A DNA stretch of 63,961 nt, filler included, from Craspedostauros australis (taxonomy: Eukaryota), in the NCBI GenBank assembly GCA_030167865.1. It is 10 parts of 10 records of this genome, joined end to end, with 100 filler letters (N's around TTAATTAATTAA, not from the genome) between each part and the next. Parts side by side here need not be neighbours in the genome. Positions count along the whole stretch, not along the records: positions 1 to 14,982 come from JALAGF010005104.1; 9 more parts are not named here. One strand, written 5' to 3'. Below, piece by piece: positions 1-63,961 of this stretch. Within the stretch, counting starts at the first letter, position 1, and each line of letters opens with the position of its first letter. The notes beneath the pieces were generated by a model. It worked only from the letters and a program-made list of their open reading frames with translations, had not been told where the DNA came from and ran no database searches. The translations under genes were made by a program, and so were the position numbers.

Positions 1-1200
1 CAGTGGTTGGGGATGCTGATTGAGATGGAGAGGAAGTCGTTGATGGTGTCGCAGATGGCATCGTAGACGGCGCCATGGACGGTGTCTCACTATCTTCAAA
101 AGCATTTGGCGCTGAGACTGGTTGTTCGATATCCGTGGTTGGGGATGCTGATTGAGATGGAGATGAAGTCGTGGATGGTGTTGTGGACGGTGTCGCAGAT
201 GATGTCTCAGTCGATGTCTCAGACGGTGTGGTGGATGGTTGTTCAGTTTCAGTGGTTGGGGATGCTGATTGAGATGGAGAGGACGTCGTTGATGGTGTCG
301 CAGATGGCATCGTAGACGGCGCCATGGACGGTGTCTCACTATCTTCAAAATCATTTGGCGCCGAGACTGGCTGTTCAACCTCCGTGGTTGGGGATGCTGA
401 TTGAGANNNNNNNNNNNNNNNNNNNNNNNNNNNNNNNNNNNNNNNNNNNNNNNNNNNNNNNNNNNNNNNNNNNNNNNNNNNNNNNNNNNNNNNNNNNNNN
501 NNNNNNNNNNNNNNNNNNNNNNNNNNNNNNNNNNNNNNNNNNNNNNNNNNNNNNNNNNNNNNNNNNNNNNNNNNNNNNNNNNNNNNNNNNNNNNNNNNNN
601 NNNNNNNNNNNNNNNNNNNNNNNNNNNNNNNNNNNNNNNNNNNNNNNNNNNNNNNNNNNNNNNNNNNNNNNNNNNNNNNNNNNNNNNNNNNNNNNGTCGT
701 TGATGGTGTCGCAGAAGGCATCGCAGATGATGTCTCCGTTGGCGTCTCAGACGGTGTCGTGGATGGTTGATCAGTTTCAATTGTTGGGGATGCTGATTGA
801 GATGGAGAGGAAGTCGTTGATGGTGTCGCAGATGGCATCGTAGACGGCGTCATGGACGGTGCGTCGCTATCNNNNNNNNNNNNNNNNNNNNNNNNNNNNN
901 NNNNNNNNNNNNNNNNNNNNNNNNNNNNNNNNNNNNNNNNNNNNNNNNNNNNNNNNNNNNNNNNNNNNNNNNNNNNNNNNNNNNNNNNNNNNNNNNNNNN
1001 NNNNNNNNNNNNNNNNNNNTCAGTTTCAGTGGTTGGGGATGCTGATTGAGATGGAGAGGAAGTCGTTGATGGTGTCGCAGATGGCATCGTAGACGGCGTC
1101 ATGGACGGTGCGTCGCTATCTTCAAAATCATTTGGCGCCGAGACTGGCTGTTCAACCTCCGTGGTTGGAGACCATGATTGAGATGGAGATGAAGTCGTCG
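1..1200 (-). repeat. 249-bp (83-aa) higher-order coding repeat built from two PSTTSSPSQSASPTT-containing subunits
   Basis: CAGTGGTTGGGGATGCTGATTGAGATGGAGAGGA occurs at positions 1 and 250, with further copies near 780 and 1027 between gaps. Confidence 0.85.
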
Positions 1201-4200
1201 ATGGCGTTGCGGAAGGTGCCCTTGTCACATTGGTGTCTGTCGCGTTGATATCACTTGACGGAGCATCAGACGGCAGTGTCGATGGAATCTCAGTTTCGTT
1301 GGTGTCGCTTGGTGGAGCCTCTGAAGGCGTCGCTGACGGAACAACCGTCGTGTTGTTATCCGTTGTATTCTGCTCGCTTGATGGAGCCGCTGAAGGCATC
1401 GCAGATGGAATCTCAGTTGCATTTGCGTTGCTGGATGGCATGTCTGATGGCATCGCGGACGGGATCTCCGTTGCATTGGTCTCCGTTGCGTTGGTGTCGC
1501 TTGACGGAGCTGATGATGGAATCGCGGACGGAATTTCTGTTGCGTTTGGGTCCGTTGCGTTGGCATCGTTTGATGGAACCGCAGATGGAATCTCCGTTGT
1601 GTTGGTATCTGTTGTGTTGATGTCGTTTGATGGAGCCTCCGAAGGCAACGTGGACGGGACCTCTGTGGCATTTGCATCCGTCAGATTGGTGTCGCTTGAT
1701 GGCATCTCTGATGGTAGTGTCGATGGAATCTCTGTTGCGTTGTTGTCGCTTGACGGAGCAGTGGAAGGCATTGTCGACGGAGCAGTCGTTGCGTTGCTAT
1801 CCGTTGTATTGGTGTCGCTCGACGGAGCTTCTGAAGGTATCGTTGAAGGAACAGCCGTTGTATTGGATTCTGTCGTATTCTGCTCGCTTGATGGAGCCTG
1901 CGAAGGCATCGCAGATGGAATCTCAGTTGCATTTGCGTCGCTGGACGTCATGTCTGATGGCATCGCGGACAGAACCTCCGTTGCATTGGTCTCCGTTGCG
2001 TTGTTGTCGCTCGATGGTGCCTCTGAAGGAATCATCGATGGAGCAGCCGTTGCATTAGAGTCTGTTTCGTTGGAATCACTTGATGGAGCGGATGATGGTA
2101 TCGTAGATGGAATCTCTGTTTCGTTGGTGTCCGTCGCATTAGTGTCGCTAGACGGAGCCTCCGAAGGCATCATCGATGGAACTGTCGTCGCGTTTGTGTC
2201 GCTGGATGGCATATCTGATGGCAGCACCGATGGGACCTCCGTTGTGTTGTTGCCATTTGATGGCGCAGACGATGGCACCGAGGACGGGAACTCAGTTGCA
2301 TTGGAGCCCGTCGCATTGGTGTCGCCAGATGGCATCACAGATGGAACAGCCGTCGCATTGGTCTCAATCGATGGGACACCAGAAGGCATCAACGATGGGA
2401 CCTCAGTTGTATTTCCGTCGGTTGTGTTGTTCTCGCTTGGAGTAGATGAGAGCATCGCTGACGGGACCTCTGTTGCATTGGTCTCCGTCAAGTTGGATTC
2501 TCTGGAAGGCCTGTCTGATGGCATCGCAGATGGAGCAGCCGTTGTATTTGAGTCTGTAGTATTTTGGTCACTGGATGGAGCCAATGATGGCAGCTCGGAC
2601 GGGGCCTCTGTTGCGTTCGAGTCTGTCGCATTGGTTCCAATCGATGGAGTCTGCGAAGGTATCATCGATGGAATAGTTGTTGCATTTGTGCCTGTTATGT
2701 TGTTGTTGGACGGAGTAGACGATGGCATCATCGATGGCATCGCTGTGACATTGGCGTCAGTTCCATTGGTATCGCTTGGCGCGGAGGAGGGCATGACGGA
2801 CGGGATATCCGTTGCATTGACATTAGTTTCGTTGGTGTTGGTTGGGGAGCCCGAAGGCATGGTCGATGGCACCTCCGTCGTATTGACGTCAGTTGCGTTG
2901 ACCTCGCTTGGTGCGACCGATGGCAGTGTTGATGGAATCTCCGTCGCATTGGTATCGGTTGCGTTGGTCTCGCTTGGTGCGGCTGATGGCGTCGTTGATG
3001 GGGTCTCCGTCGCATTGGCATCGGTTGCATTGGTCTCGCTTGGCGCATCAGAACGCATCGTTGATGGAATTGCCGTTGCATTGGCATCAGTTGCGTTGGT
3101 CTCACTTGGTGTGGCCGATGGCATCGTTGATGGCACCTCCGTTGCATTGGCATCGGTTGCATTGGTCTCACTTGGTGCATCAGAAGGCATGGTTGATGGC
3201 ACCTCCGTGCTGTTGGGATCAGTTGCGTTGGTCTCACTTGGTGCGTTCGATGGCATCATCGATGGGGTCTCCGTTGTATTGGTATCGGTTGCATTGGTCT
3301 CACTTGGTGCGTTCGAAGGCATCGTTGATGGAACATCCGTGCTGTTGGCGGTAGTTGAATTGGTCTCGCTTGGTGCGTTCGATGGCATGGTTGATGGAAT
3401 CTCTGTGCTGTTGGCGGTAGTTGCATTGGTCTCGCTTGGTGCATCAGAAGGCATGGTTGATGGAATCTCCGTGCTGTTGGCGGTAGTTGAATTGGTCTCA
3501 CTTGGTGCGTTCGATGACATCGTTGATGGCACATCCGTGCTGTTGGCGGTAGTTGAATTGGTCTCACTTGGTGCGTTCGATGGCATGGTTGATGGCACAT
3601 CCGTGCTGTTGGCATCGGTTGCATTGGTCTCATTTGGTGCATCAGAAGGCATGGTTGATGGCACATCCGTGCTGTTGGCGGTAGTTGCATTGGTCTCACT
3701 TGGTGCATCAGAAGGCATGGTTGATGGCACATCCGTGCTGTTGGCATCGGTTGCATTGGTCTCGCTTGGTGCGTTCGATGGCATCGTTGATGGAACATCC
3801 GTGCTGTTGGCGGTAGTTGCATTGGTCTCACTTGGTGCATCAGAAGGCATGGTTGATGGAACATCCGTGCTGTTGGCGGTAGTTGCATTGGTCTCACTTG
3901 GTTCGACCGATGGCAGTGTTGATGGAATCTCCGTCGCATTGGCATCGGTTGCGTTGGTCTCACTTGGTGCGTTCGATGGCANNNNNNNNNNNNNNNNNNN
4001 NNNNNNNNNNNNNNNNNNNNNNNNNNNNNNNGTAGTTGCATTGGTCTCACTTGGTGCATCAGAAGGCATGGTTGATGGCACATCCGTGCTGTTGGCGGTA
4101 GTTGCATTGGTCTCATTTGGTTCGACCGATGGCAGTGTTGATGGAATCTCCGTCGCATTGGCATCGGTTGCGTTGGTCTCACTTGGTGCGTTCGATGGCA

Positions 4201-7200
4201 TCGTTGATGGAACATCCGTGCTGTTGGCATCGGTTGCATTGGTCTCGCTTGGTGCGTTCGATGGCATGGTTGATGGAATCTCCGTGCTGTTGGCGGTAGT
4301 TGCATTGGTCTCACTTGGTGCATCAGAAGGCATGGTTGATGGCACATCCGTGCTGTTGGTGTTGGTCGCATTGGTCTCACTTGGTGCGTTCGAAGGCATC
4401 GTTGATGAAATCTCCGTCGCATTGGCGTTTGTTGCATTGGGCTCGCTTGGTGCGGCCGACGGCATTGTTGATGGACTCTCCGTGCTGTTGGCGGTAGTTG
4501 CATTGGTCTCACTTGGTGCATCAGAAGGCATCATGGATGGCGTCTCCGTCGAGTCAACATCAGTTGTATTGGCTTCGCTTGGTGTTTCTGAGGGTATCAT
4601 GGATGGAACCTCCGTTGCATTCAACTCGGTTGCGTTGGCCTGGGTTGGACTGTCTGACGGCATCATCGATGGAATCTCCGTTTCATTGAAGTTCGTGACA
4701 TTGGTGTTGCTTGGCGCGTCCGAAGGTATGGTTGATGGAACATCCATTGAGTTGGCGTCGGTTGCATTGATATCACTTGGAGCTAACGAAGGAATGGTCG
4801 ATGGCACTTCCGTTGCATTGACGTCCGTGGCGTTGATCTCACTTGGAGCTGACGAAGGTATGGTCGATGGGATCTCCGTTGAGTTGGTGTCGGTTGTATT
4901 GACTTCGCTTGGAGCCGACGAAGGCATCGTGGATGGGATCTCCGTTTCATTCGTATCGGTTGTATTGATCTCACTTGGTGAGTTCGAAGGTATGGACGAC
5001 GGAATCTCCGTGATGTTGGCACCGGTTGTATTGATCTCACTTGGAGCAGACGAAGGCATCGTGGATGGGATCTCGGTTGAGTTGACGTCGGTTGCATTGG
5101 TCTCACTTGGTGCAGACAAAGGCATGGTCGATGGGATCTCCGTTGCATTGACGTCCGTGGCGTTGACCTCGCTTGGAGCAGACGAAGGCATCGTGGATGG
5201 CACTTCCGTTGCATTTGTGTCGGTTGTATTGATCTCACTTGGAGCAGACGAAGGCATGGTCGATGGAACCTCCGTTGCATTGACGTCCGTGGCGTTGATC
5301 TTGCTTGGAGCTGACGAAGGCATCGTGGATGGCACTTCCGTTGAGTTGGTGTCGGTTGTATTGACTTCGCTTGGAGTCGACGAAGGTATGGTCGATGGGA
5401 TCTCCGTTGCATTGGTGTCGGTTGTATTGATCTCACTTGGTGCAGACGAAGGTATGGTCGATGGGATCTCCGTGCTGTTGGCATCGGTTGAGTTGATCTC
5501 GCTTGGAGCCGACGAAGGAATGGTCGATGGGATCTCCGTTGCATTGGTGTCGGTTGCATTGATCTCACTTGGTACAGACGAAGGAATGGTCGATGGCACT
5601 TCCGTTGCATTGGCGTCGGTTGCATTGGTCTCACTTGGAGCAGACGAAGGCATCGTGGATGGGATCTCTGTTGCATTGGTGTCGGTTGCATTGGCTTCAC
5701 TTGGAGCAAACGAAGAAATGGTCGATGGGATCTCTGTTGCATTGACATCAGTTGCATTGACTTCACTTGGAGCAGACGAAGGAATGGTCGATGGGATCTC
5801 CGTTGCATTGGTGTCGGTTGCATTGATCTCACTTGGTGCAGACGAAGGAATGGTCGATGGGATCTCCGTTGCATTGGTGTCGGTTGCGTTGATCTCACTT
5901 GGTACAGACGAAGGAATGGTCGATGGGATCTCCGTTGCATTGGTGTCGGTTGCATTGATCTCACTTGGTACAGACGAAGGCATCGTGGATGGGATCTCTG
6001 TTGCATTGGTGTCGGTTGCATTGATCTCGCTTGGTGCAGACGAAGGAATGGTTGATGGAACATCCGTTGAGTTGGTGTCGGTTGCATTGGTCTCACTTGG
6101 TACAGACGAAGGTATGGTCGATGGGATCTCCGTTGCATTGGTGTCGGTTGCATTGGTCTCACTTGGTACAGACGAAGGAATGGTCGATGGGATCTCCGTT
6201 GCATTGGTGTCGGTTGCGTTGATCTCGCTTGGTGCAGACGAAGGAATGGTCGATGGAATCTCCGTTGCATTGGTGTCGGTTGCATTGATCTCACTTGGTA
6301 CAGACGAAGGCATCGTGGATGGGATCTCTGTTGCATTGGTGTCGGTTGCATTGATCTCGCTTGGTGCAGACGAAGGAATGGTCGATGGAATCTCCGTTGC
6401 ATTGGAGTCCGTGGCGTTGACCTCGCTTGGAGCAAACGAAGGTATGGTCGATGGGATCTCCGTTGAGTTGGTGTCGGTTGCATTGGTCTCACTTGGAGCA
6501 AACGAAGGAATGGTCGATGGGATCTCTGTTGCATTGGCGTCGGTTGCATTGATCTCGCTTGGTGCAGACGAAGGAATGGTCGATGGGATCTCCGTTGCAT
6601 TGGTGTCGGTTGCATTGGTCTCACTTGGAGCAAACGAAGGAATGGTCGATGGAATCTCCGTTGCATTGGAGTCCGTGGCGTTGACCTCGCTTGGAGCAAA
6701 CGAAGGTATGGTCGATGGAATCTCCGTTGCATTGGTGTCGGTTGCGTTGATCTCACTTGGTACAGACGAAGGAATGGTCGATGGGATCTCCGTTGCATTG
6801 GTGTCGGTTGCATTGATCTCNNNNNNNNNNNNNNNNNNNNNNNNNNNNNNNNNNNNNNNNNNNNNNNNGTCGGTTGCATTGATCTCGCTTGGTGCAGACG
6901 AAGGAATGGTCGATGGAATCTCCGTTGCATTGGAGTCCGTGGCGTTGACCTCGCTTGGAGCAAACGAAGGAATGGTCGATGGGATCTCCGTTGAGTTGGT
7001 GTCGGTTGCATTGGTCTCACTTGGAGCAAACGAAGGAATGGTCGATGGGATCTCCGTTGCATTAGAGCCCGTGGCGTTGACCTCGCTTGGAGCAAACGAA
7101 GGCATGGCCGATGGAATCTCCGTTGCATTGGTGTGGGTTGTATTGGTCTCACTTGGTGCAGACGAAGGAATGGTCGATGGAATCTCCGTTGCATTGGTGT

Positions 7201-10200
7201 CGGTTGCATTGGTCTCACTTGGAGCAAACGAAGGAATGGTCGATGGGATCTCCGTTGCATTGGCGTCGGTTGCATTGATCTCGCTTGGTGCAGATGAAAG
7301 TATGGTCGATGGGATCTCCGTTGAGTTGGTGTCGGTTGCGTTGATCTCACTTGGTACAGATGAAGGCATGGTCGATGGGATCTCCGTTGCATTCGTGTCA
7401 GTTGCATTGACTTCGCTTGGAGCAAACGAAGGAATGGTCGATGGGATCTCCGTTGCATTGGAGTCCGTGGCGTTGACCTCGCTTGGAGCTGACGAAGGAA
7501 TGGTCGATGGGATCTCCGTTGAGTTGGCGTCGGTTGCATTGGTCTCACTTGGAGCCGACGAAGGCATCGTGGATGGGATCTCTGTTGCATTGGTGTCGGT
7601 AGTATTGACTTCACTTGGAGCAGACGAAGGAATGGTCGATGGGATCTCTGTTGCATTGACATCAGTTGCATTGACTTCGCTTGGAGCCGACGAAGGAATA
7701 GTCGATGGGATCTCTGTTGCATTGGCGTCGGTTGCATTGACTTCGCTTGGTGCAGACGAAGGAATGGTCGATGGAACATCCGTTGCATTGGAGTCCGTGG
7801 CGTTGACCTCGCTTGGAGCAAACGAAGGAATGGTCGATGGGATCTCCGTTGAGTTGACGTCCGTGGCGTTGATCTCACTTGGTGCAGACGAAGGAATGGT
7901 CGATGGAATCTCCGTTGCATTGGTGTCGGTTGCATTGATCTCGCTTGGTGCAGACGAAGGTATGGTCGATGGGATCTCCGTTGCATTCGTGTCGGTTGCG
8001 TTGATCTCACTTGGTNNNGACGAAGGAATGGTCGATGGAATCTCCGTTGCATTGGAGTCCGTGGCGTTGACCTCGCTTGGAGCAAACGAAGGAATGGTCG
8101 ATGGAATCTCCGTTGAGTTGGTGTCGGTTGCATTGGTCTCAGTTGGAGCAAACGAAGGAATGGTCGATGGGATCTCTGTTGCATTGACATCAGTTGCATT
8201 GACTTCACTTGGAGCAGACGAAGGCATGGTCGATGGGATCTCCGTTGCATTGGAGTCCGTGGCGTTGACCTCGCTTGGAGCAAACGAAGGAATGGTCGAT
8301 GGAATCTCCGTTGCATTGGCGTCGGTTGCATTGGTCTCACTTGGAGCAGACGAAGGCATGGTCGATGGGATCTCTGTTGCATTGACATCAGTTGCATTGA
8401 CTTCGCTTGGAGCAAACGAAGGAATGGTCGATGGGATCTCCGTTGCATTGGCGTCGGTTGCATTGATCTCGCTTGGTGCAGACGAAGGAATGGTCGATGG
8501 AATCTCCGTTGCATTGGAGTCNNNNNNNNNNNNNNNNNNNNNNNNNNNNNNNNNNNNNNNNNNNNNNNNNNNNNNNNNNNNNNNNNNNNNNNNNNNNNNN
8601 NNNNNNNNNNNNNACGAAGGAATGGTCGATGGGATCTCCGTTGCATTGGCGTCGGTTGCATTGGTCTCGCTTGGAGCAGACGAAGGAATGGTCGATGGAA
8701 CATCCGTNNNNNNNNNNNNNNNNNNNNNNNNNNNNNNNNNNNNNNNNNNNNNNNNNNTGCATTGATCTCACTTGGTACAGACGAAGGAATGGTCGATGGC
8801 ACTTCCGTTGCATTGGCGTCGGTTGCATTGGTCTCACTTGGTACAGACGAAGGAATGGTCGATGGGATCTCCGTTGAGTTGGTGTCGGTAGTATTGACTT
8901 CGCTTGGAGCAGACGAAGCCATCGTGGATGGCACTTCCGTTGCATTGGCGTCGGTTGCATTGGTCTCACTTGGAGTCGACGAAGGAATGGTCGATGGGAC
9001 CTCCGTTGCATTGGTGTGGGTTGTATTGATCTCACTTGGAGCTGACGAAGGAATGGTCGATGGCACTTCCGTTGCATTGGTGTCGGTTGCACTGATCTCG
9101 CTTGGTGCAGACGAAGGTATGGTCGATGGAATCTCCGTTGAGTTGGTGTCGGTTGCATTGGTCTCACTTGGTACAGACGAAGGAATGGTCGATGGGATCT
9201 CCGTTGCATTGGCGTCGGTTGCATTGGTCTCACTTGGAACAGACGAAGGCATCGTGGATGGGATCTCTGTTGCATTGGTGTCGGTTGTATTGATCTCACT
9301 TGGAGCTGACGAAGGAATGGTCGATGGGATCTCTGTTGCATTGACATCAGTTGCATTGACTTCGCTTGGACCCGACGAAGGCATGGTCGACGGGATCTCC
9401 GTTGCATTGGAGTCCGTGGCGTTGACCTCGCTTGGAGCAGACGAAGGAATGGTCGATGGGATCTCCGTTGCATTGGCGTCGGTTGCATTGGTCTCACTTG
9501 GAGCTGACGAAGGCATCGTAGATGGCACTTCCGTTGCATTGGCGTCGGTTGCATTGATCTCGCTTGGTGCAGACGAAGGTATGGTCGATGGAATCTTCGT
9601 TGCATTGGCGTCGGTTGCATTGACTTCACTTGGAGCAAACGAAGGAATGGTCGATGGAATCTCCGTTGCATTGGAGTCCGTGGCGTTGATCTCACTTGGA
9701 GCAGACGAAGGCATCGCGGATGGGATCTCCGTTGAGTTGACGTCGGTTGTATTGACTTCGCTTGGTACAGACGAAGGTATGGTCGATGGGATCTCCGTTG
9801 CGTTGGCGTCGGTTGCATTGACTTCGCTTGGAGCAGACGAAGGCATCGTGGATGGCACTTCCGTTGAGTTGGTGTCGGTTGTATTGACTTCGCTTGGAGC
9901 CGACGAAGGAATGGGCGATGACACTTCCGTTGCATTGGCGTCGGTTGCATTGACTTCACTTGGAGCAGACGAAGGTATGATCGATGGGATCTCCGTTGAG
10001 TTGACACCAGTTGCGTTGACTTCGCTTGGAGCTGACGAAGGTATGGTCGATGGAATCTCCGTTGCATTGGTGTCGGTTGCATTGATCTCACTTGGTGCAG
10101 ACGAAGGCATGGTCGATGGAATCTGCGTTGAGTTGGTGTTGGTTGCATTGATCTCACTTGGTGCCGACGAAGGCATTATGGATGGGATCTCCGTTTCGTT

Positions 10201-13200
10201 GAAGTCCGTGACATTGATCGCACTTGGAGCCGACGAAGGCATCGTGGATGGGATCTCCGTTGCATTGGCGTCGGTTGCATTGATCTCACTTGGGGAGTCT
10301 GAGGGCATCCTGGATGGAATCTCCGTTGCATTGACGTCGGTTGCATTGATCTCACTGGATGCAGACGAAGGTATGGTCGATGGGATCTCTGTTGCATTGA
10401 CATCAGTTGCATTGACTTCGCTTGGTGCAGACGAAGGTATGGTCGATGGAATCTCCGTTGCATTGGCGTCGGTTGCATTGACTTCACTTGGAGCAAACGA
10501 AGGAATGGTCGATGGAATCTCCGTTGCATTGGAGTCCGTGGCGTTGATCTCACTTGGAGCCGACGAAGACATCGTGGATGGCACTTCCGTTGCATTGGTG
10601 TCGGTTGCGTTGATCTCACTTGGGGAAGACGAAGGAATGGTCGATGGGACCTCCGTTGCATTGGTGTCGGTTGCATTGACTTCACTTGGTGCCGACGAAG
10701 GTATGGTCGATGGAATCTCCGTTTCATTGACATCAGTTGCATTGACTTCGCTTGGGGCCGACGAAGGAATAGTCGATGGGATCTCCGTTGAGTTGACGTC
10801 GGTTGCATTGGTCTCACTTGGAGCAGACGAAGGCATCGTGGATGGAATCTCCGTTGAGTTGGTGTCGGTTGTATTGATCTCACTTGGAGCAGACGAAGGA
10901 ATGGTCGATGGAACATCCGTGCTGTTGGCATCGGTTGTATTGATCTCACTTGGAGCAGACGAAGGCATCGTGGATGGGATCTCCGTTGAGTTGACGTCGG
11001 TTGTATTGATCGCACTTGGTGCAGACGAAGGAATGGTCGATGGAATCTCCGTTGAGTTGGTGTCGGTTGCATTGATCTCACTTGGAGCCGACGAAGGTAT
11101 CGTGGATGGGACCTCCGTTGAGTTGGTGTCGGTTGCATTGACTTCACTTGGAGCTGACGAAGGCATCGTAGATGGCACTTCCGTTGAGTTGGCGTCGGTT
11201 GCATTGGTCTCACTTGGAGCAGACGAAGGCATCGTGGATGGCGCTTCCGTTGAGTTGGTGTCGGTTGCATTGATCTCACTTGGAGCAGACGAAGGAATGG
11301 TCGATGGAACATCCGTGCTGTTGGCATCGATTGAGTTGATCTCGCTTGGAGCCGACGAAGGAATGGTCGATGGGATCTCCGTTGCATTGGCGTCGGTTGC
11401 ATTGGTCTCACTTGGAGCAGACGAAGGCATCGTGGATGGGATCTCCGTTGCATTGGTGTCGGTTGTATTGATCTCACTTGGAGCAGACGAAGGTATGGTC
11501 GATGGGATCTCCGTTGAGTTAGCCTCGGTTGTATCGATCTCACTGGGTGCAGACGAAGGCATGGTCGATGGGATCTCGGTTGCATTGACATCAGTTGCAT
11601 TGACTTCGCTTGGATCCGACGAAGGCATCGTGGACGGAATCTCAGTGACGTTGGTGTCGGTGTCAGTGATGTTGTTGTCGCTTGGAGTATCAGAAGGCAT
11701 CATGGAAGGAACATCTGTCGTATTGGCATCAGTTGTGTTAGCAGCGCTTGGAGCATCCGAAGGTATCGTTGATGGAATCTCCGTTGCATTCAAATCGGTT
11801 GCGTTGATCTCGCTGGGAGCACCAGAGGGAAAGGTTGATGGTACTTCCGTTACATTGGCATCAGTTGTGTTGATCTCACTCGGAGCTCCAGAGGGCATGG
11901 TTGATGGGATAGTTGTCGCATTGGCATCAGTCGTGTTAGTGTTGCTTGGTGCATCAGAGGGCACCATTGATGGGATATCTGTTGTTGCATTGAAGTCAGT
12001 GGCATTCGTCTCACTCGGAACGCCCGAAGGTATCATCGATGGCATCTCTGTTGCATTCGCATCAGTCGCGTTGATATCACTTGGAGCGGCGGAAGGCATC
12101 GTGGATGGTATCTCTGTTGCATTCGCGTCAGTTGCGTTGGTCTCGCTCGGGGCATCTGAAGGCACAACCGATAGGCTAGATGGTTGAGCCGACGGCAGCA
12201 TCGACGGTTCTGTTGATGGAGCGATGGAAACCTGTGATGGAAGACCAGACGGTCCGCTGGATGGGTTCAGAGATGGAAGGTCAGATCCCGTGGATGGTTC
12301 TCCAGAGGGTGTTTCAGACGGGTCAAGCGATGGTTCATTTGATAGCAACGTTGGCCCAATTGAAGGCTCACTCGAAGGTCCATTCGAAGGGACCTCAGAC
12401 CCCCTAGATGGTCGTTCCGATGGCATGATCGACGGATTTGCCGACGGTCTATCAGATACCTGCGATGGATGATCAGAAGGACTATCAGACGGCTGAGTAG
12501 ATGGCCGATCAGACATCTGAGATGGAGTCAATGATGGGCCAGTTGATGGATAGTCCGATGGCATATCGGATGCGATCGAAGGGCCTGCAGAAGGAACGGT
12601 AGATGGTTCCGTCGATGGCACCGCTGATACTTGAGATGGTAACAACGATGGCGCCACTGATGGATTGGCTGACGGCAAGCCCGATGACTGTGATGGTGTC
12701 ATCGAAGGAGAATCGGAAGGAATTGATGAAGGCGTGTTCGATTGTTGCGATGGTTGGACCGAGGGTTCAGTTGACGGACCTGCAGATGGAAAACCAGATG
12801 CTTGAGATGGCGCTTGTGATGGCTCAACTGAAGGATCTGATGACGGCACCTCAGATGCCTGCGACGGGACGGTGGAAGGCGCATTCGACGGGTCGCGAGA
12901 TGGACCTGCCGATAGTTGGGATGGAAGCGACGAAGGCCCGGCCGAAGGGTCCGCTGAAGGAACGTCCGATGCCTGTGATGGCCCGATGGATGGTTCAGTC
13001 GACGGGGGAGCCGAAGGCAAATCCGATGCTTTGGATGGTTGATCCGAAGGTCCCATGGAAGGGTGAATAGAAGGCACCTCTGATGCTTCTGACGGTTGGT
13101 TGGAGGGTGTTATCGATGGTTCGTCCGACGGTTCATCAGATGCATTGGACGGCATCGACGATGGCGAAGCCGATGGCGCCGTCGACGGCACATCAGACGA

Positions 13201-14982
13201 TTCGGATGGTTGGTCAGAGGGCCCTACGGATGGGTCAGCAGACGGTACATCGGACGATTCGGATGGTTGAGATGAAGGTGCCGATGATGGATCCGCAGAT
13301 GGTACATCAGAAGCTTCAGATGGCTGTGATGAAGGTTCTGACGATGGATCCGCAGACGGCACATCTGATGACTCAGATGGCTGCGACGAGGGTGCCGACG
13401 ATGGATCCGCAGACGGTACATCCGATGACTCAGATGGTTGAGATGAAGGTGCCGACGATGGATCTGCAGACGGTACATCAGACGATTCGGATGGCTGTGA
13501 TGAGGGTGCCGATGATGGATCTGCAGACGGTACATCAGAAGCTTCAGATGGCTGTGATGAAGGTTCTGACGATGGATCCGCAGATGGTACATCTGATGAC
13601 TCAGATGGCTGTGACGAAGGTGCCGACGACGGATCCGCAGACGGTACATCAGACGATTCGGATGGCTGTGATGAAGGTTCTGACGACGGATCTGCAGACG
13701 GTACATCAGAAGCTTCAGATGGTTGAGATGAAGGTGCCGATGATGGATCTGCAGATGGTACATCTGATGACTCAGATGGCTGTGACGAAGGTGCCGACGA
13801 CGGATCCGCAGACGGTACATCAGACGATTCGGATGGCTGAGATGAAGGTGCCGATGATGGATCTGCAGACGGTACATCAGAAGCTTCAGATGGCTGTGAT
13901 GAAGGTNNNNNNNNNNNNNNNNNNNNNNNNNNNNNNNNNNNNNNNGATGGCTGTGATGAAGGTTCTGACGACGGATCTGCAGATGGTACATCAGACGATT
14001 CGGATGGCTGAGATGAAGGTGCCGATGATGGATCTGCAGACGGTACATCCGATGACTCAGATGGCTGTGATGAAGGTTCTGACGATGGATCCGCAGATGG
14101 TACATCAGATGACTCAGATGGCTGTGACGAAGGTGCCGACGACGGATCCGCAGACGGTACATCAGACGATTCGGATGGCTGAGATGAAGGTGCCGATGAT
14201 GGATCTGCAGACGGTACATCAGAAGCTTCAGATGGCTGTGATGAAGGTTCTGACGACGGATCTGCAGATGGTACATCAGACGATTCGGATGGCTGAGATG
14301 AAGGTGCCGATGATGGATCTGCAGACGGTACATCAGACGATTCGGATGGCTGTGATGAGGGTGCCGATGATGGATCTGCAGATGGTACATCAGAAGCTTC
14401 AGATGGCTGTGATGAAGGTTCTGATGATGGATCTGCAGACGGTACATCAGACGATTCGGATGGCTGTGACGAAGGTGCCGACGACGGATCTGCAGACGGT
14501 ACATCAGACGATTCGGATGGCTGAGATGAAGGTGCCGATGATGGATCCGCAGACGGTACATCAGAAGCTTCAGATGGCTGTGATGAAGGTGCCGATGATG
14601 GATCTGCAGACGGTACATCAGACGATTCGGATGGCTGTGACGAAGGTGCCGATGATGGATCTGCAGATGGTACATCCGATGACTCAGATGGCTGTGATGA
14701 AGGTTCTGACGACGGATCTGCAGACGGTACATCAGAAGCTTCAGATGGCTGTGATGAAGGTGCCGATGATGGATCTGCAGATGGTACATCTGATGACTCA
14801 GATGGTTGAGATGAAGGTTCTGACGATGGATCCGCAGACGGTACATCAGACGATTCGGATGGCTGTGATGAAGGTGCCGACGACGGATCCGCAGACGGTA
14901 CATCAGACGATTCGGATGGCTGTGATGAAGGTTCTGACGATGGATCCGCAGATGGTACATCTGATGACTCAGATGGCTGTGA
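1..14982 (-). CDS. Giant P/S/T-rich, acidic, mucin-like tandem-repeat glycoprotein (partial; both termini missing)
   Basis: The minus strand reads SQPSESSDVPSADP... from the scaffold edge at 14982, through PSSAPSEINATDTNATEIPSTI repeats, and continues in frame at ~1230 into ...INATDTNVTRAPSATPSTTSSPSQSWSPTTEVEQPVSAPNDFEDS. Frame jumps in the ORF track coincide with N gaps. Repeat variation respects codon structure. Confidence 0.88.
1230..12160 (-). repeat. 66-bp coding tandem repeat (22 aa: PSSAPSEINATDTNATEIPSTI), ~165 copies
   Basis: The 22-aa periodicity is clear in translation. Units are homogeneous centrally and degenerate at both edges. Copy number is span/66 and includes N gaps. Confidence 0.95.
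13200..14982 (-). repeat. 57-bp coding tandem repeat (19 aa: DVPSADPSSAPSSQPSESS), ~31 copies; degenerate 19-aa units continue to ~12180
   Basis: AGGTTCTGAC at 13561 recurs as AGGTGCCGAC at 13618 (57-bp period). The translations show 19-aa periodicity. Confidence 0.95.
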
Positions 14983-15082
14983 NNNNNNNNNNNNNNNNNN
15001 NNNNNNNNNNNNNNNNNNNNNNNNNNTTAATTAATTAANNNNNNNNNNNNNNNNNNNNNNNNNNNNNNNNNNNNNNNNNNNN
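14983..15082. other. Artificial scaffold-joining spacer (44N-TTAATTAATTAA-44N); further cores at 19658, 22048, 24348, 26362, 36195, 52024, 53764 and 61931
   Basis: An identical 12-mer with stops in all six frames occurs nine times, always centred in N runs. Confidence 0.97.
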
Positions 15083-16050
15083 TCAGTGTTGTGGGTCGCT
15101 GTCTCCGTGCCTCCCTTTTGTTTCTTGCCCTTTCTTTTGTCTGCAGCCATGACTGCGAGCAACTTGTGCAACCAAGCAATGATTCATCCCATCAACTTGT
15201 TCAGGCTTTACTCATGATTTACTCTGCTGGGATAATGTTCGATGGTGCCAGTGTGGCCTGCTTCAATTTCACGCTCGGAGTGTGCCTCTGTTGNNNNNNN
15301 NNNNNNNNNNNNNNNNNNNNNNNNNNNNNNNNNNNNNNNNNNNGGGATAATGTTCGATGGTGCCAGTGTGGCCTGCTTCAATTTCACGCTCGGAGTGTGC
15401 CTCTGTTGCGTAGTGAATCAATCAATGTAGTGCCACAAACATGGTTTGTAGCTGTCAACCGACTGCTATGCAATGGATTGTGAAATGAGTGGGGATGCTT
15501 TGTGCTGCTGGATGAGCTTTGTTGTTATGTCAGACCCACCATTCAGGAAGTTCCATACAGCACAGTTCAGGGGAGGAATGTCTTCACTGGAGGTACTGGG
15601 AAAGCAAGAATGTTGTGGTGGGTTTGTCAAGTCTTCTTGTGATGGAATACACCATCCCCTGTGATGTTCCGCAAGTTCTTGCTTGCCCTGCAGAACTTGT
15701 TCGTCTTTGGGTTCAGCTTGAGGAACTCTGTATGGAGCGTCTTGGATGATTGCTGATCTGCCTCTGGGAAATTTTGGGGAAGGCAAACGCCAAGAGCAAA
15801 CAGGATGCATCTTCAGGAACGTTCTCAGAATGATGCAAGAGGCCAAGGGAAAACCTCGTTCCTACAATGCACAGGATGTTTCCCTTTTTGTCTTCTGTCA
15901 CCCAATCGAGCGTTCATGTGAGTCAGTGGTTGTGGAAAAGGGATCCACAGTTGTGTGAGAAGGCAGATGAGGTTGGTACGGAACAAAGTGAAGCCATTCG
16001 TGTTGAATTTTCCGGTGTCCGTACGTCGTACGGGCGTGAGTCAGATCGAG

Positions 16051-16471
16051 TGTTGGTAACTGTAATCTGAGATCTTATGTCTATTTGGTAATGGTGATCC
16101 AATTTCTCTTCCTCTCTTGGTGGTGGTTGTTGGTTGCATCGTTGTCTCAGCCTGTTGTTGGTATCGATCGTCCATGATTGACGATCGCAGTTCATCGTGT
16201 TGTGTAGGTGGAGTCATTGTTATTCCTCCGTGGTATCTCGTCTTGTCCTTCATCTCTAGTCCTCTTTCGGCTACGTCGCCTGGACATTCGACTGTCCCGG
16301 CGATGCTTGTTCGCTTTCTCGGTTCATCTGGTCCATGACCGATAGTTTGGTCCATGACCTCTGAGTTGCGATCCAGACTAATTGTCAGGAGTTTTAGTCC
16401 TGTTGGTCAAGTTCTGCGTCTGTCCGTCTTCCGTGGCGCTACGTCATGCCATACTTCGACATCCTCCTTCT
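16051..16471 (-). mobile_element. Putative polypurine tract and 3' LTR of the copia element
   Basis: On the minus strand AGAAGGAGGA (16471-16462) is followed directly by TGTCGAAG at 16461. A candidate end ...GTTACCAACA lies at 16051, giving TGT...ACA termini. There is no second copy to confirm the boundary. Confidence 0.55.
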
Positions 16472-19010
16472 GGATTGCGGCGAATAGGTCTTTCTCATCC
16501 TCTTCGACTTCCAGTATGATGCGATCCCATTCTACTCGTACATGGATCATGCCATTTCGAATGTTGGTGCCATGTTGGGTCTGAAGCGATTCGTTCACGT
16601 TCTTCGTCATGATGTCACTCTCGTTTTTCTCCGAGTTGACGAATTTCACTTCGATGATCTTACGGCGACGAAGCTCTCTGATGAGATGGTATCTGACATC
16701 GATGTGTTTGGTCCGTTGGCCGACTTGCTGATTCTTGACCAGGTAGATTGCGCCGGTGTTGTCCTCCAGTATTATCCCTGGAGTCGTTATGTCGGTGATG
16801 TCTTCCATGAGCATCTGGATGAATTTGACTTCTTGTGCTCCGAGACTCAATGCGACATATTCTGCTTCTGTGCTCGAGAGTGTAGTGGATGTTTGGGTCT
16901 TTGAGATCCAGCTGATGATTGATCCACCAAGTGTGTGGATGGCTCCGCTTACACTTCTCCTGTTGTCCTTGTTGGTCGCGTAGTTGCTGTCGCACAGCGA
17001 GAGTACGCGTATCGCCTTTGGTCGGCGGTAGGTGAGCTTGATGTCTTCTCCAAGATAGCGCAAGTAGCCAACGAATCTGTCGACTTCCTTCCAGTGTTCA
17101 GCGCCTGGATTCGAGAAATGCCTTGTGAGTTCTCTCACAGCATTGGCTCCTTCGGGGAAGATCTTGGTGACAAGGTACATGATTTGGCCAACGATGCGGC
17201 GGTACATGGTCTGTTCGATTGGCTCTCCTTCGTTCTTGGTGAGGGTGACGCCTGGAGTTCCCGGTGTGTGCCATTCTCTGGTCTTCTTCTTCGTGTGATT
17301 CTTGTAGGTGTTGACAATCTTCTGCACAAGCTTGTCCATCTTCGCGATGATGAACTCCTCTCCGTTCTGGTCTTTGTGGAACGTGTAGTTGATGCCGAGA
17401 TGCTTCGCGAGCTTGCCTTCTTCTGTGAATTTGAAGCGCTTGCCGATGTTCTGTTTGAACCACTTGATCTCTGTTGGCATGCCGATGAGGAGTGTATCAT
17501 CAACAAAGCAGATGACAATGAGTGTTGTCTTCCGATACTTGTCCTTCTTCGTGAAGACGCATGGGTCTGCTTCCGATTGGGTCAATCCCATGGTCTCGAG
17601 AAGGTTTCGGTAGGTGTTGAAGAACTTGAGTGCGGCATCAACGTTGCCGTACATTGACTTCAGGAATAGCAACACATTGCTTCATTTCTCCTCCTCAGTG
17701 GTGAATCCGAGATCCACGAGTCCGTCCAGGATTTCGATGTACGTCGGCACGTCCATGTCTCCTTCGAGAAACGCTGCGGTGACGTCGATGACCTCGATGT
17801 TCCATTCCGGATGGTAGAGGTAAGAGAGGATGCCGACTCGGATGGATGAGTCCGTTGCGACGGGGGAGAAGCTTTCTTTGAAATCCTATCCAGGAATCTG
17901 CTCATATCCCTTGTTGCAACATCGACTCTTGAATCGGATGGTTCCGTCTGCTTGTTGTTTCTTGACGCAGACCCATTTCGTTCGCATGACTTTGCGTCTG
18001 GTCCTGCGTGCCTGTTCCCTTGGCACCTTCTTCCATACCTTCCTGGAGATGAAGTTCATAGCTTCTTCAGCCATGAACTTCCTCCATTCGTTGGATTCGG
18101 GTCCGGTGAGTGCCTGGCGAACGGTGGTGGGGACGTCGTCGGCTGCCATTGCTGTGAATACGAAGTCGATTGGTGTGTCTTCGTCTTCTCCGTTGGCGTT
18201 GGTGGTGAGCTTTGTTTGGTTGTGCATTCGGTGGTGCGGTTGGTCATGATTGGTGGTGTTGAGAACGATCTCGACCATGCTGGCTTTGTCGATCTCGGGG
18301 CTGGTAGCGTACCCATCGTCCTCCTGTGTTGGACGTTCGTTCTTGACTGGCAGTGGCGGTTGCGGTGCGCTGGTTACCGGTGGTGGGGTTTGGAGTATTG
18401 GCGTCGAAGTACCACGAGGAGGTGTCTCCGACTCATTCCTTCCTGCTTCGACGTCATACGATCCATCAGGAGCGGGATCGACCACCGTTTCGACATCGGC
18501 GCGATGTGGCGACGATTTCGGTTGGTCTATATTCGGATACATAGGCTTCACGACAGACGGGCTCGTCCCGGCTTCGTCGGCCCATGTGAGGACTCGGCCT
18601 GGTGGTCGCGGCGGAGCGTCCTCCTCAGTGGGAGTGCGGCTGACGCGGGCGACTTGGTAGGGCCGAGGGTTCTCCTCATGGCTTGGTGAGCCTCGTGCCG
18701 ATCGCTCCTGTGCGTTGGTAGCTGAGCTTGCCGCGGCGTCGGGGTACGCTTGTGGTGTCGCAAAGCGTAGGCTGGACAAGACGGGGTCCGGCTCGATGGT
18801 CGCGATCCCACTGCTGGTGACGAGTTTCTCGGACTGGGTGTTGCTCGTGGTTTCGGCGGTGTGCGCGGCGAGCGCGTCCTGGGTCACAGTCGGTGGCCGA
18901 GGCGTGGCAACGATTGGCCCGATGGGACCATCGCCGTCGTCGTCATCCACGAGATCAGGATACTTGACATAGATGCTCACCCCTTCCGTGGGGTGCATCC
19001 TGGTCCAATC
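16407..19010 (-). pseudogene. Ty1/copia pol remnant (integrase C-tail, Pro-rich linker, reverse transcriptase, RNase H)
   Basis: RT motifs: KWV, FKSRCCNKGYEQIPG, FSPVA, IDVTAAFLEG, KSMYG, DPCVF, CFVDD. RNase H motifs: CDSNYA, SSTEAEY, EDN, RTKHIDVRYH, DIMTK. In-frame stops: TAG 17886-17888 and TGA 17682-17684. Confidence 0.93.
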
Positions 19011-19535
19011 TGTTGGCAAGTTCCGCTCACGGTAACCTACGATCGTGGAAGATGGTGTTGGTTGATAGTCGTCTGTTTGCTATTTCATTACGTTGGCACT
19101 CTGATACTCTCGGTGTCCGTTCGTTCTCTTGCCCGATGCTCTCAGCGCTTCAATCTGTTTCGTAGATTCAGTCTCCGACTATGAGTCGGTACGCGAGATC
19201 CTCTCTCGCTCCTCTCTGTATTCTCTCTCTCTCTCTCTACATCGTGTGCTTGTGCTACACGATCCTCCGTGTTTGATGCGTACTCCGCATTCGACACTCT
19301 GTTCGTTCAGTACTGGTTCCTACTCCATGAGTACTTACCATTTGAAGTTCACCTTCAGTATCNNNNNNNNNNNNNNNNNNNNNNNNNNNNNNNNNNNNNN
19401 NNNNNNNNNNNNTCACCTTCAGTATCCATGATCTTCATGGGTCATCTGATCTTCACCTCCTGTTCTGACTTGGAGACAGATGTCGACGTGGTGACACGAT
19501 GACATCCTGTCGACGTCAGTAGGTGTCCTTCTGGG
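19011..19535 (-). mobile_element. LTR family A, copy 1 (partial), abutting and interrupting the copia pol
   Basis: Begins TGTTGGCAAG on the plus strand and is colinear with 51288-51979 and 62661-63364. Confidence 0.8.
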
Positions 19536-19778
19536 ACACGCGGCAAAATGTCGAGTATGACCCCAAAACCTCATGACTTAAATACGAACGACAGTTTCAG
19601 TGATGTTTGATATNNNNNNNNNNNNNNNNNNNNNNNNNNNNNNNNNNNNNNNNNNNNTTAATTAATTAANNNNNNNNNNNNNNNNNNNNNNNNNNNNNNN
19701 NNNNNNNNNNNNNGGACACATTTGGGCCCACAACTAGATCTGTTCTATTGGATTGAGTAATCTCTTGTGTTCCAGTGC

Positions 19779-20028
19779 TGTCCGGATTTGTCCAGATATG
19801 TCCAGATTTGTCCGGATTTGTCCAGTTTTGTCCAGATCTGTCCAGATTTGTCCAGATTTGTCCAGATCTGTCCGGATTTGTCCGTACGTGTCCGAATGGG
19901 TCGAGTCTGTCCGTATATGTCCNNNNNNNNNNNNNNNNNNNNNNNNNNNNNNNNNNNNNNNNNNNNNNNNNNTCTGTCCGGATTTGTCCGTACGTGTCCG
20001 AATGGGTCGAGTCTGTCCGTATATGTCC
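19779..20028. repeat. 10-bp tandem array (GATTTGTCCA/G), degenerating into a longer composite unit
   Basis: TGTCC recurs every 10 bp (gatttgtcca, gatatgtcca, gatctgtcca, gatttgtccg). Confidence 0.9.
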
Positions 20029-22103
20029 TACATAGTCCGTTAGATGCAAGTTCTTATTTCAATGTTCACGTCCTACAGAATCTGTAACTTTCTGTGGCAA
20101 AAAATACTTATCTCTAATTCGTGTCCTGTAAGACTCAAACTGGCTTTTTTCACTTTATTCTGGACAAATTGTTGGGTGTTCCAGAATTGCTGCGCCTCGA
20201 AGGGGCTGGGATGTCGCAACAACCACTGCTCCTCTTCATTCCTCTCGTCGCGTCACATGTGAACGCCAGGCCCAAGAGTTTTCCTTCACATTCGCGTTCC
20301 TCTGAGCCAAGGCTTTTTAATCTTCGTCGGGGGAGCGCTTTGCAGAAGACAGTGAAGCACATGGCGATGAGGTTGGTCTCAGTCTCGGTCTCGATTGTGC
20401 TTCTCTTCGCGCGCACGCTCGTGATGCGTTGCCACCGGCGATGCGGTTAACAATGTCGCTACTATTGGTGTTGTTGCTGATGATGCTGGTACGAATCTAT
20501 CTGCTCCCACGCTGCTCCTTGGGAAAGCAAAGCATTTCTAGAACATAGACAGAACATGTGTTTGGGGTGGTTGCGAGGACTGTTCGACTGCATCCTCGGC
20601 GAGTATACCACATGAATCACATTGAAGTGCGGCATCACTCTTGGCAACTCCATCGAACGCTCTGGATCTCTCGTGTTGCATTCCTGCATGCCTCTGTCTT
20701 CTGCCAATACGCCGGATCGTGGCGGCTTCACCGTACACGCGATGACGACACGCATTATCACATTGGCGGGTGTGCTTGATCTTTCAAGTTTTATCCGCTG
20801 AATGACCGAAGCGGGAGAATGGAGCCGGTCCGAGAATAACTTTGTGGGCATTGGAAGGCCACAAAAGCGCCAACACGTCTGGGTGCAAACATATCATGAC
20901 AGTAACACAACACAACCAGAATTAACACAGCCATTATTACGACTTTGATACTTTCGAATGCTGTGCATACTTGCGTGTCTCGTCACAGCATCAATTCAAC
21001 ACAAACGTCATTCCCAGAGTTTCTTGGTGACGCAAACCAATAAATAGAGCGGATCAAGAAATGCCATTGGTGAAGCACAACAGCTTTCAGTTGTCGGAGC
21101 TGGTCGTGATCACAACCTCAACGAGATAACATTTAGAAATGAGTGAAGGTGGTCACGGAGAAAATAGGAACTTGGTGGTGAACGCGCAAGGACCAATGTG
21201 TGCGGGTGTGATCCGTGTGTGTCGCAAGCGGTAGCTAGTGGGGCCTTGTCGACTCACTTCAGCAGTGGCGCACCACATCGCAACTTCTACCAACGACGTC
21301 AGCAACGCGAGTGCGAATGAAACGGCGTCAATCTCGTTCAATTCGTATGAATGCCATGCACACACATCAACAGGACAGGAACGAATCTCTTTGTTTTGAG
21401 ACCAGCTGTTATTGGTGTGGATCATGTTGTTGGACTGTGTTGAAGAGACGAAGGATCGAATGAGCTGTCATAAAAAACAATTGGCGAACAGATTGTCCTC
21501 CGAAGCGCAGCATCACCACACAGCAATCGACAAGCATTGCCAGGGTGATCACAAGCCTCTCTCCGGCCAAAGCCAGATTTAAACCAAAGGTACGTTCCGT
21601 TCAGCGATCAATTGCAAATGCAGGGTTGCAAGATGAATGATTGTGTGTAGGGCGAGGAGCCCATGACGGAAGGATTCGTTCGCAGCACTCATCCTGCCCG
21701 ACACAGCGTGCTGCCTCAAGCAGATGCACACATCGGGAGCATCAGCATCACAGGCAGCATCTGGGGAGGACGCTCCCATCGGATCAGCTGTCATCGTCAT
21801 GGGAGTGTGATGCGTTATGATGCCACGCGACCTCCACGCTTGTCGTTCTGATCGCATGCTTGCTTTGGCATGTTGGTGACGTGCTGTGTCATCACCTCCA
21901 ACTCTGCTCTACTCTGCCTGCCCAATACACTGCTGCCACGTTCTGTTACTCTGCCCAACTCAACTCAACCCCACATCTCTCGTGTTTCACCGGTACGAGT
22001 GCTNNNNNNNNNNNNNNNNNNNNNNNNNNNNNNNNNNNNNNNNNNNNTTAATTAATTAANNNNNNNNNNNNNNNNNNNNNNNNNNNNNNNNNNNNNNNNN
22101 NNN

Positions 22104-23774
22104 CCACTGATTCCTCCGCGCGGACACCTTCCCGGTCCTTCCCGAGCCTCAAACTTCGTGGGGACCTTGATGGTGACCTCCTGGATGTGTGTTGCCCATT
22201 CGTAGGCGTTGGTGTGGCCTGAGCATGGAATACACAGGCTACATCCAACGAGCCAATCTGCTGCAATTTTGAGACGTTTGCGCGGAGGCCTGCGGCGGCC
22301 CCAAATCAACCGCTCTCGCAGCCTCCGCTCGTCCACCCACCAANNNNNNNNNNNNNNNNNNNNNNNNNNNNNNNNNNNNNNNNNNNNNNNNNNCCATATC
22401 TCATCCACAGGACCCTTTCAGCCCCTCCACGTGACCCTCGTGCATTCCCACACTACCTGGCGACATGCTGATGCATCGAGACTGGGCTGGGTGTGGATGG
22501 TCCCGATGGCACACCTCCATTTGGTGATGGCCCTGTTGGTTTTCGGTGCCCCACCAAAAATGACAGGTATGCACTCATTCTATGCCGCAGCCTCTTCCAA
22601 ACCGTTGCAGCACCTCGAACTTCGCGACGTGCATCTTCAGGCGATGACGCACGGGTCTTGCATGGGTGACTTGGAGATTGGGCAGCTTGATGATGCTGCC
22701 CCCTCACTGCCAAAGTCACATGGCAGGTTCGCCACGATCCGCCCAACAAAACTCTTGCTCTCCACCTTTTCCTCCGCGCGGACACCTTCCCGGTCCTTCC
22801 CGAGCCTCAAACTTCGTGGGGACCTTGATGGTGACCTCTTGGATGTGTGTTTCCCACTCGTAGGCGTTGGTGTGGCCTGAGCATGGAATGCACAGGCTAC
22901 ATCCAACGAGCCAATCTGCCGCAATTTTGAGACGTTTGCGCGGAGGCCTGCGGCGGCTCCAAATCAACCGCTCTCGCAGCCTCCGCTCGTCCACCCACCA
23001 AAGGTTGCATCGCGGTGACGTCCATGTGCTTGGATTTGTCATTGGGCCGCTGGTTGGTGCGGCGCTGACAATGCCGTTGGGTGGCCATTGTGATGTTTTT
23101 TGGTGTTCCGCCATTGTCATCTTCTTGTGTCAGGTTTGGCGCTCTCGGCCAGTCGGGCATCCTGGGGGCTGAGGTAAATGTCAAACATTGCAACGCACGT
23201 ACGAAAAATGCATGACACAAAACACTTCGAGAGTACCAACCTCACTCAACCATTCCACCACAACAAGGCATTGGTGAGAACCTATCACATCGTGCTGTGA
23301 TTGGTGGTTCATGACNNNNNNNNNNNNNNNNNNNNNNNNNNNNNNNNNNNNNNNNNNNNNNNNNNACGGATTGGACACGCACAGAGTAGATTGGACGTAA
23401 ACGCGCACCCGCCGCTTCTCCCAGAACTCTACAACTAGCGCTATCGTGGTCAGGGTGTTGGATGCTCTGATCGGAACGCCTGAAAAAGAGACTAAACAAT
23501 TCAAAATGGGAACAACCTTGCTGAAACAAAGAACAGCAACGCGTTAACTTGGATCGATGTAGTCGTAGCCAAAAGGCTCAAACCCGAAGGAGATGGACGA
23601 ATGTGCAAATCCATCGATCCATAAAAGGTAAAAATAGGAGGAACCGGAAATCGTAAATGGATCAGTATATGTTTTAGATCTACTAGGATTGTGAATATGA
23701 GCTTAGTTTTTAAATCCGGGAAAAAAATATGGAATGTTGATTGCAAACAGTTGGTCGACTCGCTGATCGGGCTC
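22104..23774 (-). mobile_element. Dispersed repeat family B with GAGCCCGATCAG terminus (possible DNA transposon), with an internal direct duplication
   Basis: The reverse complement of ~23050-23774 is colinear with 35323-36150. Segment 22104-22343 is a slightly diverged copy of ~22765-23001. Confidence 0.65.
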
Positions 23775-24087
23775 ATAAACTGAGTGTTCTGGATGAGGCA
23801 CATGCTCTATACAAATGGTATCACATCGAATTTGTAGTATCACACCAAGGTACTCAGTATATGGTATGCACAAAGGAGCTCGAAGAAAGTTCAAAGGTCG
23901 CAGACATTTCAACCCACGTCATCATGTCCAGCAACGTGACAACCTGTCAGGCTTGCCGGGAACGTCATTGCAAAGGGCTCTCTCCAAAATTGCCGCGGCT
24001 CCCAAAACACTGAACGGCATCCAACCGAACTGCGAGCCGGCAAGGTGCTGCAAACTCGTCCGAGCGGAGTAGTAGACTGCTCCCCCT
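23775..24087 (-). repeat. Dispersed LTR-like repeat family C, copy 1, preceded by a PPT-like AGGGGGAG
   Basis: Its reverse complement closely matches 50730-51064. It is cut at GTTTAT by family B. Confidence 0.7.
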
Positions 24088-24109
24088 GTGACTCGTTGGT
24101 TTGTGACTG

Positions 24110-24303
24110 AATGGGCTCATAAGCTTGGCCAGTTGTGTTGAGACCATTGGAGTGAATTAGATTCCGGAAATTCCGGTTATTTCCAATGATGTGAGGAGGC
24201 CAAGCTGAGTTGGAAGCGGTCTAGTGAAATTGGTCCCTTGTAGATCAAGATAGGTGAGCGCTGTGAGTTGACCAATCTCGGATGGAAACTGTCCAGTGAA
24301 GTC
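24110..24303 (-). pseudogene. Leucine-rich repeat gene fragment (24-aa plant-type LRR)
   Basis: Translates DFTGQFPSEIGQLTALTYLDLQGTN / FTRPLPTQLGLLTSLEITGISGI* / FTPMVSTQLAKLMS, with an in-frame TAA at 24157-24159. Confidence 0.8.
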
Positions 24304-24403
24304 NNNNNNNNNNNNNNNNNNNNNNNNNNNNNNNNNNNNNNNNNNNNTTAATTAATTAANNNNNNNNNNNNNNNNNNNNNNNNNNNNNNNNNNNNNNNNN
24401 NNN

Positions 24404-26317
24404 CCGATGGTGGCAGCCTGTCTACTACCGGGTTGACAGCCCCACCTTCCCCAGCCAGTCCAAGGAGCGCAGTGGACGCTGGGCCGGCCCTTGCCTTCAC
24501 AAGGGCGACGACCTCACCTTCTGGGTCCTCGACGACGAGACCCAACGACTCCTCCCTCGGTCTGCCATCCGACCTGCCGACGACTCTGCCACCCGCAATC
24601 TTCGTGCGGACTTCCCCTTCCCCATTGTTNNNNNNNNNNNNNNNNNNNNNNNNNNNNNNNNNNNNNNNNNNNNNNNNNNNNNNNNNNNNNNNNNNNNNNN
24701 NNNNNNNNNNNNNNNNNNNNNNNNNNNNNNNNNNNNNNNNNNNNNNNNNNNNNNNNNNNNNNNNNNNNNNNNNNNNNNNNNNNNNNNNNNNNNNNNNNNN
24801 NNNNNNNNNNNNNNNNNNNNNNNNNNNNNNNNNNNNNNNNNNNNNNNNNNNNNNNNNNNNNNNNNNNNNNNNNNNNNNNNNNNNNNNNNNNNNNNNNNNN
24901 NNNNNNNNNNNNNNNNNNCAAGATGCTACTCGCACTGGCTGATGGGGAGACGCATGACCTCATCTCCTACGTTGAGCTCGCCGATATCATCGAACGGCAA
25001 CAAGAGCACAGCGACGACCCTGACGCCAAGTGGGAGTTCGACTCCATCATCGGACACGAGGGTCCCCTCTCATCTTCCTCCCCCTCCTACAAGGGATCGA
25101 GCTTCAACATCATCGTCAAATGGGGAGACGGCTCCACCTCCACCGAACCCCTCTCCATCATGATTCAGGATGACCCCGTCTCTTGCGCTGCCTACGGCTG
25201 CCGCCACGAGCTGCTCGACGAGCCTGGCTGGAAGCGCCTCAAGCGCCTCGCCATCCGCACCAATCGTCTCGAGCGCCAGGTCCACAAATCCAAGACCTTC
25301 AACCACGCTCCTACCTTCCAGTTCGGCGTCCAAGTCCCCCGCAACCACAAGGAAGCGCTGCGACTCGACGACAAGAACGGCAACACTCTCTGGGACGATG
25401 CTGAGAAGAAGGAGATGGACCAACTCTTCGGGTACCACACCTTCAAGTCTCTCGGCAAAGGCGCCCTTGTCCCCTCCGGCTTCCAGAAGATCCGCCTCCA
25501 ATGGGTCTATGCTATGAAGCATGACCTCCGCCACAAGGCGCGCTGCGTCGCTGGTGGTCATCTCACCGACCCCTGCAAGGATGCATCCTACGCAGGTGTG
25601 GTCAGTCTTCGCTCTCTCCGCCTCTCCCTNNNNNNNNNNNNNNNNNNNNNNNNNNNNNNNNNNNNNNNNNNNNNNNNNNNNNNNNNNNNNNNNNNNNNNN
25701 NNNNNNNNNNNNNNNNNNNNNNNNNNNNNNNNNNNNNNNNNNNNNNNNNNNNNNNNNNNNNNNNNNNNNNNNNNNNNNNNNNNNNNNNNNNNNNNNNNNN
25801 NNNNNNNNNNNNNNNNNNNCTCGCCGACACCCTTCGCGACATGGGTTTCCTCCAATGCCGCTCCGATCCCGACGTCTGGATGCGTGACGCCAACTCCCAT
25901 TGGGAATATGTCTGCGTCTACGTCGATGATCTCACCGCGACGATGGCCGACCCCAAGGCCTTCTTCGACATCCTCTCTTCGAAGTACGGGTACCANNNNN
26001 NNNNNNNNNNNNNNNNNNNNNNNNNNNNNNNNNNNNNNNNNNNNNNNNNNNNNNNNNNNNNNCTCAAGCTCTCCCCGCAATCCTACATCAAGCGGATGAT
26101 GGAGAACTACGAGCGCATGTTCGGCGAGCTTCCCCGCAAGATCAGCTGCCCCCTCGACAAGGCCGACAGTCCCGAGCTTGACACCTCTTCCGAACTTAGC
26201 GAAACCGACAAACGCAAGTTCATGTCACTCATTGGTGCACTCCAGTGGTGTATCTCCCTCGGACGGTTTGACATCTCTGTCGCCGTCATGACGCTAGCAC
26301 GCTTCCGCTCAGCGCCC
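24404..26317 (+). mobile_element. CoDi-type (diatom Ty1/copia) pol fragment: chromodomain-like segment plus reverse transcriptase
   Basis: Motifs FQFGVQVPRNHKEALRLDDKNGNTLWDDAEKKEM, KHDLRHKARCVAGGHLT, DPDVWMR, YVCVYVDD, PELDTS and SLIGALQW. No stops appear in the sequenced parts. Confidence 0.93.
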
Positions 26318-27975
26318 NNNNNNNNNNNNNNNNNNNNNNNNNNNNNNNNNNNNNNNNNNNNTTAATTAATTAANNNNNNNNNNNNNNNNNNNNNNNNNNN
26401 NNNNNNNNNNNNNNNNNCCCCCCCCATCGAGTTGAACCCCTGGGGTGCTCTGCGTAAATTGAGTTGAGTTGAGTTGTGGGCAGCACAATCATCGCTCGTG
26501 GTTGCCGGCAGCGGCGTTGAGGTAGCGAACACGCAAAGATCCCGGTCAAGATACACATGTCTTCCTCAACTCTAGTTTTCTCAAGGCAGCTGTTTGTGAA
26601 GAGAAAGCGTCTGGTGCTCTTTACCTTCTATACGATTAGAACATGACAGGTATTAGTACGTGCACCGCAAGCAAGATAAGAGTGTCATCATCGGATGTAT
26701 CACTTCTCGAACGTGTCTTGGCAGAGAAGAACAAGGTGCCCCGGTCTGCTCTCTCTTGCTCTGCATTCGAATCTGATCGTCTTCATGTGTTGCGTTCGTT
26801 GATGGTCTCGTGTCTTTCTCGTTGTCGATGGTGCATACGAGTACTACAACCTACGTACAACCTGTTCACGAGTATTATACGATGCATACGATCTACTCGT
26901 ACCGATTGTGGTGGTGGGCATGTGTTGGCCTCCCTTCCTCTCCACACGGCAACGGTCTTCCACGTTGCTCATTCGTCGCAGAACACGCGACCTTTTGGAC
27001 GATTCTCTGTGGACCTCAAAGACGCTGATGTTGCCTGTTTACGAACAGCATAGAGGTGCCCATTGTCCACCTGCGCAAGGGCATTCGAACCCTGACCTGT
27101 GCCTTGGATTTTGTGGACGTGGCGCTGTGTTCTTGTTGCCACATTCTCAATGGCATTCGTGCTCCTTGTGTCTGTGGAGTACGTACGAGTATGGCCCATT
27201 CGATGACGATTGTCGCGGATGGTGCAGAATGTGACGCTTCGGCGGTGGCAGGTTGACGCTTGTACTCGTGCGGCACTCTCCGCAAATGTCGAACCTGTCA
27301 GTATCTGTGCGCGTGTTGTTGGACACTGAGTGCGTGCTGCGTCCTGGACTTCACGAATTTGTATGCTTCGCGATCCCCAGTATCGGCACTTGTGGAATAC
27401 GATTAGAGTCCGTGGTATATAAAATATGTATGTAAGCGTGGCATGTACGAGCATGTATGGTAGCTTAGCATGTATAATACTATACGCAATGAAGTGTTAA
27501 GATTAGTATGTATGCACATGAACCGTTCCATCCGCGCTTCTCCCGTGGTCTTGGGAGATGGATGATACTGTCCGGACACTGGGATGCGTCGCAAAGTTAG
27601 TGGCTGTTTGGGGCGTATTGGTATGGCATAGCATGATACCATACGTGGTTGGAGCCGAGGGAAAGGGCGAGGCCACGCCGCCCTCTCCGTGCCCCCGAAG
27701 TCTTTTGTTCATTGTAGCATCAGATATATGGCATGGTTTCCACCTCAGCGAGGTACTAGTTGCCATACCCTGCGCGGCTGGCTGAGAGGTTAGTTAGCTT
27801 GATAGCTGGTTGGTTGTTCGCGGATTCTCGCATTCTTGCATTCCGTTCGCTCCTCTGTAGGGTCGTCTTGCTTCAACCTGCGTTCGCTGTGGTGCTTGGG
27901 CAAAATTGCACTCCTATTCCTCATGTTGGAGTGAAAGAGCTGGCAGATACTCATCCTCTTCCTTTCTCTCTCTCT

Positions 27976-29109
27976 CTAGGCCGCAGCGGCGAGAAGCGGG
28001 AGGCGGATGAGCAGGACGCTGACGAGTGCGATTGACCTCTGCTGCTCGATGATCGCGCTTGTGCTTCTGGCCGTGGTTGGAGAAACCAGCCGCGTCGAGG
28101 GAGACGAGGATCCCATGGAGGTGAGGAAAAAGTAGAACTCGGACAGGAGAGCCTGAGCCTCCGCGTTCTGCCCGAACGTGATCTGCAGCCGGATGCGGTT
28201 GCTCCAAATCATGATGATGAGCAGATCCAGCAACGGCGCGTCTTGCGGCTGGCGGCCAACGCAGTATCGCAGGAGCAGCTCCATCGCCTTCTCGTACATC
28301 TTGTCGGCCTTGTGCACCATGGCTGACTTGCAGACGGCGACGCCCTGGTTGTGGTAGACGCACGCGATGTTGAAGATGATCGCGGCGAGGTTGAGGGTGC
28401 CGCGCACGGAGATGTTCTCACACTCGATGATCTCGATGGGGTTGTCGAAGGTGGGAAAGGCGTCGTCTCTTCCCTGCGACGGTGATGACGCCGATGGTGA
28501 CGACGAGGATAGCACTTGCGAAGAGCTCATGGTTGAGGATGCCTCCGGAGTGACAAGGTGCTTGTGATCGTTCAGGGACGTGAAGGCGGCTGGTTGCCCA
28601 GCAGGAGATGCTTGCTGGCCCACCTGCTGCTGCTGCTGCTGCGATGGTGGCAAGAACGTTGAGCGATGCCCTTCGGACCACCTGAGGATGGCCTCGTCGA
28701 TGGTCGCAGGGTGGTCGTCGTATTGCGTGGATGTTGGAGATGAGCAATGGGGTTGGTCATCTGTGGCATCGCCACCGTTATCGTCCCCCATCGCTTGCAT
28801 GTGGGGAGTGGGCTGCGGATGCTGTTGGGGACGAGATCGAGCTTGGGGCTGTCCGTTGGTGGCAGCTGGTGGGGAGGACGTGCCCTGCGATCCGTGGATG
28901 CTGCGCAGCTCGTGGGTGGAGATGGTGAGAGCATGGCGGAAGCAGAGCAGGGCCATCCTTTGGGTGCCGCTGCGAACGTGCGCGACCCCGCGGTTGTTCC
29001 ATTCCGTCGCGGATCCTGCAGCACGTTGAAGCTCCGGTCGGCGCTGCTGCTGTCGTGCTTGCGCCTGCTCTGGTTGCTGCGTGCGCTGTCGGTGCTGTTG
29101 TTTGTTCAT
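27976..29109 (-). CDS. Diatom-type TPR-like protein with C-terminal AAAA
   Basis: 377-aa ORF with strong codon bias. Helical motifs WNNRGV..ALLCFRHAL and IIFNIACVYH..KADKMYEKA are separated by a Q/S/P-rich linker, and the protein ends LAAAA*. Confidence 0.82.
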   Translation of the reverse strand: MNKQQHRQRTQQPEQAQARQQQRRPELQRAAGSATEWNNRGVAHVRSGTQRMALLCFRHALTISTHELRSIHGSQGTSSPPAATNGQPQARSRPQQHPQPTPHMQAMGDDNGGDATDDQPHCSSPTSTQYDDHPATIDEAILRWSEGHRSTFLPPSQQQQQQVGQQASPAGQPAAFTSLNDHKHLVTPEASSTMSSSQVLSSSSPSASSPSQGRDDAFPTFDNPIEIIECENISVRGTLNLAAIIFNIACVYHNQGVAVCKSAMVHKADKMYEKAMELLLRYCVGRQPQDAPLLDLLIIMIWSNRIRLQITFGQNAEAQALLSEFYFFLTSMGSSSPSTRLVSPTTARSTSAIIEQQRSIALVSVLLIRLPLLAAAA

Positions 29110-32100
29110 CGTGGATTGATGTGAGTTGATTTACTCTAATCTAATCTATTGTAATAATGTAATGTAATGTAATATAACGTGTTTTATTGGTTGTGTGTTG
29201 AGTGGATGTTTGTGCCTTGCCTTGTGAGTGCTCTGGTGGACTCAACTTAACTCAACTCAACTTAACTCAACTCAACTCGACTCAACTCTGTTTGCTTGTG
29301 TTGTGTGGTTTATGGTTATTGTGTGATGAAAGAGCAGAAGCGGAGGAGGTTACCGCTTCACCACAACAGATGAAGTTGTGAACCAGAGGCGGCGGTTGTG
29401 AACGCGAGGAATGTGATCAAGATGCTTCTTCGGTTGGTTGGCCGCGGTTGTCATGTGAGTTTCAGGTACTGCCACTTTTTTGCGTCGTTGAAGTTCGCTT
29501 TGTGGTGCGTGTCCAATTTTCTGGGCGGTTGTGTTGTCTTGGCGTGAACGGTTCGTTTTGATTTGGTGTTTGGATTTGGATTTGGATTTGTGGTGTTGTG
29601 TTGTGTCTGGCGCCTGTGCTTCTTCTTTTAGCCTTCCTTGTGTGCGTGTCGTGCTATCAGCCAACCACTTTCTCGCTGTTGCTCCTCTGGCGCGACCGCG
29701 CGCTTGGTCGACAAAAAAGCGGTTCTTCACTGGTTTGGCTTCTCTCTGCATTTGTGTTCGCCTCCACGAATCTTGGTTGTTTCCTCGCGGGTCGCGTACC
29801 GCCTAATAGTATGCGTGGAAGTGCCGTACAAACTGAACTGAAAAGCGCGCAAACGTCATCGGTGTCACCTATGTGGCGGAAACACTTGTGACACGGTTGG
29901 ACTTCAAACGCCCGTCCGGTGACACCAAGCTTCCACTCAGCAGTGAATGATGTCATCCATCTCACACATTCTCTGATCATCCAAACTGCGTCGGCGGTAG
30001 CACGAGCAACATCGCCGAGGGTTCTGTCTCGGAAACAAAGATCCTCCTCAAACGCCCTTGTTGCATGCATCGAGCACCGCAGCAGAGCACCGCAGCAGAG
30101 CAACTCAGCCATCCCTCGTGTGGCAATGAGCATCAGCGGCGCCACCAAATTGCGGGTGAAGGAGTCGCACTCGCTTCACCGAAGGCGAAAACGAAGAGAT
30201 TAGAAGTGTACTCGCATCGAGGCGGAGCGAGGCGGAACCGCTCAACTGCCAAACAGATCTGCAAACCTCTGGGACGAGAATGGCGTGAGCGCCAACACTG
30301 CCGGGATCGATGCAACTGTAGACCACGGGAAGGGGAACGGGAACGGATGTGGTAGGTGTCATCCATTATTATAGCTCGTGCTCAACTCTAATGCACTTCG
30401 AGGTTTCGCGCTCTCTCTCTCTCTCTCTCTCGCTTCCTTCAAGTGTTTCTCTGTTTCTCATGCTGCGTTCTCGTGACCTGTGATGCCACACGATTAAAGT
30501 CCTCTCTTCGTATGGAATGTCCAATTCCAAGGTGCGTACTCATCACATCACCCTTTCCAATTATGCTCCACTATCCGACTGCTCTCTCTCTCTCTCTCCC
30601 ACTACACGCTCATACACATCCACTGACATGGCAGGAACGCTACTTTATCTCTCTCGGAAGTCGGCACCAAACTTCAGTGCACCAACCCAATGCTCTCATT
30701 CGTCGCGACGCTTCTCGTGAGGTGGGCAAACACTGCGAACCATCTCTTGCCCACCCCTTTTGGTCTTGGTGGCACACCTGCACTTAATAAGCCTCGGGCT
30801 TGTCAACCATTCTAAATGACCGCCACCCCGAGAAGCGCTCTAAATGGATGCTGTGCGCGAGCACCAAGTCGAGTACTCTCATCTTGCACCCTCAAATCAT
30901 GACGTGAGGTGACGATGTGCCAGCGCTCGACAAGGAGAACCCTCCGCGACCAATCACAACACCAGCCAGGAAATGACGAGCGACAATACATCTCTTCACG
31001 ATGAGTTCGATGCCAGGGAAGGAGGGCACAAACGTAGCGTCAACCCCACATGGCATCGCAACAACGGAGTCAACCCTCCTTCTCATCGAAGGGTTTGGAT
31101 TGGAGTTGGCTGGTGCCCACAATCACTTTCTCACTCAAGGGAGCGTGTAGTACATGTGTGGAGTTTAGTATTGCAATAGTATGCACGACCTATGAATCGT
31201 ATAATACCTATTATATTATACTCTGATGTTGTACCGATACCAATAACAATACTTGCATACACACATACACACATACTATACCACGGTTATCAAGAACAGC
31301 ATTCTTCATCACGTACGAGCTATTCAATGTATCCATGTGCGAATACCCTGTGCACAAGTCCCTTGTACAAGTATCAACAATGATGCGACCTCAAGATGCT
31401 CCAACAACACTGTATGAACTCTTCCCAAACCCATGCATTTCCCTGTTTCGCGTCGGTACCAGCTCTAGGCTGTTGTGGCATGAACCTTGGGGCGATAGAG
31501 GCGGCGTCGAGAACAGAAAGAGAAAGAGCAAGGATCCACCATTCTATTCTACGACAGGAGTGTGAACAACACTGTGGAGTAACTGTTGCTGTTGCTCTCC
31601 GACTTCCATCTTCACACGCTCGTCAGATCCACTGTAACTGCCTCCTCCCCGAGGAATACTAACGCTCCTGCCGTATCTCTGTATGGGAATAGCACTAGCC
31701 TCGAACAAGAGAGAGAGAGCGGCACACAATTTTCACTCGGTGGAGTCCGCGCAAGGCGATGCCGAAGCTGGTGTTGCGAAATTCGGCGCGCGTGGCTTCG
31801 TTGCATGGCTGGCATTCTTTCGCCTGTAGGATCTGGACATGAATGGCGGGAGGCACGGTAATATTCGTACACACGTATAATAGCTCGTATTTGCGCAAGT
31901 ATCCTCCACCGCATCAGAGGATTTCCGCATTCTGCCAGGAGATCATGGCAGGCAATGGCGGCACAGAGAATGGCGAGACAAGTTGAAACAGAAGCGGAAG
32001 TCGACGTACTTGTATTCTTAAGGAGAGGGAGAAAGCAAGAGAGATGAGGAGAATGTGGACGCATGGGTGGCATTTACGTTGCGTTTGCGTTTTCGTCTGT

Positions 32101-32502
32101 GATGGAGGTGACGTTGATGATACCACCCGTTGCCTTCCTCATGTTCGTCAGGATCTGCAACTGAGGCGAGGCACTATGCGATTCACCTGCGACTACAAAC
32201 AAACACCCAAAGAGTAAACATGCGTCATTCATTCAACCATCAGGATAGTACCGCATCTCCTTCGTCTTCCGTTCATTCATCCAATCGTGTTTCCTCCTCC
32301 CTGTGTTGTGGGAAGATCGTCCTGGCTCTGCCTCTGTGTCCACCTTCGTTCGTGTACGCACACGCACCTTCCCGAACGTACAAACATTCACTGACGATCG
32401 TCCAACGCAACGCATGTCTTTCCGCGTTCTTTCTGCAGTTTCGCGAAACAAGACAACCTCCATCAACACCACAAGCCATCAGCCGGCCAGACACGGATGA
32501 GA

Positions 32503-32885
32503 TGACGTCACGGCGGCTGCCACCGAAGCGTTCGCTTTGTCAAGTTGGGACACGGGGGCTATTCAATCTCGCTCAACAACGCTCCGGCCATGTTTTTGTT
32601 GTTCCAACACCTTCGAATCAAAGAAAACTGATGCCAAGCGTTTCTCTGTGACGTCAGGGGATGAATGCTGACTCGACATGGCCAAACACGACACTTCGAT
32701 TCATTCGACTAATCCAACTCAAAGAATGCCAACAACTGCCACAATTCTGACATCATCAAGTGGAGCATCACGTATTCCAGCCAATCAAAACCCTCAATTT
32801 CATGAGACTGACGTAGGGACCACGTCACGAACTTGAGGTTTGGCTGGAAGAACCGTTGGATGCCCTAAATCTTCTACGTCACGTG
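32503..32885. promoter_or_regulatory. Cluster of TGACGT/CRE/G-box motifs upstream of the bZIP gene
   Basis: TGACGTCA at 32503 and 32649, TGACGT at 32809, ACGTCA at 32822 and 32876, CACGTG at 32880, CCAAT at 32781. Confidence 0.55.
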
Positions 32886-33342
32886 TGGTACAATTGTCTG
32901 TGAGACGAACGGCCCCTGATATTTTGTCATGTTTTGGGCGCAGCGCGGTGCAGCGCGGTACATCGCGGTGAAGTTGCCAACCAAAACACGAATCTCAGGC
33001 AGTGCAAACGATCAACAAACCGAAGCACACCACATTTTGATGGTAGAATCAACACGAAGTGGCGTGTTGGAAGGCAGCAAATTCGAACTTTTGTGCGCGC
33101 ACTCGCTCACACACCCCACAACCACAACGAATCCCCAAACAACCAATCCATCAGGTGAGAGAGTACCGCCTTGTCTGGCCTCATCGAAGTCTCCTTGCAA
33201 TCCACAACCGACAACCTCACAAAAAGATCTCATCGATCATCCACAAAGACCCAATCGCCTCCATCACGCTCACTCATCCGTTCGAACACCCATTCATCCA
33301 TACGCTACACACCATAACATTGCAATAGATCGTACAGCAACC

Positions 33343-34819
33343 ATGGCGCCATCCAGCGATATCCTGAACCACATCGACCACTCCACCCTTGTGCAGGGCG
33401 GAGCAAGCACCTCCGTCTCATCTGCCTTCGACTTCGACTACCTCCCAGACATCGGCGGCGGCGAGATGGAGAACTGGCTCAACGAGACCCTCTGCGAGGC
33501 TTCGACCCTCCTGTCCACACCAGCTCCGGTCGGCGCAGAAGGCGCAGACGCTGCTGCTGGTGCGGCTGTTGCCGATGTGGCTGCATCTCCAGTCATCTCA
33601 TCTATTCCATTCGCGGCGGATGGCATCCCTCCGATCGCCGCCCCACCTGCGGACTCCTTCTCTGTCTTGCAGCATCACCACTACGGAGAGCAACAGCAAC
33701 AGCAGACAGCCCCTGATGAGGCTCACTCGGCTGCCCACATCATCTCTCCGCAACTGACGCAGCCAAGAGCGACCGTGTCCACCATTGGAGGTGTTGCCGA
33801 CAGTCCACACGCCGCCGCGCCGCTTCTGGATGCACCAGCAACACTGGGAACCTTCCAGGCCTCCGTCTCCTCTATGCATGCCATCTCCGACGACGAGCCA
33901 AGCTCTTCGGATGAGGCATCCAACACCAACACTCGCAAGCGCTCCTTGAAGCAGATGACCGCCTCCACTGCGACATCCGCATCCAGTGCCAAGCGCGCAT
34001 CATCCACAGCGGTCGCAACGCAAAGAAAGACCACACGCAAGACAACCACCAGGCGAACGGCCAAGTCCACCGGCGGCAGCAAGAGGACCGAAACAGCCGC
34101 CGAGCTGCAGAAGCGACTTCGAAGGTAAGCCTCCATCATGATCGCGGCCTGTGCGCTTGCATGACTATCTTCAAGATTGTTCGAGGATTCCATTTGTTGC
34201 CTGGCCGTGACCATCGCCATGAGCCTGACCCTGACCCTGACATGGATGCGCAAGTGACAAGGCAGAAAGGTGGACTGGGTGCTCCAGACCGTCAGCACTT
34301 TGCAACACCTGTGTGCAGAAAGGAGGCGCCAACGAATCGGACGTCACGAAACCGACGTGTCACAGCAACAAATGTCGTCCACTTCAACTCGCTTCAACTC
34401 ACACGAAATCTCTTCGACCGTCCATTTGCGCCCACTTCAACTTCAACACCCAAACTTCCAACATCCGCAGAGAGTCCAACCGTGTCAGTGCCAAGAAGAG
34501 CCGCAACCGCAAGAAGCAAAAGACAGAGATGATGCAGCAGGCGCTCATCGAACTCAAGGAGGAGAATGCCAAGCTGCGCAATTTCATCTACAGCCAGTTT
34601 GGATCTGCGCAGACAGCCAACCAGGCAATCACGCAGGCGTGCGAGCAGCAGCAACAGCCGGCCGCGGCAACCGCGCCAAACGCACCTTCCGAGGACGATG
34701 ACCTCATCGTCTCGCTGAAGCAGTCAGAGAACCGCGTCATGGACGAGTCCACCCTGGCCTTCCTTCAGGGACTCCAGACCACCACCTGGAGCGATGTGGA
34801 GTTTGAGCAGGAGGAGTGA
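33343..34819 (+). CDS. bZIP transcription factor; exons 33343-34124 and 34471-34819 (376 aa)
   Basis: Removing the GTAAGC...CCGCAG intron (34125-34470) gives KRLRRESNRVSAKKSRNRKKQKTEMMQQALIELKEENAKLRNFI, an N-x7-R basic region plus heptad zipper. Confidence 0.9.
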
Positions 34820-35322
34820 GGACGATCAGTGTCCACTGCTCATTGCCCATCGCTCATTGCCGATTGCTCGTACACATGAACACAGCATGCTCTGATTCTC
34901 GGCCGTCTTCCCCTCATTCCATCAGATCGAAGCAAGCAAGTTAACCGATGCACACCACTGGCGGCACAGGCACAAAGGCATATATCCGACATTTTCAGAA
35001 AAAGCAAAGATTCCATCCATCTCCTGCTACATCGAAGGCATTCATACGCGCCACAGGGGAGATGATGACACACACCACTTTTTGTATTGTACCAAGCATA
35101 CATGCTATCATGCCAAGGGCCAAGTAGGGCCTAACATTCAATAGATAAATTTTCACAAACAAACAAGCAAGCAAACTACATTCGCACGACTGCTCCAGCA
35201 TTGCCTTCATGTGTTACTGACAGCCCCATGCATTGCCGAAGTCGCCACAATACTACTGCTCGTACTGTGTGTAGCTGTACCTGTCGTACGCTACGAGTTT
35301 TATGTACTGCTGGTTGTATTAA

Positions 35323-36150
35323 GAGCCCGATCAGTGAGTCGACCAATCGTTTGAAATAGACCTCCAGAAATTTTCTCTCCTACATACTAACCAAGCACAT
35401 ATNNNNNNNNNNNNNNNNNNNNNNNNNNNNNNNNNNNNNNNNNNNNNNNNNNATCAGTGAGTCGACCAATCGTTTGAAATAGACCTCCAGAAATTTTCTC
35501 TCCTACATACTAACCAAGCACATATTCATAATCCTTGTAGGTCTAATACAAATAATTAACCATCACATTTTTGAGTTAGATCCTATTTTAACTTTTATGG
35601 ACCGATGGATATGCGCATTTTTCGATCTCTTTCGGGTTTCAGCCTTTGACATCCGACTACATCGATCCAATTTAACCCTTTGCTGTTCTTTGTTTCANNN
35701 NNNNNNNNNNNNNNNNNNNNNNNNNNNNNNNNNNNNNNNNNNNNNNNNNNNNNNNNNNNNNNNNNNNNNNNNNNNNNNNNNNNNNNNNNNNNNNNNNNNN
35801 NNNNNNNNNNNNNNNNNNNNNNNNNNNNNNNNNNNNNNNNNNNGTCCAATCCGTCATCGACGTCACGAAACTGGATACTTCGTCATGAAACACCAATGAT
35901 ATCGCGATGCGCAACATCATCAGGTCTGCTTCGTCGTGACGAAGTGGTTGAGTGGGGTTGGTACTCCTCGAGTGTTTTGTGTCGTGGTCTTTTTGGACAG
36001 TCACTACAATTGGAGGTAAATCTCCCCATCCCCCAACATGCGAGGCCGGTTGAGAGTGGCAAACTCGACACACCAACATGAAAATGGAGCCACACCCAAA
36101 AAACATCCACAATGGCCGCCCAACGGTATGCTTGGCGCCGCAACAACCAG
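35323..36150 (+). mobile_element. Dispersed repeat family B, copy 2
   Basis: Starts TAA|GAGCCCGATCAGTGAGTCGACC and is colinear with the reverse complement of 23050-23774. Confidence 0.65.
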
Positions 36151-36250
36151 NNNNNNNNNNNNNNNNNNNNNNNNNNNNNNNNNNNNNNNNNNNNTTAATT
36201 AATTAANNNNNNNNNNNNNNNNNNNNNNNNNNNNNNNNNNNNNNNNNNNN

Positions 36251-36836
36251 AGTGCAGCCTACAGTGGCAATGTCCAGCACTGAGGCTGAGTTGCTCTGCG
36301 CCTCTGATGCGGGTCGCATGGCCCTATGCCTGCGATGTACGCTGGAAGAACTCGGTGTGCCACAGGTACAGGCAACTGTCCTGTACGAAGACAATCAAGG
36401 GGCCCTCATGATAGCGAATGCTGGGCAACCCTCAAGACGCACACGACATGTTNNNNNNNNNNNNNNNNNNNNNNNNNNNNNNNNNNNNNNNNNNNNNNNN
36501 NNGTGCAGCAGTGGGTCGAAAACGAGCTCATCACGTTCATGGATATCGACACAACTGTGAATGCTGCCGACATGGGCACCAAGCAGGCGGCTCCGCCCAC
36601 GTTCTTTAGGCACTGGGACAACGTTTCCGGTGCACTCGTGCCGGTGTGGTCTGCTGCTAGGCTTGAGGCCTAGTTTTACATCATACATTTAATCGAGTTG
36701 TTCCGGTCACTGGGTTTTCCACCCAGCGACCGTGGGGGGGTGTCATAGTCTGGCCGACGTCAGTCTGGCACAGCTGTGTCTGCCTTCTCCACAACAGCAG
36801 AACAACCTCATAAATTCTCTGTTTCTCCATCTGACA
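36251..36836 (+). mobile_element. Ty1/copia 3' end: RNase H, G-rich PPT and a short LTR
   Basis: RNase H motifs QPTVAMSSTEAE, LYEDNQGA, RRTRH and NAADMGTK (stop 36673). GTGGGGGGG at 36732-36740 is followed by TGTCA at 36741, with TGACA ending at 36836. Confidence 0.85.
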
Positions 36837-37215
36837 CAGACTCTCACAGAATGCCTCCCCTTTCGTCCAGGCTATTCGACTGAGTCACAGGATACCAACG
36901 TTCGTGAGTCCCGTGCAACTGTCGACAAACACATTTCTGCACAAGAAGAGCGACGGATGGAGAACAAGGCGACGTTCCTCTTCGACACAAGAGAGCCACA
37001 TCGACGATGACTGGAGCAACCGCACCGAAGAGGGGCGAATCCCACATTCTGCGTACGCGTGCGACCAACCAACTCGATCTTCGATTCATCTGGTGCAGGG
37101 TCGCCCGCTTCCCCTTTCGTTGGAAGGATCCAGCAACAGCAGAAACTTGCTGACGATCACCAGTAGTCGCTGCATTGAGGGGAGTTGCTGATCACGAATC
37201 AGACGATCATCAACA

Positions 37216-38499
37216 ATGGCGAACTCGAAATCGAACAAAGGCGATCAATCATCAGATGGCTCGAAAGCTTCGGTATCAGCGTCAAGGAGGACGCAGAAAC
37301 CTGCCAAGTCGTCAAGATCGAATAGAAAGAAATCAGAATCTTCATCAAGGCAATCCATTGCACAACGGCGGAAAAATGCGGTGCGGATCGTGGTGGCAAC
37401 CGTTGGTGTGATCGTCCCCATGCTGTGCATCGTGCATGGGCATCGATCACTGTTGCAATCGGCGCAATTCGACATCGGCATAGTCCCGACCAAAATCTTT
37501 GCTCCATTCGAACATCATGAAGGCGTTGTGATAGTCTCCAAAATACAGGGTCTGCCACATTGGGACGCCGTCAAACAGAGCTTTTGCCTCATGCATTACG
37601 CGTACAACAATCGTCCGCTGTACGACATTGTCCTCTTCACTTCCGAAGCAATCCCCGAAGACAACATTCAGGAAGTCCAAGCCATGGTGCAGCCTGCCAA
37701 GTTCTCCGTCGTCGTTGACAATCCAGGTCTGCACGAGATGGTGCGCGCCTACCCGCCGGCTGTGCAGCAACTCACGTTGGATCGATGCAACGCCACTTCC
37801 ATCGAAGAATTGCATTGGTACTCGTATTGCAAGGAACGCATCTTCTATGAACGTCTGGCGTACAACTGGCAAGCCGAATTCCGGACGAAGCATCTGTGGC
37901 ATCATCCCGCCCTGGCATCCTACAAGACCATGCTGTGGATGGATAGCGATGTCTTCGCCACCAGGGTCTGGAAGCAGGATCCCGTCGCCATCATGTTGCA
38001 GAATCGACTGAAACTGTTCTTTCTCAATTTCCCGGCCGGCCTGATTAAAGAGAAGGTCATACCTGGTCGGATCGCACGTGCCTTCGGCGGACGAAGACTG
38101 TGCCTGATTGATTTGTACGATGGACATGTGACAAGTAAGCCGTACGAGCGTGGGGCATGTTCCAAAGCGATCTTGCAACAAGTGCACGGATTCTTTCACA
38201 TCACCGATCTGGAGTTCTACCGATCCCAACAGCCATGGATGGACATCCTGATCGGCGACACGCCGTTGCATCGTGAATTCGACGATCAAGTCGCCGTGAC
38301 GATCCCGGCCGTCATGTTGGCGCCCAACCAGTCCTGGTTCATGCCTGATCATGGCGTAGTTCTGGATGTATTTCACAACGGTGCGCTGGATGGTCAGCGG
38401 CATCCCGGGTTTCGAGGATTCACGAGATGGTGGTCAGCGTTTGGAAGGGGCAACTTCTCGGAAGCTCATGGACGGTGTCCCGTCACGAACCGAGACTGA
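37216..38499 (+). CDS. Type II membrane glycosyltransferase-like protein (divergent GT15/KRE2-like)
   Basis: Basic N-terminal tail and one TM segment (IVVATVGVIVPMLCIV). Motifs YNNRPLYDIVLF, HLWHHPALASYKTMLWMDSD (DxD) and FHITDLEFYRS occur in the same order as GT15 blocks. The family call is from recall. Confidence 0.7.
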   Translation: MANSKSNKGDQSSDGSKASVSASRRTQKPAKSSRSNRKKSESSSRQSIAQRRKNAVRIVVATVGVIVPMLCIVHGHRSLLQSAQFDIGIVPTKIFAPFEHHEGVVIVSKIQGLPHWDAVKQSFCLMHYAYNNRPLYDIVLFTSEAIPEDNIQEVQAMVQPAKFSVVVDNPGLHEMVRAYPPAVQQLTLDRCNATSIEELHWYSYCKERIFYERLAYNWQAEFRTKHLWHHPALASYKTMLWMDSDVFATRVWKQDPVAIMLQNRLKLFFLNFPAGLIKEKVIPGRIARAFGGRRLCLIDLYDGHVTSKPYERGACSKAILQQVHGFFHITDLEFYRSQQPWMDILIGDTPLHREFDDQVAVTIPAVMLAPNQSWFMPDHGVVLDVFHNGALDGQRHPGFRGFTRWWSAFGRGNFSEAHGRCPVTNRD

Positions 38500-39146
38500 G
38501 GGGTGCTGTGTACATGGTACAAGTACGGGCGGGGGGATTGCAGCGATCTATAATACCATGCAGATAGTAGATTGATCTGGAGGGAATAAGGTGCCTCCAT
38601 CGAATATGTAATAGTAGAGTAGAGTGCATAGTAATAGTAATACGGCCCGCTCACAACAACGTGTCCTGGTCTTTCACGCATCGGGGCCCTATCCCAGTAC
38701 CTTTGATGGCAGTTGCACTTGGCGCCAAGGACGCAAAAATGACGCGAAGTGCCGAACACAATTTCCTCGTGTTTTGGTTTCGTGTGCGCGTTTCGTGGCC
38801 ATTCGTGTCAACACGAATGATTACGATGTTGTTTTGTGATGTCCACACAGGAGAGCGCAACAGCACGTCACAAGATCCAGACACACCACGAAAGAGGAAG
38901 AGGTTGCTGCGCCTTTACGATCTTCAGTGTCAACACGCTCACCCATCCATCCATCCATCCATCCATCCAAACACAAGACCAGACCAGACCAGATCGATTG
39001 CGCCAGTCAAGGACGAATTTGCTCGACCTCGAAAGCACACAAATAAGCAGCTCCTCATTCGTTGCTTTCAACTCTGCTCCCATCGGCTCCACAGATACTC
39101 CTTGCCCATTCTATCCTATTCTATTCTATTGCATCCCCTGCCCATC

Positions 39147-39725
39147 ATGATCCGCTCGGCGCGCATGCAGTCATCTCGACTATGGAGACAGTACAATGTT
39201 CGTCACACCAATTGCCTGTCGCATCATCTTCCAACGACAACGGCGACGCCCACGGCTCGCTTTTACACCCCGATGACACCGGACGAACAAGAGACCGAAA
39301 AGCAGCGCGTCGCGCAGCTGTCGCCCGAAGACAAGGACGCCGAGCTGCGCGGTCTGAATCGCCAGATCGCCCGCTTGGAGATGCTGCGTGGCATCCAGAC
39401 GGGAGAGCTGTACACATGGAGCGGCAAGTACAAGGCGCTTTTGCGGGATTACGGCATGCCGCTGTTTGCGTACTACTGGGCCGTGTGGGGCATGACGGGC
39501 ATCGGCATGTACTTCGCGATCGATCTCGGCGGGTTGGATGCGATGCAATGGATCGGATGGGCGGATGGCAAGACGGGATGGGATTTGGCGTCCAAGGTGG
39601 ATCCGGATCTGGGCAAGGTTGGGTTGGCGCTGGTGCTGAATGAGATGCTGGAGCCGGTGCGATTGCCGTTCGTCGTTGCGACGCTGAAGCCAGTGGTGGA
39701 GCAGATTGCGCCCAAGAAGTACTAG
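39147..39725 (+). CDS. FAM210/DUF1279-like mitochondrial membrane protein
   Basis: Arg-rich presequence (MIRSARMQSSRLWRQY), a coiled coil, KALLRDYG plus a hydrophobic helix, and LVLNEMLEPVRLP. Confidence 0.78.
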   Translation: MIRSARMQSSRLWRQYNVRHTNCLSHHLPTTTATPTARFYTPMTPDEQETEKQRVAQLSPEDKDAELRGLNRQIARLEMLRGIQTGELYTWSGKYKALLRDYGMPLFAYYWAVWGMTGIGMYFAIDLGGLDAMQWIGWADGKTGWDLASKVDPDLGKVGLALVLNEMLEPVRLPFVVATLKPVVEQIAPKKY

Positions 39726-40467
39726 ACCTTGAGAGTCGAGAGTATGGATGGAATGAAACGGGATGGATTTGGATTGAGACATCAGCAAGCACAACACGGC
39801 ACCAGCAGAAACACCAACAACAGTCCTCTACTGATGATAATCGCGGAAAGCGCATCGACACGGAGCCGTTGCGATTGCGTTTGCACTCGGGTTTGGAGCT
39901 GACTCCCTCCACAGGCACATGCTACGACTATGATACGAGGACATGCGCGCTAATTGTGAGCATATGGTACGAGTAGACGCTAGTGTTACTTCTGATCTCA
40001 GCTTTTGGGATGTGTGCTCAGATGATGTCTTGTGTCGTATTATAGTAGAACAGCAGAGTGAAATAGAGTACTCTGCTTCTGTGCACAGAAGTAGGGTTTC
40101 CTTGGAACACGTGTGCTGGTGTTTGTGCAAGGTGGGCCATGCTCCACCAGTGTAGAGACTAGATACTGTCTAGGTTGGAATCAGCTGACTCAAACTACAG
40201 TCGTCGTTACGTCAACCGGCATGTCCACTCCATTCTCCTGAGTCAACAGAACCAAACATGAACCGAAGGGAAAGAAACAACGAGAACGCAAGACGAAGGT
40301 CGTGGAAGGATCCGTCACACCAAACCACCTTGGTGGTGGTGATGTCGATGCTGATTGTTCACAAAAAGAGACTGCCCAGATCCAAACACAACACAAGCCT
40401 GACAATCCACACAACACAATACAACGCAATACTAGTACAACTTACTGCTTGAATTCAATAAGCAACC

Positions 40468-41325
40468 ATGGACAAAGCATTGACGAGACTCGGACGCCTG
40501 TCGGGCGTGGGTGCTGTGGGCGCCTTCACCGTCTCGCAGTGCCTGTACAACGTGGACGGAGGCGAACGCGCCGTGATGTTCGACAGCCTGCGCGGCGGAA
40601 TCCTGCCAGACGTCTCCAACGAGGGCACCCACTTCATGGTCCCCGTGATCCAGCGCCCCATCGTCATGGACGTGCGCACCAAGCCGCGCGAGATCCCCTC
40701 CATCACGGGAACCAAGGACCTGCAGATGGTGAGCATCAAGCTGCGCGTGCTGTGGCGGCCCATCGTCGAAGAGCTGCCGTCGCTGTACCGCGAGCTCGGC
40801 AGCGACTTCGACGAGCGCGTGCTGCCCTCCATCGGCAACGAGGTCCTCAAGTCCGTCGTGGCGCAGTACAACGCCGAGGAGCTGCTCAGCAAGCGTGAGG
40901 AGGTCTCGGAGCGCATCAAGGTCGAGATGATGAAGCGGGCGCGCCAGTTCCACCTCCAATTCGACGACGTCGCCATCACGCATCTCACCTTCGGACGCGA
41001 GTTCATGAAGGCCATCGAGGCCAAGCAGGTGGCGTCGCAGGAGGCCGAGCGTCAGCAGTGGGTCGTCAAGAAGGCGGAGCAGGAACGTCAGGCCGTCGTC
41101 ACGCGCGCGGAAGGAGAGGCCGAGGCCGCCTACATCATCACCAAGGCCATGGAGAAGACCGGCAACGCCATCGTCGAAGTGCGCCGCATCGACGCCGCCA
41201 AGGAGATCGCCGGCAAGCTAGCCAACAGCCGCAACATCGTCTACCTGCCAAGCACTGGAGGCAACGCGGGCGGAGCCGTTGGCGGCGGCGGATCCAACCT
41301 TCTCCTGGGTCTCGATGCCAAGTAA
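40468..41325 (+). CDS. PHB1: Prohibitin (SPFH/Band 7 family)
   Basis: Motifs LYNVDGGERAVMFD, TGTKDLQMV, ERVLPSIGNEVLKSVVAQYNAEEL, DDVAITHLTFG, KQVASQEAER and AEGEAEAA. Confidence 0.97.
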   Translation: MDKALTRLGRLSGVGAVGAFTVSQCLYNVDGGERAVMFDSLRGGILPDVSNEGTHFMVPVIQRPIVMDVRTKPREIPSITGTKDLQMVSIKLRVLWRPIVEELPSLYRELGSDFDERVLPSIGNEVLKSVVAQYNAEELLSKREEVSERIKVEMMKRARQFHLQFDDVAITHLTFGREFMKAIEAKQVASQEAERQQWVVKKAEQERQAVVTRAEGEAEAAYIITKAMEKTGNAIVEVRRIDAAKEIAGKLANSRNIVYLPSTGGNAGGAVGGGGSNLLLGLDAK

Positions 41326-44300
41326 ATGGCGTGTCGGAAAGTGGCACGCAGCCAAATGGATGAATAGATGAGAATACATGCGCAGACGTGCGAAAGGACA
41401 CTCCGATTACTCGCATGGCAATGGCTTGTTGTAGACTGACAATGAAATACACGGAATAGTGCAAAGCAACACCCATGGTACAATCGCTCTCAACCTCTTC
41501 TGCAGAGGACTCTGTCATGCTCTCTGTTCCGTTGTGGACGACAAGCATTGCCGTCGCGACCTTCCGCAGTGTTCACGTGATTGGCATGGGTCAAGATTCT
41601 GCCACCCATGCATTATTCCACGCAAACACTCATGCAAACATCCTGATAGTATCATACGGCCACTATGTGATGCGCCAGCACTTGCAGTCGTTCTGCTATG
41701 AACAATGGCAGTGCAAAAACAATGATGCTTGTGTGGCAAATAGTATGTGGCTTTTAGAATTGTACTCTACAGTTTGTCGCCCTCCTCGCTCTTTCTCACA
41801 CACTTTGTGTATACTCGTATCGAGGGCATTCGGTGTCAGATGGATCAATTCCGACCGTGGGTCTCAAAGGAGCCAATGATACCACCAACGACAAAGTATT
41901 CGAGGATCGCGCTGCGCTGCATCTGAATCATGCTTCGGCTTGACGGCTGTCACCCGACGACTTCAACTGAATGGCGTGAGAGATGGTGTTCCTATCGTGG
42001 AGGGATTTGCTAGCTTGCGGCTACATGGGGCCGTGGAGAGCAGACGAGGGGCCAACCGGAAGCACCAAGCATGGCATTCGATTAATCTCTTCTTCGTCCA
42101 CCGCCGCCGGTTCAGCTTCATCTTCCTCGTTTCGCTCCAGATGTGCTTCGAATGTCGGCCGTAATGTTTCTCTCTTAGCTGCGTCAACTCGTCGTCTCCA
42201 GATACCAAGTCGTTCAGCAGTTGATTCTCTATCCGGAATATTACATCACCGCGTTCTGCATCAGTGACACAGTTGGGTATGTCACTTCTTGCGTTGTGGA
42301 AATGTGACATTGCTGCTTCTGTGTACAATACACATTACGAAGTCGTTCAATATTTGCTCGGGTCTTCAAGCAGCAAACACGACCCTTGCCGAACGGAGGA
42401 CCTCGTGATGGATTCGTTCTTTTTTCAGAATGGAATCGTCGGGCACCGATGATGAGCGGAAGTCGTCGTGGTATTGGATGAAGATCGTGACAATCTTGTG
42501 ATTCTTCCATTCGGAGCCAGCAACATTCAGGTCTCGTTCCTGAGCCACCACGACAGAAACGCACCCCTGCGCAAGGTTGGTGGCCTCTTCCGCAATGCTT
42601 GCGATTGGAGGATGGAAATGGTCGTGTTTCGGTTGAGCCACCCAGTTGCGAGACACCGCCTTGTCCAATGTTCAAAGTGCGGCGAAGCACTCAATGTCAA
42701 TGTCCAACGTTGCTGCGTCCATTTCCTTTGAAGGGTCGAAATGTCGAGGATGCTCTCAAGGGCATGTCCTGCGGTTTTCGCTGTCCACCATGTCCCGTGC
42801 CCGTGGGAACTCCCGGCCTTGCAGATTGCTCGCCCAGTGGGTTGGTGTAGTTGTAGTTCTCCTGTCCATGCCCACCATTCAGCCATATCTCCGACTTGTG
42901 GAGGTGGATACCTCTCGTTGCGACCTCGGATGACGCCGAAATCGGGAACCAACCTTCCAAGTTACCCCGAGTTCCCTTAGCGTCGTCCGCGTAGATGGGA
43001 ATGTCGCCATTGTTGTCGCTCGCGGTTGGTGCTTGCCATTCAGAGACATGTTCCAGCACATACCGTACGTCCTTGCGTCGCTCTGCCTTCACCGTGGAGG
43101 CTGCTGCGACTGGGATGCTCACATACTGAACGTGGCTACCATCATATCCAAATGCTGCTGTGGCAATTGCCTTGTCGGGTTTCGTCAGTCGGTCCCCACC
43201 ACTCAGCAGCCCATGGCATAGCACTCCAATGGCATCATGGATGTAAAATGGGGGTGGCTAGGATCGCTTCGTTATGTTGCTTGGCCTCCTCCAGACGAAT
43301 GCTGGCAGGCCGAGCGACGACCAGTCCACAGTCGACGATGCGCTTTCGTATTGGCATGGTCTCTCGCCCCGAGACGTCGAGCTGAAAGCCATCGGCGCAA
43401 GCCTTGTGATGGACGCCCCCAAGCGCTTCGCCTGGGTGCACGTCGACGGTCTTTGGAAAGCATCGCACAGCAGGAGTCTGTGCTGCGATCAGTGCAAGGA
43501 CGTTGGGTTCGTTCCACAAGTGCCCCATCGCGCTGCTCGCGATGGAAGACCGTGGAGAACAGGTTGAGTTCGTTGATGCATCAGAAGTGTGGTTGAGACA
43601 AGAGGATCGACCGCGGCTGCAGCAGAGGCTGGCTCAGAGTTCCCGGTCGCCATGTCGTCAAGCTGCTTGTGTGGCAGTCTTCCTGATTCTTTCGTTTTGA
43701 CATTGTTTTCTTTCCGTTCCTGGAGCTGCATGAAGACCCGCGCACAGATGGCGAGAACGGATCAAGATGAAGCTACCAGTGAAGGCAGGTATGCTCTTGT
43801 TGGGGCGAGATTTTTGTGTCCTCCTCTGCTTCTTGATACTGCTGCTATCGATGGCGACGACGGCGACGATGGTGATCGCAATGATGTTGAGCAAGATCGC
43901 CCATGATCACCATGATTGCCGCTGACCGCGATACCTGCCGGCACTGTACGTGTGCGTATCTGCACTATCCACTGAAGAATGACAGTGCGTACCAATGATG
44001 TGTGGCTTGTCTTGCTTTTCTTGCTCTGCCCATGCGGAATGAAGCGGTTTGGTTGTCTTTGATTCCGCGCCATCTCTGTTTCCGATTTGCTTGTTTCTGC
44101 TTCGTGACTCGTGGTATCCGCGTCTCAGTTCTACAGAGACAGATCGAAGCAAGAGAACGAAGGACGTTTCACAGTATGAAGACAAGACCGCATCCCAAGA
44201 GCGCGTTCCTCATCTGCAACGACCAATCTTTGATGCATGACTATCTCAAGAGGCATCACAGAATGGCACACATCATTCAGAAGCATTAAGGCAACAGACC

Positions 44301-44810
44301 GCAGGTCGAGGAAGGAGTGACGCAATGGTTTGAAAAGCGAATTGCCCTGAGCACAAATGTTTGATGCATGTCGACAGCAATGCGCATCAATCCGCAACTC
44401 CATCTTTCTCAAACTCGACTGCTACGGAGCTGAGTTTATCCTCTTGATGTGTTATACGTATCCAGTAGTTGGAGCAGAAGATCGGAAGACGTTTGTATGC
44501 ACGAAGGAGGGACGATGGCAATGATCGCCTTGCTTGAGTCTTTGTGGTTGGTGTGCCAGATTCGAATCGCGACTCAATAGTTCACAGGATTAAAAACAAC
44601 GAAGAACGACTGTGTCGGATTTGGCCATGACACAAAACCGCTGAATTCGCACCATCGCAGCTATGTCTCTTGTTGTTGGGGCTCTCACATCAGCGTTCAC
44701 TCCGACCGCACACACACTCACACTCACAAACACATCACATTACGTTACGAGGACATCTCATTGCTCTGCCCAAAACCGCATCTTATCAGTCTCCCACAGA
44801 TCACCATCCA

Positions 44811-45785
44811 ATGAACGCATGCTCCAAGTCGTCGATACTGCAGGTCGTGGGCAAGTTCCAATTTTGGATGACGCTGATCGCAATGACCTTGGTCCTCAAC
44901 CTCATTCTGGGTTGCGTTGTGATGCAAACGCAACAGGCCGATGATCAGTTCTGGACCGTCCTGCGTCGATCCATCGCACGACAGTGGAAATCCGATATGC
45001 AGTACCTGCGACTGCTGCATCGCCGAACGAAGGACTGCGGGCATGTTGTGACGACCAACACGACATTGCCGCCGCTCGGTTTTTGGAAGCAACTGTCGCA
45101 GACCAACACGACGACAGGCTGCTTCGCACCGCCGCCGACAAGCTGCCACGCTGACGGGTATTCGGTCATCTTGACGTCGAACGGACAGCAGCTGCGCCGC
45201 GTCGTGCTGAAGATCATGGCGTTGCAGACGTATCCCTCCGTGCGCGATATCACGGTGCTGATCCGCAGTTCGAAGAAGCAGCTGCGACATGATGCGCGGT
45301 ATGGTCAGCGATTGTTGGACTGGAAGAATGTGACGGTCGTGCCGCTGCATTCGTTGTGGTTCGGATTGGAGACCGTGTTGCAACGCAAACTATCCGAATC
45401 GATTGTGTGGTTGGACGCGGATCGCGACAAACACTGGAACGCCACGACGTTGCGACGCACGTGGAACGCGTGGAAGGAGGAGTCGGATGCACTACGGCAA
45501 CCGCATGGTTGCGGTGATTTGCATGCGTCGATATTTCATTCGAATTTGCTATGTTACGTCGATCATGATGTGTCGCGCGAATTGCGGCAATACGTCGTGA
45601 CGCAGCAGGCGTCGTGGGAATTGGAAGCTGCCGCCATCGGTCTGTTGATTGGGAATCTGGCAAGGCGTGTCGATGCGCCAGGTCCAAATGCCCGGATACG
45701 GACGGAATTGTTGGATTACTTCGGTGGTTGCTGCAACGCGCGGTCCTCTGTGCAGCGTGACGAGAAGCCTCGGCAATGTCAATAG
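44811..45785 (+). CDS. Type II membrane glycosyltransferase-like protein (divergent GT64/EXTL2-like)
   Basis: N-terminal TM segment. Motifs YSVIL, YPSVRDITVLI, SESIVWLDAD (DxD), WNAWKE, ASIFH and LRQYV follow the GT64 block order. The family call is from recall. Confidence 0.62.
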   Translation: MNACSKSSILQVVGKFQFWMTLIAMTLVLNLILGCVVMQTQQADDQFWTVLRRSIARQWKSDMQYLRLLHRRTKDCGHVVTTNTTLPPLGFWKQLSQTNTTTGCFAPPPTSCHADGYSVILTSNGQQLRRVVLKIMALQTYPSVRDITVLIRSSKKQLRHDARYGQRLLDWKNVTVVPLHSLWFGLETVLQRKLSESIVWLDADRDKHWNATTLRRTWNAWKEESDALRQPHGCGDLHASIFHSNLLCYVDHDVSRELRQYVVTQQASWELEAAAIGLLIGNLARRVDAPGPNARIRTELLDYFGGCCNARSSVQRDEKPRQCQ

Positions 45786-45833
45786 ACTAGAATAGAAAAA
45801 TAGAGTACTGCCGCGCATGGCATGGCATGCGAT

Positions 45834-46439
45834 TCACCACAACATTTCCAAATCCGGCTTGAGAGGCAGATCCACGGCGTATCGTTCCAGAACGGATTGA
45901 TCGATGTAATAGAGCATCTCGCTTTCTTCGCCATGCGGATTGTGCACGCCGCGTTGGCATTGACGGCTGCCGTAGGACAGCTCGTCTTCCGTGAGCTGAT
46001 ACAGCACCGTGATGCTGTCCTGATCCAATTCAAACCGATCCTGGTCATCGACGAGGCATTCCAAGGCATTGCCAAAGGCTGGTTCGTGCGTCCATATGGA
46101 CAATCGTTCCAATCGCCCATCTTCTTGCATGGCGCCGCACTGGATGTCGTCATTTTTGCGATAGACGACGACATCCATATCGAGCAAAGTGGAGAGATCG
46201 ATGTCATTGGCATTGGTTGCGTCGTCGTCATCTGGCATGGCAGCCGTGCCCAGCGGCAATTGATGACGCGTTCGTGCCATTGTTGGTGCGAATGTTGCTG
46301 CTGCTGCTGCTGCTGTTGCTGATGATGATGGCGGAATCCATGCTGTGATGATCTGTATTTGCAGAAGAAGGAGGATGCAGCACAGAAGGCTGACGGAAGA
46401 ATGAGATGTTGGAGACATCGGAGGCCGTGGTCGCTTCAT
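45834..46439 (-). CDS. Probable plastid-targeted protein of unknown function
   Basis: Signal peptide ending IITA|WIP (ASAFAP variant), an S/A/T-rich transit peptide, and an acidic globular part with GAMQEDG and YGSRQ...NPHGEESE. Confidence 0.8.
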   Translation of the reverse strand: MKRPRPPMSPTSHSSVSLLCCILLLLQIQIITAWIPPSSSATAAAAAATFAPTMARTRHQLPLGTAAMPDDDDATNANDIDLSTLLDMDVVVYRKNDDIQCGAMQEDGRLERLSIWTHEPAFGNALECLVDDQDRFELDQDSITVLYQLTEDELSYGSRQCQRGVHNPHGEESEMLYYIDQSVLERYAVDLPLKPDLEMLW

Positions 46440-46645
46440 GTTGTTGTGATGGATTTTCTACAGGTGCAGATAGAGATGACAGTGTGGTAAGGTAGTATTG
46501 TTGTATGATAGAATAGTATGGAATATAGCAGTGTGGCAGTGTGGAAGTTGCAGACCCTCCCCTCTGTCGATTGAGTTGGGTTGGGTTGAGAGATGTGGCT
46601 GCAGGTCAGGGCGATGTCGTTGTGGCGGAGGGAACAAGAGCAAAA

Positions 46646-46798
46646 TGACGTCTCTCACTTCGATTCAAAATGGAATGATTCACGCATGGCAGTCTTGTGT
46701 GTACACGTCATCATGTCGAGTTGTTATTGTGACTCAATGGATCCACCCATGACTGAAATGAGGCTGACTGGGAACAACGTCAGTACACGTGTTGACGT
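46646..46798. promoter_or_regulatory. TGACGT/G-box cluster in a divergent promoter
   Basis: TGACGT at 46646 and 46793, ACGTCA at 46705 and 46777, CACGTG at 46786. Confidence 0.5.
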
Positions 46799-47455
46799 GA
46801 TGTGTTGATGACGATGTCAGAACGCTTTGGGTGGTGTGTTCTCATGTGTCGGTTTGGCTGTCGTTGTTGTGGTTGCGTTGCGCAGAGCCACCGTCATCTC
46901 TCTCTTGCGTTGTTGCCGTTGCTGCGGTCGTATCTGTCGGGCTGAGCTGAGGTTGTCTGTGCCAGGCAATCATGACCAACACAGAGACCACAACAGCAAA
47001 CAATCCACCATCTGGCTGCCAGCTCCGTCGCAACCCTCTCATAGACGATCACATCATAGACGATCTCATCATCATCCACAACAACTGCAACAATCGAATT
47101 CGCAGTCGACGTTGTCCCTCACAACACTCTTCGAAGTACTCGTTCTCATACTCGCACTCGTTTTCGCACTCGTTCTCGTACTTGCAGCAACACACTCATC
47201 TGTGATTGATTGAGCTCGCTTTGCGTCCACCCTCAGCATCCACAAATTCATCAACCCATCCAACAACTCCCTTTCCGTCGTCAACTCGCACCTCCAAACG
47301 CAACGCAACGTAACACAAGCTACTCCGCTGTACTCCACAACTATATACTCTGCAAACCCACAGACGACGTGCAACAAAGCTATCGCTATCTTTCGACTCA
47401 ACCCAACTCAACTCTATTCTGCAACACCACCAACAACAACAAACAATCCATCACA

Positions 47456-48404
47456 ATGAAGACCACCGCCACAATCCTCCTCGCCACCGCAGCCACCGCG
47501 AACGGCTTCACAGTCAAGCCTGCCCAGTCCAGCACGAGCAGCACGGCCCTCTACGGACTGTTTGATGGAGTCAAGGATGCCTTCGGTGCACCAGCCCTGG
47601 AGCGATCCAAGATCGATTCCGAACGTGAAACACCCATCGATCGATGGATGGGATGGAGCGTCGTTTCGGAGAATGAGCAGCAGCAACAACAGCAGCAGCA
47701 ACAGCAGAGCATGGGATCAGGTGGGTTTCCGACTATCATTCGTTGTTGTGTGTTGTGGCGTCGTGTGTTATTGCGATGGTGCTGTGCAGATCACACGGCA
47801 ATGCAATGGAGTGTAATGCCTGGGTTGGTTCGCTTTTCGCCATGTGTATGCGTGTGGATGAGGTACTTTGTGCCATGCTCGTACCATACATTGTACATTC
47901 GCATCACCTTGTCAGCTTTTTCCAGCTTGGCTCATCCAATCTCACTCGTCTCTCTCTCTCTTCGCACTCTGAACACACAATGAAACACCCACAATCCAAC
48001 CACCACATTCCCATGCATGCCCAACGCAACACCCAGACTTCGTCGACTCCATGGACGAGACCAACTACGTCGGCGTCGTGCTGAAAAAGCCAATGGGCAT
48101 CGTCTTCGAAGAAAATGACGCAAAGTTCGGCGGCATCTTCATCCAATCCATCAAGGAGGACGGCGCCGCCGCGGCCAACGGCAGCCTCAAGGACGGCGAT
48201 CAGCTCGTTGCCGTCGGCACGACCAAGGTCAGCGGCATGTCCTTCGACGATGCCCTCGGTGCCATCATCGATTCTCCGGATGAGGAGATCAAGCTCACCC
48301 TCTTCCGCGGAAACGCCAAGCAGTTTTACGGACCCACAGGACCCAGCGTCGAATGGTTGGATCAGCTTTGCGCAAAGGGTGGCGTGGAGGTCGCATCGGC
48401 GTAA
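47456..48404 (+). CDS. Plastid-targeted PDZ-domain protein; exons 47456-47720 and 48037-48404
   Basis: Presequence [20 protein letters not shown]. The GT...CCCAG intron (47721-48036) joins SMGS to DFVDSMD in frame. PDZ motifs [11 protein letters not shown] and [19 protein letters not shown]. Confidence 0.88.
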
Positions 48405-49084
48405 GGATCCGTATTGTTCTACTATGTAGAACATACTGGACTGCAATCTAGCGCATCGTCCTTGCTTTCGTTAGATATGATACCACATTCGAGGGAGTCG
48501 AACTGAGAACAATACCCTCACACTATTACCATCACCACATAGCACACCAAACTACCTACAAAAACACAATGCTATGTTCCTTCATGAATATTTTTGAATA
48601 GAATTCATGAAAGTAGATCAAGTCGGATAGTCCAACCCGCATTTCGCAGAAATCAATTCAAACAGCATCTGACATCATAGTTTCCGGTTCAAGACCGCAG
48701 AAAGCAAGCCTGAAGCAACTTGTGGAATCATCGAAGAGTGTGGTAACACTGTCCTACACTATTTGTTCTCCTCACAACCATCTGTACTTTCAACAGGCAA
48801 TGTTGGTGAAAGGAACATGGATCGCACGAGAATCCTGTTCATGGTTCTTTTCCAAAGTTGCTCTGGACCGTCCGACGCACTGCGTACTCTACTCGACTCT
48901 ACTTGTACGAGTATGCCTATGTCCGGATATACTGTTCTTGATGACGATGATGTAGTTTGTTGATGGATAGCTTTCATTTTATTCGTAGAAATGGAACTGT
49001 GCGGTAGTTGCGCGATTGTGCATGGCATCAGCAATGTATCGCAATACATGGCAATACGCCACACCAATCCCTGCTGCATCGCAT

Positions 49085-49675
49085 CTAATGCGACGCGACG
49101 TAGGCCGCGATCTTCTCATCCTGCACACCCGACTCCTCGAGGAACTTTCCGATAAGACCCTGCGCCTTCTTGATGCGCGCGATGGCGTCGGCCTGCGCTG
49201 TGGCATCGGCCATGCCGCCCGACATGATGGTCTCCGTGGAGCCCACCAAGGTGCAGGCCTGACGCACGTATCCCACGCGGGCATCCTTGTCGCCGCCCTT
49301 CTTGATGAGCTTGAGCACGTAATTCTTGGCGTAGCCAGGGTAGAAGTTGGGGTCCTTGTTGAACATGCGCACGCCTTCCAATCCGGATTCGATGGTGTCG
49401 GCGTTCTCGAATTTGCCGATCAGCCTGTCGAGGGACATGCCGAGGTAGTAGATCTGCTTGAGGTCATCGAATTTGGGCTGGTACTCGGCGAAGGCTGGCA
49501 GCGGGGTGGCGGCCGCGGCGACGGTGGCAGTCGTGATGGTTGCCAGCATGGCGCGGCGGTCGACGACGGCCTGCAGCTGGGTGGAGGAGGACTGGGCCGT
49601 CTGGACGGATGGTCCGACGGAGAAGGCCTGGGAGACGGCCAGGGTGGAGGCGATGACGGCGGCAGCGAGCTTCAT
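49085..49675 (-). CDS. Thylakoid-lumen protein (Tat substrate) of unknown function
   Basis: Tripartite presequence: signal peptide SQA|FSV, transit peptide, then DRRAML plus a hydrophobic stretch and AFA cleavage site. The mature part is ~130 aa and looks helical. Strong codon bias. Confidence 0.88.
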   Translation of the reverse strand: MKLAAAVIASTLAVSQAFSVGPSVQTAQSSSTQLQAVVDRRAMLATITTATVAAAATPLPAFAEYQPKFDDLKQIYYLGMSLDRLIGKFENADTIESGLEGVRMFNKDPNFYPGYAKNYVLKLIKKGGDKDARVGYVRQACTLVGSTETIMSGGMADATAQADAIARIKKAQGLIGKFLEESGVQDEKIAAYVASH

Positions 49676-50729
49676 GGTTTCTGTTGGTTTGATAATAGAA
49701 TTGTAATAGAATTGTAATCGAATTGTGTTGTGATTGGAAGTTGACAGCGCCGAAGAGAACATCGGAAGCGGTCATGGATCCATCGACCGATCAACCGATC
49801 TTCAGCGTCGCCACCAACAACGACAAAGCAGAGAGACGGACACAGCAACACAACGAAGAAGAAAGAAGGCGATGAACCGAACAACCCAAAAGATACGAAA
49901 CAAATCCAACCACATGCGAAGTCAACATGCGTCAGATTCGCCATACGGACAGACATGCAGACGGAGCGTTCGCAAAACGGCGTCAACAAACAGCTTGTTC
50001 GTGGGTGCCAGCATGGTACAGATCCAAACTAGAGAGAGCACACATGGCGATGCGGTTGCACTCGTGCCAAAATCAATGATTCATAATGTTACATATTACT
50101 CCGTTCCGAAATGATTGCAACTTATCGTTTTTGTCATCGGTTCGACACCGTGTCGTAGTGGCCAACTTTGGGAGCTGCGGGAGACCCTTTTCCCAGTTGC
50201 CTCCCACCCTGGTCTGACGCATCCTTGTTGACCTTCGGTATCCATCGGAGTACCATCAATAATTGGTATACTAATGAGTGTAGATACCATTTAAACCGTA
50301 CCATACAAACAGAGAACAGCATCTCCACATTTAGACTGCTTGTCTGTTGCCGTGCTCCACCTTTCTGTCATTGAAAGACTTTCCAAGAGTTGGTTCGTGT
50401 GCCTTCACTTGTCCGATTGGTTGGACGGTTAATTCTTATCGTGACGTCACACTCTGTTCCGTAAGTCCAAATCATCCTCCGGTTTCACAGGCGAAATACA
50501 ACGTGGTACAACATGCGAAGGACGACGCAATGACAAAATCACGAAACATCGATTTTCTATTTGACATTTTATTTGTGTTCACAAGTACGCAATCGCTATT
50601 TGTTTGAAGGGAAACATGAGAACTCCCCTCGTGTTGTGGACATCGGTGTCTTCGTGACCTGTCGCACCAAATAAGAGCTTTGACATAACGCTACGACCCA
50701 ACCAGCCAATCATGATGGTTGGATTAAAC

Positions 50730-51071
50730 AGTACTACTCCGCTCGCACGAGTTTGCAGCACCTTGCCGGCTCGCAGTTCGGTTGGTTGCCGTTCAGTGTT
50801 TTGGGAGCCGCGGCNNNNNNNNNNNNNNNNNNNNNNNNNNNNNNNNNNNNNNNNNNNNNNNNNNTTCGCAATGACGTTCCCGGCAAGCCTGACAGGTTGT
50901 CAAGTTGCTGGACATGATGACGTGGGTTGAAATGTCTGCGACCTCTGATCTCTCTTCGAGCTCCTTTGTGTATACCATGTATTGAGTACCTTGTTATGAT
51001 ACTACAAAATCGATGCGATACCATTCGTATAGAGCATGCGCCTCATCCGGCACACTCAGTTTATCTTCGAC
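50730..51071 (+). repeat. Dispersed LTR-like repeat family C, copy 2
   Basis: Matches the reverse complement of 23775-24075 and ends ...GTTTATCTTCGACA. Confidence 0.7.
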
Positions 51072-51287
51072 AGTGAATCGGGTTCTCCACTATTCTCCCG
51101 TGCGTGCCTACTGTGACGAAGTAGACTAAAATACATAGGCACATCCATGTACACAGCGCACTGCTCATTGCGCACTCCTACCTTCGTCAGACTCAACTGA
51201 AAGGCAATGCGTCACTTTGCACCATACTAGCATCATCCATGGCATCCATGTTGGTACCTGCTTCCTGCTCGTGTCATCCTCGTGGTC

Positions 51288-51979
51288 TGTTGGCAAGTTC
51301 CGCTCACGGAAGCCTACGATCATGGAAGACGGTGTTGTTGATAGCTGGTCTGTTTGCAATTTCATTAGTTGAGCACTCCAATCCTCTTGGTGTCTCAGTT
51401 GTCTTGCCCGATGCTCTCGGCACGTTTGTCAATCTCGTAGATTGGATGGTCCGACTATGAGTCGGTACGCGAGATGCTCTCTCGCTCCTCTCTGTATTCT
51501 CTCTCTCTCTCGATATCGTGTGCTTGTGCTACATGAAACTCCACGTTCGATGCGTGCTCTGCATTTGACACTCTGTTCGTTCACTACTGGCTCCTACTCC
51601 ACAAGTACTTACCATTTGAACTTCACCTCCTGTATTCATGATCTTGATGCCCTTCGGTCATCGGATCTTCATCTCCTGCTCTGACCTGGAGACAGATGTC
51701 GACGTGGTGACACGATGACATCCTGTCGACGTCAGTAGGTGTTCTTCTGCTCTCCAGATGTCACGTTCCGTCGATGATGCGATGGTCTCTCAGATGATAT
51801 CGTCATCTGAGGTTTAGTTGGGAAGCACTTCGAGATTCACTCGATACCATACATTTCCATTGATGGATGGACAGACAATGTTCCTGATTCTCTCAGAAAT
51901 CACTGATTGCAAATCTCCTCCAGAAATCCTGCTCCTTTTCATGTGTCCGAATTCGTGATGTGATTTTGGCAAATCACAG
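51288..51979 (-). mobile_element. LTR family A, copy 2 (runs into the scaffold end)
   Basis: Shares the TGTTGGCAAG boundary and is colinear with copies 1 and 3. Confidence 0.82.
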
Positions 51980-52079
51980 NNNNNNNNNNNNNNNNNNNNN
52001 NNNNNNNNNNNNNNNNNNNNNNNTTAATTAATTAANNNNNNNNNNNNNNNNNNNNNNNNNNNNNNNNNNNNNNNNNNNN

Positions 52080-52655
52080 GATCGCCTGGTGATGAATTGT
52101 ATTCCAAATCACAAGATACACGAAGCACAGCAGGTTCCTCTCTATCCCGATACCCCTTTTGTCTGGCGTAATCGTTGGCTGTGGTCGCAACAGTTCGCGG
52201 CGGTCGCTGGTTCATAGACACACTACATGTTCGTAGATTCCATGTAGCTTCGACATTGCCGATGTGAGATTGCATGATTACACGACCACATGAGAAAGTG
52301 CGTCTGAACAGGTCTTGTTGCTAACACACANNNNNNNNNNNNNNNNNNNNNNNNNNNNNNNNNNNNNNNNNNNNNNNNNNACATGCAATACCCTTGCTGC
52401 ATGCGATCGCCTGGTGATGAATTGTATTCCAAATCACAAGATACACGAAGCACAGCAGGTTCCTCTCTATCCCGATACCCCTTTTGTCNNNNNNNNNNNN
52501 NNNNNNNNNNNNNNNNNNNNNNNNNNNNNNNNNNNNNNNNNNNNNNNNNNNNNNNNNNNNNNNNNNNNNNNNNNNNNNNNNNNNCGATGTGAGATTGCAT
52601 GATTACACGACCACATGAGAAAGTGCGTCTGAACAGGTCTTGTTGCTAACACACA
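52080..52655. repeat. Tandem duplication of a ~325-bp unit, broken by gaps
   Basis: The segment starting at 52080 recurs at 52405, and the segment starting at 52260 recurs at 52585. Confidence 0.7.
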
Positions 52656-53819
52656 CCACATCACACGTAACACACAACGCAAGCGCACCACGTTGTAGTG
52701 CCGAAAAACAATTATGTCACATCTTTTGTTCCTTGCTGATGGTCAGTATGTGTGGGCATTGATGGTAGCGGAGATACACGCAATGGAAATAAGTGTTGTC
52801 ACAAGCACCTGTTGTGACCATGGCAAATGTCTCGTAGTCGTGCATCTGCGAACAAAATTCCAACTTCGTACGTCAATGTACAGAAAGACGGTCATTCTTC
52901 GCCGACANNNNNNNNNACAGCGACCACCACTTCTGTCCGTTACCATCGAGCCAGTGTCAAGTTCATGCACGCGTTGTTGGAGAATGGCTGTCTGCTGCTT
53001 CGTGTTTCTTGGACGCGTGGAATGTCAGTGTGCCGCGCCTTTCCAACACACTGCGTGGGGAAGACGATGTCGTTGCAACATCCGACCAAAGTCGTACCTC
53101 CGTCGGATCATGTCATCTCAACAACCAACCTACGTCATCTGATGTCTGATCAATGTTTGACCAATGTCAGACCAATGTTACCGTAAAGTATGACATTGCG
53201 GCGGCAGGGTTTTTCCATGTTTCAAAGGCGCAACTTGCCACCCCTCTCTGCGATCACTGAGTATGATTAGTTTGCAACTATACACATAGAATGACCAAAG
53301 GAGGCCTCCCCTATCACGTAGTGGAACTTTTGTTGCCATTAATATTATAGTTATCTCTAAAGAGGGTGTCTAAATTGGTGTGATTAGCCTTACTTCTAGC
53401 AAAAATGTCAATTACGTCATTCACATGTCAGACATACATCATACCAATGTATGATGTTTGTCAGCTGATTGCATACTGACGTCGGATGTTGATCAGCTTG
53501 CTGTGCATGCTGGTCCGACCAACGTCGTACGACGTCGACTGGACCTCATAGCGACGTGACTGTTTGCCACAACAACGCACTTGTGTCTGTCTAATGCGGA
53601 AACATGCCTGCATACACAACATCAACGAAGCAACAACGTCCATCATCCTCATGGCAACAAACGAGTTGTTCTTGCGTGAGACATGTCCGTTCTGTTCCAC
53701 ACCAAAGAAGGACAACAATNNNNNNNNNNNNNNNNNNNNNNNNNNNNNNNNNNNNNNNNNNNNTTAATTAATTAANNNNNNNNNNNNNNNNNNNNNNNNN
53801 NNNNNNNNNNNNNNNNNNN

Positions 53820-55326
53820 AGCTGCGGAAGGACCCAGAAACACTCATCCAGATGGCGTCACAGACACTTGCTACTCTCCTCTTCCAGCGCGAGTTCGCGA
53901 TGATCGGCACTGCAGATGAGATCGTTCGAGTCGTAAACAGCTTGGATTACGGTATCCAGTTCGCTACATTCGAGAAGAACACGATCCCAATGCGCCGCCT
54001 TGTTGAAGACTCTGGCCTGGTGACACCGGCCCGGNNNNNNNNNNNNNNNNNNNNNNNNNNNNNNNNNNNNNNNNNNNNNNNNNNAAGAACACGATCCCAA
54101 TGCGCCGCCTTGTTGAAGACTCTGGCCTGGTGACACCGGCCCGGCTTCCGCCATTGGAGAAAGGATGGAGACAAGGACCAGACCCAAACAAGGAGTACAC
54201 CATCCGGGTATCACAACCATTCGAAGTTGACAAGGCAATGGAGCTACTCTGCATCTGGTTGGTGCAATGTGGAAAGACATGGGACCATCCACGCACCCGC
54301 TTTGATATCTACCCACTGGCTTTTGAAGCGTTGGCCCCGCAGCTCATCAGCTGTGCCATCGGAGGAGCCATGACCGTTGCACAAGAAGACCGGAAGGACG
54401 TCAAGTCGATCTTGATGGACACACTCAACATGTACGTCTCACCTGCGTCGATCGACCACGCTGATAGCGAGGGAGAGGAGTTATGGGATGGGCTCAGAGG
54501 AGTAATCCCGGTGTCGGTGGTCTCCGATCTTGCGATGAAGTCCACACACTTCCACGCATGCCCGATGCTATTATCAAGAGCCAACGAAGACGATAGCGAC
54601 GGATATGACAGTGAAAGCAGCACTGAAGGCGCCGAGCGCCAACCACCAACACACTTGATAAGCCCTGGCGAAGCAACAACCTGTACAAATGTGGAGGATC
54701 TTCGAGTCGGAGATTATTCAGATCGAAGGTCAAGAGATGCCTTGGTGATCGATAAGGAAGTAGTGGGCTCGCTTCTCAACCTCAGAGCTGCATGCTCCAA
54801 CATCCCATCTACTTCTTTCTGCCCATCGCTCACCACTGTGGTACAAGAGAATAGCGATCTCATGGATGGATCCGTTTCGTTCGTCGGTGGCAAGCGAGAT
54901 GCGAATGGCCAACTCAAGGACCTACAAGTGTACACCATCTGCACCATTGCCAAGAGGTTCTTCTGCGCACGCGATCAAGACCTGCTAGAGATATGGGAAA
55001 AGAAGCAGAGAATGGCAGAAAATACATTGGACCTGCCATTTGGCAAGAATCGATGGTATTGCGTGATGAGTCGCAAAAAGACATGTCCCACTGAGCAACC
55101 GGTATTTGGTCCTGATGAACCGCTGTTGGTGTCATTTCCAGTCGATCGTTCGCCCATGCTAAGTGAGTACATGACGATGTTGGATGATACTTTGAATCCG
55201 CACGCACGCCATGAAAAATATGGCACTACGATTACAATGGCAGACCTACAATCGTTGGTTGGATTGGGGACGAGGGAATCGATATTGGAAATGGAGAAGA
55301 TAGTAGCCCTATTGTCTGGGCGATAG
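53820..55326 (+). CDS. Orphan protein, 5'-partial (~465 aa after collapsing a gap duplication)
   Basis: Open from the scaffold edge. 53975-54034 is repeated at 54085-54144 across a 50-N gap, which links the 93-aa and 408-aa ORFs. No recognisable motif. Confidence 0.65.
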
Positions 55327-55693
55327 CAACGGATCAGAGGGTGATACACTTCGTGCGAGGACGGCCATTGATGGTGGGGTGGCGCTGTCGTCAGCATGCA
55401 CGTCGTGCTAGCATTTGTACGGCACAGTGGGAATATCTAAATAGACATCATGATGATCAATCATTGTGCTCATTTTCATTTTTTTGGCCATTTTTCAATG
55501 AAAAGTCGACTGTTGCAGACAGCGCGACACCAACGTCCACCGTTCTCTCCAAACAACGCCACCGCTGTCGCTTCCGGCTGAACCCTCGCCACAGCGACGA
55601 TCGATGGCTTTTGCGTTCCTGTACACCTTCATTCTTCCATCCGGTATCCGTTGTCCGTTCTGCATGCTGCATGTCCTGCTCCCTTCTTTCCAC

Positions 55694-56173
55694 CTAACAC
55701 TTCAAACCAGAGCTCATTCCACCATCCACCACCACGTTCGTACCGGTTGTGTAGCTCGACTGCAGTGGACTCAGGAGGTACGACACAGACTGAACCACCT
55801 CGGCAATGCTACCCAGCCGCTTCATCGGAACGCCGCTGATCTTGTTCCGCGCCACTGTCGCCGCATCATTCGCGAAGTACGGAGACGCACATTCGGCATG
55901 CAGCTCATTCTGACGATCCCACACGTATCCTGGACCGATGAGCGCGGGAGAGATGGCATTGACACGGATGCCGTGCGGTGCCAGATCTTTCGATGATGAC
56001 ATGGTCATTGCCAGTACAGCTGCCTTGGATGATGCGTACGTGATCATTGCTGGCGTTCCTCGCAATACAGCGACTCTGGCAGTGTTGACGATGGCATAAG
56101 AGGATTGCTGGCCTTGTTGGCCTTGCTGGGCTTGTTGCTTGGTCATCTGTCTGGTGACACGCTGGAGAACCAT
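55694..56173 (-). pseudogene. C-terminal half of a short-chain dehydrogenase/reductase (xylitol-dehydrogenase-like)
   Basis: Motifs YASSK, DLAPHGIRVNAISP, GPGYVWDRQ, VPMKRLG and TGTNVVVDGG. No TGxxxGxG N-terminal half is visible, and the catalytic Ser motif IVNTAS reads IVNTAR. Confidence 0.85.
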
Positions 56174-56661
56174 TGTTGGAAATCTGGGGTGGTGGTGATT
56201 GTAGAAAGCTATTCATTTGTTAGAATCTACTTCTCTGAGCTGTGAGCTCTTCATTGCTCTCAACTTCTAAAGTTCAATCTCCTCCTGAGATCTCCATGGG
56301 TCCATCCATTGGTCTAGCATACATTCATCTTGCATTCATCTCGAATTCACCATGGACATGCATGCCCTACCGATTTCCCCATGTCCATGCATTCATCACG
56401 TTGTCTTGCCTCCAATAGTTTTGTTGGCATAGGCATCGCTGAATCACAGGCATCACCTGACTCGTACCATTTGATCGGATCACAGTCTCCATGTTTCACA
56501 GGAACAGCTTGGATCCTTCTTATTCCTCTGACTTCTCATCAGGGACTTCTCCAATTCTCTCCCATCATTCACCGGTTCGTCATCAGGGACCTGTTCACAA
56601 GCCGTCTCACACTTCGTGACGCCGGCCAGTCTCAATAACTCTTTTCTCATTCGTTGTGACA
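56174..56661. mobile_element. LTR-like segment abutting the SDR breakpoint
   Basis: Starts TGTTGG exactly at the SDR break, like other LTR ends in this window, with a candidate TGACA end at 56661. No target-site duplication is seen. Confidence 0.4.
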
Positions 56662-56939
56662 TGGGAGCCGTAGTTGCGTGTATCATGATGTTGGTCATGA
56701 ATCCAAAATCCCTGCCCCCTGCAACATACAATTGTGACTCACATTCCTGCATTGAGGTCAGGAACGTCACGATCAGGTTCGCCTTCGGCACGTGGCGTTC
56801 TCCACCGCAAAACACGTGCAGCTCACATTTTTCTGTCACAAAGATCAAACGTGGGAGTTGCGGCAATGTATCATTTCGAAACGCTCAACTCCACGCTCTT
56901 GGGAGGTACGGCAATTCGGTGTTTCACAACACCCGATTC

Positions 56940-57895
56940 CTGACATGCATCTCCCTCGCAACCAATCACCAACCGACCGCGCGCACCAAGCACTTCTTGA
57001 CGAAGTGGCACTTCTTCTGGTACTGGGTCAAGGCTGGGTTCATTGTATCCAGCACATCCCCATGCCAGAGCAACTCGCCAACATCTTCACAAAGGGTCTC
57101 ACCATCGTGATCTTCGGATAACTACGATTCAAGATCGTGGGTTGGTAAGGGCACTATCACACCAAACAACTAAGGATGAAGTTTTCATCGATACCACAAC
57201 TCAATCACGACCCAACACTGAGAGGGAGAGTTGAGATTCAATTAGGGACAGACTATCACCGAACACGGTGTTCTCCTCCCATGGGAGAAATTTTCTTTTT
57301 GGCGCGAAATCTTCCGACTTGATCGACAACCAAATCTGTTCTCCTCCTTTTTCTCTTCCACTCACGAATCCGTCCTGACTCATGCCATGACCGATCTGAC
57401 TCAGCCTTACCATGGGAACTATATGCTCCTCAAATCCTTTCACAACAACAAACCTCGATTCCCTCCATGTCAATGACTACCACGCCATTGTCATAGTCTT
57501 GGCACACATATCCAACTCGCTTCAACTCAAGCAAAGGAATCCGAGGGTGAACTCCAACCACAGCCATTGCTGCATGACCACCTCAACTGAAGCGTCATGA
57601 TCTATACTGCAGTATGGCTATGTGTGAAGAGAGCAAGGAGCTACAATCAATGTCTGCCCTCAAGCACTGAACCATGAATCAGTGCAGGGCCCTATCAAGT
57701 TGTGTGACATCATTTCTTCGTCCTAACAACACCACTAGCTAACTCATAATAACAAAGACAGAGATTAGTACAAAAGCACTCATCTACTCATCGTTACAGT
57801 TACACATCTTCTAACAAGTATACTCCTCTTGAACTGCATTGCACGGTTATCCTGAAACTGGCAGTTCTTGAGTCGTCTCCTACCGATTCGCGCCG
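56940..57895 (+). mobile_element. Decayed copia 3' end (GalEA-like RNase H tail), PPT and LTR (family D)
   Basis: RTKHFLTKWHFFW, then a frameshift to EQLANIFTKGL...*LRFKIVGW* (stop 57148). PPT GAGAGGGAGAG at 57220-57230 is followed by the LTR. Confidence 0.8.
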
Positions 57896-58293
57896 ACTGA
57901 GCCCGAATCCAAACTCCAACTATCAATAAGATGCTTCGAACTGTTGATAGTGCCCGAATCGATGATGACGATCCGATAGAGCATTTGCAGAGATGATCAT
58001 GGAACAGATGCTACAGCTGGGGGTGCTACTCTCACGTGCGTTTCATTCCGCGCTGGTGCACTTCCACTGGTGTCGATGGGATCGTGGTTGTGTCTGGTGT
58101 ACAATCTGCTCCATCCTGAAGGTGTCATGGAATGGAGCTACACAAGAAAGGAGCCATGGTGTTGTTGGTGGTGGCGACTTTCATGCAAGGTCGTCTCTTG
58201 CTTCCATCATGCTTTGTTCATGGCCTATGAACGTTCTTCCGCAGTGTGATGGCGCTATGGATGCATTCATGTATGCAGTTGGATTTTGTGTAC

Positions 58294-58960
58294 TGTTGTG
58301 ACACGATCCGGAAGGGATGACCTAGCTGACTGCCAGATTCGAGGAATCTGATGACGAAGTCAACTAGGGGTGACAGTCTGGAAAGTAGTAGTAGATGACA
58401 ATGAGTAGATTAGTGTTGTTGTGCAGATCTTGAGTTGTGCTATTAGTTATTTGGATAGTCTGCATTGTGAGTTGATCAGTTTGAGATGTAGGATGAAGAA
58501 ACGATAATCAGTTGAGTAGTGCGGCTCTGCACTGACCTTCAGAGGTTCAGTGCTGAGAATGGATGAGCCCTCTCTTTCTCTCTTTCTCCACTATCTCATC
58601 ATAGTAGTTCTACATTCGAGTACAAAGCCTTGACGCCTGGATTGAAGTTGTGATTGAGAACACAGGTTGTCAAGCCACAGGAATTGTAGTAGGATTCCCT
58701 GCTTGTGTTGAAGCAGGGAGGATCTCCTTGCTGTTGTTGTGCAGGGTTGTCAGCTAGCATGGCTGACAATGGAATTCAGGTTGGCTGCATCGCAAGGGTT
58801 CAGAGGAGCATATAGTTCCTGGAATACCTTGATCCCATTGACTCAAGTAAGTTTTGAGTCAGCAGTAATTCATGAGTGAAAGTGGGAGAAAGAGGGAAAG
58901 GAGGAATTGTTCCGTATTTGTTGGTGGGAGGTTTCGCGCCAAAATTGACGCGCCAAAACA
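58294..58960 (-). mobile_element. Diverged inverted copy of LTR family D
   Basis: Its reverse complement shares ordered blocks with 57297-57870: TTTTGGCGCGAAA, GGAACTATATGCTCCTC, AGCACTGAACC, TCAGTGCAG, ATCTACTCAT, CTGGCAGT. Confidence 0.72.
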
Positions 58961-60565
58961 ATTTCATGGTGCGACAAGGAACACACTAAGTGGAAAGTAG
59001 TCCGTTCTTGAGATGAACTTCAACTTATGCTCTCTATCCTTCATGAATCGTTGCCGAATTGCTCGTTTGGACCTATTTCGACCTTGATCCGGAAGATTTT
59101 CGTATCGCTGCGGAAGGATCCCTGTTCGACACATGTGGTGCTCTGTTGTCATCATGTCGATGTCGACGTTGATGTCGATGTCGATGTCGATGTTGGCTGT
59201 GCCCGCACATGATGCATGTCACCAATTCAGAGATTACATGAAGAGAGGGAGGATTACTGATGGCGTCTCCAGTCTCTTCACAAACACATTGGTCTTGTCG
59301 ATGTCGGTGAGCGTCGTCAGAGAAGAAAGCCACCAAAGCGGTCACCGCAAGTCACAGAGAATCTCAAGGGGTCATCGAATGCCTCTCTGTCTTCGCCCAA
59401 CGGAGATTCTTCGCTGGGACGACGAACATTTGTTCACAACATGTCACGCATCTTGTGCAGAGTTGTGTTGTATTCGTCACACGAATGCTTGTGAGGGTGA
59501 AGTACACCAACGCGAAACGGTTCCTACTTTCAAGAGTAGGAACCCTTCACTGGCGGCTCCAGAGTCAGGGCAACACGTTCGGAATTGTTGATTGCCGCAG
59601 CTGCACAGTAAAATGTATCAGCATTGGAGTGTTCATCCCAGGGCAAGTCGTACGCTCACATCGGCACGGACGCAATTCACCCATCATTGTAACTCGCAAG
59701 AAGCGATACTCTACTTCAATACTAGGACCACCCTCCGACCCACGCACGCCCGACCAAAATTCGAAAAAGGTGTTTCGTCCCTGCAAAGCGCATTCAGCTC
59801 TCGTTCCCTACGAGTTTCGACAGCCTGATTGTGCTTGCATCACGGAGGCGACGATCACGAAAAACCCTTCCACCCCATCAGTTGGCGAGTCTTTTTCTCC
59901 CTCCTTTTCACTGGGAAGGTGCAAACCCAGATACCGATTCATCGCTTGCGTTCTTGCGTTGAAGCGATCAAGATGTTGATGTATTTTCTGTTGCTCTACT
60001 TCAGGGCTGTTGTTTTGCGGAATGGGTTGTGGTGGTTGCGTGTTGCGTGCGAAAATACATAAAGTGTGTACCCTTTTGGAAATCAGACCGCGACAGGGTG
60101 CCCTCGTGGCACACACGAGAATTGCGGATCAAGAAGAACGACAGATGATGACCTGTGGAGATGAGCAAGAGCGGCGTGCTCCATGTCTGCTTGTCCTAGT
60201 CGTATCATACACTCTGCTCGTACGTATTATTGGTCAGGCCCAATGGATGGTGTATGTCAGGGAGGGTCATGCTGCACCATAAATGCTGGGCATCGGCATC
60301 GATCCACGGAGTCTTTCTGTCCAACGGTGATATCACCAGTTGTGAAGGTTCCAGGTTGTGGCGGAGCTTTGGCCTCCTTGGCGCCATGCCATCCTCGTAC
60401 CAGGTTGCCTCATGCACAACATCGAAGACGCAAACAAAATGGCCCAAACAACCAACAAGTCAAACTCTTCATCTCATAAATTCATCCAAGTTGTCAACCA
60501 ATAACACCAAACAAGCAACGATCAACCCTGAACGATCAATCACCAACCACCAAGTACCGACAACC

Positions 60566-61609
60566 ATGATCTACACCAAGGCAGCCTTCGTCGCCTTTCT
60601 CACTCTCGCCGACACGGCGACGGTCCACGCCGTGCTCCGCGGCAACAGGACTCCTGTGGATCCAACCGAGGAACTCCACATTATGATGATGAAGACCCGC
60701 ATCCTCAAGGACAGCGACGGTGACACGAACACCGACAAGGGCAACAAGAACAACCAAGCGCCACCCACTGAAAACCCGGCTGGTGCAGAAACAACCCCAC
60801 CAACCGCGTTGCCTACCTCCCAGCCCACTCTCCTGCCAACTGCCAAACCATCAGCTGCCCCAACCGTCTTCGATTCCACCATCTCCGTTGTCTGCAAGCC
60901 GGATGGTACTACCGATCTCACAACAGAAGAGAGAAGCGCCAAAACCATCATCTGTAACTCTGCCAAGCCATCCTGCCGCGAAGCCATCACCGCCGTCAAG
61001 GAATCCGAGCAGCTGCAGAACTTCTTCGGATGTGCAGGAGACCTCAGAGAAGGAGCTGCACGCAAGCTCTTCAACAAGTACGCATCCAGCGATATCCTTG
61101 CTGGCCAATTGACCCTGGTCGCTGCCACTAACCTGATTCTCATCACTGAACGGCCAGATGCAATGAAGGAGACCTGCATGACCATCGCTGCGATGCAATC
61201 GCCTGTCGTCGCCACCCCATGCTGCCAAGGACCCTCGGGATGCATCTCAGTCACCGGTTCCGCCTCCAACTCTCCTCCATTCCTGACCATCGCCATCACA
61301 GCATGCACCGGTGACAGCGCCTGCAAGGATATGGGCCCCAATCCCCTCATTCTCGATTCCTCCTGCACCGGAGACAGTGCATGTGAGTTGATGAATGAGA
61401 ACGAGATCAACCCGTCCATCACAGGAGTCACCTTCGTCGGTGAGATGGCATGCACCACCCCTCAATCTTGCGAGGGAGTGGGACGCCGCTCCCATGGCGA
61501 TGTCACCATCCAGACTGGCGCATGTATCGGATCCGACGCATGCAATGCAGCTGGACGCCGCGTCGTGTCAGGAATCGAGGGTACGACTCTGTCGGAAAGA
61601 TACCCATGA
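60566..61609 (+). CDS. Secreted protein with RxL motif, P/T linker and CxGxxAC-type repeats
   Basis: Signal peptide MIYTKAAFVAFLTLA..., then LRG and RIL motifs and a PTALPTSQPTLLPTAKPSAAPT linker. Repeats ACTGDSAC, SCTGDSAC, ACTTPQSC and ACIGSDAC. Confidence 0.82.
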   Translation: MIYTKAAFVAFLTLADTATVHAVLRGNRTPVDPTEELHIMMMKTRILKDSDGDTNTDKGNKNNQAPPTENPAGAETTPPTALPTSQPTLLPTAKPSAAPTVFDSTISVVCKPDGTTDLTTEERSAKTIICNSAKPSCREAITAVKESEQLQNFFGCAGDLREGAARKLFNKYASSDILAGQLTLVAATNLILITERPDAMKETCMTIAAMQSPVVATPCCQGPSGCISVTGSASNSPPFLTIAITACTGDSACKDMGPNPLILDSSCTGDSACELMNENEINPSITGVTFVGEMACTTPQSCEGVGRRSHGDVTIQTGACIGSDACNAAGRRVVSGIEGTTLSERYP

Positions 61610-61986
61610 TTGCCGCAACTCCCAACATTATTTGTCACACCTTTGGATATTATTNNNNNNNNNNNNNNNNNNNNNNNNNNNNNNNNNNNNNNNNNNNNNN
61701 NNNNNNNNNNNNNNNNNNNNNNNNNNNNNNNNNNNNNNNNNNNNNNNNNNNNNNNNNNNNNNNNNNNNNNNNNNNNNNNGTGAAGGAAGATGATGACCGA
61801 CACATTGATGATCACCCCATCTGGAGATCATGGCACGTGTCAGCCAGGGACTAGAACAACTCAGAAAGGGCATCATCCATGACACCNNNNNNNNNNNNNN
61901 NNNNNNNNNNNNNNNNNNNNNNNNNNNNNNTTAATTAATTAANNNNNNNNNNNNNNNNNNNNNNNNNNNNNNNNNNNNNNNNNNNN

Positions 61987-62579
61987 CCGCTGAATATTGG
62001 CGCCTTGATGCGTTGCTTGTTCATGTTGGCTGATGTTGCCATGTTGCTTCGTTGTTTCATTGATGTTGCCTGCACGCTCATGATTTTCATTTGTTTCTGT
62101 GTGGTCACTTTTTCGATTTTTGCTCGTGTTAGCACGGAGATGTTTTTCGTCACAGATTCTCCTCTCCGTGTCGTCTTATTTGTTCTGCTCTGCTTGGCCG
62201 TGCGAATACTCTTCGTCACACCTGTCTCGTCTTCCTTGATGCCTGTGAAAATGCTCTTCTGCATGCAATGTTGTTGCATGAACTGTTCCTCTNNNNNNNN
62301 NNNNNNNNNNNNNNNNNNNNNNNNNNNNNNNNNNNNNNNNNNCTTCGTCACACCTGTCTCGTCTTCCTTGATGCCTGTGAAAATGCTCTTCTGCATGCAA
62401 TGTTGTTGCATGAACTGTTCCTCTTCAATCTCGTTGATCGCGCTTCCTTCTGTGCTAGAGAGGACAGTGGACGCGCCCTCTTCCTTCTGTGGTTGAGGTG
62501 GAGTCTCACTTGCACCTTCTTCTTGCTTGATAGTTGGATTGGACAGAGGGATGTCTTTCAATTCCTCTTCCTTGCTCAT
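61987..62579 (-). mobile_element. Probable gag N-terminus of the family A retroelement
   Basis: The ORF starts ~80 bp inside of LTR A copy 3 and reaches KAPIFSG (gag-type PxFSG) at the scaffold edge. Confidence 0.55.
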
Positions 62580-62660
62580 TCAGCCTGCTGCTCTTGAATG
62601 ATGTTGTCTTCCTTGCACAATCCAATCCGTGGGCTTGCCCTGATCTAACGTTTATAATCG

Positions 62661-63364
62661 TGTTGGCAAGTTTTGCAAACGGATACCTTGCAATCGTGGA
62701 AGATGGTGTTGTTGNNNNNNNNNNNNNNNNNNNNNTATTTCATTACGTTGCTACTCCAATTCTCTTGGTGTACTCTGTTTCTTTGACCAATGCTCTTGGC
62801 GCATCTGTTTGATGGTCCGACTAGGAGTTGGTATGCGAGCTACTCTCTCGCTCTTGCTCATGTTCTCTCTCTCTCTCTCTCTTTGTATTGCATGTTCACA
62901 CCATGCAATATTCCATATTCAATGCGTACTCCGCATTTCGCTATCTACAGGCTCACTACTCCATGAGGAATTGCCAATGCATCCACACTGTATTCCTCCT
63001 TGCACACTTACAATCTTGATGTCCCTTGGCCATCAAATCTTTGCATCCTTGATCTGATGTGGAGACAGATGTTGACGTGGTGACACAATGGCATCTTGTC
63101 AACATCAGCTGTCAGATTCCAAGGTCCTTGTCATTCCACATTCCATCGATGATGTGATGGGTCAGCGAGGGTATTGTCATTTGAGGTTTAGTTGGGAAGT
63201 ATATTGATCCAGACTTGATATCACATGTTTTGTTGATGGATGGATGAATGATGTTCCTGATACTCTCAGAAATTGTTGTTTACAGATTTCCTCCAGAAAT
63301 TCTGTTCGTTTTGTGTGTTCCATTTCGTGATGTGATTTTGGCAAATCACAGTTCACTCATGACA
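62661..63364 (-). mobile_element. LTR family A, copy 3 (apparently complete, ~700 bp)
   Basis: On the minus strand it reads TGTCATGAG...CTTGCCAACA, and it is colinear with copies 1 and 2. Confidence 0.8.
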
Positions 63365-63961
63365 CGAATGTAGTTGTACCATCCGTAGACGANTATAAGA
63401 GAACAACGGGTGAGCGATGCACATACACGAATGTACATCTCNACACAGGTGTCAACGATATCTCTACAGGCACATTGGTGTGACAGGGATGGATGGATGG
63501 GTGTTTGTTGAATGTCAAGTATTGCACATCTGAGTATGAGAGGGTGGGGGACTGTTGTGTTGAAGTATATTTATTGTTGGGGATTGTTTGTTGGCATGGC
63601 TTGGGTTCTTGGCATGGCATGCTTCTTCTTTCACTCTTGATCCCACTGCTGCATGAGCTACACAATTGCTCCACGGATGAAGTTGAGTTGNAAGGGCAGG
63701 AGGGAGGAGGCAGTGTTGATTGGTGGTCTTGTCAACGAGTTTCTGAATGGTTGTGTTCAGAGTAGAGCATGGATTGCCACACACAAGAAACCAACGCTTT
63801 TCCTCGTTGCCAACAGCGCGAGTACGCCACGTATCAAAGTGCTCAATTATTGGCATTATCGTCCGTATTTTTGAGCCGTGGCTGCTGTTTGGACAGAAAG
63901 CAACATGAAGAGACAAGAATCATGCATTGATTGGCACACACAAGTTACAAAAAGAGAGAGA

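What the first reader, a model, noticed from the sequence alone, without database searches (positions are those of the whole stretch)
1..14982. Giant (~5,000+ aa) three-domain mucin-like protein: candidate diatom mucilage, adhesive-trail or wall scaffold
Seen: one minus-strand frame spans the whole 15-kb scaffold piece with no visible intron. It is almost devoid of Cys, basic and aromatic residues. From N to C it runs through 19-aa S/P/D/E repeats, 22-aa N-sequon repeats and 83-aa T/S/P repeats. Established: raphid diatoms glide and adhere using secreted P/T/S-rich glycoproteins. Inference: this is an extended, polyanionic, heavily glycosylated extracellular filament with chemically distinct zones. 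I do not recognise it as a described protein. The signal peptide and any globular domains lie outside the window.
Basis: partly seen in the sequence, partly recalled or inferred. Interest (0 to 1): 0.85.

Follow-up and report, generated by a model that had tools for sequence, protein, structure and literature searches.

The report
Giant unannotated PS-repeat glycoprotein gene fragment
This 15-kb scaffold holds part of a real gene for a huge, acidic, Ser/Pro/Thr-rich protein made only of short repeats, of a kind known from diatom slime and adhesive fibres, and its long middle part carries about 320 sites for N-linked sugars.

Summary
Window 1-14982 is one scaffold, joined to nine others by artificial linkers. 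It carries a stop-free minus-strand reading of 4,994 codons, of which 4,753 are determined. The frame changes only across a 50-N gap.

The protein has three parts:
- about 49 units of a 19-aa (PSxx)4+3 repeat;
- about 160 units of a 22-aa repeat, PSxxPSxxPSxx followed by two N-x-T sites;
- an 83-aa (44+39) T/S/P super-repeat.

No other frame is open in the two least repetitive stretches. Among the 19-aa units pN/pS is 0.067, although synonymous sites differ by 38%. So this is a selected coding sequence, not a satellite.

Only the 19-aa part matches a family, the Pfam PT repeat. Its named relatives are mostly diatom proteins.

The 22-aa sequon array has no close relative: 0 hits at E<=1e-30 among 1.84 billion representatives. 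No gene model for it was found.

The best reading is a secreted, polyanionic, extended glycoprotein. It resembles the giant PTS-rich diatom trail proteins and the PS/Txx 'TLP-4' glycofibrils, with a dense N-glycan array added.

Secretion, glycosylation, expression, organism and function were not shown. I rate it a new variant of a known kind.

The parts
13201..14982 (-). N-terminal part as far as it is held: a tight array of the 19-aa unit SQPSESSDVPSADPSS(A/E)PS, which is four PSxx tetrapeptides plus 3 residues. It is cut off by the scaffold end at 14982 and contains a 39-N gap at 13907-13945.
   Evidence: TRF gives period 57, 31.6 copies, 81% matches and 0% indels. In 30 N-free units the entropy by codon position is 0.055/0.069/0.713. 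pS is 0.379, pN is 0.025 and pN/pS is 0.067; this is the only frame that is both open and constrained. Pfam PF04886 PT scores 80.4 and 55.1 bits against a cut-off of 26.2.
12157..13200 (-). 18 diverged 19-aa units in strict register. The PS dipeptides keep fixed positions while the other residues vary.
   Evidence: Unit list. pN/pS is 0.487 over 18 units. The coding frame has 0 stops here; the other five frames have 4-27. PF04886 scores 71 bits.
8758..12156 (-). First part of the 22-aa array. The unit consensus is PST(I/M)PSSAPSE(I/T/V)NATD(T/A)NATE(I/V), with two N-x-T sites per unit.
   Evidence: TRF gives period 66, 51.2 copies, and a higher-order period of 198. Unit statistics. No Pfam family.
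8708..8757 (.). 50-N assembly gap across which the open frame changes phase. The gap size is arbitrary, so this is not a frameshift of the gene.
1208..8707 (-). Second part of the 22-aa array. A variant sub-family, PSTMPS(D/N)APSETNAT(T/D)ANSTDV, runs from about 4870 to about 2460. A diverged tail with variable unit length (18-27 aa) runs from about 2700 to 1208. N gaps lie at 8522-8613, 8016-8018, 6821-6868 and 3982-4031.
   Evidence: identity to the consensus falls from 18-20 of 22 in the centre to 10 of 22 at the tail. No Pfam family. AlphaFold2 on 1502-2707 gives pLDDT 37.4 and no secondary structure.
2..1207 (-). C-terminal part as far as it is held: an 83-aa super-repeat of alternating 44-aa and 39-aa T/S/P-rich units with an acidic patch (EVEQPVSAPNDFEDSE). 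It has no N-x-S/T site and runs off the window start. N gaps lie at 872-1019 and 407-695.
   Evidence: Translation. TRF period 117 at 119-338. The coding frame has 0 stops; the other frames have 2-22. 0 sequons beyond residue 4590. No Pfam family.
14983..15082 (.). Artificial joint (N44 - TTAATTAATTAA - N44) between scaffolds. Everything beyond it is another scaffold and is not genomic context for this gene.
   Evidence: nine such joints in the window.

Best explanation
Window 1-14982 is an internal fragment, with both termini missing, of a very large, probably intronless, protein-coding gene on the minus strand. The organism is a microbial eukaryote, most likely a diatom.

The product has at least 4,750 residues, a polypeptide mass of at least 474 kDa and a net charge of about -630. 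It has no Cys and no globular domain in the part held. I read it as a secreted, extended 'bottle-brush' glycoprotein built from PSxx tetrapeptides.

Proposed working, all inferred:
- The PS dipeptides (695 of them) are hydroxylated and O-glycosylated on Pro and Ser, as in PT/PSxx repeat proteins and the TLP-4 glycofibril.
- In the central 3,600 residues, every three PSxx are followed by a 10-residue insert with two N-x-T-(D/E) sites, which the oligosaccharyltransferase glycosylates as the chain enters the ER. That would give about 320 N-glycans.
- The acidic backbone and the sugar coat keep the chain stretched, with a contour length of about 1.5-1.7 um.
- It then acts as a hydrated, protease-resistant strand of mucilage, adhesive or cell coat. 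Alternatively it is the long stalk of a surface protein whose head lies outside the window.

Shown here: the open frame, the selection on the encoded protein, the motif statistics, the PT-family match of the 19-aa part, and the lack of relatives for the sequon array.

Inferred only: secretion, every modification, the extended shape, and the function.
For: (1) Coding and strand.
- The minus frame has 0 stops in all six sub-regions. All other frames have stops in 1-1200 and in 12151-13200.
- In the 19-aa array, pN/pS is 0.067 with pS 0.379 in the minus frame. The only stop-free plus frame there has pN/pS 2.77. The plus frame with a low ratio (0.099) contains stops.
- Entropy by codon position is 0.055/0.069/0.713 over 30 units and 0.379/0.313/0.904 over 100 22-aa units.
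- The PS motif is written with both Ser codon families, TCN 560 and AGY 135. That fits a motif selected at the protein level.

(2) One consistent protein. The same PS spacing runs through all three arrays: 695 PS against 23 SP, and a spacing of 4 in 457 of 694 intervals.

(3) Sequons.
- 319 of 361 Asn lie in N-x-S/T. Composition-matched shuffles give 116 +/- 8, maximum 139.
- 318 are N-x-T and 1 is N-x-S, although Ser is the commonest residue.
- The residue after the site is D or E in 276 of 319 and never Pro.
- In 100 units chosen without regard to the sequons, N13, T15, N18 and T20 are kept in 98-99, while their codons vary.
- Adverse effects on core glycosylation weigh more on Ser than on Thr sequons, and Pro at X or after the hydroxy residue blocks it (review PMC12818257; passages read).

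(4) Family and location.
- PF04886 PT repeat scores 55-80 bits on the 19-aa part.
- PT-repeat hits carry domains that I recall as extracellular: FG-GAP/VCBS, CAP, LCCL, ShK, trypsin, ricin, malectin, VWA, PAN, REJ. These names are recalled from accession numbers; the accession numbers come.
- 113 of 249 Met-started hits have a hydrophobic N-terminal 10-mer. 8 pass the same test at residues 101-135.

(5) Precedent.
- CaTrailin4 has a 28,951-bp intronless gene, is 894 kDa and is about 70% PTS repeats. Diatom adhesive material is about 70% carbohydrate and rich in Ser, Thr and dihydroxyproline (10.1101/2023.03.06.531300).
- The TLP-4 glycofibril is a chain of PT/Sxx repeats. A 6,077-residue Nitzschia inconspicua protein has 667 PSxx repeats (PMC11725842).

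(6) Disorder. The diverged part of the 22-aa array folds to nothing: pLDDT 37.4 and no secondary structure.
Against: - No N-terminus is held, so a signal peptide is not shown. No C-terminus or anchor is held either.
- There is no evidence of expression.
- No predicted or transcript-derived protein covering window 1022-2707 exists among 1.84 billion cluster representatives; the best hit is 39% identical. None covering 12100-13299 was found at 220-2,000 aa. Yet another protein of this window, P0009, is in UniRef, MMETSP and EukProt. So the reference proteome of the organism seems to lack this gene, and a transcriptome set seems to lack fragments of it. That is weak evidence, because repeats assemble and annotate badly.
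- Within the 22-aa array alone the strand cannot be told. The plus frame that shares wobble positions is also open and has the same pN/pS, 0.265 against 0.266.
- One of five AlphaFold2 models of eight near-identical units gave a solenoid-like stack (pLDDT 70, pTM 0.66).
- Copy numbers are uncertain, since there are eight N gaps inside the arrays.
- The organism was not identified by any tool.
Confidence: 0.62

Rival explanations
1. The repeats are only the stalk or spacer of a modular surface protein, such as an adhesin, receptor or enzyme. Its functional globular head, and perhaps a membrane anchor, lie outside the window. The repeat region projects that head away from the cell and is not itself the working material.
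For: Most PT-repeat hits combine the repeat with globular domains, as shown by the Pfam columns. Examples are P0001, 4,928 aa with PF00024, and many with PF01839/PF13517. Both termini of the present gene are missing. Another ORF of the window, 60200-61609, uses a six-unit PT/Sxx linker between a signal-like N-terminus and a Cys-rich part.
Against: 4,753 determined residues contain no Cys and no Pfam domain other than PT. That is far longer than the linkers in the hits. Three distinct arrays under strong constraint, and the selected N-x-T pairs, suggest that the repeats themselves matter. This rival overlaps with the main reading: both have the protein secreted, glycosylated and extended.
Confidence: 0.25
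2. The 22-aa units fold, one coil per unit, into a beta-solenoid, or co-fold with other chains as in the TLP-12 triple beta-helix. Asn and Thr ladders would form a regular surface for binding ice, mineral or polysaccharide. On this reading the N-x-T motifs are structural and not, or not only, glycosylation sites.
For: - The best AlphaFold2 model of eight units (6-row alignment of window segments) has pLDDT 70 and pTM 0.66, with one strand at residues 11-17 of every unit.
- Its weak Foldseek neighbours are pentapeptide-repeat, pectate-lyase and LRR solenoids.
- Each unit keeps three aliphatic positions: 4 (I/M), 12 (I/T/V) and 22 (I/V).
- Thr is used exclusively at +2, and Thr is beta-branched.
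- LRR proteins with a period of about 22 aa appear among the sequence hits.
- Giant short-repeat proteins can have ordered beta cores under a glycan coat, as in TLP-12 (bioRxiv 10.1101/2025.09.30.679562; passages read).
Against: - The other four AlphaFold2 models score 44-53.
- No Foldseek match reaches E<=0.001; the best is 0.23, with TM 0.36.
- The diverged units of the same array give pLDDT 37.4 and no strands. That run used a single sequence, so it is not a matched control.
- There are three Pro in the first ten residues of each unit.
- If the chain enters the ER, N-x-T-(D/E) sites would be glycosylated before folding, and glycans 4.8 A apart on successive coils would clash (inference).
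- The LRR hits lack matching hydrophobic positions and are 27-29% identical.
Confidence: 0.06
3. The ORF is real sequence but not a working gene. It could be an unexpressed or decaying repeat expansion, or a chimeric or collapsed assembly of several loci.
For: No gene model or transcript-derived peptide was found for it. There are eight N gaps, and the scaffold is unplaced and short. The frame changes across one gap.
Against: About 4,750 codons are free of stops. pN/pS is 0.067 at pS 0.38 in the 19-aa array and 0.27 in the 22-aa array. That requires long purifying selection on the protein. The 76-81% DNA identity between units makes collapse of identical copies less likely. The array shows the usual pattern of a homogeneous centre and diverged edges.
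Confidence: 0.06
4. The coding strand of the 22-aa array is the plus strand. The ORFs 1182-8765 and 8117-12187 would then encode a V/L/I/G/A/S/D-rich 22-aa repeat.
For: These plus frames are open across the array. They show the same pN/pS as the minus frame, 0.265 against 0.266, because their wobble positions coincide.
Against: - Their openness follows automatically from the absence of Tyr, His and Gln codons in the minus frame (reasoning from the code; composition).
- They stop at both edges of the array: 4-17 stops in 1-1200 and 6-27 in 12151-13200.
- They have no counterpart in the 19-aa array, where the open plus frame has pN/pS 2.77.
- Their Pfam hits are sub-threshold or repeat-summed noise: DUF2645 with 0 stretches passing on their own.
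- The minus frame explains PS as one motif written with two codon families, and it continues in phase from a Pfam-recognised PT repeat.
Confidence: 0.01

Closest known systems
PT repeat (Pfam PF04886) and PS/Txx tetrapeptide-repeat proteins, proposed cores of TLP-4-type glycofibrils (CryoSeek II, PMC11725842)
   Same: PSxx tetrapeptides dominate: 695 PS, with spacing 4 in 457 of 694 intervals. The 19-aa part passes the Pfam cut-off. The protein is of giant size, like the 6,077-residue, 667-repeat Nitzschia inconspicua protein named in the paper. Organism-named relatives are mostly diatoms.
   Different: The tetrapeptides never run uninterrupted. After four units there is a 3-residue stutter (19-aa unit). 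After three units there is a 10-residue insert with two N-x-T sites (22-aa unit). TLP-4 carries O-glycans only, and N-glycosylation was ruled out for its densities. The 22-aa and 83-aa parts do not match PF04886. No chemical modification was tested here.
Giant PTS-rich adhesive-trail proteins of the raphid diatom Craspedostauros australis, CaTrailin4 and Ca5609 (bioRxiv 10.1101/2023.03.06.531300; later in New Phytologist according to the reference list of PMC11725842)
   Same: Very large genes without introns, made mostly of tandem P/T/S-rich repeats. They break short-read assemblies and are truncated at scaffold ends. They are predicted to be disordered, heavily glycosylated, extended strands of micrometre length.
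   Different: Those proteins carry a CAA (pAdhesive_15) domain or Cys-containing DUF modules between the PTS regions, and a raphid-specific C-terminal region. The part held here has 0 Cys and no domain. The preprint's main text contains no word beginning 'N-glycos' (0 occurrences), so it describes no N-sequon array.
Animal mucins and plant or algal hydroxyproline-rich glycoproteins (extensins, arabinogalactan proteins)
   Same: Tandem S/T/P-rich repeats with an expected dense sugar coat and extended shape.
   Different: There are no Cys-rich terminal or interspersed domains in the part held. The motif is PS, not SP or SPPPP: 695 PS against 23 SP. The backbone is strongly acidic. An N-glycan array replaces part of the O-glycan region.
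TLP-12-type glycofibril cores: giant dodecapeptide-repeat proteins of Amoebophrya that form a triple beta-helix (bioRxiv 10.1101/2025.09.30.679562)
   Same: A giant protein of thousands of residues built from one short repeat that carries two glycosylation positions per unit.
   Different: TLP-12 has a 12-residue GSxxSx7 unit, O-linked glycans and a C-terminal ICA domain that drives trimer folding. Here the unit has 22 residues with three Pro and two Asn sites, and no C-terminus is held.

Membership tests
Pfam PF04886 PT repeat | Whole-protein score above the curated cut-off of 26.2 bits | tested here: met
   The 19-aa part scores 80.4 bits (13948-14982), 55.1 bits (13300-13905) and 71 bits (12100-13299).
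Pfam PF04886 PT repeat | The same score for the 22-aa array and the C-terminal 83-aa repeats | tested here: not met
   0 families at E<=0.01 for 8758-12099, 6869-8521, 4034-6820, 1301-3979 and 2-1300.
TLP-4-like glycofibril core (PMC11725842) | Long consecutive runs of PT/Sxx or T/SPxx tetrapeptides. The paper's showcase proteins have more than 600 aa of consecutive repeats making up more than 50% of the protein. | tested here: inconclusive
   PSxx is the building block: spacing 4 in 457 of 694 PS-to-PS intervals. But runs are only 3 or 4 tetrapeptides long before a 10- or 3-residue insert: spacing 14 in 129 intervals and 7 in 48.
TLP-4-like glycofibril core (PMC11725842) | 3,4-dihydroxyproline carrying two glycans, an O-glycan on the next Ser/Thr, and a glycan shell that holds the fibril together | not testable with these tools
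   This needs chemistry or cryo-EM of the native protein.
Diatom adhesive-trail proteins (Trailins, Ca5609; 10.1101/2023.03.06.531300) | N-terminal signal peptide | not testable with these tools
   The ORF is cut by the scaffold end at 14982, and no genome is held.
Diatom adhesive-trail proteins (Trailins, Ca5609; 10.1101/2023.03.06.531300) | PTS-rich repeats making up a large share of the protein | tested here: met
   S+P+T is 52.6% of 4,753 residues.
Diatom adhesive-trail proteins (Trailins, Ca5609; 10.1101/2023.03.06.531300) | CAA / pAdhesive_15 domain (Trailins) or Cys-containing DUF modules between the PTS regions (CaTrailin4, Ca5609) | tested here: not met
   There is no Pfam family other than PT in any of the eight minus-frame pieces scanned, which cover the determined sequence. 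Cys count is 0. This holds only for the part held in the window.
Diatom adhesive-trail proteins (Trailins, Ca5609; 10.1101/2023.03.06.531300) | Presence in isolated trails, and the raphid-specific conserved C-terminal region | not testable with these tools
   The C-terminus lies outside the window.
Gel-forming or membrane mucins | PTS tandem-repeat domain flanked by Cys-rich (VWD/CK) or SEA/TM domains | tested here: inconclusive
   The PTS-type repeats are present. No Cys-rich, SEA or TM domain lies within the window, but both termini are missing.
Leucine-rich repeat or other beta-solenoid repeat proteins | A confident, reproducible solenoid model with a significant structural match, and a hydrophobic core pattern | tested here: not met
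   1 of 5 models reaches pLDDT 70; the others reach 44-53. No Foldseek match reaches E<=0.001. The diverged units give pLDDT 37.4. No LRR Pfam hit was found.

The most novel reading that the evidence does not exclude
The central domain is the core of a new type of glycofibril. In it, triads of O-glycosylated (dihydroxy)Pro-Ser tetrapeptides would alternate, about 160 times with a fixed 22-residue period, with pairs of fully occupied N-glycans. That would give more than 300 N-glycans on one chain. All glycofibril cores and diatom trail proteins described in the papers I read (10.1101/2023.03.06.531300, PMC11725842, 10.1101/2025.09.30.679562) carry, or are predicted to carry, O-linked sugars only. 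Such a protein would be a genetically encoded, strictly periodic scaffold for N-glycans outside the cell. It comes from a gene that current annotation appears to miss.
Probability: 0.3. Interest if true: 0.65.

Novelty: new variant of a known kind. Interest (0 to 1): 0.5.

Why it matters
Diatom mucilage, adhesive strands and cell coats are ecologically important in biofilms, sediment stabilisation and carbon export. Their protein cores are poorly known, because their giant repetitive genes break assemblies and escape annotation. This locus looks like such a case.

The locus adds a sharply defined, testable design: a PSxx backbone with a periodic double N-x-T insert, kept by strong purifying selection.

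If the sites are occupied, this would be an unusually dense and regular N-glycan display. It would also be a handle for isolating the protein: PNGase sensitivity, lectins, and Glu-C or Asp-N peptides.

The locus is also a caution for structure prediction. AlphaFold2 gave a solenoid for the near-perfect units but nothing for their diverged copies.

Tried and rejected
- Whole genome: none is held (one search was a mistyped reference).
- Earlier findings of this scan: nothing by place, sequence or words.
- Public sequencing runs for window 11900-13400: the first request got no usable answer. On the repeat none was listed and no RNA holder was listed.
- Naming the organism:
  - An exact look-up of the prohibitin ORF was not in the collection.
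  - The 427-aa ORF at 37216-38496 (P0009) is in UniRef, MMETSP and EukProt, but without a name.
  - The ESM Atlas gave only broad taxa for it.
Organism-named hits that are diatoms, by my reading of the names: 10 of 10, 6 of 9 (the others are a fish, a chrysophyte and a bacterium), and 1 of 1.
- Relatives of the 22-aa array:
  - Word-indexed search at 1,596-5,079 aa: 8 hits, best 35% identity.
  - Exhaustive HMMER search: 48 hits at E<=1e-3, 3 at <=1e-10 and 0 at <=1e-30.
  - None of the 282 fetched proteins has more than 14 sequons in any 300 residues, against 29 here.
  - Metagenome scan: 7 loci, all PSxx similarity only. L001-L005 have 0-2 sequons, and L006/L007 match only 52 residues.
  - ESM Atlas best score 0.81, below the level of a lead.
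- The LRR proteins among the hits (P0249, P0251, P0253) I judge to be period-matching chance hits.
- Plus-strand ORFs: Pfam gave only noise.
- Other fragments of the gene elsewhere in the window: no blastn hit. Only two short PS/Txx runs were found, at 60800-60871 and 49585-49620.
- Rfam and tRNA scans of the whole window: nothing.
- Literature on N-sequon tandem arrays in diatoms: the search with 'diatom, N-glycosylation, sequon, tandem repeats, extracellular' listed 12 of 35 papers, and by its term counts none of the listed papers that mentions diatoms also holds 'tandem repeats' (listing only). The searches gave the papers cited. Supplements of the bioRxiv preprints (gene models, Table S6) and SI Table S2 of PMC11725842 were not seen. 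They could hold a related sequence.

Full report
WHAT THE WINDOW IS

The 63,961-base window is not one stretch of a chromosome. Nine identical joints (44 N, TTAATTAATTAA, 44 N) split it into ten pieces. The finding occupies the first piece, 1-14982. Sequence beyond 15082 is therefore another scaffold and gives no genomic context. No whole genome is held for the window.

THE OBSERVATION

- Open frame. Stop-to-stop ORFs on the minus strand cover 4783-15030 and 2-8767. The biologically sensible reading uses the first frame from 14982 down to 8758 and the second from 8707 down to 2. The change of phase falls inside the 50-N gap 8708-8757, which has arbitrary length.
- Size. Read this way there are 4,994 codons without a stop. 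241 are X, from eight N runs totalling 719 bases.
- Composition, on 4,753 determined residues: S 22.6%, P 15.2%, T 14.8%, A 11.1%, E 7.6%, N 7.6%, D 5.9%. There is no Cys. K+R+H is 17 and F+Y+W is 28. D+E is 642 against K+R 13. The polypeptide mass is at least 474 kDa.
- 19-aa array. TRF finds a 57-nt array at 13184-14982. It continues as 18 diverged units in strict register down to 12157.
- 22-aa array. TRF finds a 66-nt array, with a 198-nt higher order, from about 12144 to about 2717, and looser repeats down to about 1228. It has 160 recognisable units. They match the consensus at 18-20 of 22 positions in the centre, at 16 at the N-terminal edge and at 10 at the C-terminal edge.
- C-terminal repeats.

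IS IT CODING, AND ON WHICH STRAND?

Tandem repeats keep several frames open, so an open frame alone proves little. Long plus-strand ORFs do exist here, at 1182-8765, 8117-12187 and 13071-15038. Four tests were run.

1. Stops by sub-region. In six sub-regions the minus coding frame has 0 stops throughout. In the two least repetitive regions all other frames have stops: 2-22 in 1-1200 and 4-27 in 12151-13200.
2. Substitutions among the 19-aa units.
   - Among 30 units of the tight array the DNA differs mainly at third codon positions; entropy is 0.055/0.069/0.713.
   - pS is 0.379, pN is 0.025 and pN/pS is 0.067.
   - The only open plus frame there has pN/pS 2.77. The plus frame with a low ratio (0.099) contains stops.
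   - The diverged 19-aa units give 0.487.
3. Substitutions among the 22-aa units.
   - The minus frame gives pN/pS 0.266 over 57 units. The plus frame that shares its wobble positions gives 0.265 and is open.
   - So inside this array the strand cannot be told from substitutions.
   - That plus frame is open simply because the minus-frame protein lacks Tyr, His and Gln. This follows from the genetic code.
4. Ser codons in the PS motif. The PS dipeptide recurs 695 times through all three arrays. It is written with both Ser codon families, TCN 560 and AGY 135. The third PS of each 22-aa unit uses AGY. One protein motif explains this. On the plus strand the same bases would be three unrelated residues.

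Together with the in-phase transition from a Pfam-recognised PT repeat into the 22-aa array, the minus strand is the coding strand. The high synonymous divergence between units also argues against a collapsed-repeat artefact and for long-standing selection on every unit.

ANATOMY OF THE PROTEIN

- The common element is PSxx. There are 695 PS against 23 SP, and spacing 4 occurs in 457 of 694 intervals.
- Zone 1 has about 49 units of PSxx x4 plus three residues (consensus). Its composition is S 36%, P 21%, D+E 15%. It has one sequon.
- Zone 2 has PSxx x3 plus a ten-residue insert with two N-x-T sites.
  - There are 148 double sites, spaced exactly 22 residues apart in 121 of 147 intervals.
  - In the whole protein 319 of 361 Asn sit in N-x-S/T. 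200 composition-matched shuffles give 116 +/- 8, maximum 139.
  - 318 are N-x-T and one is N-x-S, although Ser is the commonest residue.
  - The residue after the site is Asp or Glu in 276 of 319 and never Pro. N-P-S/T occurs three times.
  - In 100 units picked only by their PS pattern, N13, T15, N18 and T20 are kept in 98-99, while their third codon positions vary.
- Zone 3 has no sequon. It carries an acidic, slightly hydrophobic patch in every 83 residues.

RELATIVES

Family scans:
- Pfam recognises only PF04886 (PT disordered repeat), and only in zone 1. The scores are 55-80 bits against a cut-off of 26.2.

Searches with the diverged 19-aa part:
- There were hundreds of PT-repeat hits: 313 at 220-700 aa and 501 at 701-2,000 aa.
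- None is near-identical. The best identities are about 50%, over parts of the query.
- Organism-named hits that are diatoms, by my reading of the names: 10 of 10 and 6 of 9.
- In these proteins the repeat sits next to domains I recall as extracellular. The names are recalled from the accession numbers listed in the calls.
- 113 of the 249 fetched hits of all four searches that start with Met have a hydrophobic N-terminal 10-mer. 8 pass the same crude test further in.

Searches with the diverged end of the 22-aa array:
- The word-indexed search gave 8 weak hits at 1,596-5,079 aa.
- The exhaustive search of 1.84 billion representatives gave 48 hits at E<=1e-3, 3 at <=1e-10 and 0 at <=1e-30. The best is 39% identical.
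- The hits are ordinary PSxx proteins or LRR proteins with a similar period. None has a sequon density near that of the query: at most 14 per 300 residues, against 29.
- A metagenome scan with an alignment of eight-unit segments gave 7 loci with PSxx similarity only.
- The ESM Atlas gave nothing above 0.81.

What this means:
- The sequon array has no detectable relative.
- No predicted protein in these collections covers window 1022-2707.
- Another protein of the window is in UniRef, MMETSP and EukProt. So the organism's proteome is in the collection but seems to lack this gene.

FOLD

- Eight near-identical 22-aa units, given with a six-row alignment of window segments, produced one AlphaFold2 model with pLDDT 70 and pTM 0.66. 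It has one strand per unit, a solenoid-like stack. The other four models scored 44-53.
- Foldseek found no PDB match at E<=0.001. The weak neighbours are pentapeptide-repeat, pectate-lyase and LRR solenoids.
- AlphaFold2 is known to produce confident but unrealistic beta-solenoids on near-perfect repeats (PMC11795689; abstract read).
- The 402 diverged residues of the same array (1502-2707) gave pLDDT 37.4 and no secondary structure. That run used a single sequence, so it is not a matched control.
- I take the array to be disordered or extended and keep the solenoid as a minor rival.

WHAT IS KNOWN

- Giant intronless PTS-rich proteins are described in the adhesive trails of Craspedostauros australis (10.1101/2023.03.06.531300; passages and section 20 read).
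  - CaTrailin4 has a 28,951-bp gene, is 894 kDa and is about 70% PTS.
  - Ca5609 is split across contigs within its repeats.
  - They carry a CAA domain and/or Cys-containing DUF modules.
  - The trail material is about 70% carbohydrate and rich in Ser, Thr, Gly and dihydroxyproline.
- PT/Sxx tetrapeptide chains coated with O-glycans on dihydroxyproline and Ser/Thr form the TLP-4 glycofibril (PMC11725842; passages read).
  - Database mining in that paper found many such proteins in diatoms, including one with 667 PSxx repeats.
- Further glycofibril cores built from 12-, 3- and 2-residue repeats are described, and the glycan linkages given in the passages I read are O-linked (10.1101/2025.09.30.679562; passages read).
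- The present protein belongs to this general kind but differs in four ways:
  - no Cys or globular module in 4,750 residues;
  - interrupted tetrapeptide runs;
  - a long, strictly periodic array of paired N-x-T-(D/E) sites without relatives;
  - very strong purifying selection on each unit.

MECHANISM PROPOSED

All of this is inferred. I give the main reading 0.62.
- The chain enters the ER.
- The N-x-T pairs are glycosylated co-translationally. Thr at +2, small residues at X and an acidic residue rather than Pro after the site all fit good acceptor sites (PMC12818257; passages read).
- The PS dipeptides are hydroxylated and O-glycosylated in the Golgi.
- The acidic, sugar-coated chain is secreted as a stiff strand about 1.5-1.7 um long, at 0.31-0.35 nm per residue.
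- The strand serves as mucilage, adhesive tether or cell-coat scaffold, or as the stalk of a larger surface protein.
- The three zones would give chemically different surfaces: O-glycan and acid; mixed O- and N-glycan; and Thr-rich mucin with acidic patches.

OPEN POINTS

- The organism.
- Both termini.
- Expression.
- All modifications.
- Copy numbers.
- Function.

It depends on the organism being a raphid diatom, which was not tested.

Noticed in passing
window 14983-15082, 19614-19713, 22004-22103, 24304-24403, 26318-26417, 36151-36250, 51980-52079, 53720-53819, 61887-61986: Nine identical joints (N44, TTAATTAATTAA, N44) show that the window is a chain of ten unplaced scaffolds of 1.6-15.7 kb, joined by a six-frame stop linker. 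Neighbouring genes across a joint are not linked in the genome.
   Followed up: yes
window 16407-19079 (-) and 24437-26365 (+): Fragments of Copia-type retrotransposons. RVT_2 scores 38.8 bits on 16407-17681, with weaker RVT_2 matches on 17886-19079 and 24920-25627. They are interrupted by N gaps.
   Followed up: partly
window 37216-38496 (+): A 427-aa ORF (P0009), present letter for letter in UniRef, MMETSP and EukProt. It has no Pfam hit at E<=0.01. The ESM Atlas places it next to Glyco_transf_15 (KTR-type alpha-1,2-mannosyltransferase) clusters at 0.96, and its structure matches a GT15 cluster at TM 0.55. It looks like a Golgi mannosyltransferase on another scaffold. No link to the finding was shown.
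   Followed up: partly
window 40468-41325 (+) and 38571-39725 (+): A single-exon prohibitin-like gene (Band_7/SPFH, 108.8 bits). Its exact sequence is not in the protein collection. Next to it is an ORF with a weak FAM210A/B-like domain (23.1 bits, below the cut-off of 26).
   Followed up: partly
window 60200-61609 (+): An ORF with an internal Met followed by a hydrophobic, signal-like stretch. Then comes a six-unit PT/Sxx linker at 60800-60871, then a Cys-rich C-terminal part with a sub-threshold DUF7640 match (19.1 bits against 28.1). It is a small example, in the same assembly, of PS/Txx used as a linker in a probably secreted protein.
   Followed up: partly
window 2-12156 (-), the 22-aa array: The two Pro codons of positions 1 and 9 are almost always CCA (56 and 57 of 57), and that of position 5 is always CCT (57 of 57). 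Ser, Thr and Asn codons vary freely. So synonymous divergence is uneven along the unit. This may be partial DNA-level homogenisation or codon-specific constraint. Codon use of the giant ORF also differs from two ordinary genes of the window; for example, CCA is 0.62 against 0.19 and GCA is 0.55 against 0.11.
   Followed up: no
window 2464-4870 (-): A distinct sub-family of the 22-aa unit, with Asp/Asn at position 7, Thr at 12, and Thr and Ser in the second site (…ETNATTANSTDV). It occupies a contiguous block, so the array has at least two internally homogenised domains.
   Followed up: partly
proteins P0249, P0251, P0253 (hits): Leucine-rich-repeat proteins with a 20-24-residue period score E 3e-12 to 2e-7 against the 22-aa array at 27-29% identity. 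This appears to come from a shared period and N-x-(S/T) positions. It warns that periodic low-complexity queries attract unrelated repeat families.
   Followed up: partly

Follow-up and report, generated by a model that had tools for sequence, protein, structure and literature searches.

In diatoms, giant surface proteins with a high content of Pro, Thr and Ser are taken to be O-glycosylated (bioRxiv 2023.03.06.531300). A gene of the diatom Craspedostauros australis raises the question of whether N-linked glycans can take over this task. The gene lies in a window of 63,961 nucleotides, filler included, in which 10 parts of the genome (GCA_030167865.1) are joined end to end. The middle of its product is a long tandem repeat with closely spaced N-glycosylation sequons, and an earlier note on this DNA proposed that selection maintains them as a regular N-glycan brush that alternates with Pro/Ser spacers. 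We conclude from the sequence that the protein probably relies on N-glycans, although O-glycans are the usual expectation for proteins of this kind, and that the result would be a putative sugar brush.

Anatomy of the sequon array

The array (1223..12160, minus strand) comprises about 160-165 units of 22 amino acids with the pattern PSxxPSxxPS-E-x-N-x-T-D-x-N-x-T-E-x; its centre is homogeneous, and the units at its edges are irregular (18-24 aa). The earlier note had estimated about 165 units and some 300 sequons. The first figure agrees with the span of 10,931 nt, which equals 165.6 x 66 nt, and the second was slightly low: inside the unbroken segments between N gaps, 318 N-X(not P)-S/T sequons were counted on the minus strand, and this is a lower bound because 243 bases of the array are masked. 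Every one of them is N-X-T; N-X-S does not occur, though Ser is the most frequent residue (665 of 3,563). They consist of NAT (211), NST (46), NTT (36), NET (10) and NVT (6), with the rarer NIT (3), NNT (3), NLT (2) and NGT (1), so that nine unlike residues (A, S, T, E, V, I, N, L, G) occupy X, never Pro. About 317 of the 349 Asn residues of the array are inside sequons, whereas the mean over 1,000 composition shuffles was 109.6±8.1 sequons, with a maximum of 135. The most frequent distance between successive sequons is 5 residues (146 cases), followed by 17 (128) and 18 (20), and an acidic residue stands at -2 of the Asn in 280 of the 318. The overall composition is S 19%, T 18%, P 13% and Asp/Glu 13%, with Lys plus Arg at 0.2%.

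Both sequons are present in 126 of the 131 regular 22-aa units and only one in the other five, which bears out the claim that most units carry two sites five residues apart. It is likewise correct that N and T are kept while the middle residues vary: N13, T15, N18 and T20 are conserved in 129, 130, 130 and 130 units, respectively, and positions 14 and 19 in merely 75% and 58%. The spacer positions P1, S2, S6 and P9 equal the sequon N/T positions in invariance (0.98-1.00). At the nucleotide level 129 of the 131 units are distinct, and the array is therefore not an assembly duplication. Deletions of 5 aa and insertions of 1-2 aa are tolerated, and edge units with such indels retain their sites: across 480 aa, 41 of 47 Asn belong to N-X-T.

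Selection on the sequons

Selection maintains the N and T of the array sequons. In the regular units, 56 changes at the four N/T codons are synonymous and 5 alter the amino acid (omega about 0.03), compared with 134 amino-acid changes in six neighbouring codons (p about 1e-24) and an omega of ~0.65 at X and the other variable positions. The opposite expectation, that N and T are no more conserved than their neighbours, is contradicted by these counts. Synonymous change is plentiful: both Asn positions use AAT and AAC (93/36 and 84/46), and T15 and T20 use all four Thr codons, with no Thr-to-Ser change where 13.8 are expected under neutrality. Pro is missing at X (0 versus 5.5 expected), but this is not specific to sequons, because Pro is also scarce at the other variable positions (3 versus 10.8 expected). 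Constraint on the Pro/Ser spacers is close to that on the sequons (p 0.057).

Gene model and zoning of the protein

The gene to which the array belongs has about 7,000 codons and extends past both ends of the part of the window in which it lies; the array makes up roughly the middle half of the predicted protein. The middle part of this giant open reading frame is the whole of contig G000:C5104 (1..14982, minus strand), open at both ends, with no stop in any segment between N gaps. Within it, a 19-aa Ser/Pro/acidic array without sequons (13184..14982, minus strand; 57-nt period, 31.6 copies, with more on contig C580) and a degenerate Pro/Ser-rich linker (12161..13183, minus strand) precede the sequon array; the Pfam PT repeat PF04886 matches 12160-13905 (E 1.6e-29). 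After the array comes a sequon-free Pro/Ser/Thr-rich repeat of ~39-58 aa (1..1222, minus strand). Beyond 14982 there is an artificial 100-nt contig joint (14983..15082; N44, a 12-nt six-frame stop, N44), and the sequence past it is not the gene's neighbour.

The upstream part of the gene, with the start codon (C580:26251), a membrane segment and an RQL site, is on C580, which joins C5104 through an exact overlap of 191 nt. The downstream part is on contig C292 and contains an intron (1381-1716), a Cys-rich domain, a GPI-type tail and the stop codon (2461-2463); this join rests on the Pro/Ser/Thr-rich repeat of 1..1222, which also opens C292 (86-93% identity), without exact overlap. A frameshift at the 50-N gap 8708-8757 was set aside, the frame change being treated as an effect of the placeholder gap, and an 8-codon micro-exon inside the C292 intron was dropped because direct splicing agrees with the homologue P0025/P0061. 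One sequencing run of uncertain kind yielded a 348-nt contig identical to the 3′ end of the gene, none across the intron, and a short contig in the gene's flanking repeat; we give these contigs no weight as a sign of expression.

The order of domains is thus an N-terminal membrane segment with the RQL site, Asn-poor Pro/Ser arrays, the sequon array, the Cys-rich domain and the GPI-type tail. The protein has the long Pro/Thr/Ser-rich tandem repeats that are a feature of mucin-like PTS-repeat glycoproteins, and the flanking arrays contain 23-36% S and 17-21% P. Sequons are sharply zoned: of the 54 Asn that lie beyond the array, 22 are in blocked N-P-S/T triplets and just 3 form sequons, and inside it there are no N-P-S/T triplets among 348 Asn. 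The codon-level evidence shows that the diatom retains over 300 optimal N-glycosylation sites within a single stalk, and it nearly excludes such sites elsewhere in the protein. Four other Pro/Ser-repeat proteins of the genome contain 0-1 N-X-T each.

The N-terminus has a basic tail and one hydrophobic segment (residues ~33-52, hydropathy peak 1.72), followed by RQL at residues 102-104. RXL is a mark of processed secretory proteins in diatoms (PMC5525289). The C-terminus is a 19-aa hydrophobic tail (hydropathy 2.06) with the stop immediately after it and small residues ~30-35 aa from the end. By eye and by hydropathy these were assigned as a signal anchor, a cleavage site and a GPI signal, and the protein is predicted to be a secreted, GPI-type surface protein.

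The Cys-rich domain gave 34 database hits, among which a tapeworm FN3 protein (P0030) is spurious. A hydrophobic tail resembling the GPI-type tail ends 16 of the 34; several have 2-5 copies of the domain joined by Pro/Thr linkers, compared with one copy in the present protein, and one (P0045) carries an 8-aa N-D-T array of its own. No Pfam family matched the domain, and NRF was found neither in it nor in any of the 34 hits; its likeness to the NRF domain (PF20146) is a language-model look-alike at 0.87 only. There was no word-index hit, no sequence match among solved structures and no Foldseek match at E < 0.001, and the best wide structural Z was 4.4, which does not by itself show that the fold is novel. 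The analysis exposes an unnamed Cys-rich surface domain family that is predicted to be well folded.

Relatives of the array and host machinery

Two word-index protein searches with the array brought up 20 weak hits (11 and 9), not one of which has an N-X-T pair spaced by five, and these therefore matched through Pro/Ser content only; since each search scored its best 8,000 candidates, the absence of homologues from them is weak. A protein atlas returned nothing above 0.83 for the array. In the diatom's own genome, 41 of 45 matches to the array are on the same contig, the other four being Pro/Ser proteins with 0-1 N-X-T, and a loose DNA pattern gave 402 matches, mostly microsatellites, versus 404 for a reversed control. 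A pattern scan of metagenomes found at least 118 loci, each counted by script; in the 27 that were read by eye (first 640-900 residues), the 22-aa unit did not occur.

The host genome gave 92 silicon-transporter matches, in keeping with a diatom, and it has two STT3 loci with the WWDYG motif. For the accessory oligosaccharyltransferase subunits PF04597 and PF03345 there was no match, but the controls matched nowhere either.

Discussion

The protein is quite probably a mucin-like filament that is tethered to the cell surface and bears a zoned and selected brush of putative N-glycans. The basic tail and hydrophobic segment would serve as a type II signal anchor, and insertion into the ER would place all of the repeats in the lumen, where oligosaccharyltransferase would glycosylate the paired D/E-x-N-x-T sites during translocation. 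Cleavage at RQL would free the N-terminus, and a GPI anchor would replace the hydrophobic C-terminal tail. The product would be an acidic, extended filament with a contour length of about 2.4 micrometre, tethered through its small disulfide-bonded domain. Its distal Ser/Pro zone would be almost free of sequons, and a glycan zone of ~1.3 micrometre would carry two, probably oligomannose, glycans per 22 residues, the pairs alternating with stiff Pro/Ser spacers. At full occupancy the glycans would add 390-590 kDa to a peptide of 357 kDa. The most likely role is a hydrated cell-surface coat or spacer that might act as a steric shield, a lubricant or a multivalent display of mannose.

This picture is consistent with what is known of diatom N-glycans, which are mostly Man5-Man9, with 81% and 58% N-X-T among mapped sites in two reports (PMC7864949, PMC8678454). 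Under-glycosylation of pairs two residues apart is more marked for N-X-S than for N-X-T (PMC6761772), and we propose that N-X-T is kept in the array because N-X-S sites at close spacing are often missed. In yeast, N-X-T pairs at spacings like those of the array are also incompletely glycosylated (PMC6761772). The spacers probably carry O-linked sugars too, and the brush is therefore likely to be a mixed one.

A more specific version, which we consider unlikely, is an ordered N-glycan fibril of micrometre length, with two oligomannose glycans in register per unit (the unit being either extended or one solenoid coil), D/E-x-N-x-T sites routed to one of the two STT3 paralogues as in trypanosomes, N-glycan-free and N-glycan-saturated halves, and a tether formed by a Cys-rich domain of undescribed fold. 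If true, such a fibril would stand as a class of its own among algal coat or glycofibril proteins, comparable to mucins but N-linked, and it would offer a natural substrate with which to test how densely oligosaccharyltransferase can work.

The main rival to the brush, though an improbable one, is that each 22-aa unit is one coil of a beta-solenoid rod, with N and T as stacked Asn/Thr ladders that are structural or bind ice, silica or polysaccharide, the sequons being incidental or partly used. Replacement of Thr by Ser is disfavoured in beta strands as well, so the avoidance of Ser would also fit a solenoid. Moreover, an N-X-T bias alone does not prove glycosylation, because proteins that look like phage or bacterial beta-solenoids share it: solenoid-like metagenome proteins favour N-X-T over N-X-S, and one locus of our scan (L126), by appearance a phage or bacterial beta-solenoid with a 5-residue periodicity, has 49 N-X-T and 2 N-X-S. 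Of five AlphaFold2 models of six units, the best is a beta-solenoid (pLDDT 69, pTM 0.61) with a strand in each repeat (residues 10-17), and it aligns with beta-helices at Z up to 11.7; however, the matches are to many unrelated solenoids at 3-15% identity, the remaining four models have pLDDT values of 57.5, 46.4, 44.0 and 24.0, and AlphaFold2 is reported to invent beta-solenoids for repeat sequences (PMC11795689). The units also lack a conserved hydrophobic core, since P, E, G, F or L can stand at positions 12, 14, 17 and 19 (omega 0.6-1.1), and the Pro content and tolerated indels of the array argue against regular coils. Finally, sites in the ER lumen would be expected to receive glycans before folding.

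There is a small chance that the protein is glycosylated but acts in silica wall formation or in an adhesive or stalk matrix rather than as a surface coat: an acidic glyco-scaffold, processed at RXL, would be shed and become part of the wall or extracellular polymer. RXL sites such as RQL are typical of biosilica-associated proteins (PMC5525289), megadalton PTS-rich proteins occur in diatom adhesive trails (bioRxiv 2023.03.06.531300), and the array is acidic, with Lys and Arg nearly absent. The same shortage of Lys means that silaffin-type Lys-rich motifs are lacking; CAA and vWA domains are absent from the five parts scanned against Pfam, and the GPI-type tail suggests membrane tethering. Very improbable is a reading of N-x-T as the recognition motif for another modification of Thr, an O-glycan or phospho-glycan, with sparse N-glycans. 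Thr is strict and never Ser, O-glycosylation is expected for diatom PTS-rich proteins (bioRxiv 2023.03.06.531300), and diatoms have polypeptide alpha-GlcNAc transferase genes (PMC8724618), but such a reading would need an enzyme not known, with a motif identical to the sequon; T3, which has no upstream Asn, varies freely (omega 0.5), and blocked N-P-S/T triplets are found solely outside the array. That the sequons are unselected copies, made uniform from one founder unit when it was recently amplified and underwent gene conversion, would fit the sign of concerted evolution in the central units (85% nucleotide identity versus 72-76% at the edges), but it is already refuted by the synonymous variation of the N/T codons, unless that variation is an assembly mosaic, and sites are retained in degenerate edge units.

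With the N-glycan brush as the preferred reading, how unusual would the protein be? Hyosophorin of fish eggs has short repeats that are cut into units at fertilisation. In the flounder its tandem-repeat unit bears an N-linked glycan; the protein is very rich in carbohydrate and is described as a soluble cortical-alveolus protein with penta-antennary glycans (PMC3528131). The present array is likewise a tandem repeat with a glycopeptide-type unit, with two sequons per unit and putative glycans; hyosophorin is not known to have the Pro/Ser spacers and membrane anchor seen or predicted in the diatom protein, and we regard the likeness as analogy rather than demonstrated homology. N-glycosylated tandem repeats are thus already known, and the present array is a new and extreme version of them: the earlier note's description of an unusual architecture holds for scale and regularity, not for the principle. 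A literature search, mainly of open papers, found no such array described in a diatom.

The nearest proteins from the same species, CaTrailin4, Ca5609 and CaFAP1, are also secreted, thousands of residues long and built of Pro/Thr/Ser repeats with small Cys-rich modules, and they are likewise predicted to form micrometre-long extended chains (bioRxiv 2023.03.06.531300). As described there, they are expected to be O-glycosylated and have CAA, vWA or interspersed Cys repeats, in contrast to the 318-site N-X-T zone, single Cys-rich domain, N-terminal membrane segment with RXL and GPI-type tail found here. CaFAP1-like frustule coat glycoproteins have alternating Cys-rich and PTS-rich domains; the present protein has one Cys domain, but several of the hits to that domain have 2-5 copies with Pro/Thr linkers. 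The choice-of-anchor A domain of Trailin (PF20597) had no match in the termini or repeat stretches scanned, although gaps in the gene may hide sequence. Animal gel-forming and SEA-domain mucins have vWD/C8/TIL, cystine-knot or SEA domains; none of these had a Pfam match in the five parts scanned (both termini, and the repeats partly).

Membrane-tethered mucins and GPI-anchored fungal adhesins share a long Ser/Thr/Pro repeat stalk, a terminal anchor and a variable repeat number (PMC6023273), although the folded domain of the present protein adjoins the anchor and is not distal. The 24 fungal adhesins tabulated in that source have at most 23 N-sites, compared with 318 in ~3,560 aa here; the highest of them, Gsf2 (23 sites in 1,563 aa), was considered and rejected as a precedent.

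If occupied, the array would give several hundred mannose-rich glycans per molecule, which would bear on the make-up of diatom coats and mucilage and on recognition of the cell by bacteria, viruses and grazers. The array also offers a direct test of the limits on closely spaced N-glycosylation. Ser/Thr/Pro-rich repeats with N-x-S/T in many units are present in mouse Muc1 and the Epstein-Barr virus gp350 stalk, and in very many units of S. pombe SPBPJ4664.02, a protein of about 4,000 aa whose gene is listed as one for a cell-surface glycoprotein; the scale of the present array may therefore not be unique either.

The sequon array and selection on its units

The array extends from about 12160 to 1223 of the window on the minus strand, with a 66-nt period, and lies in a single contig (C5104 of the diatom's own genome; window 1-14982) whose minus strand is stop-free in all segments between N gaps. 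Counted within unbroken segments, it contains 318 sequons, a lower bound with 243 bases masked; all 318 are N-X-T and none is N-X-S, yet Ser is the most frequent residue of the array. About 317 of the 349 array Asn sit in sequons, an acidic residue occupies position -2 in 280 of the 318, and sequon-to-sequon steps alternate, with 146 steps of 5 residues and 148 of 17 or 18. Shuffling the composition 1,000 times yields 110±8 sequons (maximum 135) vs the 318 observed. Even in the irregular distal stretch of the array (2671-1230, 480 aa), 41 of the 47 Asn belong to N-X-T sites. The sequon numbers and motif list of the earlier note, which put the count at about 300, were right.

The sequon array is a real feature under strong selection. 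Among 131 regular 22-aa units (21 irregular spans and gap-cut units were excluded), of which 129 are distinct at the DNA level, N13, T15, N18 and T20 are retained in 129-130, with codons that vary synonymously. By parsimony on a unit tree, where short 66-nt units and gene conversion inflate the change counts, these four codons underwent 56 synonymous vs 5 amino-acid changes (omega about 0.03), whereas the six codons next to them underwent 134 amino-acid changes (p about 1e-24). The contrast between positions holds nevertheless, and the raw codon table shows the same without a tree. The earlier note's claims that N and T outlast neighbouring positions, and that the middle residue varies while they stay, are both borne out, X being nearly unconstrained (omega 0.65). 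At the sequon Thr there were no changes to Ser vs a neutral expectation of 13.8. Constraint is strong in the Pro/Ser spacer as well (omega 0.09-0.11; p 0.057 vs the N/T codons). Pro is absent at X (0 vs 5.5 expected) and scarce at other variable positions (3 vs 10.8), and so does not discriminate.

The design is zoned. Of the 54 Asn among the roughly 3,250 residues that lie outside the array, 3 are in sequons and 22 in blocked N-P-S/T triplets; inside the array, N-P-S/T accounts for 0 of 348 Asn. The one N-X-T counted for 1230-1 is the last site of the array, whose total there has one segment-join site. In four other Pro/Ser-repeat proteins of the same genome the N-X-T count is 0-1 per protein, and a paired site is missing from all 20 database matches to the array; the PSxxPS scaffold is therefore common among diatoms, and the paired N-X-T insert belongs specifically to the array zone.

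The whole gene

The giant ORF continues past its contig in both directions, and the sequence past 14982 is an artificial joint. Own-genome searches assign the 5′ end to C580, which overlaps C5104 exactly over 191 nt. They assign the 3′ end to C292, whose opening repeat is 86-93% identical to the flanking repeat of C5104, an exact overlap being absent. At its N-terminus the protein has an Arg-rich tail. A hydrophobic segment comes next (residues about 33-52, hydropathy 1.72), then a stem, RQL at 102-104 and the Pro/Ser arrays; RXL, according to PMC5525289, typifies biosilica-associated proteins of diatoms and is removed by proteolysis. In C292, a GTAAGT donor ends the repeat exon at 1381 and a CAG acceptor at 1716 restarts coding, and the spliced junction resembles what a homologue (P0025/P0061) carries without interruption. 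In the final exon, a 148-aa domain containing eight Cys is followed by a short Pro/Ser/Thr linker and then by a hydrophobic tail up to the stop, the pattern of a predicted GPI signal. Added up, the parts give 6,994 aa, a total that the gaps make approximate. About 9 kb upstream of the giant gene, C580 has an ORF (5110-7551, plus strand) with two apparent DNA-binding domains, which we take to be of the heat-shock-factor type.

Proposed function and alternatives

We consider it likely that the giant protein forms a mucin-like filament, held to the cell by its C-terminus, with a middle zone N-glycosylated twice per unit. Glycosylation of the paired sites would occur during translocation, two per 22-aa unit. 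In the available text of two diatom studies, mapped sites are mostly N-X-T (81% and 58%) and glycans mostly Man5-Man9 (PMC7864949, PMC8678454). The array pairs share the two-residue separation of the reporters in PMC6761772, where, in the part available, such pairs are less fully modified as N-X-S than as N-X-T, and N-X-T pairs are incompletely used in yeast; the less complete modification of N-X-S pairs would explain the strict Thr. The Pro/Ser spacers are probably O-modified, as is expected of diatom PTS proteins (bioRxiv 2023.03.06.531300). At 3.5 angstrom per residue, a value from the same preprint, the array would measure about 1.3 micrometre and the whole protein about 2.4. Were every site occupied, glycan would by calculation contribute 387-593 kDa on top of the 357 kDa of peptide. 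The filament might serve as a coat, a lubricant or a mannose display.

Candidate precedents include mouse Muc1, Epstein-Barr gp350 and S. pombe SPBPJ4664.02, the last listed as a surface glycoprotein gene. The giant protein would operate like a membrane-tethered mucin; by the features tested it is not an animal mucin, Trailin or hyosophorin. N-glycans on tandem repeats are already known from fish hyosophorin (PMC3528131), and fungal adhesins tabulated in PMC6023273 (Table 1) have at most 23 sites, compared with 318 sequons here. No such array in a diatom was found in the literature covered, subscription papers mostly falling outside it. Set in a coherent predicted surface glycoprotein, the array would be a new, extreme variant of a mucin-like stalk.

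The main alternative is that the array folds as a beta-solenoid. For six units the best AlphaFold2 model is a beta-solenoid with pLDDT 69 (the others 58, 46, 44 and 24) and matches many unrelated beta-helices; solenoid-like metagenome proteins have the same bias, one of them (L126) with 49 N-X-T vs 2 N-X-S, so N-X-T bias alone is not proof of N-glycosylation. However, AlphaFold2 reportedly produces spurious solenoids when given repeats (PMC11795689), and the unit lacks a conserved hydrophobic core, contains 13% Pro and tolerates indels. A role in a silica or adhesive matrix is unlikely, and a reading of N-X-T as an O-linked modification signal more so. Mere homogenisation of the repeats is the least credible account of the sequons.

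Related designs and the Cys-rich domain

Among at least 118 metagenome loci in the matches listed from a pattern scan, two unannotated ones resemble the array. L057 (2529-4850, minus strand) bears a sequon-rich stalk in which the D-T-N-A-T pair of the array recurs, and its appearance suggests a diatom-like origin; in L071 (685-2679, minus strand), from an AT-rich organism, Pro-rich spacers alternate with sequons five residues apart. Together with nine 8-aa units, each with an N-D-T sequon, inside a domain of a Cys-domain relative (P0045, residues about 228-300), they indicate that similar designs recur in unannotated sequence.

The unnamed Cys-rich alpha/beta domain (C292, 1717-2160) recurs, in one to five copies each, in apparent surface proteins (P0014-P0047). 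A full HMMER search gave 34 matches at E below 0.001. These contain Pro/Thr linkers; 16 of the 34 end in a hydrophobic tail, and others have a membrane segment. Ten of the 34 were looked up in clusters and are unnamed except for one spurious tapeworm protein. The family matched no Pfam family, the NRF domain being a weak look-alike, and its confident AlphaFold2 model (pLDDT 87.6) gave no outstanding match in structure searches.

Host and glycosylation machinery

The host is a diatom, as 92 silicon-transporter matches on many contigs demonstrate; at least nine are near full length, and they apparently represent a large expansion or uncollapsed alleles. Two STT3 paralogues (on C4877 and C2920) each carry a WWDYG motif, and one ORF, over 1,050 aa, bears a C-terminal extension. 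Their N-terminal motif presumably resembles the kinetoplastid single-subunit type. Ribophorin I and OST48 had no match in the own genome, where control profiles likewise matched nowhere. One trypanosome STT3 paralogue favours acidic sequons, according to the available text of PMC9472816.

Other features of the window

Since the window is built from separate contigs, the flanks of a spacer are not true neighbours. The 100-nt spacers (44 N, a six-frame stop, 44 N) lie at 14983-15082, 19614-19713, 22004-22103 and 24304-24403, with further repeats, and a run of 50 N lies about 250 nt from each. At 16407-19079 (minus strand) is a reverse transcriptase/RNase H region, its two ORFs split by an in-frame stop near 17683, which we take to be a Copia-type retrotransposon. 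Four contigs (C2618, C5541, C1739 and C3737; L168-L171) encode secreted repeat proteins rich in Cys and Gly, in which a central PSxL-type array varies in length and can reach about 500 aa, and the ORF at window 60200-61609 (plus strand) resembles the N-terminal part of another member of this family.
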